Notes under the pieces: generated by a model
Seen by the model: only the letters and a program-made list of their open reading frames with translations
What the model was told of the DNA's origin: nothing
The model's database searches: none
Translations under genes and position numbers: made by a program
Source: SAR86 cluster bacterium
GTDB taxonomy: Bacteria > Pseudomonadota > Gammaproteobacteria > Magnimaribacterales > TMED112
DNA length: 64,000 nucleotides
NCBI GenBank assembly: GCA_016779525.1
Contig: JADHNL010000001.1
Span: forward strand, 13,109-77,108
Direction: 5' to 3'
Part shown: piece by piece, positions 1 to 64,000 of the stretch
Layout of the letters: the number at the start of each line of letters is the position of its first letter
Numbering within the stretch: the first letter of the stretch is position 1

Positions 1-498
1 GGCACGACCCTTTCTTCCTACTCCTGAGGAAGTAAAAATAACTGAAGGATATTTTGCTTGAAGTAGTAGGGGGAGACATATTTGAGTAAGTAAAAAATTA
101 CTTTCGAAATTTACTCTCATGACTGTTTGCAATTGGTTTTCTGATGTGCTTATTAAAGGAGAAAGGTAACCCAAAATTCCAGCAATATGGGCTATTCCAT
201 CAAGTTTGTCGTATTCCTCATATAAAGCTTCCCCAAGTTTTTGATAATCACTTCCCTTGGCTTTTAGGAAATCAAATTCAATAACTAATGGATTAAGATT
301 GTAATTTTCACTAATTTCATTTTGGATGGAATAGAGTTTTTTGACATCTTTGGAGAGCAATATAAGATTGGCTCCGTATTGAGCTGCAGCAACTGCTACC
401 TCTCTTCCAATTCCTGATCCTGCGCCTGTAACCAAGATATTTTTCCCTTCAAGGAAGTTTTTTGATGGAGAAAATTTCTTTAGCTTTCTAATATCCAT
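1..498 (-). CDS. Short-chain dehydrogenase/reductase, YciK-like (3' part runs off the window)
   Basis: Not in the ORF track because it is truncated by the window edge. My reverse-strand translation from the ATG (complement of 496-498) reads MDIRKLKKFSPSKNFLEGKNILVTGAGSGIGREVAVAAAQYGANLILL..., which carries the classical SDR TGxxxGIG Rossmann motif. It overlaps the stop of the upstream HAD gene by 19 nt. The ubiG-HAD-SDR order resembles the ubiG-mupP-SDR arrangement of Pseudomonas. Confidence 0.6.
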   Translation of the reverse strand, partial: MDIRKLKKFSPSKNFLEGKNILVTGAGSGIGREVAVAAAQYGANLILLSKDVKKLYSIQNEISENYNLNPLVIEFDFLKAKGSDYQKLGEALYEEYDKLDGIAHIAGILGYLSPLISTSENQLQTVMRVNFESNFLLTQICLPLLLQAKYPSVIFTSSGVGRKGRA

Positions 499-1136
499 TG
501 TGTTAATTCATCTGTATTATTTGCAAGGAAATCTGCCCCCCAATGTGCAGGATCGTCTTCTGCATATCCCCATGAACATGCGATAGTTTTTGTACCTGCA
601 TTTTTCCCAGTCTCGATATCTCTGCGATGATCTCCAACATAAAATGATTCGCGTAAATCAGCATCAAGTTTTTTTGCTGCTAGCAAAACACCCTCAGGAT
701 TTGGTTTTGCCTCAGAGACATGATCGGGACATATAATGGCATCAGTTTTTTTGTCCCAGCCTAATTTTTTAATAATGGGCCCAGTATATTTCCATGACTT
801 ATTTGTGACTATACCCCAAGATATTCCTCTTTTTTCAATTGTATCTAAAAGTGAATCTATGCCCTTATAGAGCACCAAATTTTCTGTCAACCTTTCTTGG
901 TATTTCTCAAGAAATTTTACTTTAAGGCCTTCAATTCTATGATCTGAATATCCTTTAAAACAATTTTTTAGAATTAGAGTAGCGCCTCGTGATGAAAATT
1001 TCCTGACGGGCTCAAAACTTACCAATTCTTCATCAAGTTCTGATTTTAGTTCATTAACAATTTTATGAAATGTAAGCCCAGTATTTAGCAGAGTGCCATC
1101 CAAATCAAATATTGCAGCTTTATTTTTGTGTGGCAT
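480..1136 (-). CDS. HAD-superfamily phosphatase, phosphoglycolate phosphatase / MupP-like
   Basis: 218-aa ORF. HAD motif I is FDLDGTLLNT; further motifs are WGIVTNKS, ICPDHVSEAKPNPEG and VGDHRRDIETGKNAGTKT. It lies immediately downstream of ubiG, as gph/mupP does in gamma/beta-proteobacteria. Confidence 0.75.
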   Translation of the reverse strand: MPHKNKAAIFDLDGTLLNTGLTFHKIVNELKSELDEELVSFEPVRKFSSRGATLILKNCFKGYSDHRIEGLKVKFLEKYQERLTENLVLYKGIDSLLDTIEKRGISWGIVTNKSWKYTGPIIKKLGWDKKTDAIICPDHVSEAKPNPEGVLLAAKKLDADLRESFYVGDHRRDIETGKNAGTKTIACSWGYAEDDPAHWGADFLANNTDELTQWILES

Positions 1137-1812
1137 GAATGATGTAATTTACAGAGGTATCGTTTGTTAGTTTTGCAATGTCTAAAAATGGCAGGTACAA
1201 CATGCCTTTAATTTCTTTAAATTCTAAATTGGCAACATCAATATAATTTTTAAGTTCAGATGGTTTGATTAGTTTCTCATATTCATGTGTGCCTCGAGGC
1301 AAAATATTGAGAATATATTCTGCTCCAAAGATGGCTAGCATTAGAGATTTTATATTTCTATTAATTGTTGAGAAAAAAACATGACCATCATTCTTTAATA
1401 GCTTTTGACAATCGGCGACAATTTTACTTGGGTCTGGTACATGCTCAAGCATCTCTAGGCATGTAATCACATCGTATTTCTTTCCAGTTTCAGCAAGATC
1501 AGACGATGAGATTTTTTGGTAGTTAATGTTTAATTTAGTTTTTTGAGCCCTTAACTTGGCGACATTTAAAGGTCCATTTGCTAGATCAATTGCTGTTACA
1601 TTGGCTCCTTTTTTTGTAAGTGATTCAGCAAGAATACCACCACCACAACCTATATCCAACACAGCCAAGCCCTCTAAATTTATTTTTTTGGAGATATATT
1701 CTGATCTCAAGGGATTGATTAAATGAAGTGGTTTAAATTTTCCATTTGGATCCCACCATTCATCAGCAAGCTTAGAAAATTTATCTAATTCGTTTTGATC
1801 AAAGTTATTCAT
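1120..1812 (-). CDS. ubiG: Bifunctional 3-demethylubiquinone / 2-polyprenyl-6-hydroxyphenol O-methyltransferase
   Basis: 230-aa ORF. The N-terminus ELDKFSKLADEWWDPNGKFKPLHLINPLR is diagnostic for UbiG, and VLDIGCGGGILAE is a SAM-binding motif. Confidence 0.9.
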   Translation of the reverse strand: MNNFDQNELDKFSKLADEWWDPNGKFKPLHLINPLRSEYISKKINLEGLAVLDIGCGGGILAESLTKKGANVTAIDLANGPLNVAKLRAQKTKLNINYQKISSSDLAETGKKYDVITCLEMLEHVPDPSKIVADCQKLLKNDGHVFFSTINRNIKSLMLAIFGAEYILNILPRGTHEYEKLIKPSELKNYIDVANLEFKEIKGMLYLPFLDIAKLTNDTSVNYIIHATQK

Positions 1813-1851
1813 GATAAAGTATATTTTTACAAAATTTAAAAATCTTTTTCT

Positions 1852-2970
1852 ATGATTTTGGGCGCATTAAAACCAACCAATCAAGGTGATAAAAGATCTA
1901 CTTTACACCCTGAGACAATTAAACCACTTTTAGATATGGGTATAAACATCATTTTTGAAAGAAGCCTTGGAAAAGATATAGATATTGATGATGAGGTTTT
2001 TGAAGCTTTGGGTGCAAGAGCTGTTTCAAGAGATGAATGCTTACAATCTAGTCAAGTCATTTATTCAAGTTCGACGCTTGATAAAGAAGAAATAGCAAAG
2101 TTGAAAAATGAAACTGTCTTTATTGGTCTACTCAACCCATTTGAAAACCGAGAACAATTTAAATATTTTGCAGATCAAAATGTTACGGCAATATCAATGG
2201 AGTTCATTCCTAGGATAACCAGAGCACAAAAAATGGATGTTTTAAGCAGTCAATCAAATTTAGCAGGTTATGTAGCAGTTATTGAATCAGCTAAACATCT
2301 TCATTCTGCCTTGCCCATGATGATGACTGCTGCAGGCACACTTAAACCAGCAAAAGTATTTGTAGTTGGGGTTGGTGTTGCAGGCTTACAGGCTATTGCT
2401 ACAGCAAAAAGGTTGGGAGCAAGGGTTGAAGCTTTTGATACAAGACCGGAAGTAGAAGAACAAGTTAAATCATTAGGAGCAAAATTTGTTAAGATCGATC
2501 TAGGAGAAACTGAACAAACAAATCAAGGCTACGCAAAAGAACTATCTACTGAGCAGTTAAAGAAACAGCAAGAATTGCAACAAAAAGTGTGTGCTAACTC
2601 AGATATCGTCATCACAACAGCACAGATATTTGGTAAGCCGGCTCCAAAGTTAATAAATTCTGAAACAATTTCAAAGATGAAGAAGGGTAGCATTATTTTT
2701 GATATGGCAGTTGAATCTGGAGGGAATGTTGAAGGTTCAGTAAAAGATTCTATTGAAATAGTAAATGGAGTTAAAATTTTGGGCTTTTCAAATTTACACT
2801 CCTTTGTAGCAAATCATGCCTCATTTGCCTTAAGCAATAACCTTAATAATTTGCTACTAGATTTTTTTGATAAAGAGTCTAAAAAGTTTGTTGTTAACTT
2901 AAATGATGAGGTTTTGGCATCAGCTGTTTTTACAAAAGATAAGGAGATAATCAAAGAGGATTTTAGGTGA
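1852..2970 (+). CDS. pntAA: NAD(P) transhydrogenase subunit alpha, part 1 (dI domain)
   Basis: 372-aa ORF with an AlaDH/PNT-type fold and the NAD-binding motif VFVVGVGVAGLQAIATAKRLGA. It is followed by the small membrane part and by pntB. Confidence 0.9.
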   Translation: MILGALKPTNQGDKRSTLHPETIKPLLDMGINIIFERSLGKDIDIDDEVFEALGARAVSRDECLQSSQVIYSSSTLDKEEIAKLKNETVFIGLLNPFENREQFKYFADQNVTAISMEFIPRITRAQKMDVLSSQSNLAGYVAVIESAKHLHSALPMMMTAAGTLKPAKVFVVGVGVAGLQAIATAKRLGARVEAFDTRPEVEEQVKSLGAKFVKIDLGETEQTNQGYAKELSTEQLKKQQELQQKVCANSDIVITTAQIFGKPAPKLINSETISKMKKGSIIFDMAVESGGNVEGSVKDSIEIVNGVKILGFSNLHSFVANHASFALSNNLNNLLLDFFDKESKKFVVNLNDEVLASAVFTKDKEIIKEDFR

Positions 2971-2971
2971 T

Positions 2972-3244
2972 ATGGAAATTTACTTATTACTATTTTTTAT
3001 TCTAATACTGTCTATATTCCTCGGTTTGGAATTAATTTCGAAAATCCCTAGCACACTTCATACACCCTTAATGTCTGGAGCAAATGCAATCAGCGGAATA
3101 ACTCTTGTTGGTGCTCTGACATTGGACACTGGATCTAACCTTCAATCTGTATTGGCATTTTTTGCAGTCTTATTTGCTTCAATCAATGTGTTTGGCGGGT
3201 ATTTGGTAACAAATAGAATGTTAAAGATGTTCAAGAAGAAATGA
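2972..3244 (+). CDS. pntAB: NAD(P) transhydrogenase subunit alpha, part 2 (membrane dII segment)
   Basis: 90-aa hydrophobic ORF (HTPLMSGANAISGITLVGAL) sitting between pntAA and pntB. Confidence 0.85.
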   Translation: MEIYLLLFFILILSIFLGLELISKIPSTLHTPLMSGANAISGITLVGALTLDTGSNLQSVLAFFAVLFASINVFGGYLVTNRMLKMFKKK

Positions 3245-4638
3245 TGAGTATAGATTTAAATTTTCTACAACAGATAGGGTATGTTTTTTCTGCCATGCTT
3301 TTCATTTTGGGTTTAAAGATGCTGGGCAAAGAAGATACAGCAGTTAAAGGGAATGTAATTTCTGCTTTAGGTATGTTGCTAGCTTTATTGGTTACCTTCG
3401 GAAACATCCTTAACCCTGTATTAATTTTTTCAGCAATATTAATTGGTGGAGTAATAGGCTCTCTTTTCGCAATTAGAGTGAAAATGACATCAATCCCGGA
3501 AATGGTGGCTTTATTTAATGGTTTTGGTGGTTTATCTTCTTTCTTTTTAGCATGGTCAGAATTTAACGCCTACGCGTCTATAAGCGTAATTTTATTCATA
3601 ACTTTTCTAACTGTATTTATCGGAGGAGTCACCTTTTCTGGTAGCTTAATTGCCTATTTCAAGTTATCTGAAATTTTTAAAGGCTCAAGTAAAACCGTAA
3701 ATACGACCTCTAGGTGGCTTTTGGTTGTTTTTTTAGGTTATCTAGCAATAGCTATGCTTCAAGTCTTTTCTGCCTCGTTTGGGTTTTTCGTTTTTGATTT
3801 TGAAATCATTAAGCTGGTCTTTTTAGGGCTGCTGGTAATATCACTTTTATCGGGCTTGGCATTCGTTCTGCCAATAGGTGGTGGAGATATGCCTGTTGTA
3901 ATCTCTTTGCTTAATTCATTGTCTGGCATTGCTGCAGCAATGGCAGGGATTCTTTTATCGAATACTGCACTTATTGTTGCAGGTTGCTTGGTTGGTGCCT
4001 CAGGATTAATTCTCACTTTGATCATGGCCAAATCGATGAATCGAACTTTATTCAATATATTTTTTGTAGGATTTTCTGACTCAGGAGCATCTCAAGGTGA
4101 AGTTGAAGGAGAAGTTAAGCCTATTTCTGCTGAAGATACTTTTTTAATCTTGGAAGCTGCTTCATCAATACTAGTCGTTCCAGGCTATGGTATGGCAGTG
4201 GCTCAAGCCCAACACGTGGTGAAGGAGCTTGGGGATTTGCTTGAAGTCAATAACGCTGAAATATCATATGGCATTCATCCAGTAGCTGGCCGCATGCCTG
4301 GACATATGAATGTTCTTTTAGCTGAAGCCAATGTATCCTACGATAATTTATTTGAGCCTAAAGATTTAAACCCAAGAATGGAAACAGTCGATGTTGTCTT
4401 AGTCATTGGGGCAAATGATGTGGTTAACCCATCAGCTACTGAGCAGCCAGGCTCTCCTATTTATGGAATGCCAATCATAGAGGCGCATAAAGCTAAAACT
4501 GTTATAGTTTTAAAGCGCTCAATGTCCTCTGGTTTTGCGGGCGTGCAAAACCCTCTTTTCTTCAAAGAGAATACACGAATGTTATTTGGAGATGCCAAAG
4601 AATCAATAGCTAAATTAGTGGCAGAATTTAAGGGATAG
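3241..4638 (+). CDS. pntB: NAD(P) transhydrogenase subunit beta
   Basis: 465-aa ORF with a multi-TM N-terminus and a soluble dIII C-terminus (VPGYGMAVAQAQH, IHPVAGRMPGHMNVLLAEA, VIGANDVVNP). Confidence 0.92.
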   Translation: MMSIDLNFLQQIGYVFSAMLFILGLKMLGKEDTAVKGNVISALGMLLALLVTFGNILNPVLIFSAILIGGVIGSLFAIRVKMTSIPEMVALFNGFGGLSSFFLAWSEFNAYASISVILFITFLTVFIGGVTFSGSLIAYFKLSEIFKGSSKTVNTTSRWLLVVFLGYLAIAMLQVFSASFGFFVFDFEIIKLVFLGLLVISLLSGLAFVLPIGGGDMPVVISLLNSLSGIAAAMAGILLSNTALIVAGCLVGASGLILTLIMAKSMNRTLFNIFFVGFSDSGASQGEVEGEVKPISAEDTFLILEAASSILVVPGYGMAVAQAQHVVKELGDLLEVNNAEISYGIHPVAGRMPGHMNVLLAEANVSYDNLFEPKDLNPRMETVDVVLVIGANDVVNPSATEQPGSPIYGMPIIEAHKAKTVIVLKRSMSSGFAGVQNPLFFKENTRMLFGDAKESIAKLVAEFKG

Positions 4639-4675
4639 TGGGGATTTCAGCCGATGGCTGTGATAATATATTCCA

Positions 4676-7225
4676 GTGCAAGAGTTCGCCAAAGAAGTCC
4701 TTTCAGTTGATATAAAAGATGAGTTAAAAAAGTCTTATTTGGATTATGCTATGAGCGTAATCATTGGAAGAGCTTTACCAGATGCTAGAGATGGCATGAA
4801 ACCAGTTCATAGACGAATTCTTTATGCAATGCACAAACTTTCAAACACTTACAATAAGCCTTATAAAAAATCTGCAAGAGTTGTTGGCGATGTAATTGGT
4901 AAATATCATCCCCACGGCGATTCAGCAGTTTATGATGCTATCGTTAGAATGACTCAAAACTTCTCATTAAGGTATCCACTGGTTGAAGGTCAAGGCAATT
5001 TTGGAAGTATTGATGGTGACTCTGCAGCTGCAATGAGATACACAGAGATCAGAATGGAAAAGATTACTGATCAAATATTAGCTGATATAGAAAAAGAGAC
5101 AGTAAGTTATTCTCCAAATTACGATGGCTCTGAAGATATTCCTGATGTATTGCCCACTAGAATCCCAAATTTACTTATTAACGGATCGTCAGGAATTGCA
5201 GTTGGGATGGCAACAAATATACCCCCTCACAACCTAAATGAAATTCTTGATGCGTGCTTTTATTTGTTGGACAACGAAAACTGTGTCATTGATGATTTAT
5301 TAAAGATTGTTAAAGGGCCGGATTTTCCTTTGGGGGGAATCATTACAGGCATTGATGGCATAGAGCAGGCTTACAGGACCGGCCAAGGTAAAGTTTATGT
5401 CAGAGGCAGAACAGCTTTTGAAACTCTAAAAAATGGAAAAGAAGCAATAATAGTTACAGAGATTCCTTTCATGGTAAACAAGGCAAGGATGCTTGAGAGA
5501 ATCGCAGAACTTGTAAAAGAGAAGAAACTTGAAGGCATTGGTGAAATAAGAGATGAGTCAGACAAAGACGGAATGAGAGTTGTAATAGAATTGAAGAAGG
5601 GAGAAGTGCCGGAAGTAGTTCTTAATAATCTCATCAAAAATTCTCAATTAGAACAGGTATTCGGCATAAATAATGTAGTTCTCGTAGACGGGAGACCAAA
5701 ACTATGCAATCTACAAGAGCTGCTTGAAATTTTCTTAAAACATCGAAAGGAAGTTATTACAAATAGGTCTTTATATGAATTAAGACAAGCTAAGGATAGA
5801 GGCCACATTGTTGAGGGGCTTATAGTCGCAATTGCAAACATTGATGAAGTAATAAATATTATTAAAACTTCACAAAATACAAAAGTCGCAGCAGAAAGAT
5901 TGTGTGATCAAAACTGGTCTGCGGAAACAATAAAACCACTTCTAGACAAGGTTAATGATCCAGATATTTGCAAGCCTGAAGGCCTAGAAGATGGATTTGG
6001 GCTTAATGGCAAAAATTACAAATTATCCATTGTTCAAGCAAAAGCAATCTTAGAATTAAGATTAAGTAGGCTAACGGCACTTGAAACCGATAAGCTAAAT
6101 GAAGAGTACGAGGAATTAGTTGAACAAATTAAAGAGCTACAAGACATTCTCTCTAATAAAACCAGACTAGTTGCAGTAGTTAAAGAAGAATTGCTAGAAG
6201 TTAAAGACGCTTTTGGTGATGAAAGAAGAACTGAAATTATTGAGCGAAGGTTAACTATTGATGATGCTGATTTAATACCCGAAGAAGAGAGGGTATTTAC
6301 AATTTCAAACAATGGGTTCGTTAAAACACAACAATTGGCTGAGTACAGATCCCAAAGAAGAGGTGGAGTAGGAAAAACTGCATCTGCACTAAGAGATGAA
6401 GACTTCATTAAGCAGGTGCTGGTTTTAAATACCCATGTTCAAGTTTTATGTTTTACTACTAAAGGTAAAGTGCATTGGCTTGAAATTTATAAACTACCAG
6501 TCATGTCCAGGACAGCTAAAGGTAGACCAATTTCGAATGTTCTTCCTTTAGAGGATGATGAGCAGGTGACTTCATTTTTGCCTGTGGAAGAATACAAAGA
6601 TGGCCACTTTGTTCTTATGGCAACCAAGAAGGGGGTTGTAAAAAAGACTGCTCTCACTGCTTTTGAAAAGAGGTATGCACCAGGTTTAAGAGCAATCAAT
6701 TTAGACGAAGGAGACAAACTGATTGGAACTATTATTACTAATGGAAATGATGAGGTTTGTCTTGCATCAAAATCAGGAAAAGCCATCCGTTTTAAAGAGA
6801 GCGATGTAAGAGCAATGGGTAGATCAACTCGTGGAGTAAAGGGAATGAATATCTCAAAAGAAGATAAAGTAATCTCAATGATTAAAGTGAATCCTGAATC
6901 AAACTTACTAACCGTTAGCGAGAATGGTTATGGAAAGAGAACAAATATTTCAGAATTTAGTGGTCAAAAAAGAGGTGGTAAAGGTGTTATAGCTCTAAAT
7001 ACTTCAACTAGAAATGGAAAAATGGTTTCTGCTGTTCAAGTACTTGATGGCGATGAGGTTATGTTGATTGGCAATAGAGGTACTTTAATTCGTACCCAAG
7101 TTGACCAAATAAGCGTCATTGGTAGAAATACTCAGGGCGTAAGAATTGTTTCTATTCGTGAGGGTGAAAAACTTGTTGATGCGGTAGGCTTCAAAGAAAG
7201 TCTTGATGAAGAAGAGAGTTCATAA
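4676..7225 (+). CDS. gyrA: DNA gyrase subunit A
   Basis: 849-aa ORF with a GTG start. Motifs are [27 protein letters not shown], the QRDR-type [12 protein letters not shown], the catalytic AAMRYTE, and C-terminal beta-pinwheel repeats. Confidence 0.97.
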
Positions 7226-8288
7226 TTTTTCTGCAGGTCCAGCCATTCTGCCTGAAGAAGTTCTTGCTGAGATAAAAGAAGAGTTTAATGGTTACCAAGA
7301 TATTGGCTCAACAATCATTGAAATAAGCCATCGAGATAAAACCTTTCTTGATATTGCAGAAAACGCTGAAAGTTCTGTAAGGAGACTTTTAAATCTAGGT
7401 GATGATTATAAAGTTTTGTTCATGCAGGGTGGCGCAACATTGCAGTTTTCGCTAATACCTCTTAATTTCGCTCATAAAAATGCTAGAGCAAGTTATGCAG
7501 AAATTGGCTCATGGTCCTCTAAAGCAGCTAAAGAAGCATCAAAGGTTTGTGATTTAGAAATTTGTCATAGCTCAAAAGAAAATGGATTTAATAATATTGA
7601 AGACCTATCTGATTGGGTTATTAGCAACAATAGTAAGTTCGTACATTACTGCAAGAATGAAACCATTCAAGGTATTCGAATACCTTATGACCCAAACTTT
7701 CAATTACCAACTTTCGTAGATATGAGTTCGTGCTTGTTTTCAGAAGATATAGATGTAACAAAATACGACTTTATTTATGCTTGTGCACAAAAAAACTTTG
7801 GACCTTCAGGCATTACATTAATCATTCTAAGGAAAACTCTTCTTGAAAAATGTGATCAAAGCCTTCCTAATATCTTAAGGTACGATATGCATGCTCAAGA
7901 AAATTCTATGCTGAATACACCCAATACCTTTGCTTGGTATGTAGCTGGCAAAATGTTTAATTGGTATGAAAAAAACGGTGGGGTTAAAGAAATGGAAAAG
8001 AAATCAATTGAGAAATCACAAATTTTGTATGACCTGATCGATTTAGGCGAATTTTATCAAAACCCTGTATTAAAAAGTCAAAGATCTATAAACAATGTAG
8101 TCTTTACTATCAAAGACAGTAACTTAGAGCAATTGTTTTTAGATAAGGCTAAGAAATATGATCTTCATTATTTAAAGGGACATAGGTCGGTAGGCGGGAT
8201 GCGTGCAAGTATCTATAATTCTATGAGCAAAGAATCGGTAGTAGCACTTAGAGATTTTATGCAAGATTTTGAAAAACAGCATGGATGA
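7206..8288 (+). CDS. serC: Phosphoserine aminotransferase
   Basis: The N-terminus [14 protein letters not shown] and class-V aminotransferase features match SerC. The track starts at TTG 7203; ATG 7206 is the likelier start. The gene overlaps the gyrA 3' end by about 20 nt. Confidence 0.92.
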
Positions 8289-8553
8289 TGAGAAAACATT
8301 AGCATTTATACGAGAAGAAATTGATTCAATTGATTCTGAAATAATTGCTTTGCTAGAATCTAGATTCAACCTTACCAAAGAAATTGGTCCAATAAAACGC
8401 AGTCTAGATAAAGATTTATTTGATGAAAGTCGAGAAGAAGAAATTCTTAAAAAAATAGATGAACTTGCATTGATCTATCCGAAAGAAGATTTAAAAGAAA
8501 TATTTAAATTGATAATGAAAACTTCCTTAAACCAACAAAAAATTGATGAATAA
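8269..8553 (+). CDS. Chorismate mutase (stand-alone AroQ domain)
   Basis: 94-aa ORF. LAFIREEIDSIDSEIIALLESRFNLTKEIGPIK matches the AroQ helical CM motif (R..ID.ID..L..LL..R). It occupies the slot of pheA in the serC-pheA-tyrA-aroA order but has no prephenate dehydratase or ACT domains. Confidence 0.75.
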   Translation: MKNSMDDEKTLAFIREEIDSIDSEIIALLESRFNLTKEIGPIKRSLDKDLFDESREEEILKKIDELALIYPKEDLKEIFKLIMKTSLNQQKIDE

Positions 8554-9295
8554 AATTCTAGTTGTAGGAGGAGGTTTTATGGGTTATTCGCTTTGTTTAG
8601 CCCTTGCTGCAACAGCAGAAAACTCAGAGATTTCAATTGTTGAGCCCAATATAAATAATAGAACCCTAATTCAGAATAAAACCACCAAATTTAACCTTTA
8701 TGATGACTTGGAAAAAGTATCAGGAGATTTTGATTACGTAATAATTTGTACGCAGATTAAGCAAATCCCTAATATCATCTTGAAAGCTGCTGCGATGTTT
8801 TCCAACAAGGCTGTAATTACTGATATTTCAAGCTCGAAGCAGCATCTAAAATCAATTCAATTGCCAAACAACTTTGTCTCATCGCACCCTATATGTGGAA
8901 GTGATAAATCTGGTCCTGAATTTGCTGATAGTAAATTATTTGCAAACAAAACTGTTGTTCTAATTAATTCAGAAGCAGGTTATGAAAAAAAATTATCAAA
9001 ATTTTGGGAATCATTAAAAATGGAGGTAATTTTCATTGAACTTGCCACTCATGATAAAGTATTTGGTTTAGTAAGCCATCTGCCGCATATCATTGCACGA
9101 GCATATAAAGAGTCTCTTGATTGTGAAGACATAGATCCAAAACTTTTTGCTGGTAGTGGAAAGGAAATTCAGCGTCTTGGAGCTTCTAATGAAGTTTTAT
9201 GGAACGAAATTTTTAGTGATAATGCCAAAAATATCAGAGAGGGGCTAGAAAAATTTGAAGTTGCATTGAAAAAAATAAGACAAAAATTAACCTAA
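8546..9295 (+). CDS. tyrA: Prephenate/arogenate dehydrogenase
   Basis: About 249 aa. The N-terminal Rossmann motif is ILVVGGGFMGYSL; HPICG and LVSHLPH motifs are typical of TyrA. The position between chorismate mutase and aroA supports the call. TTG 8543 is an alternative start. Confidence 0.8.
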   Translation: MNKILVVGGGFMGYSLCLALAATAENSEISIVEPNINNRTLIQNKTTKFNLYDDLEKVSGDFDYVIICTQIKQIPNIILKAAAMFSNKAVITDISSSKQHLKSIQLPNNFVSSHPICGSDKSGPEFADSKLFANKTVVLINSEAGYEKKLSKFWESLKMEVIFIELATHDKVFGLVSHLPHIIARAYKESLDCEDIDPKLFAGSGKEIQRLGASNEVLWNEIFSDNAKNIREGLEKFEVALKKIRQKLT

Positions 9296-9301
9296 GCCTT
9301 T

Positions 9302-10546
9302 ATGACACCAATAAGAGTTAAGTCTGCAAAAAACTTTTCTGGCCAAATAGATTTGCCTCTGGATAAATCCATTGCACAAAGAGCATTTATTCTCGGTTTG
9401 CCAACAAATAATGGTCTATTTGGAGAAGACATAACGTCTACGAAAAAAGCTGTTTCAGAAAGCAATTCAGATCAAGCTAAAAAAGATTTATTTTTAGGAA
9501 ATTCAGGCACTGGTATAAGGCTTTTAACAGGTTTTTTATCAGGAATAGGTAAAAGCTTTACGTTGAGCGGCGATAAGTCCTTAAATTCTAGACCAATGGC
9601 TAGAATTGCTGATCCGCTAAACTTAATGGGCGCCAATATTTCGCTAACTAATGGAAAGGCCCCCATAGAAATAAATCCGGCAAGATTGAAAGATGAGTTC
9701 TCTTATGTCATGCCAGTTGCAAGTGCACAACTTAAAAGTTCATTATTGTTAGCAGCATTAAATGCTAGGACAAAGATAGAAATTTTAGAGCCCACTGAAA
9801 CGAGAAACCATACTGAGTTAATGCTTTTACATTTAGAAGCAGGCTTAAAAATAGAAAAAACCGATAAAGGAAACTTAATTAGCTTAGATGGAGCCAAAGG
9901 TTATAAAGAAAAACCTATTTTTGTCCCAGGTGATTTTTCATCAGCATCTTTTTTTATAGCACTTGGTTTACTTGCCCCTGACTCAAAACTTTTCATTCCT
10001 AATGTGGGGCTTAATTCAACAAGGATTGCATTTTTACAACTTCTTAAAGAGATGGAAGCACAAATAGAAATAAAAAATAAACGCATTAAGAACCGTGAAC
10101 TTATGGCTGATTTAGTAGTGCAAAGCAGCAAAATAAACCTAAAGTCAGTTCCTAATTATTTAGTGCCTAACTTAATTGATGAAATTCCAATTTTATCTGT
10201 TATCGCAGCTTTTTCCGATGGCAAGCTTAAATTGGAGGGCATTGGTGAGCTTAGAGTCAAAGAATCAAATAGATTAGAAGCCATTCAAGAAATCCTCAGC
10301 ACATTAGGAGTGGAGTATTATCAAGAGAATGACAGTTTGGAAATAACTGGTGCAGGAAAGCATTTCACTTTTGATGGGGGCTCATTTAATTCATTTGGAG
10401 ATCACAGAATAGCAATGTGTGCAGCAATTTCAGCTGTCCGGAGTACAGGTGAAGTTCTTATCGATGATATAGAAAGTATTGTAACATCGTTCCCCAATTT
10501 TTTTAGCAATTTAGAGCGCCTAGGGTTTAAACTGATAAATTTATGA
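9302..10546 (+). CDS. aroA: 3-phosphoshikimate 1-carboxyvinyltransferase (EPSP synthase)
   Basis: 414-aa ORF with the motifs LPLDKSIAQRA, LGNSGTGIRLLTG, LRVKESNRLEAI and GDHRIAM. Confidence 0.93.
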   Translation: MTPIRVKSAKNFSGQIDLPLDKSIAQRAFILGLPTNNGLFGEDITSTKKAVSESNSDQAKKDLFLGNSGTGIRLLTGFLSGIGKSFTLSGDKSLNSRPMARIADPLNLMGANISLTNGKAPIEINPARLKDEFSYVMPVASAQLKSSLLLAALNARTKIEILEPTETRNHTELMLLHLEAGLKIEKTDKGNLISLDGAKGYKEKPIFVPGDFSSASFFIALGLLAPDSKLFIPNVGLNSTRIAFLQLLKEMEAQIEIKNKRIKNRELMADLVVQSSKINLKSVPNYLVPNLIDEIPILSVIAAFSDGKLKLEGIGELRVKESNRLEAIQEILSTLGVEYYQENDSLEITGAGKHFTFDGGSFNSFGDHRIAMCAAISAVRSTGEVLIDDIESIVTSFPNFFSNLERLGFKLINL

Positions 10547-11184
10547 TTCCAATAGTTGCAATTGATGGCCCATCAGGCTCTGGCAAAGGGACAATAGCAA
10601 AGCTGCTAGCCCTAGATTTAGGATGGAACTATCTTGACAGTGGTTTAATTTACAGGTGCTATGCTTATTTATCTAAAAACAAAATCAACAATATAAAAGA
10701 AGAAATTTTATTTATAAAGCATGAATTTGATTCCAAACACGAAAAGATCTTGTATAAAGACAAGAATATCACTGCTGACATAAGAAGCGCAGAAATATCA
10801 ATGTTATCATCGGAAATTTCTCAACAGCAGCAAGTAAGAGACGATTTATTTAAAATACAAAAAGCATATTTAAAGGAGCCAGGATTGGTTGCAGAAGGCA
10901 GAGATATGTCATCACGGTTATTCCCTGAGTCCAAGGTGCAAATATTCTTAACAGCAAGCTTGGAAGAAAGATTAAAGAGACGCTTAAATCAGTTGAGAAA
11001 TCACGGACAAAAGGTTAATATCTCAAAACTCAAAGATGAGTTAACTCTTAGAGATCAAAGAGACAGTCTAAGAAAAGAGTCTCCACTGATCAAAACAGTT
11101 AATTCAATTACGGTCGACAATACCAATGAGACTGTGGAAGAGACTTTGGACCTAATTAAAAATATTATTAATGAAAGATACTGA
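10543..11184 (+). CDS. cmk: Cytidylate kinase
   Basis: 213-aa ORF with the P-loop AIDGPSGSGKGT and a YLDSGLIYR motif. It sits upstream of rpsA, the conserved position. Confidence 0.92.
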   Translation: MIPIVAIDGPSGSGKGTIAKLLALDLGWNYLDSGLIYRCYAYLSKNKINNIKEEILFIKHEFDSKHEKILYKDKNITADIRSAEISMLSSEISQQQQVRDDLFKIQKAYLKEPGLVAEGRDMSSRLFPESKVQIFLTASLEERLKRRLNQLRNHGQKVNISKLKDELTLRDQRDSLRKESPLIKTVNSITVDNTNETVEETLDLIKNIINERY

Positions 11185-12484
11185 AAACACATTACAACAA
11201 CTGCTAGATAAAAGTTTTGAAAGCTTTGACCTTGTGCAAGGCTCGCTGGTGAAAGCAAATGTTCTACAAATAGGAAAAAAATGGGTCACATTGGACATAG
11301 GTTTTAAATCTGATGGACTAGTGCCAATTGAGGAATTTGAAAATCATGCAAATGAAGTCCAAGTTGCTGAGGGTGATGAAGTTGAAGTCATCTTAGATGC
11401 CTTAGACGATGGTTTTGGTGAAATTAGACTTTCTAGAGAAAAAGCAAGAAAACAAGAAACTTGGGATAGCTTAGAAAAATCACACTCTGAAGGAACCTAT
11501 GTTGAGGGTAAAGTTGTAAACAAAGTTAAAGGTGGGTTCACTGTCTTTGTTGATGTTGTTAAAGCATTCTTGCCTGGCTCATTAGTAGACCCAAAGGGAG
11601 GGAAAGATTACCCAGACCTTTCTGGTCAAACTCTTGAGTTCAAAGTAATGAAATTTGATAAGAAAAGAACAAATATTGTTCTTTCGAGAAAAGCTGTTTT
11701 ACAAGAACAAAACTCTGAAGAAAGAGAAAGGTTGTTAGAAGTAATCAAAGAAGGTGAAAAAATTGAAGGAACAATTAAAAATTTAACTGATTATGGTGCA
11801 TTTGTTGACCTGGGTGGCCTTGACGGGCTGTTGCATATCACAGATCTTTCATGGAAAAGGGTCATGCATCCAAAAGAAGTCCTGAATGTTGGAGATAAAA
11901 TGGAATTTTTGGTTCTATCCTTTGATCAAGAAAAAATGAGAGTTTCATTGGGGCTCAAGCAACTGGCTGACGATCCATGGAAAGATATCGAAAGCAAGTA
12001 TCACGTTGGGCAAATAGTTGAAGGTGAAGTGGCTTTAACTACAGATTATGGTTGTTTTGTAAAACTAGATGAGGATATTGAGGGTCTGGTACATATAACT
12101 GATTTAGATTGGAAAAATAAGAATATCAATCCATCTTCAATTCTAAGTAAGGGTGATAGCATAACAGTTAAAATTATGGAGATTGATCTTGAAGAAAGAA
12201 AAGTCTCTTTAAGCAAAAAGCATACCACTGAAAACCCTTGGAAAGATTTTGAAGATAAGCATAACCCTGGAGATATTCTTGAAAATATGAATATTAAGTC
12301 CGTAACTGACTTCGGAATTTTTGTTGAGCTTGATGGGGATATAGATGGGTTAATTCATCACTCTGAAATAGCTGTTGGACCAGAAGAAATTCAAGAAAAA
12401 TACAAAGCAGGCGATCAGATTACGGTTTCAATTTCTGGAATGGATTCAGAAAGAGAAAGGATTTCACTATCTTTGGTTTCATAG
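11171..12484 (+). CDS. rpsA: 30S ribosomal protein S1 (five S1 domains)
   Basis: 437-aa ORF made of repeated S1 OB-fold motifs, for example GTIKNLTDYGAFVDLGGLDGLLHITDLSW and GEVALTTDYGCFVKLDEDIEGLVHITDL. I count five repeats. Confidence 0.92.
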   Translation: MKDTENTLQQLLDKSFESFDLVQGSLVKANVLQIGKKWVTLDIGFKSDGLVPIEEFENHANEVQVAEGDEVEVILDALDDGFGEIRLSREKARKQETWDSLEKSHSEGTYVEGKVVNKVKGGFTVFVDVVKAFLPGSLVDPKGGKDYPDLSGQTLEFKVMKFDKKRTNIVLSRKAVLQEQNSEERERLLEVIKEGEKIEGTIKNLTDYGAFVDLGGLDGLLHITDLSWKRVMHPKEVLNVGDKMEFLVLSFDQEKMRVSLGLKQLADDPWKDIESKYHVGQIVEGEVALTTDYGCFVKLDEDIEGLVHITDLDWKNKNINPSSILSKGDSITVKIMEIDLEERKVSLSKKHTTENPWKDFEDKHNPGDILENMNIKSVTDFGIFVELDGDIDGLIHHSEIAVGPEEIQEKYKAGDQITVSISGMDSERERISLSLVS

Positions 12485-12517
12485 AAAAAACCTCAAACAT
12501 TTTTTACAATTGCCAGT

Positions 12518-13177
12518 ATGTCTGATAAGAGGCTAATTGTTGCACTTGATTATAGCGATATTAAAGATGTAAAAGCTTTAATCTCAAACTTAAATCCAAA
12601 TAGATGCATGGTGAAAGTGGGTCTACAGCTTTATCTGTCACAAAGATTGAGTATTTTAGACTTACTCTCAAATGCTGGATTTGATATTTTCTTAGATCTC
12701 AAATTGCATGACATTCCTAATACAGTGAGCAAAGCATTAAGTGAGATTGAAAAATTTAATGTTTTTATGACTACTATTCATTTGCAGGGAGGCAAAGAAA
12801 TGATAGAAGCGGCATTATCTTCTGTAAAATCAACAAAAATAATTGGGGTAACATTGCTTACCAGTTTAAATGAAAGCAATATTCAAAGCTTATACGCATC
12901 AGCTTTTTCAGATCAATTTTCGAGGTTAATTAGCTTAGCGAATGATACAAAGATTGATGGGTTAGTTTGCAGTGCTAATGAGCTTAATCAACTACATGAA
13001 TATCAAGGTTTAAAGGTTGTTCCTGGCATTAGAAATAAGATTTTAAATGATGACCAAAAGCGAACAATGACATCTATGGAAGCATATAATCTTGGGGCAG
13101 ATTATATAGTTGTGGGTAGACCGATAACGCAGTCAGAAAATATCGAGGAAGCGATTAAAGAATATGAATCTAAATGA
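12518..13177 (+). CDS. pyrF: Orotidine 5'-phosphate decarboxylase
   Basis: 219-aa ORF with the motifs LIVALDY, VKVGLQLY, FLDLKLHDIPNT and IVVGRPIT. Confidence 0.92.
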   Translation: MSDKRLIVALDYSDIKDVKALISNLNPNRCMVKVGLQLYLSQRLSILDLLSNAGFDIFLDLKLHDIPNTVSKALSEIEKFNVFMTTIHLQGGKEMIEAALSSVKSTKIIGVTLLTSLNESNIQSLYASAFSDQFSRLISLANDTKIDGLVCSANELNQLHEYQGLKVVPGIRNKILNDDQKRTMTSMEAYNLGADYIVVGRPITQSENIEEAIKEYESK

Positions 13178-14507
13178 TTTAAGAGCAAACATTGATGCAT
13201 ACTCACAGAACTATTTAAAGTCTGAAGGCAAACTAGCGGGATGTAATTTTGATTTTAAAGATCAAAAGATACCTGAAGAATTCTATTCAGACTTCATACA
13301 GCTAGCAAAAACACAAAAAATCCATGAACAATTTTCTGGAATATACAAAGGTGATGTTGTAAATGTTACTGAAGGTCGATCGGTCACACACTTCAACTAC
13401 AGAATGCCAAGCATTTCTGGTGATTACGAACATCATCAAAAAAAATTAATTTCTATTTCCAAAAAAATAAGAGAAGCTGGCTACGAAAAAATAGTTTTTT
13501 TTGGCATTGGAGGTTCTCAGTTGGGCCCTGCATTTGTCGGGGAAGCCCTAGTAGATAACTTTTATGATAAAGCCTGCTTAATTACTGGAAGCGACCCAGA
13601 TGAATTTACAGATAAGCTGGAAGGAGTAGATTTAAATAAATCATGTTTTATAGTTGCATCAAAGTCATTCAGCACTTTAGAAACTTTAAATTCATTTGAA
13701 AAAGTCACCAATAAAAAATTCCTTAGTAACACTTATGCGGTAACTGCAGCACCTCGATTAGCTGAGGATTACGGCATTCACAAGGATAATATAGTAAGTT
13801 TTGATATCAATGTTGGTGGACGATTTTCGATTTGGTCACCAATATCAATTTTGTTATCTATTTTTTTAGGAGAGGATGCCTACAAAGAATTTTTAGATGG
13901 AGGTCATTTAATTGATCTTGAATTATTGAAAAACAAATATAAAAGTCTAGTCTTCAATTTGTCATGCCAGGATATATTCCATAACAACATCCTTGGGAAC
14001 CAAACTAGCGTTTTACTTAATTATGATTGGAAGTTGAGAAATTTTTCACGCTACGCCCAACAGCTTGAGATGGAATCAAATGGCAAATCTGTTGATATTA
14101 ATGGAAATGAGAGTCTGATGGACACTAACTCTATTATTTGGGGAGGTTACGGCCCAGAATCACAACATTCATTTTATCAGTTACTGTATCAGGGCACTAA
14201 AGATTTTAATATTTACTTAATTGCTCAAAAAAACGCTGAGAAACTGAATTACATGCAATTTCTTGGACAAAAACAATCGCTTGTTGAGGGGGCAGATAAA
14301 GACCTTGAAAGTTATAGGCAAACAAAAATACGTCGCCTTACCTCAGTAGTGCTTGATCAAATATCTCCAAGATCAGTTGGTGCTTTAATGGCAATTTGGG
14401 AAAATAAAACAATCTTAAACAGTCTAATATGGAACATAAATGCATTTGATCAGTGGGGAGTAGAGCTTGGCAAGCTCAACACAAAAAAATTCTCCGGTGA
14501 AAGCTAG
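13164..14507 (+). CDS. pgi: Glucose-6-phosphate isomerase (short form)
   Basis: 447-aa ORF with the motifs FFGIGGSQLGP, SKSFSTLET, GGRFSIWS, EMESNGKSV and QHSFYQLL. Confidence 0.9.
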   Translation: MNLNDLRANIDAYSQNYLKSEGKLAGCNFDFKDQKIPEEFYSDFIQLAKTQKIHEQFSGIYKGDVVNVTEGRSVTHFNYRMPSISGDYEHHQKKLISISKKIREAGYEKIVFFGIGGSQLGPAFVGEALVDNFYDKACLITGSDPDEFTDKLEGVDLNKSCFIVASKSFSTLETLNSFEKVTNKKFLSNTYAVTAAPRLAEDYGIHKDNIVSFDINVGGRFSIWSPISILLSIFLGEDAYKEFLDGGHLIDLELLKNKYKSLVFNLSCQDIFHNNILGNQTSVLLNYDWKLRNFSRYAQQLEMESNGKSVDINGNESLMDTNSIIWGGYGPESQHSFYQLLYQGTKDFNIYLIAQKNAEKLNYMQFLGQKQSLVEGADKDLESYRQTKIRRLTSVVLDQISPRSVGALMAIWENKTILNSLIWNINAFDQWGVELGKLNTKKFSGES

Positions 14508-16248
14508 TATTAAAGAAAAAGTAAAATCATTTCCCCAAAAGCCAGGAGTGTATAGATTTTATGATTCTAATTCGCTCTTATATATTGGCAAAGCAAAGAA
14601 TCTTCGAAAAAGAGCAAGCTCATACTTCACCAAAACAATTAAAGAGTATAAGACTGCAAAATTAATCGATAGAATTGTCGACGCAGACTTTCTTATAACT
14701 AAAAATGAAACCGAAGCATTATTGCTAGAGCAAAATTTAATCAAATCAAATCAACCAAGATTTAATATTTTACTTCGTGATGATAAAACATTTCCTTACA
14801 TAGAGATAAATGAAAAGCATGACTTCCCTCAAATCTTATTTAAAAGGACCACAAAAGCATCAAAAGAGCTTTATGGACCATTTACTAGTGCAAAAGGCAC
14901 TAGATTAGCAATTTCTGAGTTACAAAATATATTTAAGCTCAGGACCTGCAATGATGTATTTTTTTCAAATCGCTCTCGCCCGTGCTTGCAATATCAGATT
15001 GGCAAGTGCTCTGCACCATGTGTGGACAAGATTTCGCAAAGTGATTACCTAGAAGATATTAATAATACCAAAAAAGTCCTTAAAGGAAATTTTTCAGAAA
15101 TCATTAAAGATCTTAAATCATCGATGAAAAAATTTTCAAATCAACAAGCTTTTGAGAAAGCAGGAGAAATAAAAACACGAATTGAGATGCTAAGACGCAT
15201 TGAGGAAACTCAAATTATCTTCTCAGGCGGCGACCAAACAAAAGTTTTAGGTATGGCTACTGTGGAAAATGATGTTAGCTTTGTAGTTATTGATATAGAA
15301 AAAAATGCCTTCTCAAACATTAAGAGATACTCCTTTAAAAATCAGCTCAACAAAAGTAATGATGATTTATTTGAAGAATTTTTAAGTAGGCTGATCTTAG
15401 CAAGCCCTAAAATAAAAGAGATCATTTCTATCAAGGAGCATTTGGGATCACCTTTTTTCCCACATATTAAATTTACGACACCTGCAAATGGTAGTAAAAA
15501 AAAGTGGTGCGATATGGCTGATAGAAATGCAAGAGAATTCTTAGGCCTTAAACTTCAAAAAGCAAATAAATACTTACTGAGCATAGATTATCTGAAGAAC
15601 AAAATAGGTTTAACAGACAACATAAACATTGTTGGTTTCGATGTAAGTGGTGGAGTTGGAGATATTCAGACCGTTTCTTGTGTTTTTTTTAACGAGCATG
15701 GGCCAGACAAATCTAGGTATAGATTTTTTAATGTACCCAATAAGCATTCTGAATCAGATATTTCTGCATTGGTTTATGGTATTGATAAATACTTAAAAAA
15801 TAATTTTGACATTTCAGTAGTGCTAATTGATGGAGGTAAGACGCACCTGAATGCTATAAAAACCTCCATTGATCTAGAAAAAGTTAAGTTTGTTTCACTG
15901 GGCAAAGGCGAGAAGAGAAAATACGGTATAGAAAATCTATTTTATGACAATCAGAAAGTTGAGTTCAGAAAAGACGATAGCATGTCAAAATTATTTTTAG
16001 ATGTTAGAGATGAAGCTCATCGATTTGCTATAAAGAACTTCAGATCAATAAAAAGAAAAAACCTTACTAAGCATTACTTGCAAGATCTTAAAGGTGTTGG
16101 ACCCAAAACTATCGATAAGATATACAAGGAATTTGGTAGTATCAAGATTCTTGCAAAAATCACAGCAGAACAATTTTCACAGAAATGTGGACTCAGCGAA
16201 TCAATGTGTAAAAATATTCAAAGAAAGGTGAAAGAAATATATAATTAA
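14467..16248 (+). CDS. uvrC: Excinuclease ABC subunit C
   Basis: 593-aa ORF. It has a GIY-YIG N-terminus (PGVYRFYD...LYIGKAKNLRKRASSYF), a Cys-rich region (RPCLQYQIGKCSAPC) and a C-terminal HhH region. TTG 14467 is preceded by the SD-like ggggag; GTG 14497 is an alternative start. Confidence 0.9.
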   Translation: MASSTQKNSPVKASIKEKVKSFPQKPGVYRFYDSNSLLYIGKAKNLRKRASSYFTKTIKEYKTAKLIDRIVDADFLITKNETEALLLEQNLIKSNQPRFNILLRDDKTFPYIEINEKHDFPQILFKRTTKASKELYGPFTSAKGTRLAISELQNIFKLRTCNDVFFSNRSRPCLQYQIGKCSAPCVDKISQSDYLEDINNTKKVLKGNFSEIIKDLKSSMKKFSNQQAFEKAGEIKTRIEMLRRIEETQIIFSGGDQTKVLGMATVENDVSFVVIDIEKNAFSNIKRYSFKNQLNKSNDDLFEEFLSRLILASPKIKEIISIKEHLGSPFFPHIKFTTPANGSKKKWCDMADRNAREFLGLKLQKANKYLLSIDYLKNKIGLTDNINIVGFDVSGGVGDIQTVSCVFFNEHGPDKSRYRFFNVPNKHSESDISALVYGIDKYLKNNFDISVVLIDGGKTHLNAIKTSIDLEKVKFVSLGKGEKRKYGIENLFYDNQKVEFRKDDSMSKLFLDVRDEAHRFAIKNFRSIKRKNLTKHYLQDLKGVGPKTIDKIYKEFGSIKILAKITAEQFSQKCGLSESMCKNIQRKVKEIYN

Positions 16249-16251
16249 CCA

Positions 16252-16683
16252 ATGCATTCAAGGTTTCATTTAGCCATTAAGGTCACAGACCTTCCGATAG
16301 CAAAACGTTTTTATTGCGATATCTTGGGCTGTGAAGCAGGTAGAGCAGAAGACGATTGGCAAGATATAAATTTTTTTGGCAATGAGCTGACATTGCACGA
16401 ATGCAGTGACTATGTACCAAACAAAAATATTGAGGGCAAAATCGTTGATATGTGTGATATCCCTGTACCTCACTTTGGCATTCATCTTTCTGAATCAGAT
16501 TTTTTAAATCTTAAACAAAGAGTGCAGCAGCACAATGATGTAAAGGTCTTGCTGGAGCCCTTTGTTAGATTTGAAGGCAGACCTCCTGAGCAAGAGACCA
16601 TGTTTCTCAGTGATCCATTTAACTATGTAATTGAAGTCAAGTGCATGAAAAACCCTGAAACACTTTGGGATCTTAGCTCTTGA
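16252..16683 (+). CDS. VOC (glyoxalase/bleomycin-resistance/dioxygenase) family protein
   Basis: 143-aa ORF. HLAIKVTDLPIAKRFYCDILGCE is a typical VOC beta-alpha-beta-beta-beta N-terminal module, and HFGIHL begins a second half. The specific function is not inferable. Confidence 0.55.
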   Translation: MHSRFHLAIKVTDLPIAKRFYCDILGCEAGRAEDDWQDINFFGNELTLHECSDYVPNKNIEGKIVDMCDIPVPHFGIHLSESDFLNLKQRVQQHNDVKVLLEPFVRFEGRPPEQETMFLSDPFNYVIEVKCMKNPETLWDLSS

Positions 16684-16780
16684 TTAAATTAAATATTCCT
16701 TTAATATCACCATTCTATGACATTCGATAATCACACCTCTAAGCGTTCATGATTCGCTTTTTATCTACTCCACAAAAATT

Positions 16781-17317
16781 TTGAGACCACAAAGAAGAAA
16801 GAGACCTCCTCAGCCTCCTGTAAACAAATTTATGAAAGCAGAAAGGCTGACTGTAATTTCTGAAACAGGTGAAAAGCTAGGTGAATTTTCTAAGTTTGAG
16901 GCAATTAACATTGCTGAGGATAAAGGCTTGGATATTCTTCAGATAACTTTTGATAAAGAGCCTTGTGTAGCAAAGATTATTGATTATGGAAAGTATAAAT
17001 TTGATCAAAAGAAGAAAGCTTCTCTGGCCAAAAAAAATCAAAAAAGACTTGAGCAGAAAGAAATAAAAATGAGACCAAATATTGGTAAAGGGGATATTGA
17101 GGTCAAACTTAACAAAATAAAAGGATTTTTGGATAAGAAAGCCAATGTGAAAGTTACTGTCATGTTCAGAGGGAGAGAGCTTGGAAATACAAGTTTTGGC
17201 AAAACTTTACTTGACAGCATCATCAAAGAAACCGAAGATATTGCTTCAATTTTAGTAGAGCCAAAGTTTGAAAATAGAGCTTATAGTATGATGTTGGCTC
17301 CAAAAAAGACAAAATGA
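16781..17317 (+). CDS. infC: Translation initiation factor IF-3
   Basis: 178-aa ORF. The N-domain ([35 protein letters not shown]) and C-domain ([25 protein letters not shown]) match IF-3. There is no ATG: the track uses TTG 16781, and the in-frame codon just before it (16778-16780) is ATT, the classical infC start. Confidence 0.9.
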
Positions 17318-17505
17318 GTAAATTAAAAAATCACTCTAGCGCTAAAAAGAGGTTTAAAGCAACGGGATCAGGCCTTAAAATGAGGTCTGCTGGCAGGAAT
17401 CATATTCTATCAAAGCATAAGACCAAGAAAAAAAGACATGCTCGAGGTACTTCTAACTTAGAAGGAGCAAACTTAAAATTAGTTAATAAATTATTGGAGG
17501 CATAG
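17314..17505 (+). CDS. rpmI: 50S ribosomal protein L35
   Basis: 63-aa basic ORF ([18 protein letters not shown]...) in the infC-rpmI-rplT operon position. Confidence 0.92.
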
Positions 17506-17506
17506 A

Positions 17507-17854
17507 ATGCCAAGAACAACTAAAGGAAACTTAGCAGCAAAAAAACACAAGGCAGTCCTAGCAAGAACAAAAGGGCATTATGGAGCTAGATCGAGACTTT
17601 TTAAAACAGCCAAGCAATCCTTAATTAAATCATTGCAATATGCTTACAGAGACAGAAAAAATAGAAAAAGAGACTTTAGGAGGCTTTGGATTATAAGAAT
17701 CAATGCCGAAGTCAGAAACTTAGGATATTCTTATTCCAAATTCATAAATGGTCTCAACCAGAAAGGCATTGAGCTTGACAGAAAGATGTTGTCGGAGTTA
17801 GCTATACAGGATAAAGCAACTTTTGAAAAAGTTGTGAAAGCTGCTATAGATTAA
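17507..17854 (+). CDS. rplT: 50S ribosomal protein L20
   Basis: 115-aa ORF with MPRTTKG...[27 protein letters not shown] and [20 protein letters not shown]. Confidence 0.95.
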
Positions 17855-18576
17855 TGACGGCACCGAAAGATATTTTTTTCCCACCATTGAACCGTGAAAT
17901 TGGTTCAAGGCATCCCATTAATCAGGTTAAATCTGAATTGACTGAACTCTTAACTTCGTTTGGATTCTCTGTAGCTGAGGGTCCTGAGGTTGAGTCCGAA
18001 GAGTACAATTTTGACAAACTAAATATACCAGCAACACATCCAGCGCGTGAGATGCATGACACATTTTATGTCAACAATAAAACCCAAGTATTGCGTACTC
18101 ATACTTCACCAGTTCAGGTTAGAACTATGTTATCGAGCAAACCGCCTATAGCTGTAGTTTCACCAGGCAAAGTCTATCGTAAAGACGATGATGCCACCCA
18201 CTTACCAATGTTTCATCAGATTGAGGGATTGTATGTGGATGAGAATGTCAATTTTGCGCACCTTAAAGACTTAATTTTTAAGATTTGCCATTCATTGTTC
18301 GGTGAAGAAGCACAACTACGTTTTCGACCATCTTATTTTCCATTTACTGAGCCATCAGCAGAGGTTGATGTATTGTTTGGTGATAAGTGGTTAGAAATTC
18401 TTGGATGCGGCGTGGTCAATCCGAAAGTTTTAGAAAATTGTAACATCGATTCAAACCAATATTCTGGTTTAGCTTTCGGTTTAGGTATTGAAAGAATTGC
18501 CATGCTCAAATACGAAGTCAAAGATATTAGGGATTTTTATAAGTCGAACCTCGATTTCTTGAGGCAATTTAAATGA
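17854..18576 (+). CDS. pheS: Phenylalanine--tRNA ligase alpha subunit (N-terminally short form)
   Basis: 240-aa ORF carrying the class II core: HPINQV, FDKLNIPATHPAREMHDTFY, LRTHTSPVQVR, FRPSYFPFTEPSAEVD and GLAFGLGIERIAM. Its start overlaps the rplT stop (TAATG), so no upstream coding space exists. Confidence 0.92.
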   Translation: MTAPKDIFFPPLNREIGSRHPINQVKSELTELLTSFGFSVAEGPEVESEEYNFDKLNIPATHPAREMHDTFYVNNKTQVLRTHTSPVQVRTMLSSKPPIAVVSPGKVYRKDDDATHLPMFHQIEGLYVDENVNFAHLKDLIFKICHSLFGEEAQLRFRPSYFPFTEPSAEVDVLFGDKWLEILGCGVVNPKVLENCNIDSNQYSGLAFGLGIERIAMLKYEVKDIRDFYKSNLDFLRQFK

Positions 18577-20507
18577 AAATAGTTTATTCACATCTGCTCA
18601 GCCTTTTAGAGCAACAACCAAAACTTAAGGAGCTATCAGATCTACTTTATCAATTAGGACATGAACATGAAATCGATGGTGAGGTACTGGATATGGAAAT
18701 CACCCCAAATCGTGGTGACTGCTTATCGCTTAAAGGTTTAGCACGTGACCTGAATTACTTCTATCAAGCCAAAGAGCTTCCAAAAAGTTCAATGACTTTA
18801 CCAGCACTTGCACTGCAATTTGATAATAAAGCTCAAGATTTGTGCCCAAATATATCTTTTATGCAGATTGAAATCGAGCAAGTGCCAAGCAAATACGAGC
18901 CTTACTTGGAAGCTTATTTCACAGACTTAGGCATCAATAAAAATAATTTTTTTACTGACATTTCCAATTATTTGGCCTATGAATCTGGCCAACCAACACA
19001 CTGTTTTGATCAGAGCACCATACGTGGTCATTTTGCTCTAGAAAAGAAAGAGCTTAAAACAAAGTTTAAGACCTTATTAGGCACTGAGATCGAACTGACC
19101 AATGAAAATTTGGTCTTCACATTAGACAATGACCCGATTAGTTTGGCGGGTGTAATGGGCGGGGCCAGAACAGCTTGTTCAGCGAACACAACAAAAGTAT
19201 TGGTAGAGTGTGCCTACTTTCAGCCTCAAGAAATTTTGGGCAAAGCTAGAAAATACAACCTAAGCTCAGATGCGGCTTATAAATTTGAACGAGGTGTGGA
19301 TTACCTTTGCCAAGAAGGTGTCTTACGCAGATTTCTGCAAATTGTCTCTGATCATACGAAGGTTAAGTCTGTGTCACTTTATGGTGAGCAAAGCAAAACA
19401 GCATTGGCAGAGGTGCCTTATGATAGTGAAAAACTCAATGCAGTAGTTGGTATAAATTTTACAGAGAAAGAGCAATTAGGTTATTTAAGCGCTTTGGGCT
19501 TTCAATCTGGCAAGAACATGACGGTGCCTGCGCATAGGTCTGATGTCGATCAGCTTAATGATTTGGCAGAGGAAGTTACCAGAATGATTGGCTATGATAA
19601 TATTCCGTCTCAAGTTTTAGCATTGCCTGTCATGGCAAAAAAACAAAAGAGATCTTTTGAAGAACTAGTTGGTAATTATTTAGTTAATCAAGGTTGTTTT
19701 GAGGTCATCAACAATCCATTTACCGATTTTGAGGGCAAAGAGGCTATTCCGGTAGATAATCCCTTGGACAAACAGCGAGCAATGCTACGCACCTGCCTAA
19801 TGAATTCGATTAGAACCAATATTGCCTATAACCAGAATAGACAGAAAGATTCCATTAAGTTTTTTGAGTTTTCAGATATTTATAAAACTTCTGGGAGCGA
19901 ACGACGCCTTGCTTTGGCCATATCAGGTCGCGTCAATAAAAATGCTGCAGAATTTAATGCTCAATTGGATTACGCATATCTTAAGGGTTTAGTTAACAGT
20001 ATTTGTAGTGATATTTTGAAAGTGCAACCAACTTATGAGCTTACCAATAAGAGAGGTTACGATTTTTATGAATCTTTATCCTTAAATGGCATCAAGTTAG
20101 GAGGTCTTGGCAAAATCAGCAAAGACACCATTAACTCCAAAGTCAAAACACCAGTGTTTGCTTGTGAACTAACCACCGATAATCTAGCAGTGCCAGATAA
20201 TCAATTAACGCCAACATCAGATTTTCCTGCTTCTTACCGTGATCTATCCTTTAGTTTAAGTGATCTAGATAAAGTTGAGACATTAACAAAGCTGGTTAAT
20301 GATGCTACCAATGGCAATGATCTCTTAACTGAAAGTTTTATTTTTGATTTCTTTCAAAACAAAAAATTAAACATCTTAAAACTTGGTTTTAGATTCAAGT
20401 TTCAAGCTGAAGATAAAAGCTTAACAGATGAGGAAATCGATCAAATCATGGATAAGCTCATTAGTGACTCGTTGGCAGTAGATGGCATCTCTATTGAGGG
20501 TTTGTGA
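18573..20507 (+). CDS. pheT: Phenylalanine--tRNA ligase beta subunit (lacks the B2 tRNA-binding OB-fold)
   Basis: 644-aa ORF. A B1-like N-terminus runs directly into ITPNRGDCLSLKGLARDL. It also has B3/B4, B5 (VPAHRSDV, DLAEEVTRMIGYDNIP) and a C-terminal FDX-ACB-like domain (SLTDEEIDQIMDKLI). Confidence 0.9.
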   Translation: MKIVYSHLLSLLEQQPKLKELSDLLYQLGHEHEIDGEVLDMEITPNRGDCLSLKGLARDLNYFYQAKELPKSSMTLPALALQFDNKAQDLCPNISFMQIEIEQVPSKYEPYLEAYFTDLGINKNNFFTDISNYLAYESGQPTHCFDQSTIRGHFALEKKELKTKFKTLLGTEIELTNENLVFTLDNDPISLAGVMGGARTACSANTTKVLVECAYFQPQEILGKARKYNLSSDAAYKFERGVDYLCQEGVLRRFLQIVSDHTKVKSVSLYGEQSKTALAEVPYDSEKLNAVVGINFTEKEQLGYLSALGFQSGKNMTVPAHRSDVDQLNDLAEEVTRMIGYDNIPSQVLALPVMAKKQKRSFEELVGNYLVNQGCFEVINNPFTDFEGKEAIPVDNPLDKQRAMLRTCLMNSIRTNIAYNQNRQKDSIKFFEFSDIYKTSGSERRLALAISGRVNKNAAEFNAQLDYAYLKGLVNSICSDILKVQPTYELTNKRGYDFYESLSLNGIKLGGLGKISKDTINSKVKTPVFACELTTDNLAVPDNQLTPTSDFPASYRDLSFSLSDLDKVETLTKLVNDATNGNDLLTESFIFDFFQNKKLNILKLGFRFKFQAEDKSLTDEEIDQIMDKLISDSLAVDGISIEGL

Positions 20508-21631
20508 TGTCTTATATTTTTACGTCTGAATCAGTTTCAGCTGGGCATCCTGATAAAATTTGCGATCAAATTTCTGATGCTGTCTTGGATGCTTGCCTGA
20601 TGCAAGATAAAAACTCTAGAGTTGCCTGCGAAGTCATGGTCAAAAACAACAATATGATTTTAGGAGGTGAAATTACCACCGCTTCTGATATAGATTACGA
20701 AAAGATTGCGCGCAATGTTGTTAAAGAGATTGGTTACGATGATCAAGAACTTGGTTTTAGTTACGATACCTTTACGTTTACTAATTATATTTCTGAACAA
20801 AGCCAGGATATTAGTCAAGGCATTACACATGGCAAAAAACTTGGATCTGGAGATCAAGGCATTATGTTTGGATATGCTTGTCGTGAGACGCCGGAGTTGA
20901 TGCCTCTACCTATTTCCTTGGCGCACAGGCTCACGTTAAAACATGAAGTACTACGTCAAGATAAGAACTATGGGTTAAGGCCAGATGCTAAATCTCAAGT
21001 TTCTGTTGAATACAGTGATGATTACCAACCCCAAAGAATAGATTCCGTAGTTTTTTCTAGTCAGCATGATCCAGCTTTATCGTTAGCACAATTACGAGAA
21101 CTTATAAAAGAGGAAATTATCATTAAAACACTTCCTCAAGACTTTATAGATAGTAAAACCAAATTTTTTATTAATCCAGCTGGACGTTTTGAAATCGGCG
21201 GACCCGTTGGTGACTGTGGCTTAACTGGCCGCAAGATTATTGTGGATACCTATGGAGGTATGGCTCGTCATGGTGGTGGAGCTTTTTCGGGGAAAGATCC
21301 CTCAAAGGTTGATCGCTCAGCTGCCTATGCATTGCGCAGAGTGGCAAAATCATTGGTAGATGCAGATCTTTGCAAATATTGTGAAGTTCAGGCATCGTAT
21401 GCAATCGGCGTTTGTGAGCCAGTTTCTATATTCATTAATACTTTTGAATCTGAAACTTTAAGCCTTAAGGAAATTGAGCAATTGGTAAAATCAAATTTTG
21501 ATTTAACACCAAGTGGAATTATAAATGATCTCAATCTACTTGAACCTATTTACAAAAAAACAACCAACTACGGACACTTTGGTCGGGAAAACCAAGGCTT
21601 TCTCTGGGAAAAGCCAATTAAATTAGTTTAA
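20507..21631 (+). CDS. metK: S-adenosylmethionine synthase
   Basis: FTSESVSAGHPDKICDQISDAVLDA, GAGDQG-like SGDQGIMFGYA, GGGAFSGKDPSKVDRSAAY. ATG 20507 overlaps the pheT stop (TGATG); the track starts at GTG 20504. Confidence 0.96.
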   Translation: MSYIFTSESVSAGHPDKICDQISDAVLDACLMQDKNSRVACEVMVKNNNMILGGEITTASDIDYEKIARNVVKEIGYDDQELGFSYDTFTFTNYISEQSQDISQGITHGKKLGSGDQGIMFGYACRETPELMPLPISLAHRLTLKHEVLRQDKNYGLRPDAKSQVSVEYSDDYQPQRIDSVVFSSQHDPALSLAQLRELIKEEIIIKTLPQDFIDSKTKFFINPAGRFEIGGPVGDCGLTGRKIIVDTYGGMARHGGGAFSGKDPSKVDRSAAYALRRVAKSLVDADLCKYCEVQASYAIGVCEPVSIFINTFESETLSLKEIEQLVKSNFDLTPSGIINDLNLLEPIYKKTTNYGHFGRENQGFLWEKPIKLV

Positions 21632-21640
21632 AATTAACAC

Positions 21641-22411
21641 ATGAAAATTACAGTTGTAAGCGGCGGTTTTGACCCAATTCACTCAGGACATATATCTTAT
21701 ATAAAATCTGCTAAAGCATATGGAGACTACTTAATAATTGCTTTGAATAGTGATCAGTGGTTGGTGAATAAAAAAGGTAAAGCCTTTATGCCTTTTGAGG
21801 AAAGAAAATCTGTCCTAGAAAATCTAAAAGAAGTGGATGAAGTAATTGGCTTTGATGACGATGATCTTGGCAGCGCAACTCAGGCTTTAGTAAAAATCAA
21901 AAATATGTACCCCGAAAGTGAAATAAATTTCTGTAACGGTGGCGATAGAGGCAAAGACAACATCCCTGAAATGAAAGTTGATGGAGTGAATTTTATTTTT
22001 AGTGTTGGAGGAGACGATAAAAAAAATTCTAGTAGCTGGATACTAAAAAACTGGCAGTATGATGGCGAAGACAGGGTATGGGGTAATTTTTATAATCTAT
22101 TTGAGTCTGAGGGTATTAAGGTAAAAGAGCTTATAGTAAAACCTGGAAAAGGCATGAGCCTGCAAAAGCATTTTAAAAGAAGCGAAATATGGTTAGTCTC
22201 TGAGGGTCAGTGTGTTGTTAATTATTCAAAAGAATCCCCTGAAAGCACTAAAGAAATAAAGCTTTCTAAGTTTGATCAACTTACGGTTGAGCTGGGTGAC
22301 TGGCATCAGATAACTAATCCATTTGAAGAGACTTGTAAGATTATTGAAATACAGTACGGCGAAGAGACTGAAGAAGATGATATTGAAAGATATTCTTATT
22401 ATAAAGACTGA
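21641..22411 (+). CDS. Fusion protein: HxGH cytidylyltransferase-fold nucleotidyltransferase plus type II phosphomannose-isomerase-like cupin
   Basis: 256-aa ORF. The N-terminus [17 protein letters not shown] is the HIGH-type motif of the RfaE-II/TagD/CoaD-like cytidylyltransferase fold. The C-terminus [21 protein letters not shown]...WHQITNP...IIEIQYG is a cupin of the PMI type II C-terminal kind. Confidence 0.6.
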
Positions 22412-23760
22412 TGCCAGATTTTAAGGTAAAAGATATTAGTCTTGCTGAATTTGGCAGACAAGAAATTTTATTGGCTCAAGATGAAATGCCGGCGCTTATG
22501 GCATTGAGAGCAAAGTACAAAGATGAGCAGCCCCTAAAAGGCGCAAAAATTATGGGCTGCATTCATATGACTATCCAAACTGCAGTTCTTATTGAAACAC
22601 TCATTGATTTGGGTGCTGAGGTGAGATGGTCATCATGCAATATTTTTTCCACACAAGATCATGCCGCCGCCGCTATCGCTGACAAAGGCATCGCAGTTTT
22701 TGCTTGGAAAGGGGAGACGGAAGAAGAGTATGAGTGGTGTCTTGATCAAACAATCAACAAAGATGGAAAGCCTTGGGATGCTAATATGATTTTAGATGAT
22801 GGCGGTGACTTGACAGTAAAGGTTCATAAAGAATATCCAGAGATGTTAGATCTTATTCATGGTATCTCTGAAGAAACAACAACTGGCGTTAAACGTTTAA
22901 AGGAAATGTTAGCAAATGGAGATTTAAAAGTTCCAGCAATTAATGTCAATGACTCAATCACCAAATCAAAAAATGATAACAAGTATGGCTGTCGTCACGG
23001 ACTTGATGATGCTATTAAACGTGGGACTGATATGCTGCTTTCAGGAAAGAAAGCATTAGTTATTGGTTATGGTGATGTAGGCAAAGGGTCGGCAGATGCA
23101 CTTAATCAGCAAAAAATGATAGTAGACATTACTGAAGTAGATCCAATCTGTGCAATGCAGGCTTGTTTTGATGGTTTTTCAGTAGTGTCACCATATAGGG
23201 ATGGCAAAGTATCAGATTCTGGATCTAATGTTGATAAAGAGCTCCTCAAAAAATACGATCTTATCGTAACAACAACAGGAAACATTAACGTTTTAGATAG
23301 ATATATGCTTGATTGTTTAAAATCTGGTTGTGTCATATGTAATATTGGGCATTTTGATAATGAAATTGATATTAAGTACTTAAGAACTTTTAATTGGTAT
23401 GAGGTGAAACCTGGCGTTCACAAAATTCAAAGAGGTGAAGGTAGTTATTTATTATTATTAGGTGAGGGCCGGCTTGTAAATCTTGCTTTAGCAACAGGTC
23501 ATCCAAGCAGAGTTATGGATGGATCATTCTGTAATCAAGTTCTTGCCCAAATTTTCTTATTTAAAGAGGGCTTTGCTCATAAAAAAAATAAAGACAAAAA
23601 GCTTTATGTAAAAGTTTTACCTAAAAAATTAGATGAAGAGGTGGCCAGACTTATGGTTGAGGGGTTTGGAGGGACAATTACCCAACTTACCAATGAACAG
23701 GCCAATTATATATCAGTCGGAAAAAATGGACCTTTTAAAAATGATGATTACTCATATTGA
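22411..23760 (+). CDS. ahcY: Adenosylhomocysteinase
   Basis: 449-aa ORF with [39 protein letters not shown] and the NAD site [11 protein letters not shown]. Confidence 0.96.
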
Positions 23761-23882
23761 ATATTCATATAATTAATTAAATTTTTTATGGCTTTAAATG
23801 CCCGATAGCTCACTGTAAATGCCAAAAATTTTTGATAAGTGTTAAATTAATACCATATTCAACTTAAATCAAAAAAATTAGA

Positions 23883-24455
23883 ATGAAAAAATATAGTTGC
23901 CTTGCAGATCAGGTACATACTCTTGGTGATTATTTAATTAGACCTGTTCAAAATGAAGAAATAAATCAAATTAGGCTCTGGAGAAATGAGCAGATAGAAG
24001 TTTTAAGACAAGACAAACTCATCAATAAATCAATGCAAATAGATTATTTCAAGAGAAAAATATGGCCACAGTATAAAAAAGACAAGCCAGAACAAATCTT
24101 GCTATCTATTTATAAAAATAAAATTTTTATAGGCTATGGAGGTCTAGTTTATATCAATTGGGATAATTTATCGGCAGAGGTGTCATTCTTATTGTGTACA
24201 GAAAGAATGAGCAAGCATGAACTGTATTCAAAAGATTTCAAAAGCTTTTTAACACTAATAAAATACCTAGCAACCAAAGAGCTTAATCTAAATTATTTAA
24301 CATCCGAAACTTATGTTTTCAGAAAAAAACATATAGAGATTTTAGAAAATGCATCATTTGAAGCTTATGGAGCAAAAGAAAATACGTTATCAATGCAAAA
24401 TAAAAAGTATGATTCAATATTGCATAAATGTAATCTTCAAATAAACACAAAATAA
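23883..24455 (+). CDS. GNAT-like N-acetyltransferase, PseH-like
   Basis: 190-aa ORF. LIRPVQNEEINQIRLWRNEQ carries the (I/L)xxWRN motif I associate with PseH-type GNATs of pseudaminic-acid pathways. It is in the same locus as pseI/B/C/F. Similarity is weak, so the family-level call is tentative. Confidence 0.45.
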   Translation: MKKYSCLADQVHTLGDYLIRPVQNEEINQIRLWRNEQIEVLRQDKLINKSMQIDYFKRKIWPQYKKDKPEQILLSIYKNKIFIGYGGLVYINWDNLSAEVSFLLCTERMSKHELYSKDFKSFLTLIKYLATKELNLNYLTSETYVFRKKHIEILENASFEAYGAKENTLSMQNKKYDSILHKCNLQINTK

Positions 24456-24456
24456 A

Positions 24457-25146
24457 ATGCAAGAAAACACAATAGATTGGATAAAGCATCACTTTAAACA
24501 GGTAGAAGCCATTTTTTTCGACTTTGATAATACTTTGGTTGATGAAAATTATTCAGTCAAAAATAGGTGGGATGTAATACTTGCCAAATATCAGAACATA
24601 ACTAATAACAACAAGCTAAGAGAAACCTTTTTTAAAATTTATAAAGATAAGGGCCAAGATTATAAGTATCATGTTGACGATGCACTCGATTGTTTAAATA
24701 TTAGCAAGAAATATAAAAAGAGTATTATTGATGAATTTCTTTGCCAGACATCTACTGATGAATCTGTTTATCCCTATGCAGAAGAAGTGTTAGAAGTGCT
24801 TTCAAACATGCATTTAAAATTAGCAATGTTTACAAATGGTTTAAAAAAAAATCAGGAACATAGGATTAAAATTTCTGGTATCTCAGACTTTTTTAAATAC
24901 ATTCAGTATGGTGACACATATAAGCTTAAGCCAGACCTAAATAGCTTCATGATGGTTTCTAAGGAGCTTAACTTATCTAACAAAAGAAAGTTTATAATGA
25001 TAGGCGACAGCTATAATGACGATTTTTTAGGGGCAAAAAGATGTGGTGCTGAATGTATTTTGATAAATTCAGAAATAAAAAATAATTTTTCAAGTCCTGT
25101 ATATTCTTCTTTAAAAGAGCTTTATGAGGATTTAAAACAAATATGA
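24457..25146 (+). CDS. HAD-superfamily hydrolase (subfamily IA-like)
   Basis: 229-aa ORF with motif I FFDFDNTLVD, a capped middle region, and motif IV MIGDSYNDDFLGA. Confidence 0.7.
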   Translation: MQENTIDWIKHHFKQVEAIFFDFDNTLVDENYSVKNRWDVILAKYQNITNNNKLRETFFKIYKDKGQDYKYHVDDALDCLNISKKYKKSIIDEFLCQTSTDESVYPYAEEVLEVLSNMHLKLAMFTNGLKKNQEHRIKISGISDFFKYIQYGDTYKLKPDLNSFMMVSKELNLSNKRKFIMIGDSYNDDFLGAKRCGAECILINSEIKNNFSSPVYSSLKELYEDLKQI

Positions 25147-26381
25147 GCAAATGTAAAAAAGATATGAAAGATGGAATATTAATAATCGGAGGAGGTCTTT
25201 TACAAATACCTGCCTTAATAAAAGCACATGAGCTAGGGCTTACAACACATTTAACTGATATTAATAGCAAATGTGCTGCAAGAGATTATTGTGATTATTT
25301 CTATGAAGTGGATATAAATGATTACGAGAAAACAGCAGATCTTGCTGTTAATCTGGTAACTCAAAATAAAATATCAGGAGTATATACACAAGGAACAGAT
25401 GCAGAATACACTGTTGCATATGCTGCTGAGAAAGCAAAGCTTTTTACAATTGGAGCTACCACTGCAAGAAAATCAAAGAATAAAGCCCTCATGAGAGACG
25501 CATTATCTGAGGCTGGTGTAGAAAATGTTAAATATAAAAAAATTAGTTGTTTTGATGAGTGTTTAAATGCTGCTGAGGAAGTTGGTTACCCTCTTTATAT
25601 GAAACCAACTGATAACTCTGCATCAAGAGGAATATCAAGGGTAAGCAATGCCAAAGAATTAAAAGATGCTTATGATTTTGCTGAAAAAAACCTTTTAAAT
25701 GAATCTGATATTTTATTAGAAGCTGAAATCATAGGAACTGAGCATAGTGTTGATTGTGTCATGTTTAATGGAATTCTTTATCCAGCAGGAATATCAGATC
25801 GTGTATTTCTTGAAAAAAATATATTTGCTGTTCAAACAGAGTCTATTACCCCCTCACTTTTGCCCTCAAAAATTCAAAAAGAAATGTATGAAAAGATGGA
25901 AATGGCAGCTGATGCAATTGGCATAAGATTTGGAGCTTTTAAAGGTGATCTTGTGGTTGATAGCAATAATAACGTTAGAATTATTGAAATCACTGCTAGA
26001 ACTTCTGGTGGTTTTGACTCTCAATATAGAAAACCTTTGTCGTTTGGTATAGATATATTAAAAGCAACAATTGACATTTCTATGGGAAAAAAACTTGATG
26101 TTCTTGATTTAATACCTAAGCATTTCTATAGATCTAAGACATATAGTCTTATGCCTCAACCAGGCAAGATAACTTCAATTGAGGGTCTTGAAGAGGCAAG
26201 AAAAATTGAAGGAGTTTATAAAATATTCATGACAAAAAATATTGGAGATATAATTCCTGAATATAAAGATTGTTCCATAAGGACAAATTTCATTACTATT
26301 TGTGCAAAAGACTCAGAAACATTAAGAAAAATTCAAGAGCAAGTTCACAAGACATTTAAAATAAAGACCTCTCAAGATTAA
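25143..26381 (+). CDS. ATP-grasp domain ligase (carboxylate-amine ligase type)
   Basis: 412-aa ORF. It has a pre-ATP-grasp Rossmann-like N-terminus (ILIIGGGLLQIPALIKA), then KALMRDALSEAGV...GYPLYMKPTDNSASRGISRV and IIEITARTSGG, as in ATP-grasp enzymes. Confidence 0.7.
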   Translation: MSKCKKDMKDGILIIGGGLLQIPALIKAHELGLTTHLTDINSKCAARDYCDYFYEVDINDYEKTADLAVNLVTQNKISGVYTQGTDAEYTVAYAAEKAKLFTIGATTARKSKNKALMRDALSEAGVENVKYKKISCFDECLNAAEEVGYPLYMKPTDNSASRGISRVSNAKELKDAYDFAEKNLLNESDILLEAEIIGTEHSVDCVMFNGILYPAGISDRVFLEKNIFAVQTESITPSLLPSKIQKEMYEKMEMAADAIGIRFGAFKGDLVVDSNNNVRIIEITARTSGGFDSQYRKPLSFGIDILKATIDISMGKKLDVLDLIPKHFYRSKTYSLMPQPGKITSIEGLEEARKIEGVYKIFMTKNIGDIIPEYKDCSIRTNFITICAKDSETLRKIQEQVHKTFKIKTSQD

Positions 26382-26426
26382 GCATATATTTTGCACATCA
26401 AATAATTTATAATTCTCAGAAATTCA

Positions 26427-27410
26427 ATGAAAAAGCTTAGTACAGGTATTAATGGTTTTGGAAGATTTGGTCTTCATTTATTGAAGTATTGGCTTGAAAG
26501 AAGTGAAGATGCAAATTTTAAGATAGATTTTATTAACGATGATTTCCTTAGTCAAAATAAACTTCTAGACATTATCAAAAATGACAAATATGTAACCTTC
26601 AACAAATATAAAATAAAATTAATAAGTAAAAATTATCTATCGATACTCAAGCCCTCAGGTGAGAGTTTTAAGATTCAAATTACAAATTCAACACCTGATG
26701 ATATCCAATGGCTTGGAAAGCCAGATATTTTCCTTGAATGTTCAGGAAAAAGAACAGTTTCTAAAGAAAATGAACAGTTGATCAAGGGCAATACAAAACT
26801 CATTGTTATATCAGCTACATCTTGGGATATACCAAAAACACTTGTTTATGGCTTCAACCATAATGATTATTCAAAAGACGATAAACAGGTTTCGTATGGC
26901 TCATGTACGGTGAATGCATACGTGCCTCTTGCAAATTATATGTACAAAAAATATAAATATACAAATAGTGATGTTAATGTTGTGCATAATGTAGCAGAGC
27001 ATAAATTAGAAGACACCCTTATACGAAAATTTTGCACGTTAGAAAAATCAGCTCAACAATTCTTCAATCACCTAAATGATAATAACTTTATTGTGAATTA
27101 CACAGTTGTTCCATACACAGGTGTTTCAATGATTGATTTTAGATTTCATATTCCAGATGGAATAAATATTGATGACTTTTTAGAAGAGTTCTCAAATGAA
27201 ATTACAGTTGGTTCATTAAAAGGCTTGTATGGTATGAATGAAACTGACATAGGACCTGAAGTACATAATTGCACAACATTTAGCACAGTATTTATTAAAG
27301 AGAATATTAAGGTTGTTGGTGATTCTCTTTATATGCATGGTTATTTTGACACAGAAAATTCCGTAAACAGGTACTATGATCTCGTTAACTTCATAGCAGA
27401 GAAAAATTAG
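26427..27410 (+). CDS. Glyceraldehyde-3-phosphate dehydrogenase-family paralogue (divergent)
   Basis: 327-aa ORF. GINGFGRFGLHLLKYW compares with GAPDH GINGFGRIGR; FINDDF with INDL; and the catalytic-Cys region YGSCTVNAYVPLA with SCTTNCLAPLA. It is otherwise highly diverged. Confidence 0.55.
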   Translation: MKKLSTGINGFGRFGLHLLKYWLERSEDANFKIDFINDDFLSQNKLLDIIKNDKYVTFNKYKIKLISKNYLSILKPSGESFKIQITNSTPDDIQWLGKPDIFLECSGKRTVSKENEQLIKGNTKLIVISATSWDIPKTLVYGFNHNDYSKDDKQVSYGSCTVNAYVPLANYMYKKYKYTNSDVNVVHNVAEHKLEDTLIRKFCTLEKSAQQFFNHLNDNNFIVNYTVVPYTGVSMIDFRFHIPDGINIDDFLEEFSNEITVGSLKGLYGMNETDIGPEVHNCTTFSTVFIKENIKVVGDSLYMHGYFDTENSVNRYYDLVNFIAEKN

Positions 27411-27429
27411 CTTTTTTAACAATTAACTT

Positions 27430-28479
27430 ATGAAAATTAATAACAAAGTTATTTCTAATGATAATCCTTATCTAATTGCTGAAATGTCTGGTAATCATAA
27501 AAAAGATTTTGCTAGGGCAATTGAGATTATTGATAAGGCCAAAGCTAACGGTGCCGATGCAGTAAAGTTTCAAACATACAAACCTGAAACCATAACAATG
27601 AATATGAAATCAGAAGCTTTCAAAGTTAAAGATAAGTTATGGTCTGGACGATATTTATGGGACGTATACGATGAAGGTTCAATGCCATGGGAAATGCAGG
27701 AGGAGCTTTTTAAATATTGTAAAGAAATATCATTCACTGCCTTCTCTTCGCCCTTTGATTTAACAGCAATAGAATTTCTTGAAAGAGTAGATGTCCCCGC
27801 ATATAAAATTGCGTCATTTGAAATACTAGATTTAGAGTTAATCTCTGAGTGCTGTAAAACAGGTAAACCAGTAATAATATCTACAGGCATGGCAAGTTAT
27901 GATGAAATTGATGATGCCATCAATGTTGCAACAAAATACACAGATAAAAGCAACTTATGCTTGTTACACTGCATATCAGGTTATCCTTCAAAACCTGAAG
28001 ACTATAATTTGAAGAAAATACCTGAATTAAGCAACAGATATGGTGTAAAGGTTGGGTTAAGCGATCACACAGAAGATAACTTAGTTCCACTTCTATCAGT
28101 GCCACTTGGCGCATGTGTTATTGAAAAACATATTACTCTATCAAAGGATGATGGGGCATTGGATAGCAAATTTTCCATGGATCCTAATCAGCTTAAAGAA
28201 CTGTCTGCCAAATTAAATATAGCTAGCAAAACTCTTGAAGGAGAAAAAAGAATTTCTGAGGGAGAGATAAATAATAGACTTTTTAGGAGGTCATTATATT
28301 TTGCAAAAGATCTTAAAAAAGGAGAAGTTATTGATAGGGATGCTATCAAGAGCATAAGGCCTGGCGATGGTTTAAAACCAAAGTATCTGTTAGATGTTAT
28401 TGGGAAGAAAGTATCTCAAGATGTATTTTATGGCACTCCTATTTTGAAAGAAAAAGTTATTGGTTTTCAGGAAAAATGA
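27430..28479 (+). CDS. pseI: Pseudaminic acid synthase (NeuB-family nonulosonate synthase)
   Basis: 349-aa ORF. NPYLIAEMSGNHKKDFARAIEIIDKAKANGADAVKFQTY and YKIASFE match the NeuB family, and a C-terminal SAF domain (IKSIRPGDGLKP) is present. The Pse assignment is by context with pseB/pseC/pseF. Confidence 0.75.
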   Translation: MKINNKVISNDNPYLIAEMSGNHKKDFARAIEIIDKAKANGADAVKFQTYKPETITMNMKSEAFKVKDKLWSGRYLWDVYDEGSMPWEMQEELFKYCKEISFTAFSSPFDLTAIEFLERVDVPAYKIASFEILDLELISECCKTGKPVIISTGMASYDEIDDAINVATKYTDKSNLCLLHCISGYPSKPEDYNLKKIPELSNRYGVKVGLSDHTEDNLVPLLSVPLGACVIEKHITLSKDDGALDSKFSMDPNQLKELSAKLNIASKTLEGEKRISEGEINNRLFRRSLYFAKDLKKGEVIDRDAIKSIRPGDGLKPKYLLDVIGKKVSQDVFYGTPILKEKVIGFQEK

Positions 28480-29525
28480 AAAAAATTATTTTTGCACCCA
28501 CATTTACAGAGGGCCATCAGAGTTCGTTTATGTTTAAATACATAAAAAACATATATGATGACAATACAATTATATACACTCCAAAAAATGACTATCTAGC
28601 TGATTTCAATTCAGTTGTGCAGGAAGATCTTTATTATTTTTTTCAAAATAGTGACCCCAGGCTTTATGAAGGTTTTCTAAATTATTGTGAAAGTATGCCT
28701 AATTCTAAATGCCTAATTCCAAACTTATCCCATCCGGAATTCTTATTATCAGAACTTAATATAAGAAAAGATTTGGATCTTAGACTTAGCACCTTTTCAG
28801 GCCAGTTATTTCATAGATCTAAAGCAAGACGAAAAGTGTTATCAGAACTTTTAAAAAAATTTTCGATAAAAAAAATAATAATACAATCTATTTTAGGTAA
28901 GAACTTTAGGCTACATGAATCAATTAATGATTATGATTTTTCGATCAATAAACATGTATATTTAGATGAACCATTTTATGATGAAGAGTATCTATTTGAA
29001 AAAAATATTGAACAAGAGAATGATAAAGCACTTTACTTCGGGACAATGTTCTATGGGAAAGGAGTTGACATTCTAATAGAGGCAGCAAATTTTATACAAA
29101 GCAATACTAAGTTAACTATAGCAGGTAACTTAAAAACTCAGAATTTTGATATGCCTTCTGTACCAGAAAACATTACCCTTAAAGATAAATACTTTGAAGA
29201 TGAAGAAATGATAGATGAATTCTTAAGTAGTAAATTTATCGTCTTGCCTTATAGAGATACATACAAACATGGAACTAGTGGTGTTTTAGTACAAGCTTGT
29301 AGATCTGGAAAGCCAGTTATTGTTCCAGATATTGCTCCCTTTTCAGATGTTATAAAAAGACATAAAATTGGCATTACTTTTAAGGCAAATGATCCAATAA
29401 GCCTTGCGAAAGCTATTGATAAAATGTCTGCTATGGATATAGGTAAAGAGTTTAAGTATAAGGTTAAAAGCTATATTGCTGAAATGACTACATGGGATGA
29501 TTTAAATAGAGAGGTTTGGAGCTAA
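28476..29525 (+). CDS. GT-B fold glycosyltransferase (GT1/GT4-like); possible PseG-role or Pse-transferase
   Basis: 349-aa ORF. Its C-terminal half (GKGVDILIEAA...LPYRDTYKHGTSGVLVQACRSGKPVIVPDIAPFSDVI) resembles the GT4 EX7E region with substitutions. It lies between pseI and pseB. Confidence 0.45.
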   Translation: MKKIIFAPTFTEGHQSSFMFKYIKNIYDDNTIIYTPKNDYLADFNSVVQEDLYYFFQNSDPRLYEGFLNYCESMPNSKCLIPNLSHPEFLLSELNIRKDLDLRLSTFSGQLFHRSKARRKVLSELLKKFSIKKIIIQSILGKNFRLHESINDYDFSINKHVYLDEPFYDEEYLFEKNIEQENDKALYFGTMFYGKGVDILIEAANFIQSNTKLTIAGNLKTQNFDMPSVPENITLKDKYFEDEEMIDEFLSSKFIVLPYRDTYKHGTSGVLVQACRSGKPVIVPDIAPFSDVIKRHKIGITFKANDPISLAKAIDKMSAMDIGKEFKYKVKSYIAEMTTWDDLNREVWS

Positions 29526-30508
29526 TGTTTAATGGAAAATCTATTTTAATTACTGGAGGTACAGGCTCTTTTGGGAAAGCTTTTTGTAACTTCTTGAGAA
29601 AAAACTATAAGCCACTACGTGTAGTAATTTTTTCTAGAGATGAAATGAAGCAGTGGGAGATGGCAAAGGATTATGATGAAAAGTTCTTTAGATTTTTCCT
29701 TGGAGATGTTAGGGACAAAGATAGACTAAGATTTGCATTGAAAGACGTAGATTTTGTAGTTCATGCTGCTGCGATGAAAATTGTTCCTACGGCAGAATAT
29801 GACCCTATGGAATGCGTAAAGACAAATGTTATGGGTGCAATGAATGTTATTGAAGAATGTCTTCTAGCTGATTCAGTTACAAATGTTGTTGCATTATCAA
29901 CGGATAAGGCTTCATCTCCAATTAACCTTTATGGAGCAACAAAACTTACTTCCGATAAACTTTTTGCAGCAGCAAATAACTTTAAAGGAAAAAAAGATAT
30001 CAAATTTTCGGTCGTTAGATACGGGAATGTAATGTGTTCACGTGGATCAGTAATACCTTTTTTTCAGTCTCTATCTGCAGAAGATGATATACCTATAACT
30101 GACTTAAATATGACTAGATTTATGATTTCTTTAGAGGAAGGTGTTGATCTTGTAAAAATAGCCTTTGAAGACTCTTTGGGAGGCGAAATTTACGTGAGAA
30201 AGATTCCTTCAATGAAGGTGATGGATATTGCTGAAGCTGTCACAGGAAGAAAAGACTTCAAGGAAATAGGAATTAGGCTTGGTGAAAAGATTCATGAGCA
30301 AATGATAAGTGCTGAAGAATCCTATACAACCTATGAATATCAAAACTATTATAAGATTCTTCCTCAATTTAATGATTGGGGCACAGATAAAAATAGAATC
30401 AAAGATGGATCAAAAGTCAAAGAGGGCTTTATTTACTCTAGTGAAACAAATAAAGACTGGATGAGCAATGAGGCTCTCAAGGAATTTCTTGCGAAGAATA
30501 AGCAATGA
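29516..30508 (+). CDS. pseB: UDP-N-acetylglucosamine 4,6-dehydratase (inverting), PseB/FlaA1-type
   Basis: 330-aa ORF. GKSILITGGTGSFGKAF, VIFSRDEMKQWEM, FFLGDVRDKDRL, HAAAMKIVPTAEYDPMECVKTNVMGAMNV and VRYGNVMCSRGSVIP closely parallel H. pylori FlaA1 as I recall it. Confidence 0.88.
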   Translation: MELMFNGKSILITGGTGSFGKAFCNFLRKNYKPLRVVIFSRDEMKQWEMAKDYDEKFFRFFLGDVRDKDRLRFALKDVDFVVHAAAMKIVPTAEYDPMECVKTNVMGAMNVIEECLLADSVTNVVALSTDKASSPINLYGATKLTSDKLFAAANNFKGKKDIKFSVVRYGNVMCSRGSVIPFFQSLSAEDDIPITDLNMTRFMISLEEGVDLVKIAFEDSLGGEIYVRKIPSMKVMDIAEAVTGRKDFKEIGIRLGEKIHEQMISAEESYTTYEYQNYYKILPQFNDWGTDKNRIKDGSKVKEGFIYSSETNKDWMSNEALKEFLAKNKQ

Positions 30509-31635
30509 TTCCCTATGGCAAGCAAGATATAGATCAAGACGACATCACAGAGGTCGTAAATGTTTTAAAATCTGATTTCTTAACTCAAGGCCCAAAAATT
30601 TTAGAATTTGAAGACAGCATATCAAGATATGTTGGTAGCAGATTCACTGTTGCTGTCAATTCTGCCACTTCCGCATTACATCTTGGATGTCTAGCGCTTG
30701 GTGTAGAAAAAAAAGATTTAGTGTGGACATCATCAAATTCATTTGTAGCGTCATCAAATGCCGCATTGTATTGCGGTGCAGAGATTGATTTTGTTGACAT
30801 AGATTCGAGAAATAACAATATGTGCACAGAAGCACTTGAAAAGAAATTGGTAACTGCTAAAAAGAAAGGAATGATTCCTAAAGTTGTAATTCCTGTTCAT
30901 CTTGGGGGGTTGTCATGCGATATGAAAAAAATTTTTGATCTGTCAAAAGATTTTGGTTTCAAAATCATTGAAGATGCAAGTCACTGTATTGGTGGCGATT
31001 TTGATGATGAAAAAATAGGTTCTTGCAAATATTCAGACTTATGTGTTTTTAGCTTTCATCCAGTAAAAATAATAACTACAGGAGAAGGAGGCGCAATCAC
31101 TACAAACTCACAAACTTTAGCAAAAAAAATTACTGCTCTTCGTAGCCATGGAATAACTAGAAATAAAGAAGAATTTAAAAAATGTTTTGTTCCAGATTGG
31201 TATTATCAACAACATTTTCTGGGCTTTAATTACAGAATTACTGATTTGCAAGCAGCCCTTGGGATCTCACAACTAAAACGAATAGACAGCTTTATTAAGA
31301 AAAGAAGAAAAATTGCAAAATATTTTACAGAAAATTTAAATGCTGACTTTAAAACTATCACTACAGAAGAAATAAAGATCTCTTCAAACCACTTATTTAT
31401 TATAAAAAATAACCGCAGAGACGAACTAAGAGAATATTTACTTAAACATGAAATATTTACCACATTGCATTATTTTCCGATACATCTGCAACCTTTTTAT
31501 GCCTCAATGGGGTTCAAATTAGGTGATTTTCCAAATACTGAAAAATATGGAGATGAAGCTCTTTCAATTCCTATCCATACAAACCTTAACGAACATGATG
31601 TGAACTATATTGTTGAAGTAGTAAACAAATTCTGA
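30505..31635 (+). CDS. pseC: UDP-4-amino-4,6-dideoxy-N-acetyl-beta-L-altrosamine transaminase (DegT/PseC family)
   Basis: 376-aa ORF. The N-terminus IPYGKQDIDQDDITEVVNVLKSDFLTQGPK is typical of PseC. SFHPVKIITTGEGG contains the PLP lysine. Confidence 0.85.
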   Translation: MIPYGKQDIDQDDITEVVNVLKSDFLTQGPKILEFEDSISRYVGSRFTVAVNSATSALHLGCLALGVEKKDLVWTSSNSFVASSNAALYCGAEIDFVDIDSRNNNMCTEALEKKLVTAKKKGMIPKVVIPVHLGGLSCDMKKIFDLSKDFGFKIIEDASHCIGGDFDDEKIGSCKYSDLCVFSFHPVKIITTGEGGAITTNSQTLAKKITALRSHGITRNKEEFKKCFVPDWYYQQHFLGFNYRITDLQAALGISQLKRIDSFIKKRRKIAKYFTENLNADFKTITTEEIKISSNHLFIIKNNRRDELREYLLKHEIFTTLHYFPIHLQPFYASMGFKLGDFPNTEKYGDEALSIPIHTNLNEHDVNYIVEVVNKF

Positions 31636-31637
31636 AT

Positions 31638-32312
31638 ATGAAAATCTTGACAATTATTCCAGCAAGAGGCGGTAGTAAAAGAATTGAGAAGAAAAATATA
31701 AAACCCTTTCTTGGAATGCCCATGATGGCTTGGCCAATAAAATCATTAAAAGACTCTAATATTGAAATGGATATTGTAGTGTCATCAGATGATAAAGAGA
31801 TCTTGCAAATTGCAGAAGAGCTTGGGGTAGAAGCAGTTAAAAGGGATGAAAAATTATCCGATGACTATACAACTTCAATGGAAGTAGTTAATGATTATGT
31901 AGAATCCATTGGAAATATCTATGATCTGATAATTAAGATATATCCGACAACGCCGTATTTAGATATTTCAGCATTAAAAAAAGGGATAGAGTTAATTACT
32001 GCAGAAAAAAATGCCTTCTCTCTTGCTAGTATTAAAGAATTTCCTCACCCTATCTCAAGGAAACTTATAAATGAAAATAAATTTGCAAGATTTAAAGACA
32101 AAAAATATGCAAAGCAAAGGACTCAAGATTGTGAAAAGTATTACTATGATGCAGCAAATTTTTATATTTTTAAAAAAAGATTCTTTGAAGAGAGTATGGA
32201 TATTTTTGATGGCTCCACTATTGGAGTTGAGGTTGATAAGATGTTATGTGTTGACATAGACAATACCGAAGATTGGAAATTGGCCGAAAGGCTTATAAAG
32301 TTTAGTGTATAA
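31638..32312 (+). CDS. pseF: Pseudaminic acid cytidylyltransferase (CMP-NeuAc synthetase family)
   Basis: 224-aa ORF with ILTIIPARGGSKRIEKKNIKPFLG and VVSSDD, lying directly after pseB-pseC. Confidence 0.78.
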   Translation: MKILTIIPARGGSKRIEKKNIKPFLGMPMMAWPIKSLKDSNIEMDIVVSSDDKEILQIAEELGVEAVKRDEKLSDDYTTSMEVVNDYVESIGNIYDLIIKIYPTTPYLDISALKKGIELITAEKNAFSLASIKEFPHPISRKLINENKFARFKDKKYAKQRTQDCEKYYYDAANFYIFKKRFFEESMDIFDGSTIGVEVDKMLCVDIDNTEDWKLAERLIKFSV

Positions 32313-32322
32313 TCACTAAGCT

Positions 32323-32396
32323 GGCTGAGTGGCAGAGTGGTTATGCAGCGGACTGCAACTCCGTTTACATCGGTTCGATTCCGTTCTCAGCCTCCA
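32323..32396 (+). tRNA. tRNA-Cys (anticodon GCA)
   Basis: 74 nt folded by hand. Acceptor GGCTGAG/CTCAGCC; anticodon stem GCGGA/TCCGT; loop CTGCAAC; T-loop TTCGATT; encoded CCA. One U-U mismatch in the T stem. The layout closely matches E. coli tRNA-Cys. Confidence 0.88.
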
Positions 32397-32477
32397 AATA
32401 CCTAAAGCGTAATTTTTTACAAGTTTAGAGTATTTAATTTTGAGTTAAATTAAAATAAATAACAAAATCTTTAATTT

Positions 32478-32564
32478 GCCCAGGTGGTGAAATTGGTAGA
32501 CACAAGGGACTTAAAATCCCTCGAAGGAAACTTCGTGCCGGTTCAAGTCCGGCCCTGGGCACCA
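32478..32564 (+). tRNA. tRNA-Leu (anticodon TAA)
   Basis: 87 nt. Acceptor GCCCAGG/CCTGGGC; anticodon stem AGGGA/TCCCT; loop CTTAAAA; long variable arm CGAAG-GAAA-CTTCG; T arm GCCGG-TTCAAGT-CCGGC; encoded CCA. Confidence 0.92.
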
Positions 32565-32565
32565 A

Positions 32566-34236
32566 TTAAAGGTTTATTAAATAATTAATCCACTCTCTAC
32601 GCCACTTTTTTGAAGTTAAAGCATATTTTTCATTGAAGTTTTTTCTTAAATTCTGAATTTTTTGGCTCTGCCACCATTCACTTATATTCCTATTGTTTAA
32701 AAAATTGATAAGTTCAATATGGTTGTCGTGCCATATTGAATGAGATTTAAGCTCTTCAAAAGTTTCTTCTGCATCTTTTTCCATGGGGTAAAGCTCTTTA
32801 TCCCAAAACAAAAATGTAGGCACATTTGCACTCATTGCTATATTTAATGTTGTACCTGGGTGATCTAAAATCAGACATTTACAACCTAAAAGTCTATCAT
32901 GAAAGTTTCCTTTTAATATTTTTAGATTATTGATATTTGATTGAAAAAATTCTAAAGCTGCTATTGCTCCATCTTTTTTTGGATGGGGCCTGTAAAAGAA
33001 TTCAATATCATAACTTTGCATCTCTTCCATAAGATTAAGCTGTTTATAAAGCAATCTATGCCATTCAAGTTGAGTTGGGCTTGGCGATAAGTACCTATTT
33101 ACATTATTCATTCTTGTAGTAGCAAGTAATACAGACTCACTATTTTGCTTATATTTATCCTTAAACTTTGTTAAGTATGGTGATGGGAGCCTATCAAAAA
33201 CTGCTTTATAGTTAGAGTGGTTTTGCCAGCCCCAAGTTATAAACCTAAATTGAGAAAATTCATTCTCATAAACCTCCTCACAGTGTCTTGCAAAACCATA
33301 ACTGCCACCACCATGTTGAAAGCCTACTAACTTATCCCCTCTAGATAATGCATTAGCTATTCTTAATCTGTATTTATCATCGACCCTCATTATGTGTGAA
33401 CCTAGTAAAAATTTTGATCTTTTAGCTTTTTTAAAAGTTGTTTTAGGTAATTTCTTTAAACTCTTAATGCTTTTAGGCATTGTCAGATAAAATAATTTTT
33501 CTATTGGTATGAAGTTCAAACCATGAATATCTAATTTCTTTTCGCTTAAAATTCTATCTTGCCTCTTTGATTCTGTTTTAAATGAATTAAAAAATAAAAT
33601 TGCTGAAGCTACCAGTTGCTCAAGAAGGCTAAAACCATATACCCTTTGTGCCCTCAAAAAACTCCTGCTAAGATCAATAAAAAATTCTTTAAAGGACTTT
33701 AGTTTTTTTGCTTTTTTATTAAAAAAAAACTTTTTTTTAGTTTCTCTAATTATAAATTCATTTGAGGTATTTCTAATAACTAGTGAAGTAAGCCATTCAT
33801 TAAAATCTACTGAATTTAAAGAGTCATGAATATCAACTGTTTCTAGAAAACCGATTTGATCTTCATTACAAATAATTTTTACAAAAACCTGCTTTGAATA
33901 GCTATGTTGAAATTTCTTTAGTTGCATATACTTTTCTAGATAGCTCTGAATAACTAGAATTAACCATGGGTACATAATTGTCTTGTAGAATATGTAATTT
34001 TGATTCAAATCAAATTCGTTATTAAACTTGTCAACATTTGTTTTAATAAAGTTTTTAACAAATAATGATGATCTTTTATCAAGCTCTTCAAAATCAATTT
34101 CTCTTCTTTCTATAAAAGAAAATATCTCATATTTGTTAAAATTTTTATCTCCGGCTGGTAAGGAGTATGTATTGAAAAGTACATGCTTTTTTGGATTAAA
34201 ATTTTTCGGCAAGGAGCCTATTATTAACTGCTTCAT
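32566..34236 (-). CDS. Large uncharacterised transferase-like protein (candidate nonulosonic/ulosonic-acid transferase)
   Basis: 556-aa ORF with no family I recognise confidently. The C-terminal half has GT-B-like features: GFQHGGGSYGF, FFYRPHPKKDG (an HP motif like bacterial sialyltransferases) and LILDHPGTTLNIAMSANVPTFLFW. Its stop codon lies 1 nt from the tRNA-Leu 3' end. Confidence 0.3.
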   Translation of the reverse strand: MKQLIIGSLPKNFNPKKHVLFNTYSLPAGDKNFNKYEIFSFIERREIDFEELDKRSSLFVKNFIKTNVDKFNNEFDLNQNYIFYKTIMYPWLILVIQSYLEKYMQLKKFQHSYSKQVFVKIICNEDQIGFLETVDIHDSLNSVDFNEWLTSLVIRNTSNEFIIRETKKKFFFNKKAKKLKSFKEFFIDLSRSFLRAQRVYGFSLLEQLVASAILFFNSFKTESKRQDRILSEKKLDIHGLNFIPIEKLFYLTMPKSIKSLKKLPKTTFKKAKRSKFLLGSHIMRVDDKYRLRIANALSRGDKLVGFQHGGGSYGFARHCEEVYENEFSQFRFITWGWQNHSNYKAVFDRLPSPYLTKFKDKYKQNSESVLLATTRMNNVNRYLSPSPTQLEWHRLLYKQLNLMEEMQSYDIEFFYRPHPKKDGAIAALEFFQSNINNLKILKGNFHDRLLGCKCLILDHPGTTLNIAMSANVPTFLFWDKELYPMEKDAEETFEELKSHSIWHDNHIELINFLNNRNISEWWQSQKIQNLRKNFNEKYALTSKKWRREWINYLINL

Positions 34237-34435
34237 AAAATTTAAGTACTTATATTGTAAACAATTTGAAATGCCTTTAATTAAGTTATTTTCCGTGAGT
34301 TGATTAAGATATAGTTTTCTCCTTTTCTAATTTCCATTTACAATTCTATGAAGGAAAAGCTGTTAACAAATTAAAATACTTTTATTTGTTTAAATTAACT
34401 CTAGCCGATAAAAGGCTTTCAGCGTAAATGAGGAA
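34237..34435. promoter_or_regulatory. Divergent intergenic region, presumed to hold promoters for 32566-34236(-) and the Wzx-led operon (+)
   Basis: This is the only sizeable non-coding gap (199 nt) in this part of the locus and sits between divergently oriented genes. It is very AT-rich. I did not identify specific -35/-10 boxes with confidence. Confidence 0.3.
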
Positions 34436-35947
34436 GTGAAGAAAAGTAATTTTATACAAAGAATTAAGGATACATATAGTTGGAACTTTATTTCTAACAT
34501 TTTAAATTTTGGATCTTTAATCTTTGCTTCAAGTCTAATTTCTACAAATTCTGAGGTTTTTGCAGTTTACTCAGTTGTATTTTCTTTATTTTATCTTATT
34601 GGTTATTTTGATTTTGGCTTTACTTCTTCTGCAATAAAGTTTTACTCAGAATATTATCAAATTAATGAAGATAAAGGCTATCAAATTTTAGGTTTTATTT
34701 TTTTTATCTTTCTAGTGCTAGGAGTTCTATTTGCTACATTCTTTATCTTTTTAGGATCTTCAAACCTAATGAGTGCTTACTATGGTGGCGAGAGTTTAAA
34801 GATCTTTCAGTCATTAATTTCTGTTAGTGCTTTATTTGTATTCACAATCGCAATAAAAAAGTTAGGTGATGTTTTTTATACTTCAACAATTCAAACCTAT
34901 ATACAACAAAAGGCAATAGCTATAGGTTCTATCGTTAAAATTCTTTTATGCTTTTACTGTTTTATCTATAAAGATTACCTTATATACCAATACTTTCTAG
35001 GCTTTTTAACTATTGAATTGTTTGTTGCTCTTTACCTTTTCTACAGAATTGTAGATAGTCAGCTTAACTTCGCCTTAATTGCTAGAAATATAAAATTTAA
35101 CCGCAAAATATTTAAAGAACAGTACCAATTGGCTGCTGCAACAATTTTTGGTGCACTTGTCGCAATTATTTGCTATGAAAATGACGTTCTCATTGCTCAA
35201 TTAATTTTTGATGCTAGTCAGGTCTATTTAGTATCAGCTATATTCTTTCTTGCGCTCCCAATTAAAAGAGTCATCAATATTTTCTTTATGCCTTTATCTC
35301 CAAGATTAAATCATTTTTATGGTAAAAATAATAACCAGAGTGTTAATTCATTATTTTTGTCTTCTATAGATTTGCTTAAATTATTTGCACCATTCTTTTC
35401 CTGCTTGATGTTGGCAACGCCTGAAATAATTTTCTTAATTTATGGCAATAGTTATATTGATGCAGTTGGGCTTTTTAACACTGTAATTTTTGCATTTTTA
35501 CTTATTTTTTTTAAATTTCCTTTAATCTCATATTTCAGAACATACTTAAAAACAAAGACCTTGCTTTTTTCTGCAATTTTAGATTTATGTTGCTTTTTAT
35601 TATTCTTATATTTAACAAAAAACTCCCTTGGCCTATATTCAATTTTTTTGGCAAAAGTTTTTTCTGGAGTCATCACAATAATTTATTTAACTGTTTCAGC
35701 AAAACACTTCACTTCTAAAATTTTTAGCTTATTTGCAAAGAGCTTCATATTCTTCTTCATGCCGATATTATTTTTTCTGCTCTTATGCCTCATATTTATC
35801 AATGATTCTCTAATAAGCATATATTTCAAGCCATCATTAATTAAAACATTATTTTTGATAATATCTTTTGCGCTTGCCCTAGTTATAGCTTACAACCAAA
35901 GGAATTTAGTAAAAAAAATTCTTATCCTATATAATTCCCAAGATTGA
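34436..35947 (+). CDS. Wzx-like polysaccharide flippase (MOP superfamily), copy 1
   Basis: 503-aa ORF with a GTG start. It is extremely hydrophobic, with about 12 or more predicted TM segments, and has the size and context typical of O-unit flippases. Confidence 0.5.
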   Translation: MKKSNFIQRIKDTYSWNFISNILNFGSLIFASSLISTNSEVFAVYSVVFSLFYLIGYFDFGFTSSAIKFYSEYYQINEDKGYQILGFIFFIFLVLGVLFATFFIFLGSSNLMSAYYGGESLKIFQSLISVSALFVFTIAIKKLGDVFYTSTIQTYIQQKAIAIGSIVKILLCFYCFIYKDYLIYQYFLGFLTIELFVALYLFYRIVDSQLNFALIARNIKFNRKIFKEQYQLAAATIFGALVAIICYENDVLIAQLIFDASQVYLVSAIFFLALPIKRVINIFFMPLSPRLNHFYGKNNNQSVNSLFLSSIDLLKLFAPFFSCLMLATPEIIFLIYGNSYIDAVGLFNTVIFAFLLIFFKFPLISYFRTYLKTKTLLFSAILDLCCFLLFLYLTKNSLGLYSIFLAKVFSGVITIIYLTVSAKHFTSKIFSLFAKSFIFFFMPILFFLLLCLIFINDSLISIYFKPSLIKTLFLIISFALALVIAYNQRNLVKKILILYNSQD

Positions 35948-36903
35948 TGAACTTTTTAGTTACAGGTAGTGCCGGATTTATAGGATTTCATCTTAGTAAA
36001 AAGCTGCTAGAAGAAAACCATAATATTGTAGGTTTAGACAACCTAAATAATTATTATGATCCTAAATTAAAACACCAAAGAATCAGCTTGCTGTCAGATT
36101 TTAAAAACTTCGACTTTATCGAAAGTGATTTAAGTCTTATTGGCCAAGTTTCTGGGAAAAAAAAATTTGATGCTGTGATTCATTTAGCTGCACAAGCTGG
36201 AGTTAGAATTGCAAGAAAAAAATATGAAGATTATTTTCAATCTAATATTGATGGATTCAATAAAGCAATCAATTTTTGTATAGATAACGATATAAATAAA
36301 TTCATATATGCTTCCAGTAGCTCAGTATATAGCGGAGAGGAAAGCACCCCCTTTTTAGAGGCAAACAAATTATCTGCCCCAACCTCAATATACGCAGCAA
36401 CAAAAATGTGCAATGAAAATATCGCAAATATTTACTCAAATTTATATGGCCTTAGATCCATTGGACTCAGATTTTTCACTGTGTATGGTCCATTTGGACG
36501 ACCAGATATGGCCTATTTTAAGTTTTTAAAAAATATACTCGACGGCAAGACAGTTGATTTAATTAATTACGGTGAGATGTCTAGAGATATGACCTATATT
36601 GATGATATTGTAAATGGAATTTTTAATGCTATTCAGCATATAAATAGCTTGAATAGCTCAGAATCTCAAATCTTTAATCTTGGTAATGATAAGCCTATAA
36701 AAACAATTTATCTCTTAAACTATCTAGAAAAAATTGCTAATAAAAAAGCAAAAATAAATGAAATATTCACAAAAAATGAAGCTAAACACACACATGCCAA
36801 TATCACTAAAGCAAAAAATAGATTGAATTATTTACCACAAGTAGATTTTGAGAAAGGAATAGAAAAATTTTTTCAATGGTATTTGGAATTTTATAAATTA
36901 TGA
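35947..36903 (+). CDS. NAD-dependent nucleotide-sugar epimerase, UDP-glucuronate 4-epimerase-like
   Basis: FLVTGSAGFIGFHLSKKLLEENHNIVGLDNLNNYYDPKLK, HLAAQAGVR, YAATKMCNE (YxxxK) and RFFTVYGPFGRPDMA form a pattern typical of the Cap1J/LpsL-type UDP-GlcA 4-epimerases. A ugd gene is present in the same locus. Confidence 0.65.
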   Translation: MNFLVTGSAGFIGFHLSKKLLEENHNIVGLDNLNNYYDPKLKHQRISLLSDFKNFDFIESDLSLIGQVSGKKKFDAVIHLAAQAGVRIARKKYEDYFQSNIDGFNKAINFCIDNDINKFIYASSSSVYSGEESTPFLEANKLSAPTSIYAATKMCNENIANIYSNLYGLRSIGLRFFTVYGPFGRPDMAYFKFLKNILDGKTVDLINYGEMSRDMTYIDDIVNGIFNAIQHINSLNSSESQIFNLGNDKPIKTIYLLNYLEKIANKKAKINEIFTKNEAKHTHANITKAKNRLNYLPQVDFEKGIEKFFQWYLEFYKL

Positions 36904-37532
36904 ATGGATTTGATTTAAAAAATTATCATATTTTTTTTTGGGACTTTGATGGTGTTATAAAAAGATCTAATCAGATAAAAGTTGATGCGTTTAAACAACT
37001 TTTCAAAGATTCTGATTGTGTAGATAAAATTATAGAACATCATATACAGAACCAAGGTATCTCAAGATATGAAAAAATACCTCTTTACCTAATGATTTCA
37101 GGTAGGGATACGTCTAAACCAAATGTAGCTAAGTATATTCAGGAATTTTCAGATATTGTCGTAGATAAGGTTGTTCATTCAGACTGGATTCCCGGGGTGC
37201 TCCAATTTTTAGAAAAAACATCAGCAAAAGTAAATATCATCGTAACAGGAACACCTCAAAATGAAATTGAAATGATTCTTCAGCAGCTTAAACTTGATAA
37301 ACAATTCGATTATATTTATGGGGCTCCTCACAATAAAACAGACTCTATAAAAAATATAATTAGCAGCAATGATATTTGTATAAAAAAAATGATAATGATT
37401 GGCGATTCTATGGAAGATTTCAATGCCGCAGTTAAGAATCAAATTGATTTTATGTTAATTGAAAATGAATACAATTCCTTTATTGATAGAAAGAAATGTA
37501 TGATTTGTGCGAGCGATTTCCTTGATTTATGA
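36900..37532 (+). CDS. HAD-superfamily hydrolase/phosphatase
   Basis: 210-aa ORF with motif I FFWDFDGVIKRS and motif IV MIGDSMEDFNAA. Confidence 0.65.
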   Translation: MNGFDLKNYHIFFWDFDGVIKRSNQIKVDAFKQLFKDSDCVDKIIEHHIQNQGISRYEKIPLYLMISGRDTSKPNVAKYIQEFSDIVVDKVVHSDWIPGVLQFLEKTSAKVNIIVTGTPQNEIEMILQQLKLDKQFDYIYGAPHNKTDSIKNIISSNDICIKKMIMIGDSMEDFNAAVKNQIDFMLIENEYNSFIDRKKCMICASDFLDL

Positions 37533-38146
37533 ATTTATCTCTTGAGGAAGCATCTTGTTCTTACCAAGAATTATTTAACTTAGTTGCTAGTGGAAGTCCA
37601 AAGAGAGTTTTATTGGCAGGAGGGAAAACACCCATTGAATTCTACCGTAAATATTTATTTAAGTTAAATGCAAACTTTGCTCTTACAGATGAGAGGATAA
37701 CTCCTGAGTTAAAAAGAAAAAATTATGAGTCATTAAGACCAATATTCCCTAGTTTGATAAATGTGAATTTTCCAAGTAAAGAAAAAGAAATCGCTGGAGG
37801 TATAGGTGAAATTAATGAACAGTATGAACGCTTCTTTCCTCCAGATATTTGTATTTTAGGAATGGGAGAAGATGGGCACTATGCATCAATTTTCCCAAAA
37901 ATGAAAATAATTTTTCAGGATGTTAATGACTTATTCATTTTTTCAAAACTCCCAAATGGCGAGTTAAGATTCTCTGTTACTAAAAAATATATCTGTATGT
38001 CAAAAAAAGTTTACTTGTTAATTGGTAAAGATAACGCAATGAAAAGAAAGCTTCTAGGAGAAAGCAGAACCAAGGAGTTCTTTAGTTTACCTATTTCCGA
38101 AATTTTATATGAATTTAGTGAAAAAATTAGCATAATTTATATCTAA
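37529..38146 (+). CDS. 6-phosphogluconolactonase / glucosamine-6-P deaminase (NagB/Pgl/RpiA-like) family protein
   Basis: 205-aa ORF with LLAGGKTPIEFYRKY, ALTDERITP and ILGMGEDGHYASIFP, the signature of Pgl/DevB-type enzymes. Confidence 0.65.
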   Translation: MNLSLEEASCSYQELFNLVASGSPKRVLLAGGKTPIEFYRKYLFKLNANFALTDERITPELKRKNYESLRPIFPSLINVNFPSKEKEIAGGIGEINEQYERFFPPDICILGMGEDGHYASIFPKMKIIFQDVNDLFIFSKLPNGELRFSVTKKYICMSKKVYLLIGKDNAMKRKLLGESRTKEFFSLPISEILYEFSEKISIIYI

Positions 38147-38949
38147 TGACTATTACAGCACTTGTAAAAAATTTTTTTGAAATGTGGAAGTTATTCCTCA
38201 GTCTTTTGGTAGGTGTTAATTTAGTTTGTATATTTTTACTTTTGTCAATTAAAGAAGAATTTAAATCTGAAAGCTATCTAGTTGAAAGCAAGCTGTCTCA
38301 AAATTCAAGTGGAGCAGGCTTAGGCGGCTTAGGAATATTGGCTAATTCACAAGATTCATATGACGCAGCTTTAGCAATTGAATACATGAAATCCAGAGAA
38401 TTCTTGTACTCATTTATAGAAAAATTTTCTCTACATGAGCATTACTTTCCAAGAAAACAGCTAGATGATATCTTGCTTGAGGAAACTTTTTTGCTTTTGA
38501 AAAATAAAGTTTCACTAAGTTCAGTTTCAGACTTTAGCAAAGTATATAAAATTAGTCTTAGATCATATAGTCCAGCATTTTCATCTGAGATGACTGAAAA
38601 TCTAATAGTAGAATTAAATTCACAGCTGGCTAAGAAAGAGTATTTAAAATCCAATGAAACTGCTGACTTTTTATTGCAGGAACTAGAAAAGACTAATGAT
38701 TCTGCATTAAGTAATAGCTTATTTCAATTGCTTAATGAGGAAGTAAGGCGAAAAACTCTGGCTCAAACTAATGAGAAAGAGTTTATATTCAGAGTTGCCG
38801 CTAAGCCATACCCTGAATTAAAAAGAGCATATCCTCCGTCTAGAATGATTGTGCTAATTTTAATCAATATTATTTTTACTATCCTATTTCTATTCAGCAT
38901 AGTTTTTTGGAAAACTACGAACGAAATTTTTAAAAAAGCAGCCCAATAA
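38146..38949 (+). CDS. Polysaccharide co-polymerase (Wzz/KpsE-like chain-length or export protein), short form
   Basis: 267-aa ORF. It has an N-terminal TM (LFLSLLVGVNLVCIFLLLSI), a predicted helical periplasmic region with YLVESKLSQ...GLGGLGILANSQDSYDAALAIEYMKSREFL, and a C-terminal TM after a P-rich turn (YPPSRMIVLILINIIFTILFLF). Confidence 0.45.
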   Translation: MTITALVKNFFEMWKLFLSLLVGVNLVCIFLLLSIKEEFKSESYLVESKLSQNSSGAGLGGLGILANSQDSYDAALAIEYMKSREFLYSFIEKFSLHEHYFPRKQLDDILLEETFLLLKNKVSLSSVSDFSKVYKISLRSYSPAFSSEMTENLIVELNSQLAKKEYLKSNETADFLLQELEKTNDSALSNSLFQLLNEEVRRKTLAQTNEKEFIFRVAAKPYPELKRAYPPSRMIVLILINIIFTILFLFSIVFWKTTNEIFKKAAQ

Positions 38950-38950
38950 G

Positions 38951-39685
38951 ATGAAAAAAAACCGTTTCAATAATGCTAATGTAGGATTTTTCTTAACAAT
39001 ACCAGATGAAATTGTTTGTGAAATATTTTGTAATTTATCCTATGATTTTTGTGTAATTGATTTAGAGCATTCAGTAATTGATCTAAAAAAATGCCAAAAT
39101 TTTATAAGAATTTGCAACTTAAAAGGAATCGAATGCTTGGTGAGACTAAGTTGTGATAGTGATGTTGAAATAAAAAAAGTATTAGACATGGGAGCTGATG
39201 GAATTATTGTTCCAATGGTAAAATCTCTGAGCCAAGCAAATGAAATAGTAAAAAATGTCTTCTATCCCCCAAAAGGGAGAAGGGGTATGGGTTTAGCAAG
39301 AGCTCAGATGTATGGAGAAAACTTTGAAAAAAATCTGAAAAAAAGTAGAAAAATAAAATTAATAGTTCAGTTTGAACATATTGATGTCCTTAATTGTTAT
39401 GAAGATATTTTATCTATCGAGGAAGTAAGTGGCTTCATGATAGGTCCATATGATTTTACTGCTTCAATGGGTTTGGCGGGAGAATTTGAGAATCCAATAT
39501 TCCTGAAACATATTAAAGATATAGAAGAAGCGAATAAAAAATTTAAAAAAATACAAGGTTTCCACTTAATTGAACCTGATAAAGAAAAATTTAGACAACT
39601 GTTGAGCAAAAATTATGATTTCATTGTCTACAGTCTAGACACTAAACATTTGCAAATATCTGGAGCAAGCATTTTCGATGAGTGA
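38951..39685 (+). CDS. HpcH/HpaI-family class II (pyruvate) aldolase
   Basis: 244-aa ORF with VIDLEHSVIDL, GADGIIVPMVKSLSQANEIV and YPPKGRRGMG, which match the HpcH/GarL/YfaU aldolase signature (D.EH ... PMV ... YPP.G.RG). Confidence 0.7.
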   Translation: MKKNRFNNANVGFFLTIPDEIVCEIFCNLSYDFCVIDLEHSVIDLKKCQNFIRICNLKGIECLVRLSCDSDVEIKKVLDMGADGIIVPMVKSLSQANEIVKNVFYPPKGRRGMGLARAQMYGENFEKNLKKSRKIKLIVQFEHIDVLNCYEDILSIEEVSGFMIGPYDFTASMGLAGEFENPIFLKHIKDIEEANKKFKKIQGFHLIEPDKEKFRQLLSKNYDFIVYSLDTKHLQISGASIFDE

Positions 39686-40412
39686 ATCTATTTGTTTGAT
39701 TCCTGCACGCATGAATTCCTCAAGGTTTCCAGGGAAACCACTTGAAAAAATTAATGGTATTGAAATGATTAAAATTTGTTATCAAAATGCAGAATCTGCA
39801 GATTGTTTCGATCATATTTATATCGCTACACCTGATAAAGAAATTATGGAATTCTGCAAACTCAATAGCATGCATTCAATCATGACCTCTGATAAGCATG
39901 AAAGATGTACTAGTAGAACTTTAGAGGCAGTACTGAAGCTTAATAAATTAAATAAAAGAATTTCAAAAATTGTAATGCTTCAAGGCGATGAACCTTTAAT
40001 CAGTTCTAATATGTTAAAACAATCACTGGAATCATTACAATCTTCAAAAATTACAAATCTAGTAACAAGAATTCGTGATACAAAAGAGATAGATGATGTT
40101 AACGAAGTAAAAGTAGTTTTGTCTGCAAATGGTAACGCAATATATTTCTCAAGATCAAGAATCCCCGCAACCAAAGATGATATTGATTATGATATTTATA
40201 AACAGGTTTGTGCTATAGCCTTTGATCTAGAGTCGTTAAAACTGTTTGAAAATTTACCAGAGAGCACACTAGAAAGAATAGAATCAATTGATATGAATAG
40301 ATTGATTGAGAATGAAATACAGATAAAAGCTGTAATTGTTAATGGTCAAATTGCTAGTGTAGATACACCAAGTGACTTAATGAAAGTAGAAAATTTAATT
40401 TCTAATGGATAA
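39678..40412 (+). CDS. KdsB-family cytidylyltransferase (CMP-ulosonic acid synthetase-like)
   Basis: 244-aa ORF with ICLIPARMNSSRFPGKPLEKINGIEMI, LQGDEPLI, AIYFSRSRIP, IESIDMNRLIEN and VDTPSDLMKV, which parallel E. coli KdsB motifs. Confidence 0.7.
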   Translation: MSESICLIPARMNSSRFPGKPLEKINGIEMIKICYQNAESADCFDHIYIATPDKEIMEFCKLNSMHSIMTSDKHERCTSRTLEAVLKLNKLNKRISKIVMLQGDEPLISSNMLKQSLESLQSSKITNLVTRIRDTKEIDDVNEVKVVLSANGNAIYFSRSRIPATKDDIDYDIYKQVCAIAFDLESLKLFENLPESTLERIESIDMNRLIENEIQIKAVIVNGQIASVDTPSDLMKVENLISNG

Positions 40413-41343
40413 TTGTTTTCTAGTTACAGGCTGCGGCGGTTTTATTGCTTCAAAACTGATTAAAGAACTAAAGAATGATGATCCAAATCAACGAATCATA
40501 GGCATTGATAACTTCACTACAGGTTATCAAGATAATATTCCTGATGATATATTTTTCTACAAAGGTGATTGTGCCGACAGGGATTTACTAAACATTATTT
40601 TTGGCAAACATAAAATCTCAAAGATCTTTCACTTTGCTGCACAAAGTTCAGGTGAGATAAGTTTTGATAACCCAGAATACGATTTAAAGACTAATACTTT
40701 GTCAACATTATATCTGCTTGATAAATCTGTTGAATATGAAGTTGATCAGTTTATATTTGCTAGCACTATGTCTGTTTATGGTGACGCTAATGAAAAAGCA
40801 AGTGAAGTCCATAAGTGTAATCCAAAATCTTTCTATGGTGTTGGTAAGTTGGCTAGTGAAAACTATCTATCGATCTATAAGAGGCAGTTCAATCTTAACT
40901 GTATTTCTTTAAGATTATTTAATGTATATGGCCCAGGACAAAACCTTAAGAATCTTAGACAAGGAATGGTAAGTATTTATTTAGCACAATTGATGAAATC
41001 TAAAGATATTGAAGTGCATGGATCTTTAAAACGATTTAGAGATTTAATTTATATCGATGATGTGACAAGAATTATTCTAAATTTAACTAAATGGAGGAGC
41101 TTTGATTTTGATGTATTAAATATTGGAACTGGTTTAAAAACAAGCGTGGAAAACATAATTCTTGGGATATGTAATGCCTTAGAAGTTAGCTATAAAGATA
41201 TAAAAATAACACATCCCAAAGAAACACTTGGCGATATCAATGGCATATATGCCAATAATGAAAGATTACTAGAATCAATACCAATGGATTTTATCAAATT
41301 TGATCAAGGTATATTAAAGATGGTGGATAGTGTAAATGATTAA
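40405..41343 (+). CDS. NAD-dependent epimerase/dehydratase (extended SDR)
   Basis: 312-aa ORF with FLVTGCGGFIASKLIKEL, HFAAQSS, YGVGKLASE (YxxxK) and RLFNVYGPGQ. Confidence 0.7.
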   Translation: MDNCFLVTGCGGFIASKLIKELKNDDPNQRIIGIDNFTTGYQDNIPDDIFFYKGDCADRDLLNIIFGKHKISKIFHFAAQSSGEISFDNPEYDLKTNTLSTLYLLDKSVEYEVDQFIFASTMSVYGDANEKASEVHKCNPKSFYGVGKLASENYLSIYKRQFNLNCISLRLFNVYGPGQNLKNLRQGMVSIYLAQLMKSKDIEVHGSLKRFRDLIYIDDVTRIILNLTKWRSFDFDVLNIGTGLKTSVENIILGICNALEVSYKDIKITHPKETLGDINGIYANNERLLESIPMDFIKFDQGILKMVDSVND

Positions 41344-41762
41344 TAATAAAAAAGTTATTACAGTTATACCAGCAAGATTGGGCTCTTACAGGTTCCCAAC
41401 AAAACCAATTGAAAAGATTGCAGGAATACCAATGTTAGAGAGGGTTTTTAATGGAGCTAAAGGTTGTTACAGATAAAGATGGATATGCACTATATTTTTC
41501 TAGAAACCCTATTCCAGCAGAATGGTTTGGCGATAAAGAATTTAAATATAAGTTAGAAATCTGTGTTATGCCTTTTCATGCTTGGGCAATAGAAAAATTT
41601 ATGTAATTAGATGAAGGCATTCTTGAGGATATTGAATCAGTTGACATGTTAAGGCTTTTAGAAAATAACGTGAAAGTAAAGATGGTTAAATCTCCAATTA
41701 ATATGCAGAGCGTTGATGTTCCTGAAGATATTCTTAAAGTTGAATCAATTCTAAAAAAATGA
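41336..41762 (+). pseudogene. Decayed second KdsB-family cytidylyltransferase gene (frameshift, internal deletion, in-frame stop)
   Basis: No ORF of 60 aa or more lies here. Frame 1 from ATG 41336 reads MINNKKVITVIPARLGSYRFPTKPIEKIAGIPMLERVFNGAKGCYR* (stop 41474-41476). A second frame from about 41466 reads VTDKDGYALYFSRNPIPAEWFGDKEFKYKLEICVMPFHAWAIEKFM*, with TAA at 41604-41606. It continues LDEGILEDIESVDMLRLLENNVKVKMVKSPINMQSVDVPEDILKVESILKK* (TGA 41760-41762). Both ends match KdsB motifs, but the central third including the QGDEP region is absent. Confidence 0.8.
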
Positions 41763-43084
41763 AAGTCAGAAGTAATGGTTCATCGGTTAATTTACTTCTA
41801 TACTTTTTTTTGTTCATAGCTTTTGTGGCTCCTAGAGGTTTTGGGATCAATGTTCTCGGATCTGTAATTGATATTACCGAGGTTACATTTATTGGAGCTT
41901 TTGCACTTATCTTAAGTAGAATCTCTATAAGTAAAACATCAGAGCAATTATTCTTAACAACTTTAGTTCTCATCCCTATTATTGGTGTTTTGCTAAATAG
42001 TTTCGAAACTCTTTTACCAATATCGCGATTTGTATTTTATTTTTTTTTAGTCATTAGTGGGTATCTAATAGGTAGATTTTTATTTTCGAATACGTTAGGA
42101 GAAAATAATTTCTACTTAATTGTGCAGACTATAATTTTCTTTAATTTGTTTATGCTTCTGGTTGGGTTAATTAATCACTTCTTTAACATAGTCAACTTTG
42201 ACCAATTCAGAGCTTATGATGAAAGTAATCTTGTAAATCTTGGAAGTCTCCAACGAATGATAGATGGGTATTTAGGTTTTTATGCATTTCGTGGCAATCA
42301 GCTTGCTTCAAATGAGTTTGCAATTTTACAATCTTCATTATTTGCAATGTCACTTTCATACTACTATCTAAATTTTAAATATTTAACTAAACAGGCAATT
42401 CCCCTACTGATATTGTCAATAATTGTTTCTTTTGCATGTATTATTCTTTCACAAAGCAGAGGAGTAATAGTTATTGCAGTTATTCTCCTTTTATCTTTCC
42501 ACTTTTATGGGATTAGAAAGAAGATTGGCATTTCAAGACAACCATTAAACTTTTTAGCTGCCTTGATAGCATTCTTTTCAATTTATTTTTACGATCAGCT
42601 TTTATTTGTGCTGACTAACATCACAACAATTTTAAATTACGTAGGCTTGGAGGGAATTAATGGTGCAGTTGTAAATTCATTTGAAACTTCTAAAAGAATT
42701 ATAGCTTTAAGAAGCTTTGCTGACATTGTAATTGAATATCCATATTTTTTGATTTATGGATTTGGAGAGGGTTTTTGGAACTACCACCCATTAGATAAAA
42801 TAACAATTTTTTCAGATTCTGGATTTTTTATAACTTACTTGATGGAATTTGGACTGATTTCATCAATCATTTTCATAGCTTACTCCTATAAGATACTTTT
42901 GAATGTAATTAAACTAAAAAAAGTAGCTTTGACAGTTTTTTTCTTTTCTTTTGCTGTTCTGCTAATTTGCATGCAAATTACTTCTTTTAAAACAAACCAA
43001 TGGTATTTATACTTCTTCTTAGGCATTTGTTCATTTCTAAGCAGTTATTATGAAAGTAGGTATAACCACAATTCCATTCCATGA
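41759..43084 (+). CDS. Wzy-like O-antigen/capsule polymerase (O-antigen ligase-like domain)
   Basis: 441-aa polytopic membrane ORF. The region LSQSRGVIVIAVILLL followed by a large loop resembles the Wzy_C/O-antigen ligase domain. The context fits a polymerase. Confidence 0.5.
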   Translation: MKVRSNGSSVNLLLYFFLFIAFVAPRGFGINVLGSVIDITEVTFIGAFALILSRISISKTSEQLFLTTLVLIPIIGVLLNSFETLLPISRFVFYFFLVISGYLIGRFLFSNTLGENNFYLIVQTIIFFNLFMLLVGLINHFFNIVNFDQFRAYDESNLVNLGSLQRMIDGYLGFYAFRGNQLASNEFAILQSSLFAMSLSYYYLNFKYLTKQAIPLLILSIIVSFACIILSQSRGVIVIAVILLLSFHFYGIRKKIGISRQPLNFLAALIAFFSIYFYDQLLFVLTNITTILNYVGLEGINGAVVNSFETSKRIIALRSFADIVIEYPYFLIYGFGEGFWNYHPLDKITIFSDSGFFITYLMEFGLISSIIFIAYSYKILLNVIKLKKVALTVFFFSFAVLLICMQITSFKTNQWYLYFFLGICSFLSSYYESRYNHNSIP

Positions 43085-43970
43085 AGACAACATTAAGTTA
43101 TTAGAAAGTTATGGATTTAAGGTTAAATTAAATCCATTCAATCAGAAAATTCAACGCCATCAAATTTATGATTTTTTGAATGACTGTGATGCAGTTATCG
43201 CTGGAACTGAAATTTATGATGAAGATATTTTACATAAATTAAAGAATCTTAAAGCCATATCACGCGTGGGGGTGGGGACTGATAATGTCAATCATTCTGC
43301 AGCAGAAAAACTAAATATTAAAATATTTAACACTCCTTCTGCACCATCAAAAGCTGTAGCAGAGTATTGTTTGGGCTTGATAATTTACTTCTTAAGAGAT
43401 GTACACTTTTCAAACTTGAGGCTTAAAAGAAAAGTTTGGAGTAGAGAGCTTTCCTTATCTTTAGAAGATGCAAAAATATGTATTGTTGGTGGAGGAAGGA
43501 TTGCAAAAAAACTTGTAAAAATGCTTATTGCTTGTGGGGCAAAAAATATAATTGTGATAGATACAATTGACTTATCTAAAGATGCTGATTGGAAACATGA
43601 AGCAATTAGATTTGGGGATAAAACACAACTTTCTAATGCAGATATAATTTCATTCCATGTCCCTTTAACAACTAACACTAAAAACTATCTAAATTTTGAG
43701 GTATTTAAGGGGTTCAAAAAAAAGCCGTACATCATTAACACCAGTAGAGGTGAAATTATAAATGAAGAAGACTTAAAATTTGCTTTAGAAAAAGATCTTA
43801 TAAGAGGAGGAGCATTAGATGTTTTCAAAGAGGAGCCATATAATGGGAATTTAACAGAATACCACCAATTAATTACCACTCCTCATATAGCATCAACCTC
43901 TAAATCATCTAGAATGTTTATGGAGAAACAGAGTTGTAAAAATTTAATTGAATATGCAGAAAAAAAATAA
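43050..43970 (+). CDS. D-isomer-specific 2-hydroxyacid dehydrogenase family protein
   Basis: 306-aa ORF with VGGGRIAKKLVKML (NAD site), SFHVPLTTNTKNYLN, INTSRGEIINEEDL, GGALDVFKEEP and TPHIAS. Confidence 0.75.
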   Translation: MKVGITTIPFHEDNIKLLESYGFKVKLNPFNQKIQRHQIYDFLNDCDAVIAGTEIYDEDILHKLKNLKAISRVGVGTDNVNHSAAEKLNIKIFNTPSAPSKAVAEYCLGLIIYFLRDVHFSNLRLKRKVWSRELSLSLEDAKICIVGGGRIAKKLVKMLIACGAKNIIVIDTIDLSKDADWKHEAIRFGDKTQLSNADIISFHVPLTTNTKNYLNFEVFKGFKKKPYIINTSRGEIINEEDLKFALEKDLIRGGALDVFKEEPYNGNLTEYHQLITTPHIASTSKSSRMFMEKQSCKNLIEYAEKK

Positions 43971-44838
43971 GAATAAAATATTAATTTTTGGTGGCAATGG
44001 ATTTATAGGTAGTGCAGTTGCTAACAAACTACTATCTCAAGGGTATAGTGTTTCAGTTGCTGATGTACATGAAAAACCAAGTAATAAGAATATCGAATAC
44101 TTTAATATTGATATCACTGACTCTAAGAGCTTTTCCAATAAGCTTGATAAAGATTTTGATATTATTTTTAACTTTGCTGCGGTAGCTGATATTGGGGAAT
44201 CAAGTAAATTTTTTGATAAAACAATATCAACCAACATTCTAGGAAATATAAATATTCTTAATTTTTCAAAAGAAATAAATATTGAAAGATTTGTATATGC
44301 ATCAAGCATGTATGTTTTTGGTGATAAAGGTGGGGTATATGGTGCATCTAAAAAAGTTTCTGAGATTCTTGTTCAGCAATATGCTGAAAGATTTGGTTTT
44401 TCTTTCACACATTTAAGGTATGGATCATTGTATGGCCCTGGAGCACAAGACTGGAATAGTATAAAAAGATATGTGAAATCTATTAATAAAGAAAAGCAAA
44501 TAAAACATTGGGGTACAGGTGAAGAAGTTAGAGAATATATTCATGTAGATGATGCTGCAAAATTAACTTTAAAAGCTGTTGAGAAGAAATATGAAAATAC
44601 TGCACTTTCTATAACAGGACATCAAAAATATACCTCAAAGGAATTAATATCTATGATCTTTGAGATGATGAATATAAAACCAAAAATCACATTTGAAAAT
44701 AAAATTTCTAATGAACATTATAAGTTTTCACCATATAGCCACACACCTCTTCTTGGCAATAAACTAATTTCAGAAGAATATATAGATTTTGGTCAAGGCC
44801 TTCAACAAGAAATTCTGAAGATCATTGAGGAAGAGTGA
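43954..44838 (+). CDS. NAD-dependent epimerase/dehydratase (SDR)
   Basis: ILIFGGNGFIGSAVANKLL, YGASKKVSE (YxxxK), LRYGSLYGPG. The track starts at TTG 43948; ATG 43954 is the likelier start. Confidence 0.7.
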   Translation: MQKKNKNKILIFGGNGFIGSAVANKLLSQGYSVSVADVHEKPSNKNIEYFNIDITDSKSFSNKLDKDFDIIFNFAAVADIGESSKFFDKTISTNILGNINILNFSKEINIERFVYASSMYVFGDKGGVYGASKKVSEILVQQYAERFGFSFTHLRYGSLYGPGAQDWNSIKRYVKSINKEKQIKHWGTGEEVREYIHVDDAAKLTLKAVEKKYENTALSITGHQKYTSKELISMIFEMMNIKPKITFENKISNEHYKFSPYSHTPLLGNKLISEEYIDFGQGLQQEILKIIEEE

Positions 44839-46322
44839 AAGATTCTGATTCTATAATTGATTTTAACAAACTCCTAGACATGTTACTCAAGCAAAATAAA
44901 GGCTTGAGAGAATGGTTCTTTTTGCCTACATTTCATAAGAACACGAACACATCTACACTTTTTAAACCTTTCCTAGAGAAATACAAGCATATAGACAATG
45001 AGAGATATTGCTCGAAGCAATTTAATTTTAAATTTTTTTCATCTGTAAAATACATTGGAAAAATTATTTTTTTCTATATCGGAATGTCATTGTTTTTTCT
45101 TGCAGTAAAGTTATTGCCTAGAAACAAAATGAAAGGTGGAAACAAAGTTTATTTTGAGGTTTTTGAAGATGGAGGAAATATGCCAATTGGTTATCATAAT
45201 TACCCTGCATTAATTAATCAGGATAGAGTTAGCCTCAAGCCAAAAATTTCGTTTTTAGTTAACTTGTTAAATATTTTTTCCCTAAGACAAATTTTAAATA
45301 TTAGATTAAAAACGAAGAAAACTAAATTTCACATTCTTTTCCCTGAGAGAGAAATGAAATTTTCCGATATTTTTGAATTTCACTGCAACATTAATTTATT
45401 AAAATCAAATTTACCAAGCAAACTAATATTCAACGATCTTAACTTTAAAGATTTAATAACAAATTCTTTAAATAAGAATATGGTATCAAGAAGTGCATTT
45501 TTTGGCTTCTTGAGAAAAAAATATTTCGATAAGCACAAAAAATATTTTTCTGAAACTAAGCTTCTCCTATGGAATGAGAATCATGTTTATGACAGAGCAT
45601 GCTGTATTGCAATGAACTCTGAAATAAGCAATGTCTATGGAATGCAAAGCTTTGCTCCAAGTTATTTTAAAAACTGTGATACTCCTTCAGATATAGATGT
45701 AGAAAATTCTTTATGCCCAAAGAAAATTTATAGAGTATTTAATACCAAACAATCAAACAAAATTATTTACAAAAAAATGCCTGCATTTAGGCTTAAAGAA
45801 TATTTTTCCTCAGAAAGAAAATTTAAAAAAGAAAATTTTGTCTTCTTTGCATTGCCACTACTTAACCCAGATGATGAAAGATATACTGATTTAGCATTAT
45901 TGGCTAAAGATCTAAAAGAAGCAGGTTTCAATATATCTGTGAAATTTCATCCCCTTCAAGATGAGTCACACAAAAAATTATTTCTTAGTTTTACCAATGA
46001 AATTAATATTGTTTCCTCCCTCACTACTCACTTAAAGCACGCAAAAATTGTAATCAGTACTGGGCTTTCGACGGTATATTATGAAAGCTTTTTTTTTGGT
46101 ACAGTGTCAGTGAATTTTTCCAATCCTTCTTTCAAGATAGATGTTGATTTACCTGAAGGTGCTTTTTTTCAAACCACGAGCTTTAAAACTATATTGAGCA
46201 TAATAGATAAGAAAAGAGATATACATGAAAAAACAATTGAAGAATATTTATCGCAATTCATTAACCCCTCAGATGAGAATATAAAAGATTTTCTTAATGA
46301 AGTGGTAAATAGCGGCCAGTAA
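44835..46322 (+). CDS. Uncharacterised membrane-anchored transferase-like protein
   Basis: 495-aa ORF with a GTG start overlapping the upstream stop. It has one N-terminal TM (IGKIIFFYIGMSLFFLAV). The C-terminal region FVFFALPLLNPDD...SVKFHPLQDESHKK...VISTGLSTVYYESFFFG resembles the C-terminal Rossmann half of GT-B, capsule or teichoic-type transferases. There is no confident family call. Confidence 0.3.
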   Translation: MKDSDSIIDFNKLLDMLLKQNKGLREWFFLPTFHKNTNTSTLFKPFLEKYKHIDNERYCSKQFNFKFFSSVKYIGKIIFFYIGMSLFFLAVKLLPRNKMKGGNKVYFEVFEDGGNMPIGYHNYPALINQDRVSLKPKISFLVNLLNIFSLRQILNIRLKTKKTKFHILFPEREMKFSDIFEFHCNINLLKSNLPSKLIFNDLNFKDLITNSLNKNMVSRSAFFGFLRKKYFDKHKKYFSETKLLLWNENHVYDRACCIAMNSEISNVYGMQSFAPSYFKNCDTPSDIDVENSLCPKKIYRVFNTKQSNKIIYKKMPAFRLKEYFSSERKFKKENFVFFALPLLNPDDERYTDLALLAKDLKEAGFNISVKFHPLQDESHKKLFLSFTNEINIVSSLTTHLKHAKIVISTGLSTVYYESFFFGTVSVNFSNPSFKIDVDLPEGAFFQTTSFKTILSIIDKKRDIHEKTIEEYLSQFINPSDENIKDFLNEVVNSGQ

Positions 46323-46355
46323 AGTTTAATGATCAAGGTATAATCTTCATTTGAT

Positions 46356-47171
46356 ATGAGCAAAACTGCTAGTAAGAAACATCAAGTCTCGATTATTTTG
46401 CCTATTTTTAATGCGGAGAAATATTTAGAACAAACTATTAAGAGCGTTTTAAGTCAAAACTATCTATTTTGGGAATTATTATGTATAGATGACTGCTCAA
46501 CTGATGGTTCTCCTGAAATAGTAAAAAAATTTGCTCAAAATGATAATAGAATTAGGTTTTTTTCAACTGCTAATAATAGTGGTGGCCCTGCTACACCAAG
46601 AAACATCGGCATTAAGAATGCAAGAGGCAAGCTAATCTGTTTTTTAGATGCTGATGATATTTGGAAAAAATCTAAGCTGCATACTCAAATTAAGGAGATG
46701 CGACAGTATGACTTTATTTCTACAAGTTATGATGTTATTGATTCGGAAGGAAAACTAATTGACAGTATTGACCTAGCAGCCAAAAGTTTTTTCATGAAAC
46801 TTTTTTTTGGGAAAAACTTTCTAATTTTTTCAAACACTATAAATACCAATAGCGTGATGATAGTAAATAAAAAACTTCCAGATTTTAATATAAAGCAAAA
46901 CTATATTGCTATTGAAGATTGGATCTATTGGATTGAGCTTGTTAAGAAAGGTTTTAAGTACAAGCTTATAAATAAAAGATTAATTCAATATAGGGTTCAC
47001 AATGAATCTATATCTCGCAGACACACAAATGACAGCTATTACAAACAAATAAGTTTTTTGAAATCTGCAGATTTCTCAGGAAATAATTTTATTAAAGCAA
47101 TTGGCATTATTGCCTTGAGAATAAAAATCGTAATAAGAACAATAACAAATTTATTTTTTAAACTTCGATGA
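46356..47171 (+). CDS. Family 2 glycosyltransferase
   Basis: 271-aa ORF with VSIILPIFNAEKYLEQTIKSVLSQ, IDDCSTDGS, NSGGPATPRNIGI and FLDADD (DxD). Confidence 0.82.
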   Translation: MSKTASKKHQVSIILPIFNAEKYLEQTIKSVLSQNYLFWELLCIDDCSTDGSPEIVKKFAQNDNRIRFFSTANNSGGPATPRNIGIKNARGKLICFLDADDIWKKSKLHTQIKEMRQYDFISTSYDVIDSEGKLIDSIDLAAKSFFMKLFFGKNFLIFSNTINTNSVMIVNKKLPDFNIKQNYIAIEDWIYWIELVKKGFKYKLINKRLIQYRVHNESISRRHTNDSYYKQISFLKSADFSGNNFIKAIGIIALRIKIVIRTITNLFFKLR

Positions 47172-48298
47172 GAATTGCTCTTTTTGCACCACGATCATCC
47201 TCACTTAGGTATCATTGGATTAATATTGCCAAAATTTTAAATAAGATGGGCCATGATATTTACTTTATTGCGCAGTTTGATGAAGCTATGCCTAAAAATC
47301 AAGTTGGTTTCAAATATGTAGAAATAAATATAAAAATTTCACCATCCTCTACATCAATTTTTACTCAGCTTAATGAAAGTTTCACACTAGCAAAATTACT
47401 TAGATATCATCAAATTGATGTCGTACATGCTTTTTATATTAAATCTGCTTTCTTAGCCTTGCTATCGAGTTTTATGACAAAGAAAAAATATTTCTTTTTG
47501 CACTTATGTGGTCTGGGGTCATTATTCGAATCAGATAGTATGAAAGCAAAGATTCAGAGATTTCTATTGATGAATTTTTTTAAAATATGTAGCTACTTAA
47601 AAAATAAAACATATGTTTTGGAAACGAGCTTTTTATTAGAAAAATTAGTAAAAAAATATCGCTTCAAAAGATCAGCAATGGTGCAGACATGTGGTGTTGG
47701 AATAGATACTGAAAAATTTGCCCCAACAGCTACTAGAAAGATTTCAACACTGAGATTTATCATGGTCTCAAGACTGCTTGTTGATAAAGGCATCATGGAG
47801 TACCTTCAGGCTTCCAAGAAGATTTTAAATAGTTACCATGATGTTGAATTTGCTCTAATCGGCATGCCTTGGGAAAGCAATCCAAATTCAATAAGTGCAG
47901 CAAAACTTAATCAAGTCATGCATCCTAAACTTAAGCATATAGAGCAAACAGACAAGATACACACAATTCTTCCAGAGTATGATATTTTCATATTACCTTC
48001 TTATCACGAGGGTTTATCAGCTAGTGCAATGGAGGCAGCATCTAGTGGGTTAGTATTGTTGCTAAGCGATATTCCTGGGTGTAAGGAGCTTGTCAAAGAA
48101 GATATAAATGGATATCTCTTTGAACCTCGAAGTGCAGAAGCTTTACAGGCTGCTATATCTAATATTCTCAAGAAAAAGTCTAACATTATCAAGATGAAAG
48201 AAAGCTCAAGAAACCTAATAAAGGAAAACTTCTCTATAGAAACCCTTAGAGAACAAATTATGAAAATATATAATGAAAGAGTTTATTCTCCCAAGTAA
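47168..48298 (+). CDS. Family 4 (GT-B) glycosyltransferase
   Basis: 376-aa ORF. FILPSYHEGLSASAMEAASSGLVLLLSDIPGCKELV is the EX7E region. VSRLLVDKGI is typical of GT4. Confidence 0.78.
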   Translation: MRIALFAPRSSSLRYHWINIAKILNKMGHDIYFIAQFDEAMPKNQVGFKYVEINIKISPSSTSIFTQLNESFTLAKLLRYHQIDVVHAFYIKSAFLALLSSFMTKKKYFFLHLCGLGSLFESDSMKAKIQRFLLMNFFKICSYLKNKTYVLETSFLLEKLVKKYRFKRSAMVQTCGVGIDTEKFAPTATRKISTLRFIMVSRLLVDKGIMEYLQASKKILNSYHDVEFALIGMPWESNPNSISAAKLNQVMHPKLKHIEQTDKIHTILPEYDIFILPSYHEGLSASAMEAASSGLVLLLSDIPGCKELVKEDINGYLFEPRSAEALQAAISNILKKKSNIIKMKESSRNLIKENFSIETLREQIMKIYNERVYSPK

Positions 48299-48366
48299 TG
48301 TAAATTTAAACCATAATTTGTTTTAAAATACTTATTTAAAAAAATACATAAACCATTGTCGTTAAC

Positions 48367-49536
48367 ATGAAAAAGAATATAGCAATTTTTGGAGCTGGAT
48401 ATGTAGGCTATTCAATGGGCCTTCTATTGTCTACAAAAAATAAAGTTACATTTTATGAAGTTTCAGACACGAAAATTGACAACATAAACTCAGGAACCTC
48501 AATCTTTTCTGACCAAATGTACATAGAATTTCTTAAAGCAAATAAGCTTGAGGCTAGTGCAAGGCATTTAAATGATCTTAACTTAAAAGCATGTGATTAT
48601 GCTGTGATTTCACTTCCAACAAATTTTGATGAAAATAAAAATACTTTTGACACCAGCATTATTGAAAGTGTTATTGCAAAGATTACAAAACTAAACCCTC
48701 ATGTCCCAATAATCATCAAGTCTACTATACCCCTAGGCTTTACCAAATCTTTACAAAAAAAATGCTCTAATGAAATCATTTTTTCGCCTGAATTTTTAAG
48801 AGAGGGTAAAGCTTTAGAAGATAATCTAAAGCCATCAAGAATAATTATTGGTGACACCACCCCTGCTGCGCATGAGTTTGGAAAAATGCTGAGAGAAATT
48901 GCTTTGAATAATCCTGAAATCTTATTTATGCAATCTACTGAAGCTGAACTGGTAAAGCTAGGTGTAAATACTTATCTTGCTACAAGAGTTGCTTTTTTTA
49001 ATGAGCTGGATAATTTAGGCATAAGCGAAGGCATTGATATGGAAAAAGTCATTTCAGGTATTTCGCTAGATAAGAGGGTGGGGCAGTTTTACAATAATCC
49101 CTCTTTTGGATACGGAGGGTATTGCTTGCCAAAAGATACTAAACAACTTGCATCAAGTTTCAAAGATATTCCAGCTCCATTAATTAAATCACTCACTGAC
49201 TCTAATGCTCTCAGAAAAGATTTTTTAGTAAATGAAATTTTAAAGAGAAATCCAAAAACTGTTGGGGTATATAGGCTAGTAATGAAAAAAGATTCAGACA
49301 ATTTTAGAGATTCTGCTGTTTTTAGAATGATCGAAAAATTGAACAGATCTGGTGTAAATATTATCATCTACGAGCCAACTATAAATCAAGATTCCTTCAT
49401 TGGTTACGATGTAGGTAAAAGCTTTGAGGACTTTGCAAAATTTGCAGATATTATTATCTGCAACAGAACTGATGAAAAAATATCTAAATACAGTAATAAA
49501 GTATTTAGCAGGGATATATTTAACAGTGATACATAA
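48367..49536 (+). CDS. ugd: UDP-glucose 6-dehydrogenase
   Basis: 389-aa ORF with IAIFGAGYVGYSMGLLL, FSPEFLREGKALEDNL and GYGGYCLPKDTKQL (catalytic Cys). Confidence 0.88.
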   Translation: MKKNIAIFGAGYVGYSMGLLLSTKNKVTFYEVSDTKIDNINSGTSIFSDQMYIEFLKANKLEASARHLNDLNLKACDYAVISLPTNFDENKNTFDTSIIESVIAKITKLNPHVPIIIKSTIPLGFTKSLQKKCSNEIIFSPEFLREGKALEDNLKPSRIIIGDTTPAAHEFGKMLREIALNNPEILFMQSTEAELVKLGVNTYLATRVAFFNELDNLGISEGIDMEKVISGISLDKRVGQFYNNPSFGYGGYCLPKDTKQLASSFKDIPAPLIKSLTDSNALRKDFLVNEILKRNPKTVGVYRLVMKKDSDNFRDSAVFRMIEKLNRSGVNIIIYEPTINQDSFIGYDVGKSFEDFAKFADIIICNRTDEKISKYSNKVFSRDIFNSDT

Positions 49537-50833
49537 TCAAAATCATAAGAAGCTTGTTCTAATTGAGCTAAATGAAATTAATTTTGAATATTTAAAAAAA
49601 TATCTCTCTCAGCACCCTAAAGAGCTAGCGAGTTTTAAAAATTATTTTGAATCTCATTATGAGTTTATAACTTCATCAGAGAAAGATTATGTAAATTTAG
49701 AACCATGGATTCAGTGGGTATCAGCCCATACAGGAATGAAATTTTCAGAACATAAAGTTTTTAGACTTGGAGAAATGGTGGATTTTAACCACGAACAAAT
49801 TTTCGAAAAAATTGAAAAAAAGGGTTATAGGGTTGGCTGCATCTCTCCAATGAACTCAAAAAATGATCTTAAAAATCCTGCATATTTTATACCTGATCCA
49901 TGGACTAAAACGTCTAGCTCAAATGACTTCTGGTCAAGGAGTCTTAAAGATCTATTAGTTCAAACTGTAAATGATAATGCTCAAGCAAAAATTTCTGTGA
50001 AATCTATGTTCATTTTATTATTAACTGTACTAAGATTTAGCAGACTTAAATCTTATCCATTGCTAATTAAACTTGTGATTAGCTCTATAAACAAAAAGTG
50101 GAATAAAGCACTATTTTTAGACATGCTTCTTAATGAAATTCATCTAAATTTTTTAAAAAGCAAAAAACCAAATTTCAGCACTATCTTTTTTAATGCTGGC
50201 GCGCATATTCAGCACCACTATTTTCATAACTCAAGGCATTCTAATAGAGACTCCAAGAACCCAGCCTGGTATGCAGAACAAAAACATGATCCAATTTTTG
50301 ATATGTTAAAAGTTTACGATTACATATTGGGTTCGTATGGTGATTTATATCCGACCATTGTGGCTACTGGACTATCTCAAGTGCCTCATGATGAGCCAAT
50401 TTTTTATTATCGACTTAAAAACCACTGCAATTTTTTTGAAAAGTTGGGATTAAATTTTGAAACCATTTTACCAAGGATGACTAGAGATTTTTTAGCTACA
50501 TTTAAAAATTTTGATGACTTAGATCAAGCAAAAAAATTACTTGAAAGCCTAAAAATAAAAAGAACAAACACCCATATCTTTGAAGAAATTGAAGCTAAAG
50601 AACTATCACTTTTTATCACTTTAACTTATCCGATGGAAATAGAAAAAAAAGATATTGTTATAGGAGACAATCAAAAAGAAATTAAATTATCTGAAGATGT
50701 CGTTTTTGTCGCAATTAAAAATGGAAAACATTCTGCTAAAGGAACAATTATGTTGCCAAAAAAAGATTTTGAGATCCCAAATAATGAACAACATGTTTCA
50801 TGCCTATTCAATCTCATAGATAGTTATTTTTAA
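49526..50833 (+). CDS. Uncharacterised protein, possibly a distant alkaline-phosphatase-superfamily member
   Basis: The track ORF starts at 49424 inside ugd; GTG 49526 (11-nt overlap) is more plausible. Weak resemblances to phosphodiesterase/phosphotransferase cores are LVLIELNEINF, EPWIQWVSAHTG, FFNAGAHIQHHY and NGKHSAKG. The usual N-terminal metal-binding D and nucleophile are not evident. Confidence 0.3.
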   Translation: MIHNQNHKKLVLIELNEINFEYLKKYLSQHPKELASFKNYFESHYEFITSSEKDYVNLEPWIQWVSAHTGMKFSEHKVFRLGEMVDFNHEQIFEKIEKKGYRVGCISPMNSKNDLKNPAYFIPDPWTKTSSSNDFWSRSLKDLLVQTVNDNAQAKISVKSMFILLLTVLRFSRLKSYPLLIKLVISSINKKWNKALFLDMLLNEIHLNFLKSKKPNFSTIFFNAGAHIQHHYFHNSRHSNRDSKNPAWYAEQKHDPIFDMLKVYDYILGSYGDLYPTIVATGLSQVPHDEPIFYYRLKNHCNFFEKLGLNFETILPRMTRDFLATFKNFDDLDQAKKLLESLKIKRTNTHIFEEIEAKELSLFITLTYPMEIEKKDIVIGDNQKEIKLSEDVVFVAIKNGKHSAKGTIMLPKKDFEIPNNEQHVSCLFNLIDSYF

Positions 50834-50923
50834 ATAGATTCAATTTAAGTGCTTGAGATGAGAGCTTTGGAACATAAATATTTCATTCAAATTGCTTTGT
50901 TATGTTATATTTACAAAAATTAT

Positions 50924-53329
50924 ATGAAATATCTTTCACTACAAAACAAGCTATATAAGCTGATTTTCCCAATTTTTTTTATCACATTTTTAGCATCATC
51001 ACAGGAGCTTCCTACAAATTTCGATGAGTTGGATCAGGATTTATTGCTTCAATTAAAACGTGATGTTGAGGAATCTAAAAGCTCGATAGGACAAGAACTA
51101 GATGAAGCTGATTTTGCCCAAAATGACCTTTCAATTGATTCTGAGCTACAAGATGATGAAGAAGATAAAGAACAAGAGGTTCAAAAGTCAAAAATCTTTG
51201 GTCATGACTATATTCGAAGTGTACCTAAATCAATTTCTGGTACCTCTGATTTACCAGTTCCTAATGACTATTTAGTTTCATTGGGTGATGAAATTAATGT
51301 TGTATTGAGTGGCAGCAAAGATGCTTTATATTTCTTTAAAGTTGGACTTGATGGGGCTATTCAAATACCAGAGGTTGGTACGGTAAATGTATTTGGACAA
51401 ACAATACAAGAAGTAAAAGCTTTAATCAAAAACTTGGTAAGCCTTGTATTTGCTGGTACTGAGGTAACCGTTAGCCTAGGGTCAATTTCAGCAAAGAAAA
51501 TTAATATATTAGGAGCAGTAAAAAATCCAGGCAGTTATTTAGTTAATCCATTTTCAACAGTTTTCACTTCTCTTGCTTATGCAGGCGGGTTTGAAGAATA
51601 TGCATCACTTAGAAATGTAACACTAATTCGAGGTAAAAAGAGAATTTCAATCGATATGTATGATTTTTTGATTTTTGGGGATAGAGATGTAGACATAAAT
51701 TTACAGCAAGGAGATACTATTTTAATTGGTTCTTCAGCAAATTTCATAGATATTTCAGGAGCAGTAAATAGAGAGTTTATTTATGAATACATATCTACAG
51801 ATACGGTGAATGACTTGCTTACATTTTCACAAGGTTTAACTAAGTTTGGAAACAAGAATGAAATAGCTCTAGAGGAGCTTAAAGGCAATAATCGTATAGC
51901 ATACAAAGCGTCTTTAGCAGAAGAAATTGGCGAGCGAACAATTACAAGATTAAGAATTGGAAGAAAAAGTGTTGTTAATAATCTTGGAATCTCCATTGAA
52001 GGAAATGGAGTTGAGGAGAGGTTTTTTTTACCATCATCTTTTAAAAATTTAAATGATTTAGTTTCTAGTCTAGAGTTTTCTGATGATATCTACCCATTCT
52101 ATGCAAAATTAGAGCAAGATTCAGAAAAAGGAATGATAAAAGAAGTTATTTCTTTCTCAATATTAGATGTAGAAACACAAAAAAATATAGAACTTAAGAA
52201 CAATGTTAAATTAACTTTTATGTCTAGAGAAGATATTGATAATATTCAATCATTGCTATACTTCAGCTTACAACAAGGGGAGAATCTATCCAACACTACA
52301 GACCCTTCTAAATTTGATTATTTACAAAATGTTGACCAGGAAATTTTAGAGGATGAAAACTTATTCAATATTCTGAAGATTATTCAAACGACTGATTTAC
52401 TTACCCTAAGCATTGGCAACAAAACATTTTTTGCACCAGCTAAAGGTACTTTTACGCCTCGCGCTTTATTTAACTATTTTGGATTTGATCAATCTGTTAA
52501 TGAAAGCACTGTAACAATAAGTACAAAAACTGGATTATTGAAAAGTTCATTTAATCTTGAAGTTAGTGCTGATGATGTAAATCAAATTAATTTTCCAGAA
52601 TCCAAAGTGACTAACTTTCTTCTTGAAATATCTGGTCAAGTAAATAATCCAGGGACTTTTACAGTTAACTCAGGAATGACACTACAAGAGGCATATGATA
52701 TGGCTGGTGGCTTCACTGAAAAAGCTGACACTACAGCAATTATCTTTACAAGAAAATCAATTATCGAAAAAGAAAGAATTTCAACCGATCGTGCTAAAAG
52801 AGATATTGTAGACTCAATTATCTCACAATTTGCAAACCCTATTAATTCGACTTCATCTAATCTTGAAGGCTTGCTACCTTTAATAGAATTAGTAAATCAA
52901 GATATAACCGTAGGTAGATTAACCGGAAGGTTAGAGCCTGGTTCAAGTAATGCAAATTCAATTACTTTGGAACCTGGAGATAAAATCTTTATCCCTTCTG
53001 TAAGTAATTCAATTACAGTTCTAGGTGAAGTGTTGCAACCTATTACAACCATCTTTCAGGAGGGTAAAAATTTTCAATATTACTTAGAATCTGCTGGAAA
53101 TTATACTGAGTATGCTGATAAGAGCAGTATTTTTATTATTAAGTCAAATGGAACATCGGAACCAGTACCGCTCAGGAAAGCTAATAAATATATTTTGCAG
53201 CCCGGCGATACAATTGTTATACCGAAGAATATTGACAAGATAAATACTTTGCCACTTGTATCAACATCGGTAAAGATATTATCAGACATAGCATTTGCTG
53301 CAGCATCATTAAATATTCTCAGGAATTAA
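50924..53329 (+). CDS. Wza/OPX-family polysaccharide export protein, long multi-SLBB form
   Basis: ATG 50924 gives the signal-like start MKYLSLQNKLYKLIFPIFFITFLASSQ. The Poly_export motif is YLVSLGDEINVVLSGS...VGLDGAIQIPEVGTVNVFGQTIQEVKALI. Repeated SLBB-like units follow (ILGAVKNPGSY, ISGQVNNPGTF, VLGEVLQPIT, each with LQxGDTIxIP-type ends). Confidence 0.72.
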   Translation: MKYLSLQNKLYKLIFPIFFITFLASSQELPTNFDELDQDLLLQLKRDVEESKSSIGQELDEADFAQNDLSIDSELQDDEEDKEQEVQKSKIFGHDYIRSVPKSISGTSDLPVPNDYLVSLGDEINVVLSGSKDALYFFKVGLDGAIQIPEVGTVNVFGQTIQEVKALIKNLVSLVFAGTEVTVSLGSISAKKINILGAVKNPGSYLVNPFSTVFTSLAYAGGFEEYASLRNVTLIRGKKRISIDMYDFLIFGDRDVDINLQQGDTILIGSSANFIDISGAVNREFIYEYISTDTVNDLLTFSQGLTKFGNKNEIALEELKGNNRIAYKASLAEEIGERTITRLRIGRKSVVNNLGISIEGNGVEERFFLPSSFKNLNDLVSSLEFSDDIYPFYAKLEQDSEKGMIKEVISFSILDVETQKNIELKNNVKLTFMSREDIDNIQSLLYFSLQQGENLSNTTDPSKFDYLQNVDQEILEDENLFNILKIIQTTDLLTLSIGNKTFFAPAKGTFTPRALFNYFGFDQSVNESTVTISTKTGLLKSSFNLEVSADDVNQINFPESKVTNFLLEISGQVNNPGTFTVNSGMTLQEAYDMAGGFTEKADTTAIIFTRKSIIEKERISTDRAKRDIVDSIISQFANPINSTSSNLEGLLPLIELVNQDITVGRLTGRLEPGSSNANSITLEPGDKIFIPSVSNSITVLGEVLQPITTIFQEGKNFQYYLESAGNYTEYADKSSIFIIKSNGTSEPVPLRKANKYILQPGDTIVIPKNIDKINTLPLVSTSVKILSDIAFAAASLNILRN

Positions 53330-55251
53330 AGATTGCGTAATAAATAACTGAATTTTTTTTCGCCTGATATCGACCAATGGTCACCGTCGGACCAGAAAAT
53401 TTCATTACAATTAATAAAATCTTCAGACATTAAAAAATTAGTTACTTTTTGCAACGAGATATAGTTTTCTGGGGGGAAAGTATCCTCAAAGTATTGATCA
53501 AGTGATTTAAATGCTAAGCTAAGATTATCTCTTGCTTTAAATTCATGGCTGCAGAAAAATTTCTTTATATATTTATTTTGAATATGGGGCTCAATTCTCG
53601 GACCTATTACAACTAAGGTTTTTGGAAAAATTTTTAGATTCTCCTTTAGTTTTTTAACTCTTTCAATTTCGACCCTAAATGACGAACTTTCATCATTTAG
53701 AGCTAAACGCTCAAGTGAATATTTATTATCTAATTTTTTACCATCTTGGCTTAGAAAAAAATATCCAGCTTGATGAAAGTATATTTTTTTAAATATCTCA
53801 GGATAAAGTTTTAGGAAATCACTTAATTCCTGGAAATAACAATTATTTACCGTTATATGTCCTTGGCAAAAATTTGCTGCTATTCCAACAATAAACTTTT
53901 TATTCTCTAAATATTGATATGAGTTGAAAATATCTTTTGCATGACTATCTCCAAAAAATAAGACTCCTTTTCCAAAAGTCTTTGCGCATTCTAAGATTCT
54001 TTCCTTAAATTCTATTGAAAAATCATTTTTGCTAAATATGCATTCACTATTATCAATAAATATGTCTTTCTCATTTTCTTGTTTTATCTCTTCAAGTAAA
54101 TTAAGTGTTCTCAATTCCTCGTAATTTAGATTAGCAAAGTAGTTTGAACGATTGCCATCTGTTTGAATTGAATAAATTGCAATAGAAATGCTTAACAGAA
54201 ATGGCATACTTAAAACTAGTGCAGTTTTTGAAAAACTTAATTGAGACTTATACCTAACTCTAAAAATTTGTTCAAAATATTTCCATGAAATTATGCTCAT
54301 CAAAATTGAGAGTATTGTAAAAAATATTATTTGGTAAGGTTCAAGATCAATATAGTATATTTTTGCAAATGCAAAAATAGGCTGATGAAAAAGGTAAAGG
54401 CTATAACTTATCAACCCAAAAAAGATAGATACTTTATTCATCAATAATGCATTTACAAAACTATAATGACTCTTAACGCTTAAAATCATCAATGTGCCAA
54501 TTACTGGCAAAACCATAAATAAATTTTTTAATTTATTCTCTACACTAAAAAAATAAAAACTTAGGAATAAAATTAAAAGACCCAATGTCGATAAAATTTT
54601 ATATTTTAGAAAGCCATTTTTGTGTATGTATATAGCTAAAAAAGCTCCTGCCATCAACTCCCAGGCTCTAGTAATGGGTAGATAAAAAGTTGCTGTTTGA
54701 AAGAAAATATTCCCATAGACCCAGAGTGCAAGACTTAAGACGGTAAAAAAAAATATTATTGGCAATAAATGCCTACTAATTGTTTTAACTATAACTATTA
54801 AGAAAATAGGAAAAAATATGTAGAATTGCTCTTCAATTGATAAACTCCATGTGTGCAGAAATGGCATTGATTCCGCATTGGATTCAAAATAATCTATTGC
54901 TTGCCAAAAGAAAAAATTCGAATAAAAAAATATTGAAGAAAATATACTGTATGAAAATTCCTTAAGTTTAATTGGCTCAAAAAGAAATAATGCTGTTAGA
55001 GCTGAGAGAAATATCATTAGAAATAATGCAGGGAAAAGTCTTCTCGCTCTGTTTTCATAGAACCATAAAAAGGAAAACTCATTCTTTTCAATCTTCGGGA
55101 AGATAATGCTTGTTATTAAAAAACCACTGATAACAAAAAAAATATCGACACCAATATAACCCCAGCTAAAGAAAGGTAAGCCACTATGGAACATAACTAC
55201 AGGTAATATGGCTAAAGCTCTTAATCCATCAATTTCTTTTCTGTAATCCAT
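53326..55251 (-). CDS. Acyltransferase-3 family O-acyltransferase with C-terminal SGNH domain (OafA-like)
   Basis: 641-aa ORF. The N-terminus EIDGLRALAILPVVMFHSG is followed by about 10 TMs. The soluble C-terminus contains VLFFGDSHAKD (a GDS(H) block). Confidence 0.8.
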   Translation of the reverse strand: MDYRKEIDGLRALAILPVVMFHSGLPFFSWGYIGVDIFFVISGFLITSIIFPKIEKNEFSFLWFYENRARRLFPALFLMIFLSALTALFLFEPIKLKEFSYSIFSSIFFYSNFFFWQAIDYFESNAESMPFLHTWSLSIEEQFYIFFPIFLIVIVKTISRHLLPIIFFFTVLSLALWVYGNIFFQTATFYLPITRAWELMAGAFLAIYIHKNGFLKYKILSTLGLLILFLSFYFFSVENKLKNLFMVLPVIGTLMILSVKSHYSFVNALLMNKVSIFFGLISYSLYLFHQPIFAFAKIYYIDLEPYQIIFFTILSILMSIISWKYFEQIFRVRYKSQLSFSKTALVLSMPFLLSISIAIYSIQTDGNRSNYFANLNYEELRTLNLLEEIKQENEKDIFIDNSECIFSKNDFSIEFKERILECAKTFGKGVLFFGDSHAKDIFNSYQYLENKKFIVGIAANFCQGHITVNNCYFQELSDFLKLYPEIFKKIYFHQAGYFFLSQDGKKLDNKYSLERLALNDESSSFRVEIERVKKLKENLKIFPKTLVVIGPRIEPHIQNKYIKKFFCSHEFKARDNLSLAFKSLDQYFEDTFPPENYISLQKVTNFLMSEDFINCNEIFWSDGDHWSISGEKKFSYLLRNL

Positions 55252-55302
55252 AACTAGAAGACTATATCTATTTAAGATAACATTTTAATCATATAGATAA
55301 TT

Positions 55303-55839
55303 ATGAAACAAAAATATTTCTTTTCAGATTTAGATGGGACCTTAATTAAAGAGGATATGCTTTTTTTAAACATTAAAGCTATTTTGAAAAAAAATCCTCT
55401 GAAGTTTCTTTTTATTCTTCTATATTCTTGGAGAGGGTTACCATGGTTCAAAGATAAAATTGCTTCAAATATAGAGGCAAAAAAATTAGATTATTCAATA
55501 AATAAAGAAGTTCTTAGTTTAATTAAACAAAAAAAAGAAGAGGGGTACATCTGTTGCTTGATTTCTGGATCAAATCACAACCTCGTAAAAGAGGTTTTTT
55601 ATAAATCTATCTTATTTGATGATTATTTTGGTTCAGATGCAAAGGTCAATCTTGTAGGGAAGAATAAGTTAATGAAGATAAAAGAGTTAACATCAAATTT
55701 TGAATATATTGGAAATTCAGAACAGGATATCCCAATTTGGCAATATGCTGATAAAGCTTATATATGCAGCAGTTCTAAAAAATTTTTAGAAAGAGCTGTA
55801 TCATTGTTTCCAGAGATAATAAAAATTAAAGGCAATTAA
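55303..55839 (+). CDS. HAD-superfamily phosphatase (subfamily IB-like); candidate polyprenyl-phosphoribose-5-phosphate phosphatase
   Basis: 178-aa ORF with motif I FFSDLDGTLIKED, LISGSN, and motif IV IGNSEQDIPIW. It abuts the UbiA gene (adjacent TAA and ATG, no spacer). Confidence 0.6.
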   Translation: MKQKYFFSDLDGTLIKEDMLFLNIKAILKKNPLKFLFILLYSWRGLPWFKDKIASNIEAKKLDYSINKEVLSLIKQKKEEGYICCLISGSNHNLVKEVFYKSILFDDYFGSDAKVNLVGKNKLMKIKELTSNFEYIGNSEQDIPIWQYADKAYICSSSKKFLERAVSLFPEIIKIKGN

Positions 55840-56696
55840 TGAAAAATATTCTAAAGTTAATTCGAGTCAATCAGTGGTCAAAGAATATTTTAATTTTCTT
55901 TCCTCTTCTGTTTGGGTTGGGGGATCTTAACCAAATATTTGATTTACTTTTTGGTTTTTTTCTTTTTTCAATAATTGCATCTTCAATTTATATCTTTAAT
56001 GATTTAATTGATAAGGATGAGGATAAAAAGCATCCCCTTAAATCTGAAAGACCAATAGCTTCTGGAAGTATCTCGGTAAGCAATGCATATATTTTGTTAG
56101 GATTATTTTTAAGTTCATCGTTAGTAACATCATATTTATTCTTGCCTACAGAGGGGTTTTATATAATTTTGGCTTATTTAGGATTAAACTCGATTTATTC
56201 TCTTTCTCTAAAAAAATTTCTTATTTTAGATCTTGTTCTTCTCAGTAATTTTTATTTATTAAGAATAGTATTCGGCAGCACGTTTTTTGAAACTGAAATA
56301 AGTGGATGGCTGTTAATTTTTACAAATTTCTTTTTTCTGGCACTTGTTTCCTTAAAAAGATTGGGCGAACTTCGTGCATTGTCAAATAATGCGGCTGGGA
56401 TAAAGTCCTACATTAGGGATGATGAAATCTTTTTCATTATTGTTTCAATCGGAAGTGCTATGTGCTCGGTTATTTTCTATGCACTTTATTTATCAAATAT
56501 TCTGGATGGACTTGGTAATATAAGCTTAATTTTGTTAACTATCCCAATACTAATGGTCAGTTACTTAAGGATAATTCTAATTTTGGTTAGAAAAAATAAT
56601 GCATTAGATCCACTAAGTTTTGTACTTAAAGATATCCCAACTCTTGTTTACGTTGCATCATTTTTAGCTATATTTTATTTGGGCATAAATCTTTAA
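55839..56696 (+). CDS. UbiA-family prenyl-phosphate phosphoribosyltransferase-like (Rv3806c/DPPR synthase-like)
   Basis: 285-aa polytopic ORF. IYIFNDLIDKDEDKKHPLKSERPIASG is the NDxxDxxxD...HPxKxxRPxAxG pattern characteristic of the DPPR-synthase branch rather than quinone prenyltransferases. The DprE1/E2-like genes lie directly downstream. Confidence 0.65.
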   Translation: MKNILKLIRVNQWSKNILIFFPLLFGLGDLNQIFDLLFGFFLFSIIASSIYIFNDLIDKDEDKKHPLKSERPIASGSISVSNAYILLGLFLSSSLVTSYLFLPTEGFYIILAYLGLNSIYSLSLKKFLILDLVLLSNFYLLRIVFGSTFFETEISGWLLIFTNFFFLALVSLKRLGELRALSNNAAGIKSYIRDDEIFFIIVSIGSAMCSVIFYALYLSNILDGLGNISLILLTIPILMVSYLRIILILVRKNNALDPLSFVLKDIPTLVYVASFLAIFYLGINL

Positions 56697-56699
56697 AGC

Positions 56700-58001
56700 A
56701 TGAAAACTTTTTTGTCTAAGTTAAGTGGCTGGGGGAGAGCATCGCAATATTCAACAAAAGTAACAACTCTTGATATAAATAATGTTTCAGAACAAAGCAA
56801 AACTACGTCAATTGCTAGAGGTCTTGGAAGATCATATGGTGATTCCAGTATAAATAGAGAGCTTGTATTAAGCACAAAAAAACTAGATAAAGTTATTTCT
56901 TTTGATAAAGAAAAAGGAATTATCAAAGTTGAATCAGGTCTCTCTCTTAAAGCTCTTCTTGAGGTAATAATTCCTACAGGATGGTTTATCCCTGTAAGTC
57001 CAGGAACTAAGTATGTGACGATTGGGGGGATGGTTGCTGCAGATGTTCACGGAAAAAACCATCATTGCGAGGGCTCATTTGGTAATCATATTGATGAGTT
57101 AGTCATAGTAAATAATGGAAAAAAAATTACATGTAGTGAAGAGAAAAATCATAATTTCTTCTGGAATACTATTGGAGGTATGGGGCTAACAGGAATTATC
57201 TATTCTGTGAAATTCAGACTAAAAAGAATATATTCAGACAAAATTATTCAAAGTACAGTTAAAACAAAAAACTTAAAAGAGACATTAGAAGTTTTTCAGA
57301 ATAACCCTCATTCAGCCTATTCAGTAGGGTGGATGGACCTAAGTGCAAATGGAAAGGAAAAGGGAAGGGCAATTGTTTTTTTTGGTGAGCATGCCACAAA
57401 ATCAACTAATCTTTCTTCTTTTAGATTTCCAAAATTTAAAATTAAAATTCCATTTATTTTCCCATCTTATATTATGAATAAACTATTAATTGATTTGTTT
57501 AATAGATTCTATTTTCTCTTTACCTCAATTTTTCCAAAGAAAATAATTGGTTTAGATAAATTTTTTTATCCTTTAGATTCAATTTTAGACTGGCCAAAAC
57601 TATATGGTTATAGGGGATTTTTTCAGTACCAAGCTGTATTTCCTATGGCTTCTTCATATTTTGCTATTAATGAAATATTAGATTGCTTGAAAAAAGAAAA
57701 AGTGTCATCTGCTGTATCAGTAATTAAGCTATTTGGAGAAGAAAATGCATCACTCTCATTTCCTAGAAAAGGTTTTACCGTATGTTTTGATATCCAATGC
57801 AATCGAGATACTGAGCGCTTGTACGGTTTGCTCATGGATATAACTAAAAAATATGAAGGAGGGATTTATTTAGCTAAAGACCAATTCTGTAAGAAAGAAT
57901 CTATGCCTGACAGAGCAAGATATGAAGAAAAGTTAACGAACATAAAGAATAGTATGAATCAAATGCTATACTCCTCCGAGCAATCAGATAGACTTAAATG
58001 A
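56700..58001 (+). CDS. FAD-dependent oxidoreductase, DprE1-like (polyprenyl-phosphoribose 2'-oxidase)
   Basis: 433-aa ORF with LSGWGRAS, IARGLGRSYGDSS and VSPGTKYVTIGGMVAADVHGKNHH, which align with the GWGR / ARGLGRSYGD / PGT..VT.GG...D.HGKNHH motifs of M. tuberculosis DprE1 as I recall them. Confidence 0.75.
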   Translation: MKTFLSKLSGWGRASQYSTKVTTLDINNVSEQSKTTSIARGLGRSYGDSSINRELVLSTKKLDKVISFDKEKGIIKVESGLSLKALLEVIIPTGWFIPVSPGTKYVTIGGMVAADVHGKNHHCEGSFGNHIDELVIVNNGKKITCSEEKNHNFFWNTIGGMGLTGIIYSVKFRLKRIYSDKIIQSTVKTKNLKETLEVFQNNPHSAYSVGWMDLSANGKEKGRAIVFFGEHATKSTNLSSFRFPKFKIKIPFIFPSYIMNKLLIDLFNRFYFLFTSIFPKKIIGLDKFFYPLDSILDWPKLYGYRGFFQYQAVFPMASSYFAINEILDCLKKEKVSSAVSVIKLFGEENASLSFPRKGFTVCFDIQCNRDTERLYGLLMDITKKYEGGIYLAKDQFCKKESMPDRARYEEKLTNIKNSMNQMLYSSEQSDRLK

Positions 58002-58708
58002 AATTCAAAAATGTTTTAATCATTGGGGCCAACAGCGATATTGCCAGGGAATTTATTTATTTAATCATTGATAAAACAGATTCAATGCTTTTGTTAAGCA
58101 GATCTAATGAAAAACTAATCCAGTTTAAAGATTCCCTTACAGAAAATCATCAAGGAAAAATATCTATATTTTCATATGATGGCTCACTAGAATCGATTGA
58201 TGATTCTTTCAATTTTACTCAAGAATTTGACCTAATTTTCAATGCTGCTGGTTCAAATAATGAAACTAATGTTGATATCGAATCATTTAAGAGCAGTATT
58301 AACTCAAATTTTTCAGCCCCATTCTATTTGACATATCGTCTTTCAAAGACTATGACAAGTGGTACAGTTGTTTCCATTTCATCAATTGCCGGAGATAGGG
58401 GTAGAATGAAAAATATTTTATACGGTGCAACGAAGTCGGCAATGACATCTGCTATGTCAGGCCTAAGGCAAAAGCTTGCAAATTCAAATGTCTCAGTAAT
58501 TACAGTCATTCCAGGTTATGTAAGAACAAAAATGACTGAGGGGCATAAGATGCCAAAAATATTGACTTCCTCACCATCCAGGATAGCAAAACTTTGTTTA
58601 AATGGTATTAAGAGCAGAAAGAATATTATTTATCCAATAGAATGGCTTCTAATTAGCGTTATTTTGAGATTGATTCCAGAGTTTATTTTTAAAAGACTGA
58701 GGTTTTAA
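57998..58708 (+). CDS. Short-chain dehydrogenase, DprE2-like (2'-keto reductase)
   Basis: 236-aa ORF with VLIIGANSDIAREF, SISSIAGDRGRMKNILYGATKSAM (YxxxK) and VIPGYVRTKMT. The C-terminal ILRLIPEFIFKRLRF resembles the DprE2 C-terminus. A 4-nt overlap with the DprE1-like gene implies translational coupling. Confidence 0.7.
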   Translation: MKFKNVLIIGANSDIAREFIYLIIDKTDSMLLLSRSNEKLIQFKDSLTENHQGKISIFSYDGSLESIDDSFNFTQEFDLIFNAAGSNNETNVDIESFKSSINSNFSAPFYLTYRLSKTMTSGTVVSISSIAGDRGRMKNILYGATKSAMTSAMSGLRQKLANSNVSVITVIPGYVRTKMTEGHKMPKILTSSPSRIAKLCLNGIKSRKNIIYPIEWLLISVILRLIPEFIFKRLRF

Positions 58709-59676
58709 TGGCAATTTTAGTTACTGGTGCAAATGGCTTTGTTGGCAAAATTCTTCTGGATAAATTGCTTAATACCTTCCCTGGCCAACAAATATATAAC
58801 ATAGACCTAAAACCAGTTAATCGTAAAGAAGTTAACGATTTCACTTGCGATATAACAGATAAGGATTCTTTGAAAAAGATTATATTAGACAATGATAAAG
58901 TCAGCTTAATCCATTTAGCTGCTAATATTTTTACAGATAATGTTCCTTCAAGGTTTAGCAGAAAAAAGTTTTTTTTCGATACCAATGTATATGGAACAGA
59001 CAATCTGTTAGATGTATTCAAAGATAAAATTTCCTCTATATCTTTTTTATCTACAGATATGGTTTATGGAACTCCTGAATCAATTCCTATTTCTACCTCT
59101 CATAAACTTACGCCAAATGGTGAATATGGTCTGAGTAAGATAGAAGCTGAAAACCTAATAACAACTTATGCGAAATCACAATCAATAAAATATTTTATTT
59201 TTCGACCACGATTAATTGCTGGGCCTGGCAGGTATGGGTTGTTCCTGAAATTATTTTATTTAATTAAGAATAATTTTCCTGTACCTCTCATAGGAGATGG
59301 CACAAATAGATATCAATTTATAAGTGTATATGATTGTGCTGATGCATTGATACATTCGCTTAAACCTAATTCAGTTGCTGGTATATATAATCTTGGTTCA
59401 GAGAACCCACCCAATGTAAATAGATTATTAAATACATTAATAGAATCTGTTGGGTCAAAATCAAAACTTGTAAAGACCAGCCCTACATTAATCAAAAATG
59501 CTCTGGCATTCTTAGACTTGGTTAACCTAAGTTTGCTGTATCCTGAGCAATACCTAATCGCAGATAAAGATTACTTACTTGATACATCAGGCTTGAAAGA
59601 TAAGTTTGGATTCACTCCGAAATATACGGATATTGATATGATTAATGCAGCCTATAAAGATTACCTTAATCTTTAG
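58708..59676 (+). CDS. NAD-dependent epimerase/dehydratase (extended SDR)
   Basis: 322-aa ORF with ILVTGANGFVGKILLDKLL, YGLSKIEAE (YxxxK) and FRPRLIAGPGR. Confidence 0.7.
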   Translation: MAILVTGANGFVGKILLDKLLNTFPGQQIYNIDLKPVNRKEVNDFTCDITDKDSLKKIILDNDKVSLIHLAANIFTDNVPSRFSRKKFFFDTNVYGTDNLLDVFKDKISSISFLSTDMVYGTPESIPISTSHKLTPNGEYGLSKIEAENLITTYAKSQSIKYFIFRPRLIAGPGRYGLFLKLFYLIKNNFPVPLIGDGTNRYQFISVYDCADALIHSLKPNSVAGIYNLGSENPPNVNRLLNTLIESVGSKSKLVKTSPTLIKNALAFLDLVNLSLLYPEQYLIADKDYLLDTSGLKDKFGFTPKYTDIDMINAAYKDYLNL

Positions 59677-60046
59677 ATACAAATACATACTTTTTATCAA
59701 GCAAGTACTTAAGGTAATAACAAATAGTAAGCCCAATCAATGCTCCAATATTCTGGGCTAATAGTGTTCCAAAATAAAATACAAATGCTAATTCTATACC
59801 CCACCACAGGGGAGTAAGAAGTGCTCCAAAAAAAGAATAAAGCAAAAAAGATCCTGCCAAATTAATTTTAGAATTTTTAAAAATATATTTTTTATCGAGT
59901 AAAAATTTACCTAATAAACCAGCAGTTGTGCCAAATAATATCTGGACGTAAATACTGATTGCAAAATAACTTAAAGTATTTTGAACTAATAAATTAATAG
60001 CTGTTGCGACAGCAGCAAATAGAAAATATAGATATAAATTAGACAT
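59666..60046 (-). CDS. GtrA-family small membrane protein
   Basis: 126-aa ORF with 4 TM segments. The two halves each end in the GtrA-type motif: GKFLLDKKYIFKN and LKYLLDKKYVFVS. Confidence 0.7.
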   Translation of the reverse strand: MSNLYLYFLFAAVATAINLLVQNTLSYFAISIYVQILFGTTAGLLGKFLLDKKYIFKNSKINLAGSFLLYSFFGALLTPLWWGIELAFVFYFGTLLAQNIGALIGLTICYYLKYLLDKKYVFVSKD

Positions 60047-60068
60047 TTTTTTATAATGATTATTTATT

Positions 60069-61613
60069 ATGACATTTTTATCTGAGCAAGCTTCATCATA
60101 CTATGAAAGTTTCTCAAACATTTTCTTAGACCTTTACTTCCTATCGTCAGGATCGTTTTTCCCAATAACTCTTATTTTTATGGTTGTGTTTTCAATGCTA
60201 ATTTCAAAATTTGGCTTTGAAGGGTTTGGTATTAGAAGGATAGTTGGAAAAGATCAAGTTTTTAACTTTTTCATGACGGCATATATTGCTCTTGCCTTCG
60301 CTTATCTTATTTATCCAAATTTCCATGATCACATTGAGTCCAGCGTAAGCATGATGTCAAAATCTTTGCTTTCTGGTAATGCGCTCTACTCATACTCTGA
60401 TGCCTGGCCCTACTCAGTGCTTGTATATGGTCCTTATCTATTTATCTTTGAAGCTTTGCTTCTTACAACAGGTCTACCAATTATAGAGGCATCAAAATTA
60501 TTAGGGTTTTTATCTATTTTAGGTAGCTTCATATTAATGAGAATACTGTTCAAAAAAAACTTATCTCTAAATATGTTAATTCTAATTTTGCCTGCAGGAT
60601 TTTTTTTATTTTGGAATAGGCCAGAACCTCTAATTATTCTTTTTACTTTGTTTTCTTTGTATTTATCAAGAAGTCTTTTATCAATTTATTCAAAATTATT
60701 ATTTGGTTTTTCTTTAGGAGTTCTAGTCAATTTAAAGATTTCAATGCTACCAATTGCATTGCTTATATTTTTTTTTGGTGTGTTATTTAGCAAATTGAAT
60801 TCTAAATCCATGCTCCAGGTTATATCTGCAGGAATCTTTTCACTTATAGTGCCCTTCTTTTCCCATCAAATAGACTTTAGGGATTACGCTGAATTTATTT
60901 TTTCTGTAAGTACAGAAGGTATTGATTACTGGATTCTTGCTACTAATTTCATTTTTTTTATCCTTATCATCATATACACAAAACCTTTCCTAAATGGCAT
61001 CAATTTATCAGTGGGATCAATTTCAATTGTCAATGTTTTATTCTTTCTAGCATTTATTCCGTCAATCAAGCCAGGTGCAGGAATATGGCACTTGCTTCCT
61101 ATTGTATTCATTTCAGCCTTTATTATTGAAAAATCTAAAGTAAAAAAAGAGCTCTTTGAGGGGAGGCATATATTTAATTCCGTGTGTATGCTTGCTTCAG
61201 TATTCTTAATATATTTTTCATTTATTCTCTTCAGTAAGCAAGCCTATTGGAATCAAGTAAAATATGAGCTTGTCTCGATTGAGCAGGAATATCCCGGAAT
61301 AAAAATGGGTGTGACAGATCTAGAAAGATACGGGGAAACGTTCTACCGAGTCATGTTATCCGGTGATCAATTTGATGTGCCTGCATTCATGGATCTTAAT
61401 TTTATTGGGCAAAAAGAGACTGAATTTGCTGAAAAGTTAAGCAATTGCACAATTGACTTGTTAGTTTTACCAAATAGTGGAGAACCATTTAGTCTAGAAA
61501 ATTTTTATACAAAAAAATCCTTATATTCTAATGAGACAAAAGCAAAATTTAATGAGAGATTCGCTCTTATTAAGAGCTTTAACTATTACAATGTATATCA
61601 GTGCGCACCATAG
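60069..61613 (+). CDS. GT-C-type polytopic membrane glycosyltransferase (candidate polyprenyl-phosphate-sugar-dependent transferase)
   Basis: 514-aa ORF. It has about 11 or more TMs, an early loop rich in acidic and aromatic residues (YPNFHDHIES...YSYSDAWPYSVLVYGPY), and a soluble C-terminal domain of about 120 aa. This architecture resembles ArnT/Aft/PMT-like GT-C enzymes. No specific family is recognised. Confidence 0.5.
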   Translation: MTFLSEQASSYYESFSNIFLDLYFLSSGSFFPITLIFMVVFSMLISKFGFEGFGIRRIVGKDQVFNFFMTAYIALAFAYLIYPNFHDHIESSVSMMSKSLLSGNALYSYSDAWPYSVLVYGPYLFIFEALLLTTGLPIIEASKLLGFLSILGSFILMRILFKKNLSLNMLILILPAGFFLFWNRPEPLIILFTLFSLYLSRSLLSIYSKLLFGFSLGVLVNLKISMLPIALLIFFFGVLFSKLNSKSMLQVISAGIFSLIVPFFSHQIDFRDYAEFIFSVSTEGIDYWILATNFIFFILIIIYTKPFLNGINLSVGSISIVNVLFFLAFIPSIKPGAGIWHLLPIVFISAFIIEKSKVKKELFEGRHIFNSVCMLASVFLIYFSFILFSKQAYWNQVKYELVSIEQEYPGIKMGVTDLERYGETFYRVMLSGDQFDVPAFMDLNFIGQKETEFAEKLSNCTIDLLVLPNSGEPFSLENFYTKKSLYSNETKAKFNERFALIKSFNYYNVYQCAP

Positions 61614-62911
61614 ATACTATAAAGCAAATTTTTTCCATAAAGGAAATTTCAAATTTTGCCTGGCTAAGCGGTGATAAGTTAGTCAAGCTTATTTTAGGTT
61701 TAATTGTTGGGATATGGGTTGCAAGATATCTGGAGCCTATTAATTTTGGAATTCTTACATTTTGGTTAACTTTATTGGGTTTTTTTGAGGTATTTGCCTC
61801 TTTTGGCACGCAAAATGTAGTTATAAAAAAACTTGTTGAAGAGAATAACAAAGACCAAATATTAATTGGTGCAATTGCTCTAAGATTAATTCTTTCATTC
61901 TTTGCTGCAATTGCATTTGGCATTACTTCACTCTTCTTTAATTCTATGGATATCGAGAACATTCAGTTATTCTTAATATTTATTTTATTTTTTAGATTTT
62001 CTGAAATATTCAAATACTTCTTCGAATCAGTAGTACAATCAAAATATGCTGCATGGAGTGAAAGCATTGCTCTAACAATATCCGGCTGTATTAAGATCAT
62101 TCTTATTCTACTTTCAGAAAATTTAGATTTATTTATTATTGTTGCTGTTTTTGAAGCAAGTATGATACTAATTTTGATGGTTTATTTTGCCAAGAAAAAC
62201 TTTCCTGAAACAAAATTTCTTAACTTTAAAAAATTTAGGTTAAAACAAACCTACCACCTTATGAAAGAGAGTGTGCCATTCTTTTTGGCCAGTTTGACTG
62301 TATTGTTATACATGAAGATAGATCAAATCATGGTAGGAGTATTTTTAGACCCTATTGAGTTAGGGTATTATGCTGTTGCTGTAAAAATCACAGAAGTTTG
62401 GTATTTTGTGCCTTTGGCACTTATATCATCTTTTTTTCCAATGTTGATTAAATCTTTTTTGGAAACTGATGCTTTCAAAAAATTAATCTCAAACTTGTTT
62501 TTTTCTCTTTTTTGGATTTCAATGCTTGCTTCAGTTTTAACTCTATTGCTTTCTGAGAAGGTAATTATTCTATTATTTGGAACTCCCTATTTACCTTCAG
62601 CAGGACTTCTAAACTTATATATATTTTCTGGAGTTCTTGTAGGATTGAGTACATTATCGGATAGATGGTACCAGCTGAACAATTTATCTGATTTTATTTT
62701 TTATAAGTCTCTTTGCGGAGCATTAACAAACATAGTTCTTAATTATTTTCTTATCAAACTATTTGGTGTTTGGGGCGCAGCTATATCAACTGTTTTGACC
62801 TTATTTATTCTTGTATATATTTTTGATTTATTCTCTAAGAAAACAAGACCATTGCTTTTGCTAAAGGTAAATTCTTTATTAAGGTTTTACGACTTTAAGA
62901 AGATTTCTTGA
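61601..62911 (+). CDS. Wzx-like polysaccharide flippase (MOP superfamily), copy 2
   Basis: 436-aa ORF with a GTG start. The N-terminus FAWLSGDKLVKLILGLIVGIWVARYLEPINFGIL is typical of RfbX/Wzx. It has about 12 TMs. Confidence 0.6.
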   Translation: MRTIDTIKQIFSIKEISNFAWLSGDKLVKLILGLIVGIWVARYLEPINFGILTFWLTLLGFFEVFASFGTQNVVIKKLVEENNKDQILIGAIALRLILSFFAAIAFGITSLFFNSMDIENIQLFLIFILFFRFSEIFKYFFESVVQSKYAAWSESIALTISGCIKIILILLSENLDLFIIVAVFEASMILILMVYFAKKNFPETKFLNFKKFRLKQTYHLMKESVPFFLASLTVLLYMKIDQIMVGVFLDPIELGYYAVAVKITEVWYFVPLALISSFFPMLIKSFLETDAFKKLISNLFFSLFWISMLASVLTLLLSEKVIILLFGTPYLPSAGLLNLYIFSGVLVGLSTLSDRWYQLNNLSDFIFYKSLCGALTNIVLNYFLIKLFGVWGAAISTVLTLFILVYIFDLFSKKTRPLLLLKVNSLLRFYDFKKIS

Positions 62912-63918
62912 AATTCACCAAATGTAAGGTTTTCAAAATCTAGACTTTTTGAATTTGTATATGTCTTCATGACTATTGATGAAAAATCAAACCTTTGTTT
63001 AGAAATTTTTCTAAGTGCCTCATCTAAGAAAACCTTTGTAATCTCGGAATAATCCCTAACAATTATTATTGGTAATTTGGAATACATTTTAGATAAGCAA
63101 TTTTCTTTAACAATGGGAATTGCTCCAAGCAGAATAGCTTCATATGTTCTGTGACAGTCATATCCTGATCCTTCAGGACTTAAACAAAAAGCATATTTTG
63201 CTTGATTCTCCCATGCTTTTTTTCTTGGAACTCTATCTGGCTCATAAAAACAAGAATTTTTAGGCGTGTTTTTATAGCAAGCTTTTCTGTCACCTCTATC
63301 TAAGGCAAAATGCCAGTTGCTATAAGCCAGCCTTACTCTTCGAAAAGTATTTTGAGAAGACTTCAATATATTTTTGATTATTATTTCTTGGTCGCTAGGG
63401 TGAACTGAATGTTGATAATAGTCTGTATGATAATCCATCCCTATTGGCACATTTATTAATTTGGGGTGAGAGAAGTCTAAATTTTGAGCATACCACTTAT
63501 CAAGATATGGGTTTTCTAAAATTGTTTGCAAACAATCTAAAGCAAAGTTTTCAGGCTTTATAGTTAAATCACTATCACCAGAAAACAATACAAAATTGTT
63601 TCTTATCTTATTCAATTTATATTTTTTAAATCTAGGTAAAGCATCTGAGCAGACATAAATATTCTGAGAGTTATTTTTAATTTGAAAGTTAACATTTTTA
63701 GTTGAAGATAGTTGAGCAAGGTTCCTAGTATCGCAATGTGCAAATAGCCCACGAGTATTTAGTGCAAAACATTCTTTGAATGCATCATGTAAAGAAGGGT
63801 TGAATCTATGACTAAAATTTAATCTTTCATATTGATTCATCAAGAAATTTTTTATTCCATTTGGTAGATTCTCCCAAAAATTTCCACACCATTTTCTAAG
63901 TACTTTTCTTAATGCCAT
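62887..63918 (-). CDS. Uncharacterised glycosyltransferase-like protein (exostosin/GT47-like C-terminal motif)
   Basis: 343-aa ORF. FCLSPEGSGYDCHRTYEAILLGAIPIV resembles the conserved P.G....R..EA...G.IPV block of exostosin-family transferases. The rest is unrecognised. Confidence 0.35.
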   Translation of the reverse strand: MALRKVLRKWCGNFWENLPNGIKNFLMNQYERLNFSHRFNPSLHDAFKECFALNTRGLFAHCDTRNLAQLSSTKNVNFQIKNNSQNIYVCSDALPRFKKYKLNKIRNNFVLFSGDSDLTIKPENFALDCLQTILENPYLDKWYAQNLDFSHPKLINVPIGMDYHTDYYQHSVHPSDQEIIIKNILKSSQNTFRRVRLAYSNWHFALDRGDRKACYKNTPKNSCFYEPDRVPRKKAWENQAKYAFCLSPEGSGYDCHRTYEAILLGAIPIVKENCLSKMYSKLPIIIVRDYSEITKVFLDEALRKISKQRFDFSSIVMKTYTNSKSLDFENLTFGEFQEIFLKS

Positions 63919-64000
63919 ATTTTCTGTAAGAAATTTTTTATTTTTTTAAATGGGGTTTGAATATGCTGTTTGGGCGGATTATTAAGCATGTCTGTTTTTA

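Follow-up and report, generated by a model that had tools for sequence, protein, structure and literature searches.

A pseudaminic acid operon of a SAR86 cluster bacterium carries a widely conserved phosphatase/ATP-grasp ligase/GAPDH-like cassette that probably adds an unusual sugar decoration

Nine open reading frames are located on the plus strand at positions 23883-32312 of the 64 kb stretch of DNA analysed here (the window), which originates from the MAG of a SAR86 cluster bacterium. An ORF check returned the same coordinates as the preliminary description of this DNA. The genes are co-directional and mostly overlap (by 4-10 nt), the remaining gaps being at most 45 nt, and they form a single operon. 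Three of the core pseudaminic acid (Pse) enzymes scored above their NCBIfam cut-offs: PseB, the inverting UDP-GlcNAc 4,6-dehydratase (29516-30508; TIGR03589, 494 bits, cut-off 408), the aminotransferase PseC (30505-31635; TIGR03588, 490 bits, cut-off 423.5) and PseI, the pseudaminic acid synthase of the NeuB family (27430-28479; TIGR03586, 418 bits, cut-off 340; Pfam NeuB and SAF). The PseF-like CMP-pseudaminic acid synthetase (31638-32312; Pfam CTP_transf_3) reached 197.2 bits with TIGR03584, slightly under the cut-off of 205.7. The earlier assignment of the pse core was thereby borne out and, judged from these profile matches, the canonical backbone steps are covered by PseB, PseC, PseI and the PseF-like enzyme.

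The first gene of the operon (23883-24455) encodes a GNAT acetyltransferase with a WRN motif (Pfam Acetyltransf_4, 59 bits) that belongs to a divergent PseH-like family. A search against NCBIfam gave no PseH match (TIGR03585) at E<=0.001; PseH was nevertheless its sole NCBIfam match, full length but weak (E=0.0077). When the alignment of the GNAT family (A5) was compared with that of PseH (A6), hhalign returned a probability of 99.9% (E 7e-33). Orthologues with 37-51% identity were found in related clusters. The GNAT is, at the level of profile comparison, a divergent relative of PseH, which makes its proposed role as a PseH stand-in plausible, and it is predicted to act as an N-acetyl (or acyl) transferase on the 4-amino sugar.

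Between the GNAT gene and pseI lie three genes for a phosphatase, a ligase and a dehydrogenase-like protein. The phosphatase (24457-25146) is a HAD-IA protein of the CTE7/NANP-like subfamily (Pfam HAD_2, 74 bits; TIGR02253, 95 bits, under the cut-off) with an intact motif I, DFDNT (DxDxT), and its relatives in the PDB include N-acylneuraminate-9-phosphatase (E 1e-5). The ATP-grasp protein (25143-26381; Pfam ATP-grasp_4 and LAL_C2) is of the L-amino-acid-ligase type; its nearest solved structures are BacD (1.7e-18), BL00235 and RizA, and it is predicted to form an amide bond. It has 187 homologues, some of them fused to HAD or to Gp_dh_N. The third protein (26427-27410) is a paralogue within the GAPDH superfamily, a Cys/His thiol dehydrogenase or reductase whose substrate site is non-canonical and which has more than 548 homologues. 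Pfam detected only Gp_dh_N (32 bits) and NCBIfam GAPDH-I gave 97 bits (cut-off 367), whereas the family profile matched GAPDH over the full length (4e-34). Aligned with GapA and Epd of E. coli, the protein keeps the catalytic C150 and H177; R232 is replaced by V, the S-loop is shortened with deletion of the part bearing R195, and TGAAK is changed to RKFCTLEKS. Missing from the paralogue are therefore the residues through which true GAPDH and Epd bind the substrate phosphate and inorganic phosphate. A derivation from glyceraldehyde-3-phosphate of the glyceroyl-type group that the preliminary description offered as an example consequently has no direct sequence support, and a specifically glyceroyl product is unproven.

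The HAD gene adjoins or is fused to the ATP-grasp gene in 63 loci (43 after dereplication), and these 43 loci stem from bacteria, CPR and DPANN archaea. The gene downstream of the ATP-grasp encodes a GAPDH-like protein in 26 of 34 loci and a PdxA-family dehydrogenase in 7 of 34, suggesting that the chemistry takes in phosphorylated C3-C4 compounds more broadly. Several members are joined in single proteins: HAD with ATP-grasp (P0185, P0236), ATP-grasp with Gp_dh_N (P0227) or with the GAPDH-like protein (L012, 748 aa), GNAT with HAD and ATP-grasp (L040, 859 aa), and GNAT with a rSAM-methyltransferase, HAD and ATP-grasp (L056, 1334 aa). Among the 22 cassette loci with enough flank, NeuB and DegT/PseC are each found in 17, a PseB-like gene and a class-III aminotransferase each in 15, and the GNAT of the operon's family is absent from 10. 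The trio is present without nonulosonic-acid (NulO) genes within 10 kb in L004 and L057. These counts indicate that the trio is co-conserved with pse/NeuB genes, so the lack of co-conservation that the preliminary description named as evidence against its proposal was not observed. Gene order and fusions argue that HAD, ATP-grasp and GAPDH-like protein are a real cassette, predicted to work as one functional unit, and we infer a mobile tailoring cassette to which the GNAT is often attached. The syntenic relative L067 carries the same backbone with a different cassette (SDR-ATP-grasp and HAD). The GAPDH-like family also adjoins Cj1295-type DUF4910 and AAC(3)-like genes and pairs with an AMP-ligase and an ACP. 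Cj1295 has been linked to Pse carrying di-O-methylglyceric acid (PMC3068675). We found no description of the HAD/ATP-grasp/GAPDH-like cassette in the literature; it is uncharacterised yet widely conserved, and its probable effect is an unusual modification of the sugar.

No canonical PseG had been recognised in the preliminary description, and three types of search agreed. PseG (TIGR03590) had no NCBIfam match at E<=0.001, the Pfam domains Glyco_tran_28_C and Epimerase_2 were absent from every tested ORF between 9302 and 63918, and an HMM built on four annotated PseG proteins, which recovers PseG in nine other loci, matched none of the window ORFs of >=60 aa at E<=1. A canonical PseG or NeuC is thus undetectable within the window, and the UDP-releasing step, normally carried out by PseG, has no recognisable gene in the operon. 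Clusters with the cassette mostly have no PseG in cis, be a GT4-like gene present or not, so that such an absence is common; neither of the two genes occurs in the closest cassette relatives (L071-L078). Canonical PseG stands alongside the cassette at L104, L116 and L135/L141, for example, which identifies the cassette as an add-on and not as a PseG substitute.

The best in-operon candidate for the UDP-sugar hydrolase is the GT4-like GT-B protein encoded between pseI and pseB (28476-29525; Pfam Glycos_transf_1, 53 bits, no N-terminal GT4 domain detected by Pfam), which could equally be a transferase. Homology to PseG beyond the GT-B fold was rejected: hhalign gave a probability of 0.4%, and the best Foldseek matches of the AF2 model (pLDDT 91) were all GT4 transferases (WaaG, PimA, PglA, HepE, MshA). 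The His noted earlier at the first EX7E position is present as His265 in KHGTSGVLVQAC, with Gln273 at the second; across the family the first position varies (H/Y/G/N/F/L), so that the His gives no evidence of a catalytic switch. We consider the chances evenly balanced that the protein is an ordinary glycosyltransferase of a polysaccharide locus and that the real pseG lies outside the 64 kb window, which covers just a portion of the genome. Fold and sequence matches to GT4 transferases only, the variable His, the frequent lack of PseG in cis and a homologue on a phage-like contig without NeuB speak for this assignment. Arguing against it, the protein has kept neither of the EX7E glutamates nor the Arg that is usual in the GT4 diphosphate motif, and the family is tiny (48 proteins, with the invariant motif LPYRxTY..TSGV..Q). 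On long contigs its homologues occur, besides the phage case, in five cluster types, all NulO and without PseG/NeuC domains, where they adjoin NeuB or an SDR, usually NeuB. Moreover, the proteins available for transfer steps in the window already include a canonical GT4, a GT2 and a member of the LIC12162 transferase family.

Taken together, the operon may make a CMP-activated Pse with a substituent beyond the standard two acetyls, a cassette-based scheme to which we give an even chance. The ATP-grasp ligase would form an amide between a sugar amino group, namely the 4-amine installed by PseC that later becomes N7 of Pse, and a carboxylate on a small C3-C4 metabolite that bears a phosphate. 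This metabolite would be formed or converted by the NAD-dependent GAPDH-like enzyme, a part played in sister cassettes by the PdxA-family enzyme. After ligation the HAD phosphatase would strip the phosphate, yielding a hydroxyacyl- or hydroxyaminoacyl-type N-acyl Pse, glyceroyl being one option. UDP release would fall to the GT4-like protein, unless this is a transferase and pseG is encoded elsewhere. PdxA-family enzymes catalyse oxidative decarboxylation to a ketone or amine; no carboxylate partner results from this, and a single simple scheme therefore does not accommodate both versions of the cassette. The phosphorylated aldehyde substrate is an assumption, given a GAPDH-like protein without the canonical phosphate-binding residues. 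Also counting against the scheme are the well-flanked loci that have no GNAT of this family, the two loci without nearby NulO genes and, for the GT4-like protein, its lack in L071-L078 together with that of PseG. The same logic, in which a phosphorylated building block is ligated and then dephosphorylated, applies to Cj1438C (amidoligase) and Cj1435 (HAD phosphatase), which act on glucuronate in the Campylobacter jejuni capsule (PMC11800397). An ATP-grasp_4 protein, SfmE, takes part in the NulO modification of Shewanella flagellin (PMC3765264), and N-glyceroyl Pse exists, its responsible genes being without assignment as of 2017 (PMC5378307).

An ArgA/B/C-like carboxylate reduction is less probable than this amide scheme and on the whole unlikely. 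Here the GNAT would N-acetylate an amino-acid-like precursor, the ATP-grasp would generate an acyl-phosphate, the GAPDH-like enzyme would reduce it to an aldehyde (reverse GAPDH) and the HAD would remove a side-chain phosphate, the aldehyde being transaminated or built into an unusual substituent or sugar. Kinases and Cys-reductases form well-known pairs (PGK/GAPDH, AK/ASADH, ArgB/ArgC), and the ATP-grasp-GAPDH-like fusions (P0227, L012), which suggest acyl-phosphate channelling, fit such reductase logic at least as well. The pairing with AMP-ligase and ACP and the SDR-ATP-grasp fusions of related backbones likewise put an activating enzyme together with an NAD(P) oxidoreductase, a combination known from carboxylic-acid reductases; the class-III aminotransferase (ArgD family) in most well-flanked loci and the fused GNAT also agree. 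However, this aminotransferase is absent from the window operon, release of acyl-phosphates is not usual for ATP-grasps of the L-amino-acid-ligase type, the SDR fused to the other ATP-grasp resembles the nucleotide-sugar epimerase/dehydratase type, and where PdxA, itself no acyl-phosphate reductase, takes the GAPDH-like slot, ATP-grasp and HAD stay.

Quite improbable is a C1-amide, for which the ATP-grasp would activate the Pse carboxylate (free, CMP-bound or glycan-bound) and couple a phosphorylated amine that the HAD then dephosphorylates. The textbook reaction of PdxA produces the phospho-amine 3-amino-2-oxopropyl phosphate, suiting the PdxA-family cassette partner, and Cj1438C/Cj1435 are a direct precedent. 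Yet the amine cannot come from the GAPDH-like enzyme, neither an additional aminotransferase nor a decarboxylase is encoded in the window operon, and the GNAT fusion is left unexplained. That the trio comprises unrelated metabolic genes placed in the operon by chance, as the large generic superfamilies and the two loci without nearby NulO genes might suggest, is effectively refuted by the co-conservation statistics, the fusions, the gene order kept across bacteria and archaea and the overlap of the cassette genes with their operon neighbours.

Convergent with the pse operon, the LIC12162-family protein (32566-34236, minus strand; TIGR04331, 185.6 bits, cut-off 225) may serve as the transferase of the completed sugar. 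Its orthologue in L067 (32% identity, annotated PF27859) follows GT4l-SDR.

The window derives from a MAG of a SAR86 cluster bacterium, and three proteins encoded in it match NCBI entries of that name at 100% identity. Neighbours among the nine plus-strand ORFs at 23883-32312 either overlap by 4-10 nt or are no more than 45 nt apart, a layout pointing to an operon; a promoter and terminator scan was uninformative, with fewer matches than in shuffled sequence. Three of the products exceed the respective NCBIfam equivalog cut-offs, namely PseB (29516-30508, +; 494 bits, cut-off 408), PseC (30505-31635, +; 490 bits, cut-off 423.5) and PseI (27430-28479, +; 418 bits, cut-off 340), and the PseF-like protein (31638-32312, +) has TIGR03584 as its best match by far (197.2 bits, equivalog cut-off 205.7). 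The pse core is ordinary. Pfam assigned the remaining five ORFs to Acetyltransf_4, HAD_2, ATP-grasp_4 plus LAL_C2, Gp_dh_N (only 32 bits) and Glycos_transf_1, and PseG models matched none of the five. Glyco_tran_28_C and Epimerase_2 domains were absent from the ORFs tested between 9302 and 63918. An HMM built from four PGAP-annotated PseG proteins from plasmids found nothing at E<=1 among the ORFs of the window; the same HMM recovered PseG in nine other fetched loci. Given the NCBIfam and Pfam assignments and the empty PseG profile searches in the window (TIGR03590 and our own HMM), the preliminary description of the operon as a pse cluster with no recognisable PseG was correct. Like the canonical PseB-PseC-PseH-PseG-PseI-PseF pathway to CMP-pseudaminic acid (C. 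jejuni, H. pylori; T. forsythia, PMC5378307), the operon has PseB, PseC and PseI above equivalog cut-offs, together with PseF-like and PseH-like counterparts that lie under their family cut-offs, all in a single operon; in contrast to that pathway, it lacks PseG and contains four additional genes (HAD, ATP-grasp, GAPDH-like and GT4-like).

The GNAT encoded at 23883-24455 had been proposed to stand in for PseH, and comparison at the profile level makes this plausible. Its sole NCBIfam match is the PseH model TIGR03585, which is covered from position 4 to 153 of 156 at 16.3 bits (E 0.0077; cut-off 93.1). Orthologues of the GNAT, found within PseB/PseC/NeuB clusters, match the PseH model better (1e-7 and 2e-4), and an alignment of ten orthologues was aligned by hhalign to a PseH alignment with a probability of 99.9% (E 7e-33, 160 columns), the latter alignment including three metagenomic sequences that bridge the GNAT and PseH groups. 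A direct PDB sequence search with the GNAT returned no PseH structure; the relation is visible only at the level of profiles. The protein is treated here as a divergent PseH-like enzyme.

Between the GNAT and pseI lie genes for a HAD protein (24457-25146), an ATP-grasp protein (25143-26381) and a GAPDH-like protein (26427-27410), referred to as the cassette. The preliminary description had suggested, as a hypothesis, that this cassette N-acylates the sugar with a group other than acetate, and had named a lack of co-conservation of the three genes with pse genes in relatives as part of what would speak against it. Homology searches yielded 187 homologues of the ATP-grasp protein and more than 548 of the GAPDH-like protein. 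Scanning genomes with the GAPDH-like alignment gave 59 loci from Patescibacteria, Woesearchaeota, cyanobacteria, Sphingobium, Streptomyces, Magnetococcales, Pelagibacterales, Prochlorococcus and others, and scanning metagenomes with the ATP-grasp alignment gave 80 loci. Sphingobium faniae, Streptomyces geranii and Pelagibacterales MiE-29 are examples of cassette carriers with closed genomes. Cassette genes were called by HMMs and phmmer over all ORFs, and the loci were dereplicated at 95% identity. An ATP-dependent ligase and a HAD phosphatase thus form a conserved couple in glycan loci: the HAD-ATP-grasp pair was found in 43 distinct loci after dereplication, and several fusions occur. Among the ATP-grasp matches, two are HAD+ATP-grasp fusions (P0185, P0236) and one is an ATP-grasp+Gp_dh_N fusion (P0227); the fetched loci further encode an ATP-grasp+GAPDH-like fusion of 748 aa (L012), a GNAT+HAD+ATP-grasp fusion of 859 aa (L040) and a fusion of 1334 aa that adds a B12-radical-SAM methyltransferase between GNAT and HAD (L056). 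Where sequence downstream of the pair was available, the next gene was GAPDH-like in 26 of 34 loci and of the PdxA family in 7 of 34, with 308-337 bits on Pfam PdxA; PdxA-linked and GAPDH-like-linked members were interleaved in a rough neighbour-joining tree of the ATP-grasp proteins.

Twenty-two loci had at least 6 kb of upstream and at least 4 kb of downstream sequence. NeuB was present in 17 of these, DegT/PseC likewise in 17, a PseB-like protein in 15, the GNAT in 12, a class-III aminotransferase in 15, a class-I methyltransferase in 14 and canonical PseG in 2. These counts show co-conservation with pse genes and make the cassette a true accessory element of clusters for nonulosonic acids. 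It is not a substitute for PseG, since it can sit beside canonical PseG (L104, L116 and L135/L141, among others). PseG or NeuC is repeatedly missing from such clusters, which raises the question of how the nucleotide is removed before the synthase step. Our literature searches on ATP-grasp proteins with pseudaminic or nonulosonic acid, on LIC12162 and on SAR86 with pseudaminic acid did not return a description of the cassette, and the PseG-less architecture together with the cassette represents undescribed variants of nonulosonic-acid biosynthesis with tailoring. Nonulosonic acids cover flagella, capsules and S-layers, and their N-acyl decorations govern immune recognition, phage adsorption and surface charge. 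To our knowledge, the genes that install most of the non-acetyl groups are still unknown. The cassette, which is conserved, sometimes fused and present in CPR and DPANN lineages as well as in bacteria that abound in the ocean (SAR86, Pelagibacterales, Prochlorococcus), is a candidate for this decoration chemistry and a marker by which modified sugars might be predicted from metagenomes.

The ATP-grasp protein is of the L-amino-acid-ligase type, with Pfam ATP-grasp_4 and LAL_C2 at 47.9 and 44.7 bits and with the L-amino-acid ligases BacD (1.7e-18), BL00235 and RizA as its nearest relatives; it falls far under the BacD and DdaF equivalog cut-offs and thus represents a new subfamily. The HAD protein (Pfam HAD_2, 74 bits) carries motifs I-IV of HAD phosphatases: residues 22-26 read DFDNT, an intact DxDxT, and GDSYNDD lies close to the C-terminus. 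It belongs to the CTE7-like HAD-IA group, with N-acylneuraminate-9-phosphatase (about 1e-5) among its relatives in the PDB.

The GAPDH-like family aligns with GAPDH over the full length (4e-34), and the protein of the window scores well below the equivalog cut-offs of both GAPDH-I (97 bits versus 367) and E4PD (71.5 bits versus 530). The NAD motif GxGxxG and the catalytic Cys and His (Cys149/His176; Cys150/His177 in the alignment with E. coli GapA and Epd) are retained, and GINGFGRFG, SYGSCTVNA and NVVHN are invariant across the family. The GAPDH phosphate-site residues (T179, R195, T208-G209, R231) are not retained, and comparison with E. coli GapA and Epd shows an S-loop that lacks about 15 residues, TVVPY in place of FRVPT (Arg to Val) and an invariant RKFCTLEKS in place of TGAAK. 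Binding of glyceraldehyde-3-phosphate in the canonical manner is not supported, the phosphate site being altered. The retained NAD motif, Cys and His, combined with the altered S-loop, FRVPT and TGAAK segments, lead us to predict a thiol-dependent enzyme that works as an aldehyde dehydrogenase or an acyl reductase and has a new substrate site. The vitamin B6 pathway of E. coli offers a parallel in employing both of the families that replace each other downstream of the HAD-ATP-grasp pair: Epd (GapB), a paralogue of GAPDH, has a phosphorylated C4 aldehyde as its substrate, and PdxA a phosphorylated C4 hydroxy-amino acid. The GAPDH-like protein differs from Epd in its low score with the Epd model (71 bits, cut-off 530), in the lack of R232 and in its shortened S-loop, and the cassette resides in a context of glycan biosynthesis rather than cofactor synthesis.

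Of the models that we considered, ligation followed by dephosphorylation appears to be the best supported. The ATP-grasp enzyme would join a sugar amine to a small phosphorylated acid as an amide, the acid being supplied or processed by the dehydrogenase; the HAD enzyme would strip the phosphate after ligation, and the GNAT would either perform the PseH step or acetylate the appended group. A comparable arrangement, in which a surface-glycan locus encodes both an ATP-dependent amide ligase and a HAD phosphatase, was demonstrated experimentally for the C. jejuni HS:2 capsule, where the C-terminal amidoligase of Cj1438 acts with the phosphatase Cj1435 (PMC11800397); the likeness lies in the pairing and in the proposed logic of joining a phosphorylated partner and removing its phosphate afterwards. 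In the C. jejuni system the amine partner is made by PLP enzymes and the acid is C6 of glucuronate, whereas in the window the companion is a GAPDH-like (elsewhere PdxA-family) dehydrogenase and the sugar a nonulosonic acid. By description, the ATP-grasp protein also resembles SfmE (SO_3265) of Shewanella oneidensis, an ATP-grasp_4 protein of the same length (412 aa) that is encoded with a NeuB gene in a flagellin modification operon and whose loss lowers the mass of the modification (PMC3765264), but neither a HAD nor a GAPDH-like partner is reported there. The ligation model fits the existence of N-glyceroyl pseudaminic acids without reported genes, the T. forsythia work stating explicitly that the genes for the glyceroyl (Gra) group are unknown (PMC5378307).

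Two other schemes remain. In the first, the ATP-grasp enzyme would form an acyl-phosphate that the GAPDH-like enzyme reduces, by analogy with ArgA/B/C; in its favour are the fusions of ATP-grasp with GAPDH-like proteins and the class-III aminotransferase that many loci encode. In the second, the carboxylate of the sugar itself would be amidated with a phospho-amine, for which the chemistry of PdxA speaks. Neither these two schemes nor the ligation model accounts cleanly for the GAPDH-like and PdxA variants together.

The GAPDH-like gene also occurs in other surroundings. It was found beside genes for an ACP-like protein, an AMP-binding ligase, a phosphatase of the inositol-monophosphatase family, an AAC(3)-like acyltransferase and a DUF4910/DUF2172/HTH_47 protein, elsewhere with a carbamoyltransferase and a methyltransferase, and in five loci (L010, L020, L048, L049, L058) beside a TagD-like cytidylyltransferase. 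A theme that recurs around the gene is an activator of carboxylates in the company of an NAD-dependent enzyme, a phosphatase and an N-acyltransferase. We take the domain architecture of the DUF4910 protein to be that of C. jejuni Cj1295. Annotated as an 'aminopeptidase', Cj1295 is required for the di-O-methylglyceric-acid form of pseudaminic acid, which disappears upon its loss (PMC3068675). The known glyceric-acid systems (Pse5Am7Gra of T. forsythia, V. vulnificus, and the di-O-methylglyceroyl Pse of C. jejuni 11168 with the Cj1295 locus; PMC5378307, PMC3068675) concern non-acetyl N-acyl pseudaminic acids, the kind of product predicted for the operon, and the GAPDH-like family adjoins Cj1295-type DUF4910/DUF2172, AAC(3)-like, AMP-ligase and ACP genes in other loci; the window, however, contains no Cj1295-type gene. 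In four loci from Defluviicoccus and myxobacteria (L023, L024, L028, L051), the GAPDH-like gene has the gene of a fused thiamine-diphosphate E1-type enzyme (686 aa) on one side and a gene of the PdxA family on the other, the E1-type/TPP and PdxA labels deriving from reading representative sequences and not from a family search. Nonulosonic-acid genes were not detected in these four loci, so the GAPDH-like family has at least one other metabolic context.

The protein encoded at 28476-29525 had been named as the only PseG candidate. Its gene overlaps pseI by 4 nt and its AlphaFold (AF2) model (pLDDT 91) adopts a GT-B fold, two features expected of PseG. Pfam Glycos_transf_1 scored 53.4 bits, above the gathering score of 26.4. 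A structure search with the model turned out in favour of GT4: the 50 best Foldseek matches in the PDB were mostly GT4 retaining transferases, with WaaG, PimA, PglA, HepE and MshA in the top ranks (E 2e-11 for WaaG, PimA and PglA), and PseG was not among these 50. TIGR03590 did not match the protein even at E<=10, nor did our own PseG HMM, and hhalign of the family against a ten-member PseG alignment gave a probability of 0.4%. The latter alignment has G14, G16, H17 and R20 as invariants, in line with what we assume to be the N-terminal G-x-G-H motif of PseG, in which His17 is presumably catalytic in the C. jejuni enzyme. The N-terminus of the GT4-like protein is FAPTFTEGHQSSFMFKY; a conserved motif of the G-x-G-H type was not found across its family, and the PseG invariants have no counterpart. 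On these grounds (NCBIfam, our own HMM, hhalign and Foldseek) a diverged PseG is rejected.

With the GT4 retaining glycosyltransferases WaaG, PimA, PglA and MshA the protein shares the GT-B fold (TM 0.65-0.72), a Glycos_transf_1 score above the cut-off and the KG motif, but both EX7E glutamates are replaced (H265...Q273) and an N-terminal GT4 domain is not recognisable. The preliminary description had singled out the His at the first position. This position varies between H, Y, G, N, F and L across a 16-member alignment of the family, so that His265 is uninformative and is rejected as a meaningful catalytic replacement; the second position is a conserved Gln, and LPYRxTY..TSGV..Q is invariant among the 16 members. 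Judged from this alignment, loss of both glutamates is a trait of the family.

The family is small (48 proteins from a search of 5.8 billion sequences) and, in contrast to the GT4 transferases, found in nonulosonic-acid clusters. The surroundings of the gene are more informative than its sequence motifs. Six homologues are located on long contigs (P0005, P0006, P0016, P0019, P0021, P0028), all within clusters with Polysacc_synt_2, DegT and CTP_transf_3, most of them also with the orthologous GNAT and NeuB. The gene adjoins NeuB or an SDR in these clusters, and PseG- or NeuC-type domains were not seen in them. A fusion of about 630 aa between an SDR and a PylC-like ATP-grasp shares the cluster in five of the six contexts, four of these five also containing a HAD. 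One such locus (L067) is syntenic with the window well past the limits of the operon. A member with 31% identity (L002:8552-9643) lies on a phage-like contig of many small ORFs, with a DNA ligase, a possible ATP-grasp (faint match), KduI, two SDRs and a GT2 as neighbours and NeuB absent. From the contexts of its homologues, the GT4-like protein is a nonulosonic-acid-cluster specialist, apart from this one phage-like contig. The family HMM found no member in about 140 loci fetched via the GAPDH-like or ATP-grasp genes, and an obligate partnership with the cassette is rejected on this basis. A role as a PseG-like hydrolase is possible for the GT4-like protein. We consider unlikely the combined proposal that the cassette (with GAPDH-like or PdxA, and the GNAT often fused) is an undescribed, widespread route by which marine bacteria, CPR bacteria and DPANN archaea equip pseudaminic-type sugars with a substituent other than acetyl, possibly the genetic basis of glyceroyl-type N-acylation, and that the GT4-derived protein is a third independently evolved GT-B nucleotide-sugar hydrolase replacing PseG.

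Convergent with the pse operon, an LIC12162-family transferase is encoded at 32566-34236 (-; TIGR04331 185.6 bits, cut-off 225), and beside it, at 34436-35947 (+), a protein of 503 aa without a family match. Orthologues of both (32% and 30% identity, respectively) directly follow the GT4-like-SDR pair in L067/L068. The LIC12162-family transferase, together with a canonical GT4 and a GT2 downstream, could cover the transfer steps. Just downstream of the operon, a second sugar-acid-like gene set (35944-44838) encodes two SDR epimerases, a HAD, a 6-phosphogluconolactonase-like protein, a 267-aa protein without assignment, an HpaI/HpcH-type class II aldolase, a KdsB-like CMP-transferase (235 bits, subfamily cut-off 193), a Wzy-like protein, a phosphoglycerate-dehydrogenase-like 2-hydroxyacid dehydrogenase and a further SDR. 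The aldolase, CMP-transferase, dehydrogenase and SDR are kept in the same order in L067, and the set may produce a CMP-activated ulosonic acid, with a pyruvate aldolase in the place of a synthase of the NeuB/KdsA type. On the other side, directly upstream of the operon (20504-23760), a TagD/RfaE-type nucleotidyltransferase fused to a mannose-6-P-isomerase-type cupin (256 aa in all) is encoded between metK (SAM synthetase) and ahcY (SAH hydrolase). At 17854-20507, the maximal ORFs of PheS (240 aa) and PheT (644 aa) are below typical bacterial lengths, consistent with a streamlined genome. A HAD, a UbiA prenyltransferase, a FAD_binding_4 oxidase and a short-chain dehydrogenase are encoded in a row at 55303-58708, a set that presumably resembles the mycobacterial DprE1/DprE2-type genes for lipid-linked epimerisation of decaprenyl-phosphoribose to arabinose.

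In the fetched loci, the 1334-aa GNAT/B12-binding radical-SAM methyltransferase/HAD/ATP-grasp fusion of Woesearchaeota is encoded at L056:5936-9940 and L114:7232-11236, and L040 contains, by PseI, an FkbM-family methyltransferase, an APS kinase and a protein with a faint likeness to sulfotransferases (Pfam E about 0.002, under the gathering score). These genes hint that nonulosonic acids of DPANN archaea are methylated or sulfated. An accessory set consisting of an aldo-keto reductase (sometimes DegT-fused), a CTP_transf_3-class-III aminotransferase fusion and DUF218 recurs in pse-type clusters with or without canonical PseG (L071, L040, L052, L005, L066 and the plasmid locus L152).

Follow-up and report, generated by a model that had tools for sequence, protein, structure and literature searches.

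The genome of a marine SAR86 cluster bacterium contains a region in which two CMP-sugar pathways are encoded close to each other, which raises the question of which protein transfers their products. The original prediction proposed that a 556-aa protein encoded between them (hereafter the target) may be a pseudaminic or ulosonic acid transferase. Both pathways were indeed found in the 64-kb stretch of DNA that was analyzed (hereafter the window; table 1): PseI, PseB, PseC, and PseF are encoded in an operon which, judging from family matches, probably supplies CMP-pseudaminic acid (CMP-Pse), and a KdsB-like cytidylyltransferase and an HpaI-type aldolase belong to a second module. None of the scanned ORFs in the window was recognizable as a sialyl-, Kdo-, TagF-, or Maf-type transferase, in agreement with the earlier statement that no known Pse or ulosonate transferase is present elsewhere in it.

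Table 1. Features of the window and of the target gene, with positions in the window, strand, and basis of assignment.
Feature	Positions	Strand	Basis
pse operon	27430-32312	plus	NCBIfam equivalogs
PseI	27430-28479	plus	418 bits, above cutoff
GT4-like ORF	28476-29525	plus	Glycos_transf_1
PseB	29516-30508	plus	494 bits, above cutoff
PseC	30505-31635	plus	490 bits, above cutoff
PseF	31638-32312	plus	197 bits, just under cutoff (205.7)
Target gene, 556-aa LIC12162-family GT-B protein	32566-34236	minus	ATG start, ORF list and HMM match
C-terminal Rossmann-like donor domain, aa 358-556	32569-33165	minus	separate fold prediction, pLDDT 94.2
D458-H459-P460-G461-T462-T463, end of fourth donor-domain strand and N-terminus of helix 462-469	32848-32865	minus	conservation and secondary structure
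Y415-R416-P417-H418-P419, loop after second donor-domain strand	32980-32994	minus	alignment
W335-G336-W337 and L350-P351-S352-P353, N-domain loops just ahead of interdomain linker	33178-33234	minus	conservation
Q307-H308-G309, best-conserved motif, loop after N-domain strand aa 302-306	33310-33318	minus	alignment and AlphaFold2 strands
503-aa multi-pass membrane protein, probable Wzx-type flippase	34436-35947	plus	hydrophobic translation
Second CMP-acid module (order: HAD, pgl/GlcN-isomerase-like ORF, unassigned ORF, aldolase, KdsB-like, SDR, Wzy-like, 2-hydroxyacid dehydrogenase, SDR)	36900-44838	plus	family scans
HpaI-type aldolase	38951-39685	plus	family scan
KdsB-like cytidylyltransferase	39678-40412	plus	family scan
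Wzy-like ORF	41759-43084	plus	family scan
Second orphan ORF, 495 aa, KFHPLQDE	44835-46322	plus	ORF list
Wza-like protein	50849-53329		

The target gene is convergent with the pse operon (gap of 253 bp) and divergent from the ORF of the 503-aa membrane protein (gap of 199 bp). Because its strand is opposite to that of both pathways, operon membership cannot assign its donor. The 503-aa protein has no family match itself; at the corresponding position of related loci, ORFs have Polysacc_synt or MOP flippase signatures. The genomic context is that of a Wzx/Wzy/Wza polysaccharide locus and not of a flagellar one. PseG was not recognizable in the window, and genes for CDP-glycerol or CDP-ribitol synthesis were not recognized in the locus. 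The GT4-like ORF starting at 28476 was considered as a candidate PseG and was rejected, having no similarity to bona fide PseG.

The ORF of the target is real. It had been regarded as an orphan for which no family could be named; we found instead that it encodes a divergent member of the LIC12162 family, which already has a name and is uncharacterized. The protein matches the NCBIfam model TIGR04331 (LIC12162 family transferase) with an E-value of 1.7e-54 and a score of 185.6 bits, residues 69–553 aligning with positions 70–585 of the 585-position profile. In length and architecture, too, the target agrees with the family. This score is below the curated cutoff of 225 bits, which is probably why the protein is labeled as hypothetical by NCBI: its 100%-identical database entry (P0001), from an NCBI SAR86 cluster MAG, is named "hypothetical protein ISP94_00250". 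The Pfam family PF27859 (LIC12162) is precomputed on this identical protein and on every homolog. Twenty-two further homologs with 24–52% identity were detected (E-values down to about 7e-191), and a search of 1.84 billion clusters at 50% identity put the size of the whole family at 6,989 representatives (E ≤ 1e-3); an extra profile search of a 5.8-billion-protein database gained only 2 proteins. The family is named for a Leptospira interrogans gene.

Other searches gave no further clue. When the target was compared with Pfam at E ≤ 1, using a release older than PF27859, no family was returned, and the same scan of 80 LIC12162 members revealed no recurrent weak glycosyltransferase family. The LIC12162-family profile found nothing among all PDB sequences at E ≤ 10, and tblastn searches with the target and a homolog (P0017) against 72,556 plasmids gave no match. 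Nothing exceeding shuffle expectation was detected in a promoter/terminator scan around the target gene. A literature search for TIGR04331, LIC12162, PF27859, TIGR04326, and LIC13510 yielded a single incidental mention and no characterized LIC12162 member. Two trivial possibilities were also rejected: the target is not a chance ORF, given homologs with E-values down to about 1e-191, and it is not a membrane protein, as no transmembrane helix is predicted (maximum Kyte-Doolittle value of 1.38 in a 19-residue window).

The AlphaFold2 model of the target (pLDDT 93.2, pTM 0.93) has a GT-B fold with long helical insertions in the N-domain. Foldseek comparison of the whole model with the PDB returned GT-B enzymes only (probability up to 1.00, best E-value 3.4e-4, TM-score of approximately 0.3), and the significant matches take in the CMP-Kdo transferase WaaA and the CDP-glycerol enzyme TagF, the top matches being NDP-sugar GT4 enzymes. 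The C-terminal domain alone likewise matched GT-B donor domains (WbaZ-1, UGT2B, glycogen synthase, and TagF), with the highest TM-score for TagF (E-value 3.6e-3, TMq 0.54). The fold expected by the original prediction was therefore recovered in both comparisons. All of these matches are distant, and no GT38, GT52, GT80, GT99, GT107, sialyltransferase, KpsC, or WbbB structure was among the top 50 for either the whole model or the C-domain. As the matches are to the generic GT-B fold, a closer assignment is not possible.

The three motifs on which the original prediction was built (GFQHGGGSYGF, RPHPKKDG, and DHPGTTLNIAMSANVPTF) are all present in the target, and their coordinates were checked. 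Conservation was calculated from one alignment (A2) of 150 family members. The LIC12162 motifs QHG, WGW, LPSP, YRP, and DHPGTT...N.P are all found in the target, and their columns are 76–100% conserved except position 418. The strongest is Q307-H308-G309, in which Q307 is present in 149, H308 in 147, and G309 in all 150 sequences (99%, 98%, and 100%). This motif had not been singled out in the original prediction. We suggest that H308 may be an acceptor-activating or catalytic His. Next to the interdomain linker, W335 (148/150), G336 (150/150), W337 (139/150), and P353 (142/150) are also highly conserved.

The two HP-containing loops of the donor domain behave differently from each other. In the first one (RPHPKKDG), Y415 is found in 135 and P417 in 133 of the 150 members, and position 416 is R or K in 97%. 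Position 418 is His in only 11 members (7%) and Tyr in 113, so that the consensus reads YRPY, and any HP in that loop occurs in 7/150. H418 is thus clade-specific, although the loop occupies the topological position of the HP motif of sialyltransferases, TagF, and KpsC; in the clade of the target, His replaces Tyr at 418 and Ala replaces Asp/Glu at 427. In the second loop (DHPGTT), the HP pair is retained in 106/150 members (D458 142, H459 114, P460 135, G461 124, T462 141, and T463 130; that is, 95% for D, 76% for H, 90% for P, and 94% for T462). Its position is that of the phosphate-binding Ser-Ser in GT80 enzymes and TagF, and not that of the sialyltransferase HP. The spacing from H418 to T462 (44 aa) equals that from His311 to Ser355 in PmST1, and DHPGTT may serve as a phosphate-binding loop. 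The expected conservation of an HP motif thus held for DHPGTT, at a different position, and failed for RPHPKKDG. The residue roles proposed here are read from the order of secondary structure elements and from motif spacing.

How does the family relate to known transferases of this kind? The bacterial GT-B sialyltransferases (GT80 PmST1, GT52 NST, and the GT38 polysialyltransferase) share the GT-B fold with the target, which is expected to use a CMP-nonulosonate donor as they do. The x-H-G loop after an N-domain strand of LIC12162 proteins recalls the sialyltransferase D/E-D/E-G motif, an analogy drawn from motif order. On the other hand, the HP that follows the second strand of the CMP domain in GT38, GT52, and GT80 is largely replaced in the LIC12162 family, as described above, and no PDB sequence of these families matched the LIC12162 profile at E ≤ 10.

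A different group, represented by GT99 WbbB, GT107 KpsC/KpsS, GT118 KpsS1, and GT140 KrkA, consists of retaining GT-B-type enzymes that use CMP-activated ulosonic acids and carry a QxxxD nucleophile/carboxylate-binding motif and, in the C-domain, an HP motif that binds CMP (PMC12887879). In the literature searched, KpsS1 is the only enzyme named as a biochemically defined Pse transferase for polysaccharides. The LIC12162 family differs in that the alignment of 150 members has no pair of conserved columns with Q(i) and D(i+4) (some QxxxD occurs in the region in 19 of them), and these enzymes matched neither among PDB sequences at E ≤ 10 nor within the top 50 folds.

A precedent for a GT-B protein outside the CAZy sialyltransferases that transfers Pse or Leg, and is encoded beside the biosynthesis locus, is provided by Tannerella forsythia Tanf_01245 and TFUB4_00887, TagB-like transferases of Pse/Leg derivatives (PMC5420450). 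The likeness of the target to TagB/TagF-like proteins lies in the fold, TagF-like Cps3D being matched as well. In contrast, neither the target nor any of the 80 members examined matches Glyphos_transf (PF04464) at E ≤ 1, and the target is longer (556 vs. approximately 445 aa), with its helical N-domain insertions. The NCBIfam models for PseG (TIGR03590) and epimerases do not match the target either. Maf flagellin transferases, whose genes lie near nonulosonic acid (NulO) genes, also use CMP donors to transfer Pse or Leg; they form an unrelated family, and no Pfam match links them to the target. By every sequence and fold test run, the target lies outside GT38, GT52, GT80, GT99, GT107, and the TagF family.

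To what extent is the family associated with NulO genes? We compared 34 distinct homologous loci, and the counts below are raw ones with no matched background. A genome-contig scan (21-sequence alignment) gave 5 loci and a metagenome scan 24; both scans were keyed on the exact peptide DHPGTTLN, so the conservation of DHPGTT within these scanned loci is circular. A NeuB/PseI-family synthase is present in 16 of the 34. Another 4 contain either PseB/PseC or the combination of PseG-like, DegT, and CTP_transf_3 genes, giving 20/34 loci with NulO genes, and 3 further loci have only a KdsB-like CTP_transf_3 module. Eleven loci lack any such gene, 6 of which have less than 3 kb of flanking sequence. 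Among loci with approximately 10 kb on both sides, NulO genes are found in 8/10 and the second module in 5/10. The predicted co-occurrence with CMP-sugar genes was therefore observed in most loci.

The family gene often directly follows a synthase or CMP-synthetase gene on the same strand, such as pseC-F-GNAT-x-I followed by LIC12162 in locus L014 and NeuB-CTP_transf_3-LIC12162 in L036 and L017. Where NulO genes and the second module are both present, it abuts the NulO genes (L013, L014, and L036), and L013 is arranged like the window overall. The second module is also found in L013, L035, L036, and the P0017 locus, and lies downstream of the family gene in eight loci (L001, L009, L010, L013, L028, L030, L035, and L036). 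Typing of the synthases revealed PseI in 5 loci and Neu/Leg-type enzymes in 5, so the family tracks both types alike. In a neighbor-joining tree, the target falls in a clade whose typed neighbors (L001 and L014) are PseI, that is, a PseI-linked clade. At least one genome paper has already touched on the link between LIC12162 and NulO genes, placing a Lic12162-family transferase immediately downstream of neuABC in Herbaspirillum (PMC6679464).

A remote homolog of the family is TIGR04326 (LIC13510 family surface carbohydrate biosynthesis protein), which is found in the same loci and is similar over the last ~200 residues (hhalign probability 83%, E-value 1e-5). The motifs correspond to each other: Q-H-S to Q-H-G, an invariant K-P-H-P to YRP(H/Y), and S-S-T-S to DHPGTT. 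However, TIGR04326 is a separate, uncharacterized family with a different N-terminal region, and its gene ends the aldolase/KdsB-like module (L001 and L016) and does not adjoin the NulO genes.

We think it rather probable that the target is a GT-B glycosyltransferase that attaches Pse to a surface polysaccharide, with CMP-Pse as the most likely donor. Family-wide synteny with NulO genes makes the original idea of a Pse or ulosonic acid transferase plausible, whereas its argument from a sialyltransferase-type HP motif was half right. According to this hypothesis, the target would be a soluble or peripheral protein that uses CMP-Pse made by the adjacent pseBCFI genes and transfers Pse to the growing lipid-linked repeat unit of a Wzx/Wzy-dependent polysaccharide, which would then be exported through the Wza-like protein. 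The C-terminal Rossmann domain may bind the CMP moiety through the Y415-R416-P417-(H/Y)418 loop and the D458-H-P-G-T462-T463 loop with the N-terminus of its helix, the T462-T463 pair perhaps standing in for the phosphate-binding Ser-Ser of GT80 sialyltransferases. The invariant Q307-H308-G309 loop would face the cleft and supply the catalytic His, a role that can be likened to that of the sialyltransferase D/E-D/E-G motif or of the catalytic His of TagF. Across the family, the donor probably varies with the neighboring genes, being the CMP-NulO (Pse, Leg, or Neu type) that they make.

Several other functions should be weighed against this one. It is unlikely that the target is an ordinary NDP-sugar GT-B enzyme linked to NulO genes through its acceptor or product, building the residue that receives NulO or adding the next sugar onto it. 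The best fold matches (SdgB, TarM, OtsA, glycogen synthase, UGT, and WbaZ-1) do use NDP-sugars, 93% of the family lack the HP His of sialyltransferases, and donor and acceptor specificity are inseparable by synteny. However, these loci would then be left with no enzyme using their CMP-NulO, none being recognizable in the window, and since Pse-type and Neu/Leg-type synthases are followed alike, a common CMP-donor chemistry accounts for the pattern better than a common acceptor does. In addition, an EX7E-type or other GT4/GT1 signature is absent at E ≤ 1 in 80 members, and the K-P-H-P of TIGR04326 is typical of CMP/CDP-dependent GT-B enzymes.

Transfer of the product of the second pathway, a CMP-activated 3-deoxy-2-ulosonic acid, also appears improbable; in that case Pse would be moved by another protein, such as that of the second orphan or of the GT4-like ORF inside the pse operon. 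Such a role would suit L016 and the P0017 locus, where, with full flanks, the family gene lies beside the aldolase/KdsB-like CTP_transf_3 genes and no NulO gene is present within 10 kb (its stop codon even abuts the aldolase gene in the P0017 locus), as well as the eight loci with the module downstream. It is disfavored by L004, L006, L017, L033, and L034, whose full 10-kb flanks contain NulO genes and no second module, by the three loci in which the gene abuts NulO genes, by the PseI linkage of the target clade, and by the presence of a large TIGR04326-family protein at the end of the second module. Even less probable is a GT-B protein that is not a glycosyltransferase, that is, a PseG/NeuC-like hydrolase or 2-epimerase, or a TagF-like CDP-donor phosphotransferase adding a phospho-alcohol. 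The fold matches do include UDP-GlcNAc 2-epimerases (MnaA, GNE, and 7vza) and TagF/Cps3D, no PseG is recognizable in the window, and a relative, P0124, carries a fused inositol-monophosphatase-family domain. On the other hand, a bona fide PseG-PseH fusion (TIGR03590, 318 bits) in L013 and a Glyco_tran_28_C (PseG-like) gene in L034 are located right beside the family member, indicating that LIC12162 proteins do not replace PseG; Glyphos_transf and Epimerase_2 match 0/80 members even at E ≤ 1, and the locus has no recognized genes for CDP-glycerol or CDP-ribitol.

Transfer of Pse by the target would be of interest because transferases that place pseudaminic, legionaminic, and related nonulosonic acids onto polysaccharides are scarce, the literature searched naming KpsS1 (GT118), the Tannerella TagB-like enzymes, and the Maf flagellin transferases. 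For the target gene itself the gain is modest, as it is a divergent member of a family that already has a name. A more tentative idea, which we hold with some reserve, is that the LIC12162 family represents CMP-nonulosonic acid transferases unclassified at the CAZy level, in which Tyr takes the place of the sialyltransferase His-Pro histidine and the invariant Q-H-G His and the D-H-P-G-T-T phosphate loop are used, and that together with its remote sister TIGR04326 it forms a paired system installing two CMP-activated acidic sugars, a NulO and an aldolase-derived ulosonic acid, on the surface polysaccharides of marine bacteria. If so, thousands of proteins that are now called hypothetical or bear vague names could be assigned a function, their genes lying in the O-antigen and capsule loci of organisms as different as Leptospira, Herbaspirillum, and the abundant marine SAR86; new biocatalysts for sialic-acid-like glycoconjugates might become available, and a CMP-sugar GT-B enzyme would function without the canonical HP histidine.

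Finally, the second orphan ORF had been described as having a similar feel to the target. It is indeed an orphan, a homolog search with it finding only itself, and it showed no direct relation to the family of the target. A weak connection was found through TIGR04326, itself a distant homolog of that family: the ORF matched the TIGR04326 model with an E-value of 0.11, and in an hhalign comparison with four TIGR04326-like proteins (E-value 0.011, probability 3.9%) the motifs were collinear. This weak signal suggests that the ORF may possibly be a very divergent TIGR04326-like relative and a candidate transferase for the second module.

The target is a real gene, with an identical protein in an NCBI SAR86 cluster bacterium MAG (labeled "hypothetical protein ISP94_00250") and 22 further homologs at 24–52% identity and E-values as low as 7e-191. 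Its 556-aa ORF contains exactly the three motifs quoted in the original prediction (see table), and its hydrophobic segments are too short for a transmembrane helix. No match was found in Pfam (2025 copy), and NCBIfam assigned nearly the full protein length to TIGR04331 ("LIC12162 family transferase", E-value = 1.7e-54). The score of 185.6 bits is below the curated cutoff of 225, which plausibly accounts for the "hypothetical" label. A newer Pfam family, PF27859 ("LIC12162"), is annotated on the identical database protein and on all homologs. Thus, the protein is not the orphan it was thought to be, but a divergent member of a known family. Using a profile built from 21 homologs against 1.84 billion 50%-identity clusters, we detected 6,989 representatives at E ≤ 1e-3 and 2,759 at E ≤ 1e-30; the family is thus large, named and uncharacterized. 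The window contributes one more member of it, and not a new kind of system.

A literature search for TIGR04331, LIC12162, PF27859, TIGR04326 and LIC13510 yielded one incidental mention only: in a Herbaspirillum genome, a Lic12162-family transferase lies directly downstream of neuABC, and the authors suggested that it may move Neu5Ac onto LPS (PMC6679464). A link between this family and nonulosonic acids (NulO; Pse, Leg or Neu type) had thus been noted only in passing. One protein from the representative search (P0124, 820 aa) carries, ahead of its LIC12162 domain (aa 250–815), an N-terminal inositol-monophosphatase-family domain (PF00459, E-value = 4e-36); this fusion hints that a phosphatase step may be coupled to transfer.

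With a 150-sequence alignment as input, AlphaFold2 gave a confident model of the target (pLDDT 93.2, pTM 0.93). Foldseek analysis of the whole model against PDB returned only GT-B enzymes (SdgB, TarM, UDP-GlcNAc 2-epimerases, OtsA, UrdGT2, WaaA, TagF and MurG), all of them distant (best E-value = 3.4e-4, TM about 0.3), so that the description "GT-B-like" was correct. When the C-terminal domain (aa 358–556) was modeled separately (pLDDT 94.2), which removes the effect of domain orientation, it again matched donor domains of the generic GT-B kind, namely those of WbaZ-1, UGT2B and glycogen synthase; the highest TM-score was that of TagF (0.54), and TagF-like Cps3D and WaaA were also matched. Neither search placed GT38, GT52 or GT80 sialyltransferases, KpsC or WbbB in its top 50, and the family profile matched no PDB sequence even at E ≤ 10. 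The target represents a separate GT-B lineage outside the known CMP-sugar transferase families.

Housekeeping genes fill the window up to about 21.6 kb and are followed by a surface-polysaccharide locus. The GC content of this locus (0.27–0.33 within 24000–56000) is lower than that of the adjacent housekeeping genes (0.35–0.37 within 20000–24000); low GC is common in horizontally exchanged surface-glycan loci. Two CMP-sugar pathways are indeed encoded, one by PseI/B/C/F and the other by an HpaI-type aldolase and a KdsB-like cytidylyltransferase (the second module), and no recognized sialyl-, Kdo-, TagF- or Maf-type transferase was found among the scanned ORFs of the window. Neither PseG nor PseH was recognized by NCBIfam in the pse locus. 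The GNAT gene could encode PseH; the GT4-like ORF located where PseG might be expected was rejected for this role, being without similarity to bona fide PseG. The GAPDH-like ORF gives a good match in its N-terminal NAD domain only, and the trio to which it belongs points to some modification of pseudaminic acid (Pse), such as a non-acetyl N-acyl group. Two large ORFs without a Pfam family are also present, one of which overlaps the end of a Ugd-like gene by about 110 nt; because of this overlap the true start probably lies downstream of the TTG listed.

Features of the window and of related loci (L-numbered) that encode target homologs
Feature	Position	Strand	Remark
GNAT	23883-24455	+	First in locus order, before HAD
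HAD hydrolase, ATP-grasp ligase, GAPDH-like ORF	24457-27410	+	Just upstream of pseI
PseI, GT4-like ORF, PseB, PseC, PseF	27430-32312	+	In this order
GT4-like (Glycos_transf_1) ORF	28476-29525	+	Between pseI and pseB
Target, 556 aa	32566-34236	-	ATG start; GFQHGGGSYGF, RPHPKKDG, DHPGTTLNIAMSANVPTF; convergent with pseF
Multi-pass membrane protein, 503 aa	34436-35947	+	Divergent from target
Second module	36900-44838	+	HpaI-type aldolase, KdsB-like cytidylyltransferase, SDRs, 2-hydroxyacid dehydrogenase, Wzy-like protein
Wzy-like protein	41759-43084		Within second module
Second orphan, 495 aa	44835-46322	+	After second module; GT2, GT4, Ugd genes and Wza-like exporter beyond
Ugd-like gene	48367-49536		
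ORF, 469 aa	49424-50833	+	No Pfam family
Wza-like exporter	50849-53329		
ORF, 514 aa	60069-61613	+	No Pfam family
TIGR04326 protein	L001:15919-17649		
TIGR04326 protein	L016:17384-19216		
CTP_transf_3 + Aminotran_3 fusion, 677 aa	L034:6862-8895		
PseG-PseH fusion, 515 aa	L013:7335-8879		

Comparative analysis of 34 distinct homolog-encoding loci, annotated from precomputed Pfam matches or from phmmer comparison to the proteins of the window, revealed a NeuB-family synthase in 16 (raw counts, without a matched background). Four others lack NeuB and have either strong PseB/PseC matches or a PseG-like protein together with DegT and CTP_transf_3, three contain only the KdsB-like CTP_transf_3 module, and no such neighbors were found in 11, of which six have <3 kb of flank and five are flanked essentially on one side. 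Among loci flanked by about 10 kb on either side, 8/10 have NulO genes and 5/10 the second module. Thus, the expected co-occurrence with NulO genes holds. L004–L032 were gathered through the peptide DHPGTTLN, which biases the motif and not the neighbors.

The gene order is NeuB-CTP_transf_3-LIC12162 in L036 and L017, and in L014 the LIC12162 gene comes immediately after pseC-F-GNAT-x-I. The layout of L013 is the same as that of the window: PseB, PseC, PseF, a PseG-PseH fusion and PseI are followed by LIC12162 and then by a 2-hydroxyacid dehydrogenase/SDR/HAD/HpaI/KdsB-like module. Two gene fusions were observed in these loci (see table). Neighboring synthases were typed as PseI (n = 5) or Neu/Leg-type (n = 5), indicating that the family goes with NulO sugars of every type rather than with one. 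The target clusters with L001, L009, L014 and L010 in an NJ tree, and both typed neighbors in this clade (L001 and L014) are PseI.

All conservation figures come from the 150-sequence alignment, whose members were collected by HMM and not by motif. H418 of RPHPKKDG lies in the loop after the second donor-domain strand, which in the model is, by strand order, the topological position of the sialyltransferase HP motif. This residue is His in 11/150 members and Tyr in 113/150, and any HP occurs in the loop in 7/150; an HP here is thus peculiar to the small clade of the target. The rest of the loop is kept (Y415 90%, R/K416 97%, P417 89%). The HP argument was therefore half right: a conserved HP exists, but in D-H-P-G-T-T (458–463; D 95%, H 76%, P 90%, G 83%, T 94%, T 87%), where the fourth donor-domain strand ends and helix 462–469 has its N-terminus, and not at the sialyltransferase position. 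The phosphate-binding Ser355/Ser356 of GT80 occupy the same position as DHPGTT (reviewed in PMC4202792), and the 44 residues between H418 and T462 equal the His311-to-Ser355 spacing in PmST1 (PMC4202792). In the N-domain, Q-H-G (307–309), in the loop after a strand, is conserved in 99%, 98% and 100% of members. Other well-conserved positions include W335-G336-W337, L-P-S-P (aa 350–353), E326 (94%) and R531 (91%). The QxxxD motif, the defining signature of retaining Kdo/Pse transferases in GT99, GT107, GT118 and GT140 (PMC12887879), is not conserved among the 150 members.

The second module recurs downstream of the LIC12162 gene in many loci, and its recurrence beside NulO loci was observed in marine metagenomes. 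It comprises an aldolase, a KdsB-like CTP_transf_3, a HAD phosphatase and SDRs, often with a 2-hydroxyacid dehydrogenase and a GlcN-isomerase/pgl-like ORF, and is also present in L013, L035, L036 and the locus of database protein P0017. The aldolase is a class-II pyruvate aldolase of HpcH/HpaI type, or HMGL-like in a variant (L001, L009, L010, L016 and L030). The module looks like a route to a CMP-activated 3-deoxy-2-ulosonic acid using neither KdsA nor NeuB. In complete loci it ends in another large protein, of the TIGR04326 ("LIC13510") family (E-value = 2e-96 in L001 and 3e-120 in L016). Profile-profile comparison (hhalign) of TIGR04331 and TIGR04326 covered about 185 columns (prob 83%, E-value = 1e-5) and paired Q-H-G with Q-H-S, YRP(H/Y) with K-P-H-P, and DHPGTT with S-S-T-S; K-P-H-P is invariant in TIGR04326, whereas the LIC12162 family has YRPY. 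The two uncharacterized families, found together in the same loci, are remote homologs.

The simplest reading is a pair of paralogous transferases, each serving a single CMP-acid: LIC12162 the NulO and TIGR04326 the aldolase-derived acid. Five full-flank loci support this reading, since the LIC12162 gene occurs there with NulO genes and the second module is missing. Against a strict rule stand L016 and the P0017 locus, where the second module is present and no NulO gene lies within 10 kb. It is quite unlikely that the target is itself the transferase for the second CMP-acid. An NDP-sugar glycosyltransferase would owe its NulO link to its acceptor, and we regard this as unlikely. A non-transferase GT-B enzyme, for example a hydrolase resembling PseG/NeuC or a phosphotransferase of the TagF type, is improbable; replacement of PseG by this family is unlikely because L013 and L034 keep their own PseG adjoining the gene. 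The target survives as a candidate Pse/ulosonic-acid GT-B transferase: of the three checks proposed to refute this, fold and co-occurrence both come out cleanly in its favor, and the HP motif stands only in modified form. For NulO glycobiology, the hypothesis at the level of the family would be important, and it can be tested.

The GT-B fold, the pattern of conservation and the synteny with NulO genes were observed for the candidate Pse transferase; for its mechanism we make a proposal in which residue roles are assigned from strand order and spacing. CMP-Pse would be bound by the C-domain, with its phosphate surrounded by two loops, Y-R-P-(H/Y) and D-H-P-G-T-T, the latter with its helix dipole. 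From the N-domain side of the cleft, H308 of Q-H-G would act either on the hydroxyl of the acceptor or on the leaving group. This would yield a lipid-linked repeat unit carrying Pse, which may be flipped by the multi-pass membrane protein, polymerized by the Wzy-like protein and exported by the Wza-like protein.

At the end of its second module the window encodes the second orphan, which was said to resemble the target. No homolog beyond its own database entry was found among 5.8 billion proteins. Its similarity to TIGR04326 is faint (E-value = 0.11 in NCBIfam; E-value = 0.011, prob 3.9% in profile-profile comparison), and its motifs ENH, YGMQS, KFHP and ISTGLST are collinear with those of TIGR04326; our guess is that it may be a TIGR04326-like protein.

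Follow-up and report, generated by a model that had tools for sequence, protein, structure and literature searches.

Closest described pathways

The pathways closest to the gene set described here are those that yield CMP-activated 2-ulosonic acids. In the Kdo pathway (KdsD, KdsA, KdsC and KdsB), an aldose phosphate and a C3 unit are joined to a ulosonate phosphate by the PEP-dependent KdsA, and dephosphorylation is followed by CMP activation by an enzyme from the KdsB branch of the CTP_transf_3 family. The nonulosonic acid pathways (NeuB, PseI or LegI with NeuA, PseF or LegF; Kdn-9-P synthase with a phosphatase) also deliver a CMP-2-ulosonic acid, which is used for surface glycans or flagellin. 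A capped HAD enzyme, AtGPP2, is a Kdo-8-P phosphatase, and an HP motif is common to CMP-Kdo and CMP-sialic-acid transferases.

A window of 64,000 nucleotides (the whole stretch of DNA that was analysed), derived from a metagenome-assembled genome of the marine SAR86 cluster, encodes a gene set with the logic of the Kdo pathway and an activating enzyme of the same KdsB branch, but the place of KdsA is taken by a class II aldolase of the HpcH family. We favour, with moderate confidence, the view that this set is a self-contained and widespread cassette through which a 2-ulosonic (keto-sugar) acid is made and CMP-activated with no PEP-dependent synthase involved.

Organization of the locus

The genes lie within a Wzx/Wzy-type surface-polysaccharide locus that has the following features:

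27430-28479: PseI (NeuB-type synthase), about 10 kb upstream of the cassette
34436-35947, + strand: polytopic membrane protein in the Wzx flippase position (about 12-15 hydrophobic segments)
36900-37532, + strand: capped HAD_2-type phosphatase (Pfam HAD_2, 60.7 bits)
37529-38146, + strand: divergent Pgl/NagB-fold protein (Glucosamine_iso/Pgl, 61.9 bits)
38146-38949, + strand: PCP/Wzz-like chain-length protein (2 TM segments), part of the assembly machinery and not of the sugar pathway
38951-39685, + strand: HpcH/HpaI-family class II (metal-dependent) 2-oxoacid aldolase (Pfam PF03328, HpcH_HpaI, 86.7 bits)
39678-40412, + strand: KdsB-like CMP-ulosonate synthetase (CTP_transf_3, 145 bits)
40405-41343, + strand: GalE/TviC-like extended SDR (Pfam Epimerase, 166 bits)
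41759-43084, + strand: Wzy-like polymerase (syntenic in locus L001)
43050-43970, + strand: PGDH-like D-2-hydroxyacid dehydrogenase (2-Hacid_dh, and 2-Hacid_dh_C at 126 bits)
43948-44838, + strand: GalE-like extended SDR of about 290 aa (Pfam Epimerase, 152 bits)
44835-46322, + strand: divergent member, by hhalign, of the TIGR04326 (LIC13510) family of 'surface carbohydrate biosynthesis proteins' (495 aa)

The open reading frames that an earlier sequence-only reading had delimited are all present on the + strand with the same boundaries, and Pfam and NCBIfam matches bear out its domain calls; the ATG at 43954 that it chose as the start of the last SDR is possible, and a TTG at 43948 is another possible start. 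Its two assignments to the assembly machinery hold in part. The proposed PCP has the expected layout, with N- and C-terminal TM segments (residues 17-35 and 235-253), and a syntenic homologue in L001, but it has no match in Pfam and only a weak one in NCBIfam (TIGR01010, KpsE/BexC, 19 bits). The proposed Wzy has at least 9 TM segments, but its Wzy_C score of 26 bits lies under the cutoff of 31.7. The protein encoded at 34436-35947 has no Pfam match; in other loci, the corresponding position is filled by Polysacc_synt flippases.

As the same reading had stated, there is no PEP-dependent synthase in the cassette: PseI is one gene of a different module, complete for pseudaminic acid and 5 kb upstream within the window, that has its own PseF-like cytidylyltransferase. 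No separate kdsA or kdsB was found within the 64-kb window. The core cassette further differs from the nonulosonic acid pathways in that its condensing enzyme is not of the NeuB family and genes for UDP-sugar-derived hexosamine precursors are missing, although some cassettes elsewhere use a PseF-like cytidylyltransferase and adjoin Maf-type (MptE-like) genes.

The aldolase

The aldolase has the same fold and the same metal and catalytic residues as the catabolic HpaI/HpcH, GarL and RhmA/YfaU enzymes, and is predicted to share their 4-hydroxy-2-oxoacid chemistry. In the PDB it comes closest to HpaI, YfaU and GarL (70-92 bits), and SwHKA (6R62), an HpcH aldolase that uses hydroxypyruvate, is also among its neighbours there. 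The comparison with known structures called for earlier shows that the subfamily keeps, without exception, the equivalents of the catalytic and metal-binding HpaI residues H45, R70, E149 and D175; E39, H40, R65, E142 and D168 are shared by all 26 members compared. The best NCBIfam match, HpaI, scores 125.8 bits, far under its cutoff of 368.8, and the equivalog cutoffs of HpaI, GarL and RhmA are all missed widely, with scores of about one third of each. Subfamily-specific residues include GPYD (versus GPAD or GPSD), H205 and S228, and 131 clusters (50% identity) match at E<=1e-30. Unlike that of the catabolic enzymes, the genomic context of the window aldolase is biosynthetic (the genes around it encode a cytidylyltransferase, glycosyltransferases and Wzx/Wzy, and not transporters or catabolic enzymes). 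We assign it to a subfamily found in glycan clusters and propose that it forms the carbon skeleton of the sugar; to our knowledge, its characterised close relatives are all catabolic, which counts against a biosynthetic role.

The cytidylyltransferase

The KdsB-like enzyme exceeds the cutoff of the KdsB subfamily model NF003952 (235 versus 193 bits) but not that of the kdsB equivalog TIGR00466 (141.6 versus 155.2 bits), and it is about 33-35% identical to KdsB and KpsU structures. The catalytic motifs QGDEP and VDTP are retained, whereas KQVCAIAF replaces the KHVGIYAY of KdsB and ESIDMNR replaces ESLEQLR. In nearly all subfamily members, H181 of E. coli KdsB is changed to Gln and Y185, which contacts the C5-OH of Kdo, to Ile, and LEQLR becomes (V/I)DM(L/M/N)R. 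The same signature is found, alongside the aldolase, in Methanoregula and in CPR bacteria; we know of no lipid A synthesis in archaea or in CPR bacteria. Judged by these sequence features, the enzyme represents a subfamily of its own, in which the sugar pocket is altered, rather than the housekeeping Kdo activator that the sequence-only reading had named as a possible objection.

Conservation of the cassette

The translational coupling of the two genes noted earlier is real: the aldolase stop and the cytidylyltransferase start overlap by 8 nt (...GATGAGTGA, with ATG AGT GAA). The pair is also recurrent. With the aldolase subfamily as seed, 83 non-redundant loci from many phyla were compared: 72 have a CTP_transf_3 cytidylyltransferase in the same orientation no more than 7 kb away, 56 a PGDH-like 2-hydroxyacid dehydrogenase, 47 the SDR of about 290 aa and 34 the HAD phosphatase. 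Reciprocally, with the KdsB-like gene as seed, 40 of 43 testable metagenome loci have the aldolase next to it. These counts are uncorrected for phylogenetic relatedness, and many contigs are cut short. The aldolase pairs with two clades of CMP-ulosonate synthetases, KdsB-like and PseF-like, and a natural fusion of CTP_transf_3 and HpcH domains exists (P0132). The gene set extends over many bacterial phyla and some archaea, including organisms without LPS, and an Acuticoccus plasmid (NZ_CP094833.1, 40686-45138) carries it as a stand-alone operon of 5 genes. The more distant HpcH aldolases used as negative controls have transporter or catabolic surroundings and no cytidylyltransferase.

The truly conserved partners of the pair are the PGDH-like dehydrogenase, the 43948-type SDR and the HAD phosphatase; the Pgl-like gene and the 40405-type SDR are accessory. 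In the 34 loci with the HAD, the 2-hydroxyacid dehydrogenase is present in 33 and the SDR of about 290 aa, which almost always adjoins it, in 32 (Fisher p 4e-9). The nearest PDB entries of the dehydrogenase are the short PGDH 1WWK (142 bits) and then McyI; those of the SDR are the UDP-hexose 4-epimerases 4ZRM and 3AW9. In several loci, the gene immediately after the KdsB-like one encodes a homologue of the 40405-41343 SDR (40-62% identity), and this enzyme may contribute to a different repeat-unit sugar. The Pgl-like protein, which scores 49 bits against the pgl equivalog TIGR01198 (cutoff 124), is possibly a lactonase or a sugar-phosphate isomerase.

The cassette of the window is of type A, with a capped HAD_2-type phosphatase in place of KdsC, proposed to dephosphorylate the ulosonate phosphate or a precursor. 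In a second variant (type B), found elsewhere, the HAD is replaced by an AroB-related phospholyase (TIGR04425) that retains the DHQS active-site motif R-x-x-x-N-Y-G-H-[ST]-F-G-H-A and, unlike AroB, is found together with the aldolase and the cytidylyltransferase in glycan cassettes. AroB acts on DAHP, a 3-deoxy-2-ulosonate omega-phosphate. No locus has both the HAD and the AroB-related enzyme (HAD in 0 of 9 AroB-related loci, p 0.009, 83 loci), which points to a phosphorylated intermediate.

A candidate transferase

Direct searches with the 44835-46322 protein gave no Pfam, NCBIfam or PDB match, but hhalign against 12 cassette-linked TIGR04326 proteins gave a probability of 99.4% (E 1.3e-21, 435 columns). 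E248, R319 and H372-P373 are invariant in the family, and its K-x-H-P motif recalls the beta-Kdo transferases KpsC, KpsS and WbbB and the HP-motif sialyltransferases; the best PDB match of the family profile is KpsC, over this motif, at a non-significant E of 0.1. From these sequence likenesses, the protein is probably a dedicated CMP-sugar-dependent transferase.

Proposed pathway and alternatives

In the pathway that we favour, the aldolase would add the enolate of a 2-oxoacid, in the simplest case pyruvate, to a phosphorylated aldose, giving a 2-oxo-acid skeleton. The phosphate would then be lost by HAD hydrolysis (type A) or by elimination by the AroB-related phospholyase (type B), a step proposed because the two enzymes exclude each other. 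The PGDH-like dehydrogenase and the GalE-like SDR would tailor the skeleton or supply the precursor, the KdsB-like enzyme would convert the product, probably not Kdo, to a CMP-sugar, and the TIGR04326-like protein would move it onto the repeat unit. This agrees with the sequence-only reading, whose pathway gains from the co-conservation and from the non-housekeeping nature of the KdsB-like enzyme; the synthetic direction of the aldolase, pyruvate as opposed to hydroxypyruvate as donor and the 3-deoxy product we, likewise, infer.

A simple scheme of aldolase, phosphatase and activation leaves no role for the PGDH-like dehydrogenase, the most conserved third partner, and no C-C bond need be formed to reach a 2-keto-aldonate, for which a sugar dehydrogenase, a lactonase-like Pgl and a 2-hydroxyacid dehydrogenase could suffice. 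The product might then be a 3-hydroxy rather than a 3-deoxy ulosonic acid. An aldose phosphate would be converted to the lactone (by an SDR or GFO enzyme), the aldonate phosphate (by Pgl or a cyclase-fold hydrolase) and the 2-keto-aldonate phosphate (by the PGDH-like dehydrogenase), followed by dephosphorylation and CMP activation, with the HpcH enzyme only re-setting stereochemistry by retro-aldol and aldol steps; alternatively, the dehydrogenase and the HAD would make hydroxypyruvate, as aldol donor, from 3-phosphoglycerate. The kinship of the dehydrogenase with phosphoglycerate dehydrogenases, that of the aldolase with SwHKA, the way in which types A and B each combine, in parallel, an oxidoreductase, a hydrolase, a 2-hydroxyacid dehydrogenase and a phosphate-removing enzyme, and the Pgl homologues, some of them full-scoring 6-phosphogluconolactonases (L080, 165 bits), all fit such schemes. 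However, these homologues occur in only 11 of the 83 loci, their mutual exclusivity with the cyclase is not significant (p 0.20), the dehydrogenase is undetected in 21 loci with the pair, and the tightest association is that of the aldolase with the cytidylyltransferase, coupled and sometimes fused. We know of no precedent for an HpcH enzyme serving purely as an epimerase. Overall, we regard these routes as unlikely, though deserving of serious consideration.

Considerably less probable is the synthesis of ordinary Kdo or another known ulosonic acid (Kdn, DAH) for capsule or O-antigen, with only the synthase step unusual. In formal terms, pyruvate combined with Ara5P, E4P or Man6P gives the phosphate of Kdo, DAH or Kdn; SIS_2 isomerases are present in 11 of the 83 loci, and the cytidylyltransferase passes one NCBIfam KdsB subfamily cutoff (that of L010 also passes PRK13368). 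Against this stand the replacement of H181 and Y185, two extra conserved dehydrogenases without a role in Kdo or Kdn synthesis, and a sugar pocket that co-varies with the cassette type, being different in type A and in type B. Finally, the chance adjacency of a lipid-A Kdo activator and a catabolic 2-keto-3-deoxy-acid aldolase, which the generic annotations ('2,4-dihydroxyhept-2-ene-1,7-dioic acid aldolase'; the KdsB subfamily model) might suggest, is highly improbable, being contradicted by reciprocal co-conservation in dozens of lineages, the fusion protein, the archaeal and CPR pairs with the same signature, the altered pocket, the catabolic relatives without a cytidylyltransferase and the placement of the genes inside glycan loci.

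No paper describing the system was found in the literature. Returning to the favoured pathway, the cassette is an apparent aldolase alternative, seemingly unstudied, to the usual PEP-dependent synthase.

Organization of the glycan locus

Housekeeping genes (pntAB, gyrA, serC, tyrA, aroA, cmk, rpsA, pyrF, pgi, uvrC, infC, pheST, metK and ahcY) occupy the first 24 kb of the window, and a long surface-glycan locus, with nearly all genes on one strand, begins at ~24 kb. G+C content is 0.33-0.38 over the housekeeping genes (1-24000) and drops to 0.27-0.32 over the entire glycan locus (24000-64000), as is typical for surface-polysaccharide islands subject to horizontal exchange. All open reading frames named in the sequence-only reading are present at the positions assigned to them and carry the domains ascribed to them, with one reservation: the proteins described there as PCP and Wzy have a fitting membrane topology but only sub-threshold family matches.

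Features of the window (coordinates, strand where relevant, description)
23883-32312, pseudaminic acid (Pse) module, within which lie PseI (NeuB-type synthase, 418 bits), PseB (494 bits), PseC (490 bits) and a PseF-like cytidylyltransferase (197 bits)
32323-32564, tRNA-Cys and tRNA-Leu genes, directly beside the next gene
32566-34236, minus, LIC12162-family transferase-like protein (scoring 185.6 bits against a cutoff of 225)
36900-37532, HAD phosphatase
37529-38146, Pgl-like protein
38146-38949, putative PCP protein
38951-39685, plus, HpcH/HpaI-family aldolase
39678-40412, plus, KdsB-like cytidylyltransferase
40405-41343, extended SDR
41759-43084, putative Wzy protein
43050-43970, PGDH-like 2-hydroxyacid dehydrogenase
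43948-44838, extended SDR
44835-46322, 495-aa ORF
55839-56696, UbiA prenyltransferase (within 55303-58708)
56700-58001, DprE1 homologue (204 bits to mycobacterial DprE1)

The first module of the glycan locus is a complete pseudaminic acid pathway that also holds a GNAT, a HAD, an ATP-grasp/L-amino-acid-ligase-like enzyme and a GAPDH-like protein; these extra genes suggest a further modified, e.g. amino-acyl, Pse derivative. The LIC12162-like gene, the sole minus-strand gene separating this module from the aldolase module, may encode a Pse or ulosonate transferase, and the adjacent tRNA genes may mark a junction between exchanged modules. Farther downstream, the region 55303-58708, which besides the UbiA and DprE1 genes includes a HAD-like gene and, at the place of DprE2, a 236-aa ORF, looks like a DPA-type lipid-linked donor pathway (polyprenyl-phospho-ribose to arabinofuranose) within a gammaproteobacterial SAR86 glycan locus. 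Upstream of the locus, a 256-aa protein (21641-22411) combines an N-terminal cytidylyltransferase-like domain (PF01467) with a C-terminal mannose-6-phosphate-isomerase-type cupin and has no NCBIfam match at E<=1e-25.

A distinct subfamily of HpcH/HpaI aldolases

The aldolase scores 86.7 bits against the PF03328 model (cutoff 25), and its residues H40, R65, E142 and D168 align (7ET8 alignment, 4B5S offsets) with H45, R70, E149 and D175 of HpaI, which we take to be the catalytic His and Arg and the Glu and Asp metal ligands. All four are invariant among 26 members of the subfamily, and by these sequence features the protein is a genuine HpcH/HpaI-fold protein; it is 100% identical to a MAG protein at NCBI. 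Assignment to the HpaI, GarL or RhmA equivalogs was rejected, the NCBIfam scores (125.8, 96.9 and 91.3, against cutoffs of 368.8, 406.75 and 441, respectively) being about one-third of each cutoff. A role as PEP mutase in a phosphonate pathway was likewise discarded: the protein matches HpcH_HpaI rather than PEP_mutase and retains the aldolase residues. Invariant residues specific to the subfamily are S41, GPYD (replacing GPAD/GPSD), H205 and S228, and the genomic neighbourhood is a glycan locus, not a catabolic one. Searched exhaustively with HMMER, 1.84 billion representatives yielded 131 subfamily clusters (50% identity) at E<=1e-30. Five subfamily proteins (P0137, P0176, P0147, P0197 and P0221; 513-1019 aa) contain two or three HpcH domains in tandem.

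The aldolase and the cytidylyltransferase are co-conserved

In the window, the end of the aldolase gene and the start of the cytidylyltransferase gene share 8 nt. A forward scan of one genome per species with the aldolase-subfamily alignment yielded 80 loci, from SAR86, Coxiellaceae, Nitrosomonas/Nitrosospira, Leptospira alexanderi, Desulfovibrionales, Campylobacterales, Bacteroidota, Planctomycetota, Acidobacteriota, Chlorobium, Actinobacteria, CPR phyla and the archaeal Methanoregula. After addition of metagenome contexts, ORF calling, matching to the window proteins and clustering, 83 non-redundant loci remained, in which a partner gene was counted when it lay on the same strand and at most 7 kb from the aldolase.

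Partner genes in the 83 aldolase loci (own ORF calling and BLAST clustering on MAG fragments, kinship not corrected for; many loci without a partner are truncated contigs)
CTP_transf_3 cytidylyltransferase: 72
PGDH-like 2-hydroxyacid dehydrogenase: 56
43948-type extended SDR: 47
36900-type HAD: 34
Pgl-like protein: 11

For the reverse direction, the KdsB-like subfamily served as the seed of a metagenome scan. Of the 80 loci retrieved, 43 extend 900 nt or more to either side, and in 40 of these 43 the aldolase was found within 3 kb, mostly directly upstream of the KdsB-like gene. The pair first noticed in a single SAR86 contig is therefore recurrent across genomes in both directions of search. 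The two domains are even joined in a natural fusion, P0132 (cytidylyltransferase domain at residues 5-183, HpcH domain at 245-468). In the cultured Acuticoccus sp. I52.16.1, a stand-alone five-gene operon (L170; plasmid NZ_CP094833.1, 40686-45138) encodes the aldolase, a PseF-like cytidylyltransferase, a PGDH-like enzyme, a HAD and an SDR, followed by a small Dabb-family protein; the host is a marine alphaproteobacterium and the plasmid is of the repABC type. More distant HpcH aldolases (~31% identity) served as negative controls: on plasmids of Haloterrigena and Nitratireductor, their neighbours are genes for sugar or tricarboxylate transporters and dihydroxyacetone kinase, with no cytidylyltransferase near either of them. 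In the closest syntenic SAR86 locus (L001-L003), a second KdsB-like gene (10372-11121), 39% identical to that of the window, follows the 40405-type SDR, where the window has a 415-nt gap (41344-41758).

The characterised CMP-ulosonic acids known to us (Kdo, Neu5Ac, Kdn, Pse, Leg and relatives) are all made via a PEP-dependent synthase of the KdsA/NeuB type. The claim that the cassette contains no such enzyme stands: no KdsA- or NeuB-family synthase is encoded between 34436 and 50833 of the window, the compact cassettes contain no KdsA/NeuB-type synthase, NeuB occurs in only 8 of the 83 aldolase loci, and PseI of the window belongs to the separate, complete Pse module.

The cytidylyltransferase differs from the Kdo activator

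The KdsB-like protein (Pfam CTP_transf_3, 145 bits) retains the nucleotide- and metal-binding motifs, namely the N-terminal Arg/Lys, QGDEP and the C-terminal VDTP. It falls below the cutoffs of the kdsB equivalogs (TIGR00466, 141.6 vs 155.2; NF003948, 161 vs 281) and passes only that of the subfamily model NF003952 (235 vs 193). No kds or lpx genes were found within the 64-kb window. According to a 2025 modelling study on the E. coli KdsB structure 3K8D (PMC12199768), Q98 and Y185 form hydrogen bonds with the C5-OH of Kdo, and H181 is located in the active site. The window protein keeps Q98, and has Gln in place of H181 and Ile in place of Y185. Among 77 aldolase-linked cytidylyltransferases, 57 of which are KdsB-like, Gln replaces H181 in 54 and Ile replaces Y185 in 48. 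Across the KdsB-like set, K-H-V-G-I-Y-A-Y becomes K-Q-V-C-I-I-P-F and L-E-Q-L-R becomes (V/I)-D-M-(L/M/N)-R, the Asp of the latter being present in 73 of the sequences compared and the Met in 55; the corresponding motifs of the window protein are KQVCAIAF and ESIDMNR. The same signature is found in Methanoregula and Moraniibacteria (CPR) loci, that is, in organisms which, as far as we know, make no lipid A. The altered pocket and this distribution argue against the KdsB-like gene being merely the housekeeping Kdo activator, an outcome that would have undercut the sequence-only reading.

In ~13 loci, mostly of Bacteroidota, the aldolase is paired with a distant PseF/NeuA-like cytidylyltransferase, which is also the type present in the fusion protein. 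All characterised members of this cytidylyltransferase family known to us activate 2-ulosonic acids, and since two clades of the family partner the aldolase, the aldolase product would be such an acid; this two-clade pairing is the strongest indirect argument for that identity.

Two cassette variants and the proposed removal of phosphate

The cassettes fall into two types. Type A, found in the window, SAR86, nitrifiers and many others, has a core of aldolase, cytidylyltransferase, PGDH-like dehydrogenase, GalE-like SDR and HAD, to which a Pgl-like or cyclase-fold (PF04199) hydrolase, methyltransferases and a TIGR04326 protein may be added. Type B, found in Coxiellaceae, Leptospira and others, consists of the aldolase, cytidylyltransferase, an IolG-like GFO oxidoreductase, a FabG-like SDR, an AroB-related 'sugar phosphate phospholyase' (TIGR04425, 506 bits), the PGDH-like dehydrogenase and a GmhA-like SIS_2 isomerase.

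Gene-pair associations in the aldolase loci (Fisher tests, kinship not corrected for)
HAD versus AroB-related enzyme: 34 and 9 loci, zero overlap, p 0.009
HAD with extended SDR: 32/34, p 4e-9
HAD with 2-hydroxyacid dehydrogenase: 33/34, p 6e-7
AroB-related enzyme with GFO: 7/9, p 1e-4
AroB-related enzyme with short SDR: 8/9, p 3e-6

Mutual exclusivity of the Pgl-like and cyclase-fold hydrolases is not significant (p 0.20). The nearest relatives of the AroB-related proteins are true dehydroquinate synthases (DHQS), and the motif K...R-x-x-x-N-Y-G-H-[ST]-F-G-H-A...H-G-x-A, whose residues presumably have the roles assigned to them in DHQS structures, is retained. The natural DHQS substrate, DAHP, is a 3-deoxy-2-ulosonate omega-phosphate. 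The two alternative routes of phosphate removal, by a HAD or by an AroB-related enzyme, point to a phosphorylated intermediate: much as in the pathways to Kdo and Kdn, a sugar phosphate would undergo aldol addition and the adduct would then be dephosphorylated. A recent precedent comes from plants, in which a capped, non-KdsC HAD acts as a specific Kdo-8-P phosphatase. The pocket motif of the KdsB-like proteins also differs between the variants (KQVCIIPF in type A vs KQLG(I/V)I(A/S)F in type B), as expected if they make different sugars.

Seven aldolase loci (L081, L074 and five more) contain MptE-like/Maf-type genes (PF01973), a family that transfers nonulosonic acids to flagellin. Judging from these genes, the cassette product may decorate flagellin rather than polysaccharide in some lineages.

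A candidate transferase

The 495-aa ORF directly downstream of the SDR gene has no Pfam, NCBIfam or PDB match. Homologue searches, whether started from its sequence alone or from a profile of 14 sequences, recovered nothing but the ORF itself, the candidates being saturated on low-complexity words, and jackhmmer against the locus ORFs recovered SAR86 orthologues only. In an hhalign comparison, however, the ORF matches 12 cassette-linked TIGR04326 (LIC13510) proteins with a probability of 99.4% (E 1.3e-21, 435 columns); the negative NCBIfam scan combined with this strong profile-profile match indicates a divergent TIGR04326 member. Invariant in the joint alignment are a Glu (in ENQxWE), an Arg and a His-Pro pair (in K-P-H-P; H372-P373). 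An HP motif is common to beta-Kdo transferases and CMP-sialic-acid-dependent transferases (PMC10148158). The top PDB match of the TIGR04326 profile is KpsC, exactly over the HP motif, at a non-significant E of 0.1; a single-sequence AlphaFold2 model of the ORF is unusable (pLDDT 34.7). A CMP-sugar-dependent HP-motif transferase is thus a lead only for this putative enzyme.

Nature of the product and competing explanations

The best-supported reading, which we regard as reasonably probable, is that a CMP-activated 2-ulosonic acid other than Kdo is made by an aldolase-based route. The enzyme families, catalytic residues, co-conservation, fusion protein and altered pocket are direct observations; the direction of the aldol reaction, its donor and acceptor, the order of the steps and the transferase function are what we infer. 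The chief weakness of this simple model is that the PGDH-like dehydrogenase has no explained role in it, and the main rival starts from that enzyme: it would oxidise an aldonate phosphate to a 2-keto acid, or provide the aldol donor in the form of hydroxypyruvate, the product in both forms being a 3-hydroxy and not a 3-deoxy acid. We give this scheme perhaps one chance in a few, below the aldolase-based route. Still less likely, and in our view improbable, is an unusual route to a known sugar. As identities for the cassette sugar in general, Kdo, Kdn, DAH, KDG, 2-ketogluconate, Dha-like ulosaric acids and 3-hydroxy (Ko-like) acids were weighed, and the sequence data favour none of them. Chance adjacency of the aldolase to a housekeeping KdsB is effectively excluded.

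For a broader form of the aldolase-based reading the chances appear even. Here, a PEP-independent aldolase logic would underlie a whole family of CMP-ulosonic acids in many bacterial phyla and some archaea, with HAD-hydrolytic and AroB-eliminative variants, its own cytidylyltransferase clade and TIGR04326/LIC12162-type transferases, and with products, possibly ulosaric or omega-deoxy acids, that are unassigned in structure or biosynthesis. For Dha, with which the cassette products were compared, the activated form is still unknown (PMC3355719).

Implications

In full-text literature searches, no paper turned up that describes the cassette or connects an HpcH-family aldolase with a cytidylyltransferase or with ulosonic acid biosynthesis; one apparent match to the cassette (PMC12994016) proved unrelated. 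The pieces of the type B neighbourhood that have NCBIfam/TIGRFAM models (TIGR04425, TIGR04326 and TIGR04331) bear placeholder names only. As judged from gene content, the aldolase-based system, with its predicted chemistry, appears widespread, coherent and experimentally accessible; compact operons of cultured carriers, such as that on the Acuticoccus plasmid, that of Nitrosospira sp. Nsp11 at 9163-13245 of locus L033 and that of Leptospira alexanderi, offer an experimental entry. If the reading is correct, the use of a class II 2-oxoacid aldolase as a synthase would be a new principle in the biosynthesis of acidic surface sugars, would indicate undiscovered sugars and would open the question of where rare ulosonic and ulosaric acids come from to direct tests, and the aldolases and cytidylyltransferases could serve in chemoenzymatic synthesis of keto-sugar nucleotides. 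It would also account for hundreds of genes mis-annotated as 'HpcH aldolase' and 'KdsB', which sit in O-antigen, capsule and flagellin-glycosylation loci, including those of the abundant marine SAR86, nitrifiers and Leptospira.
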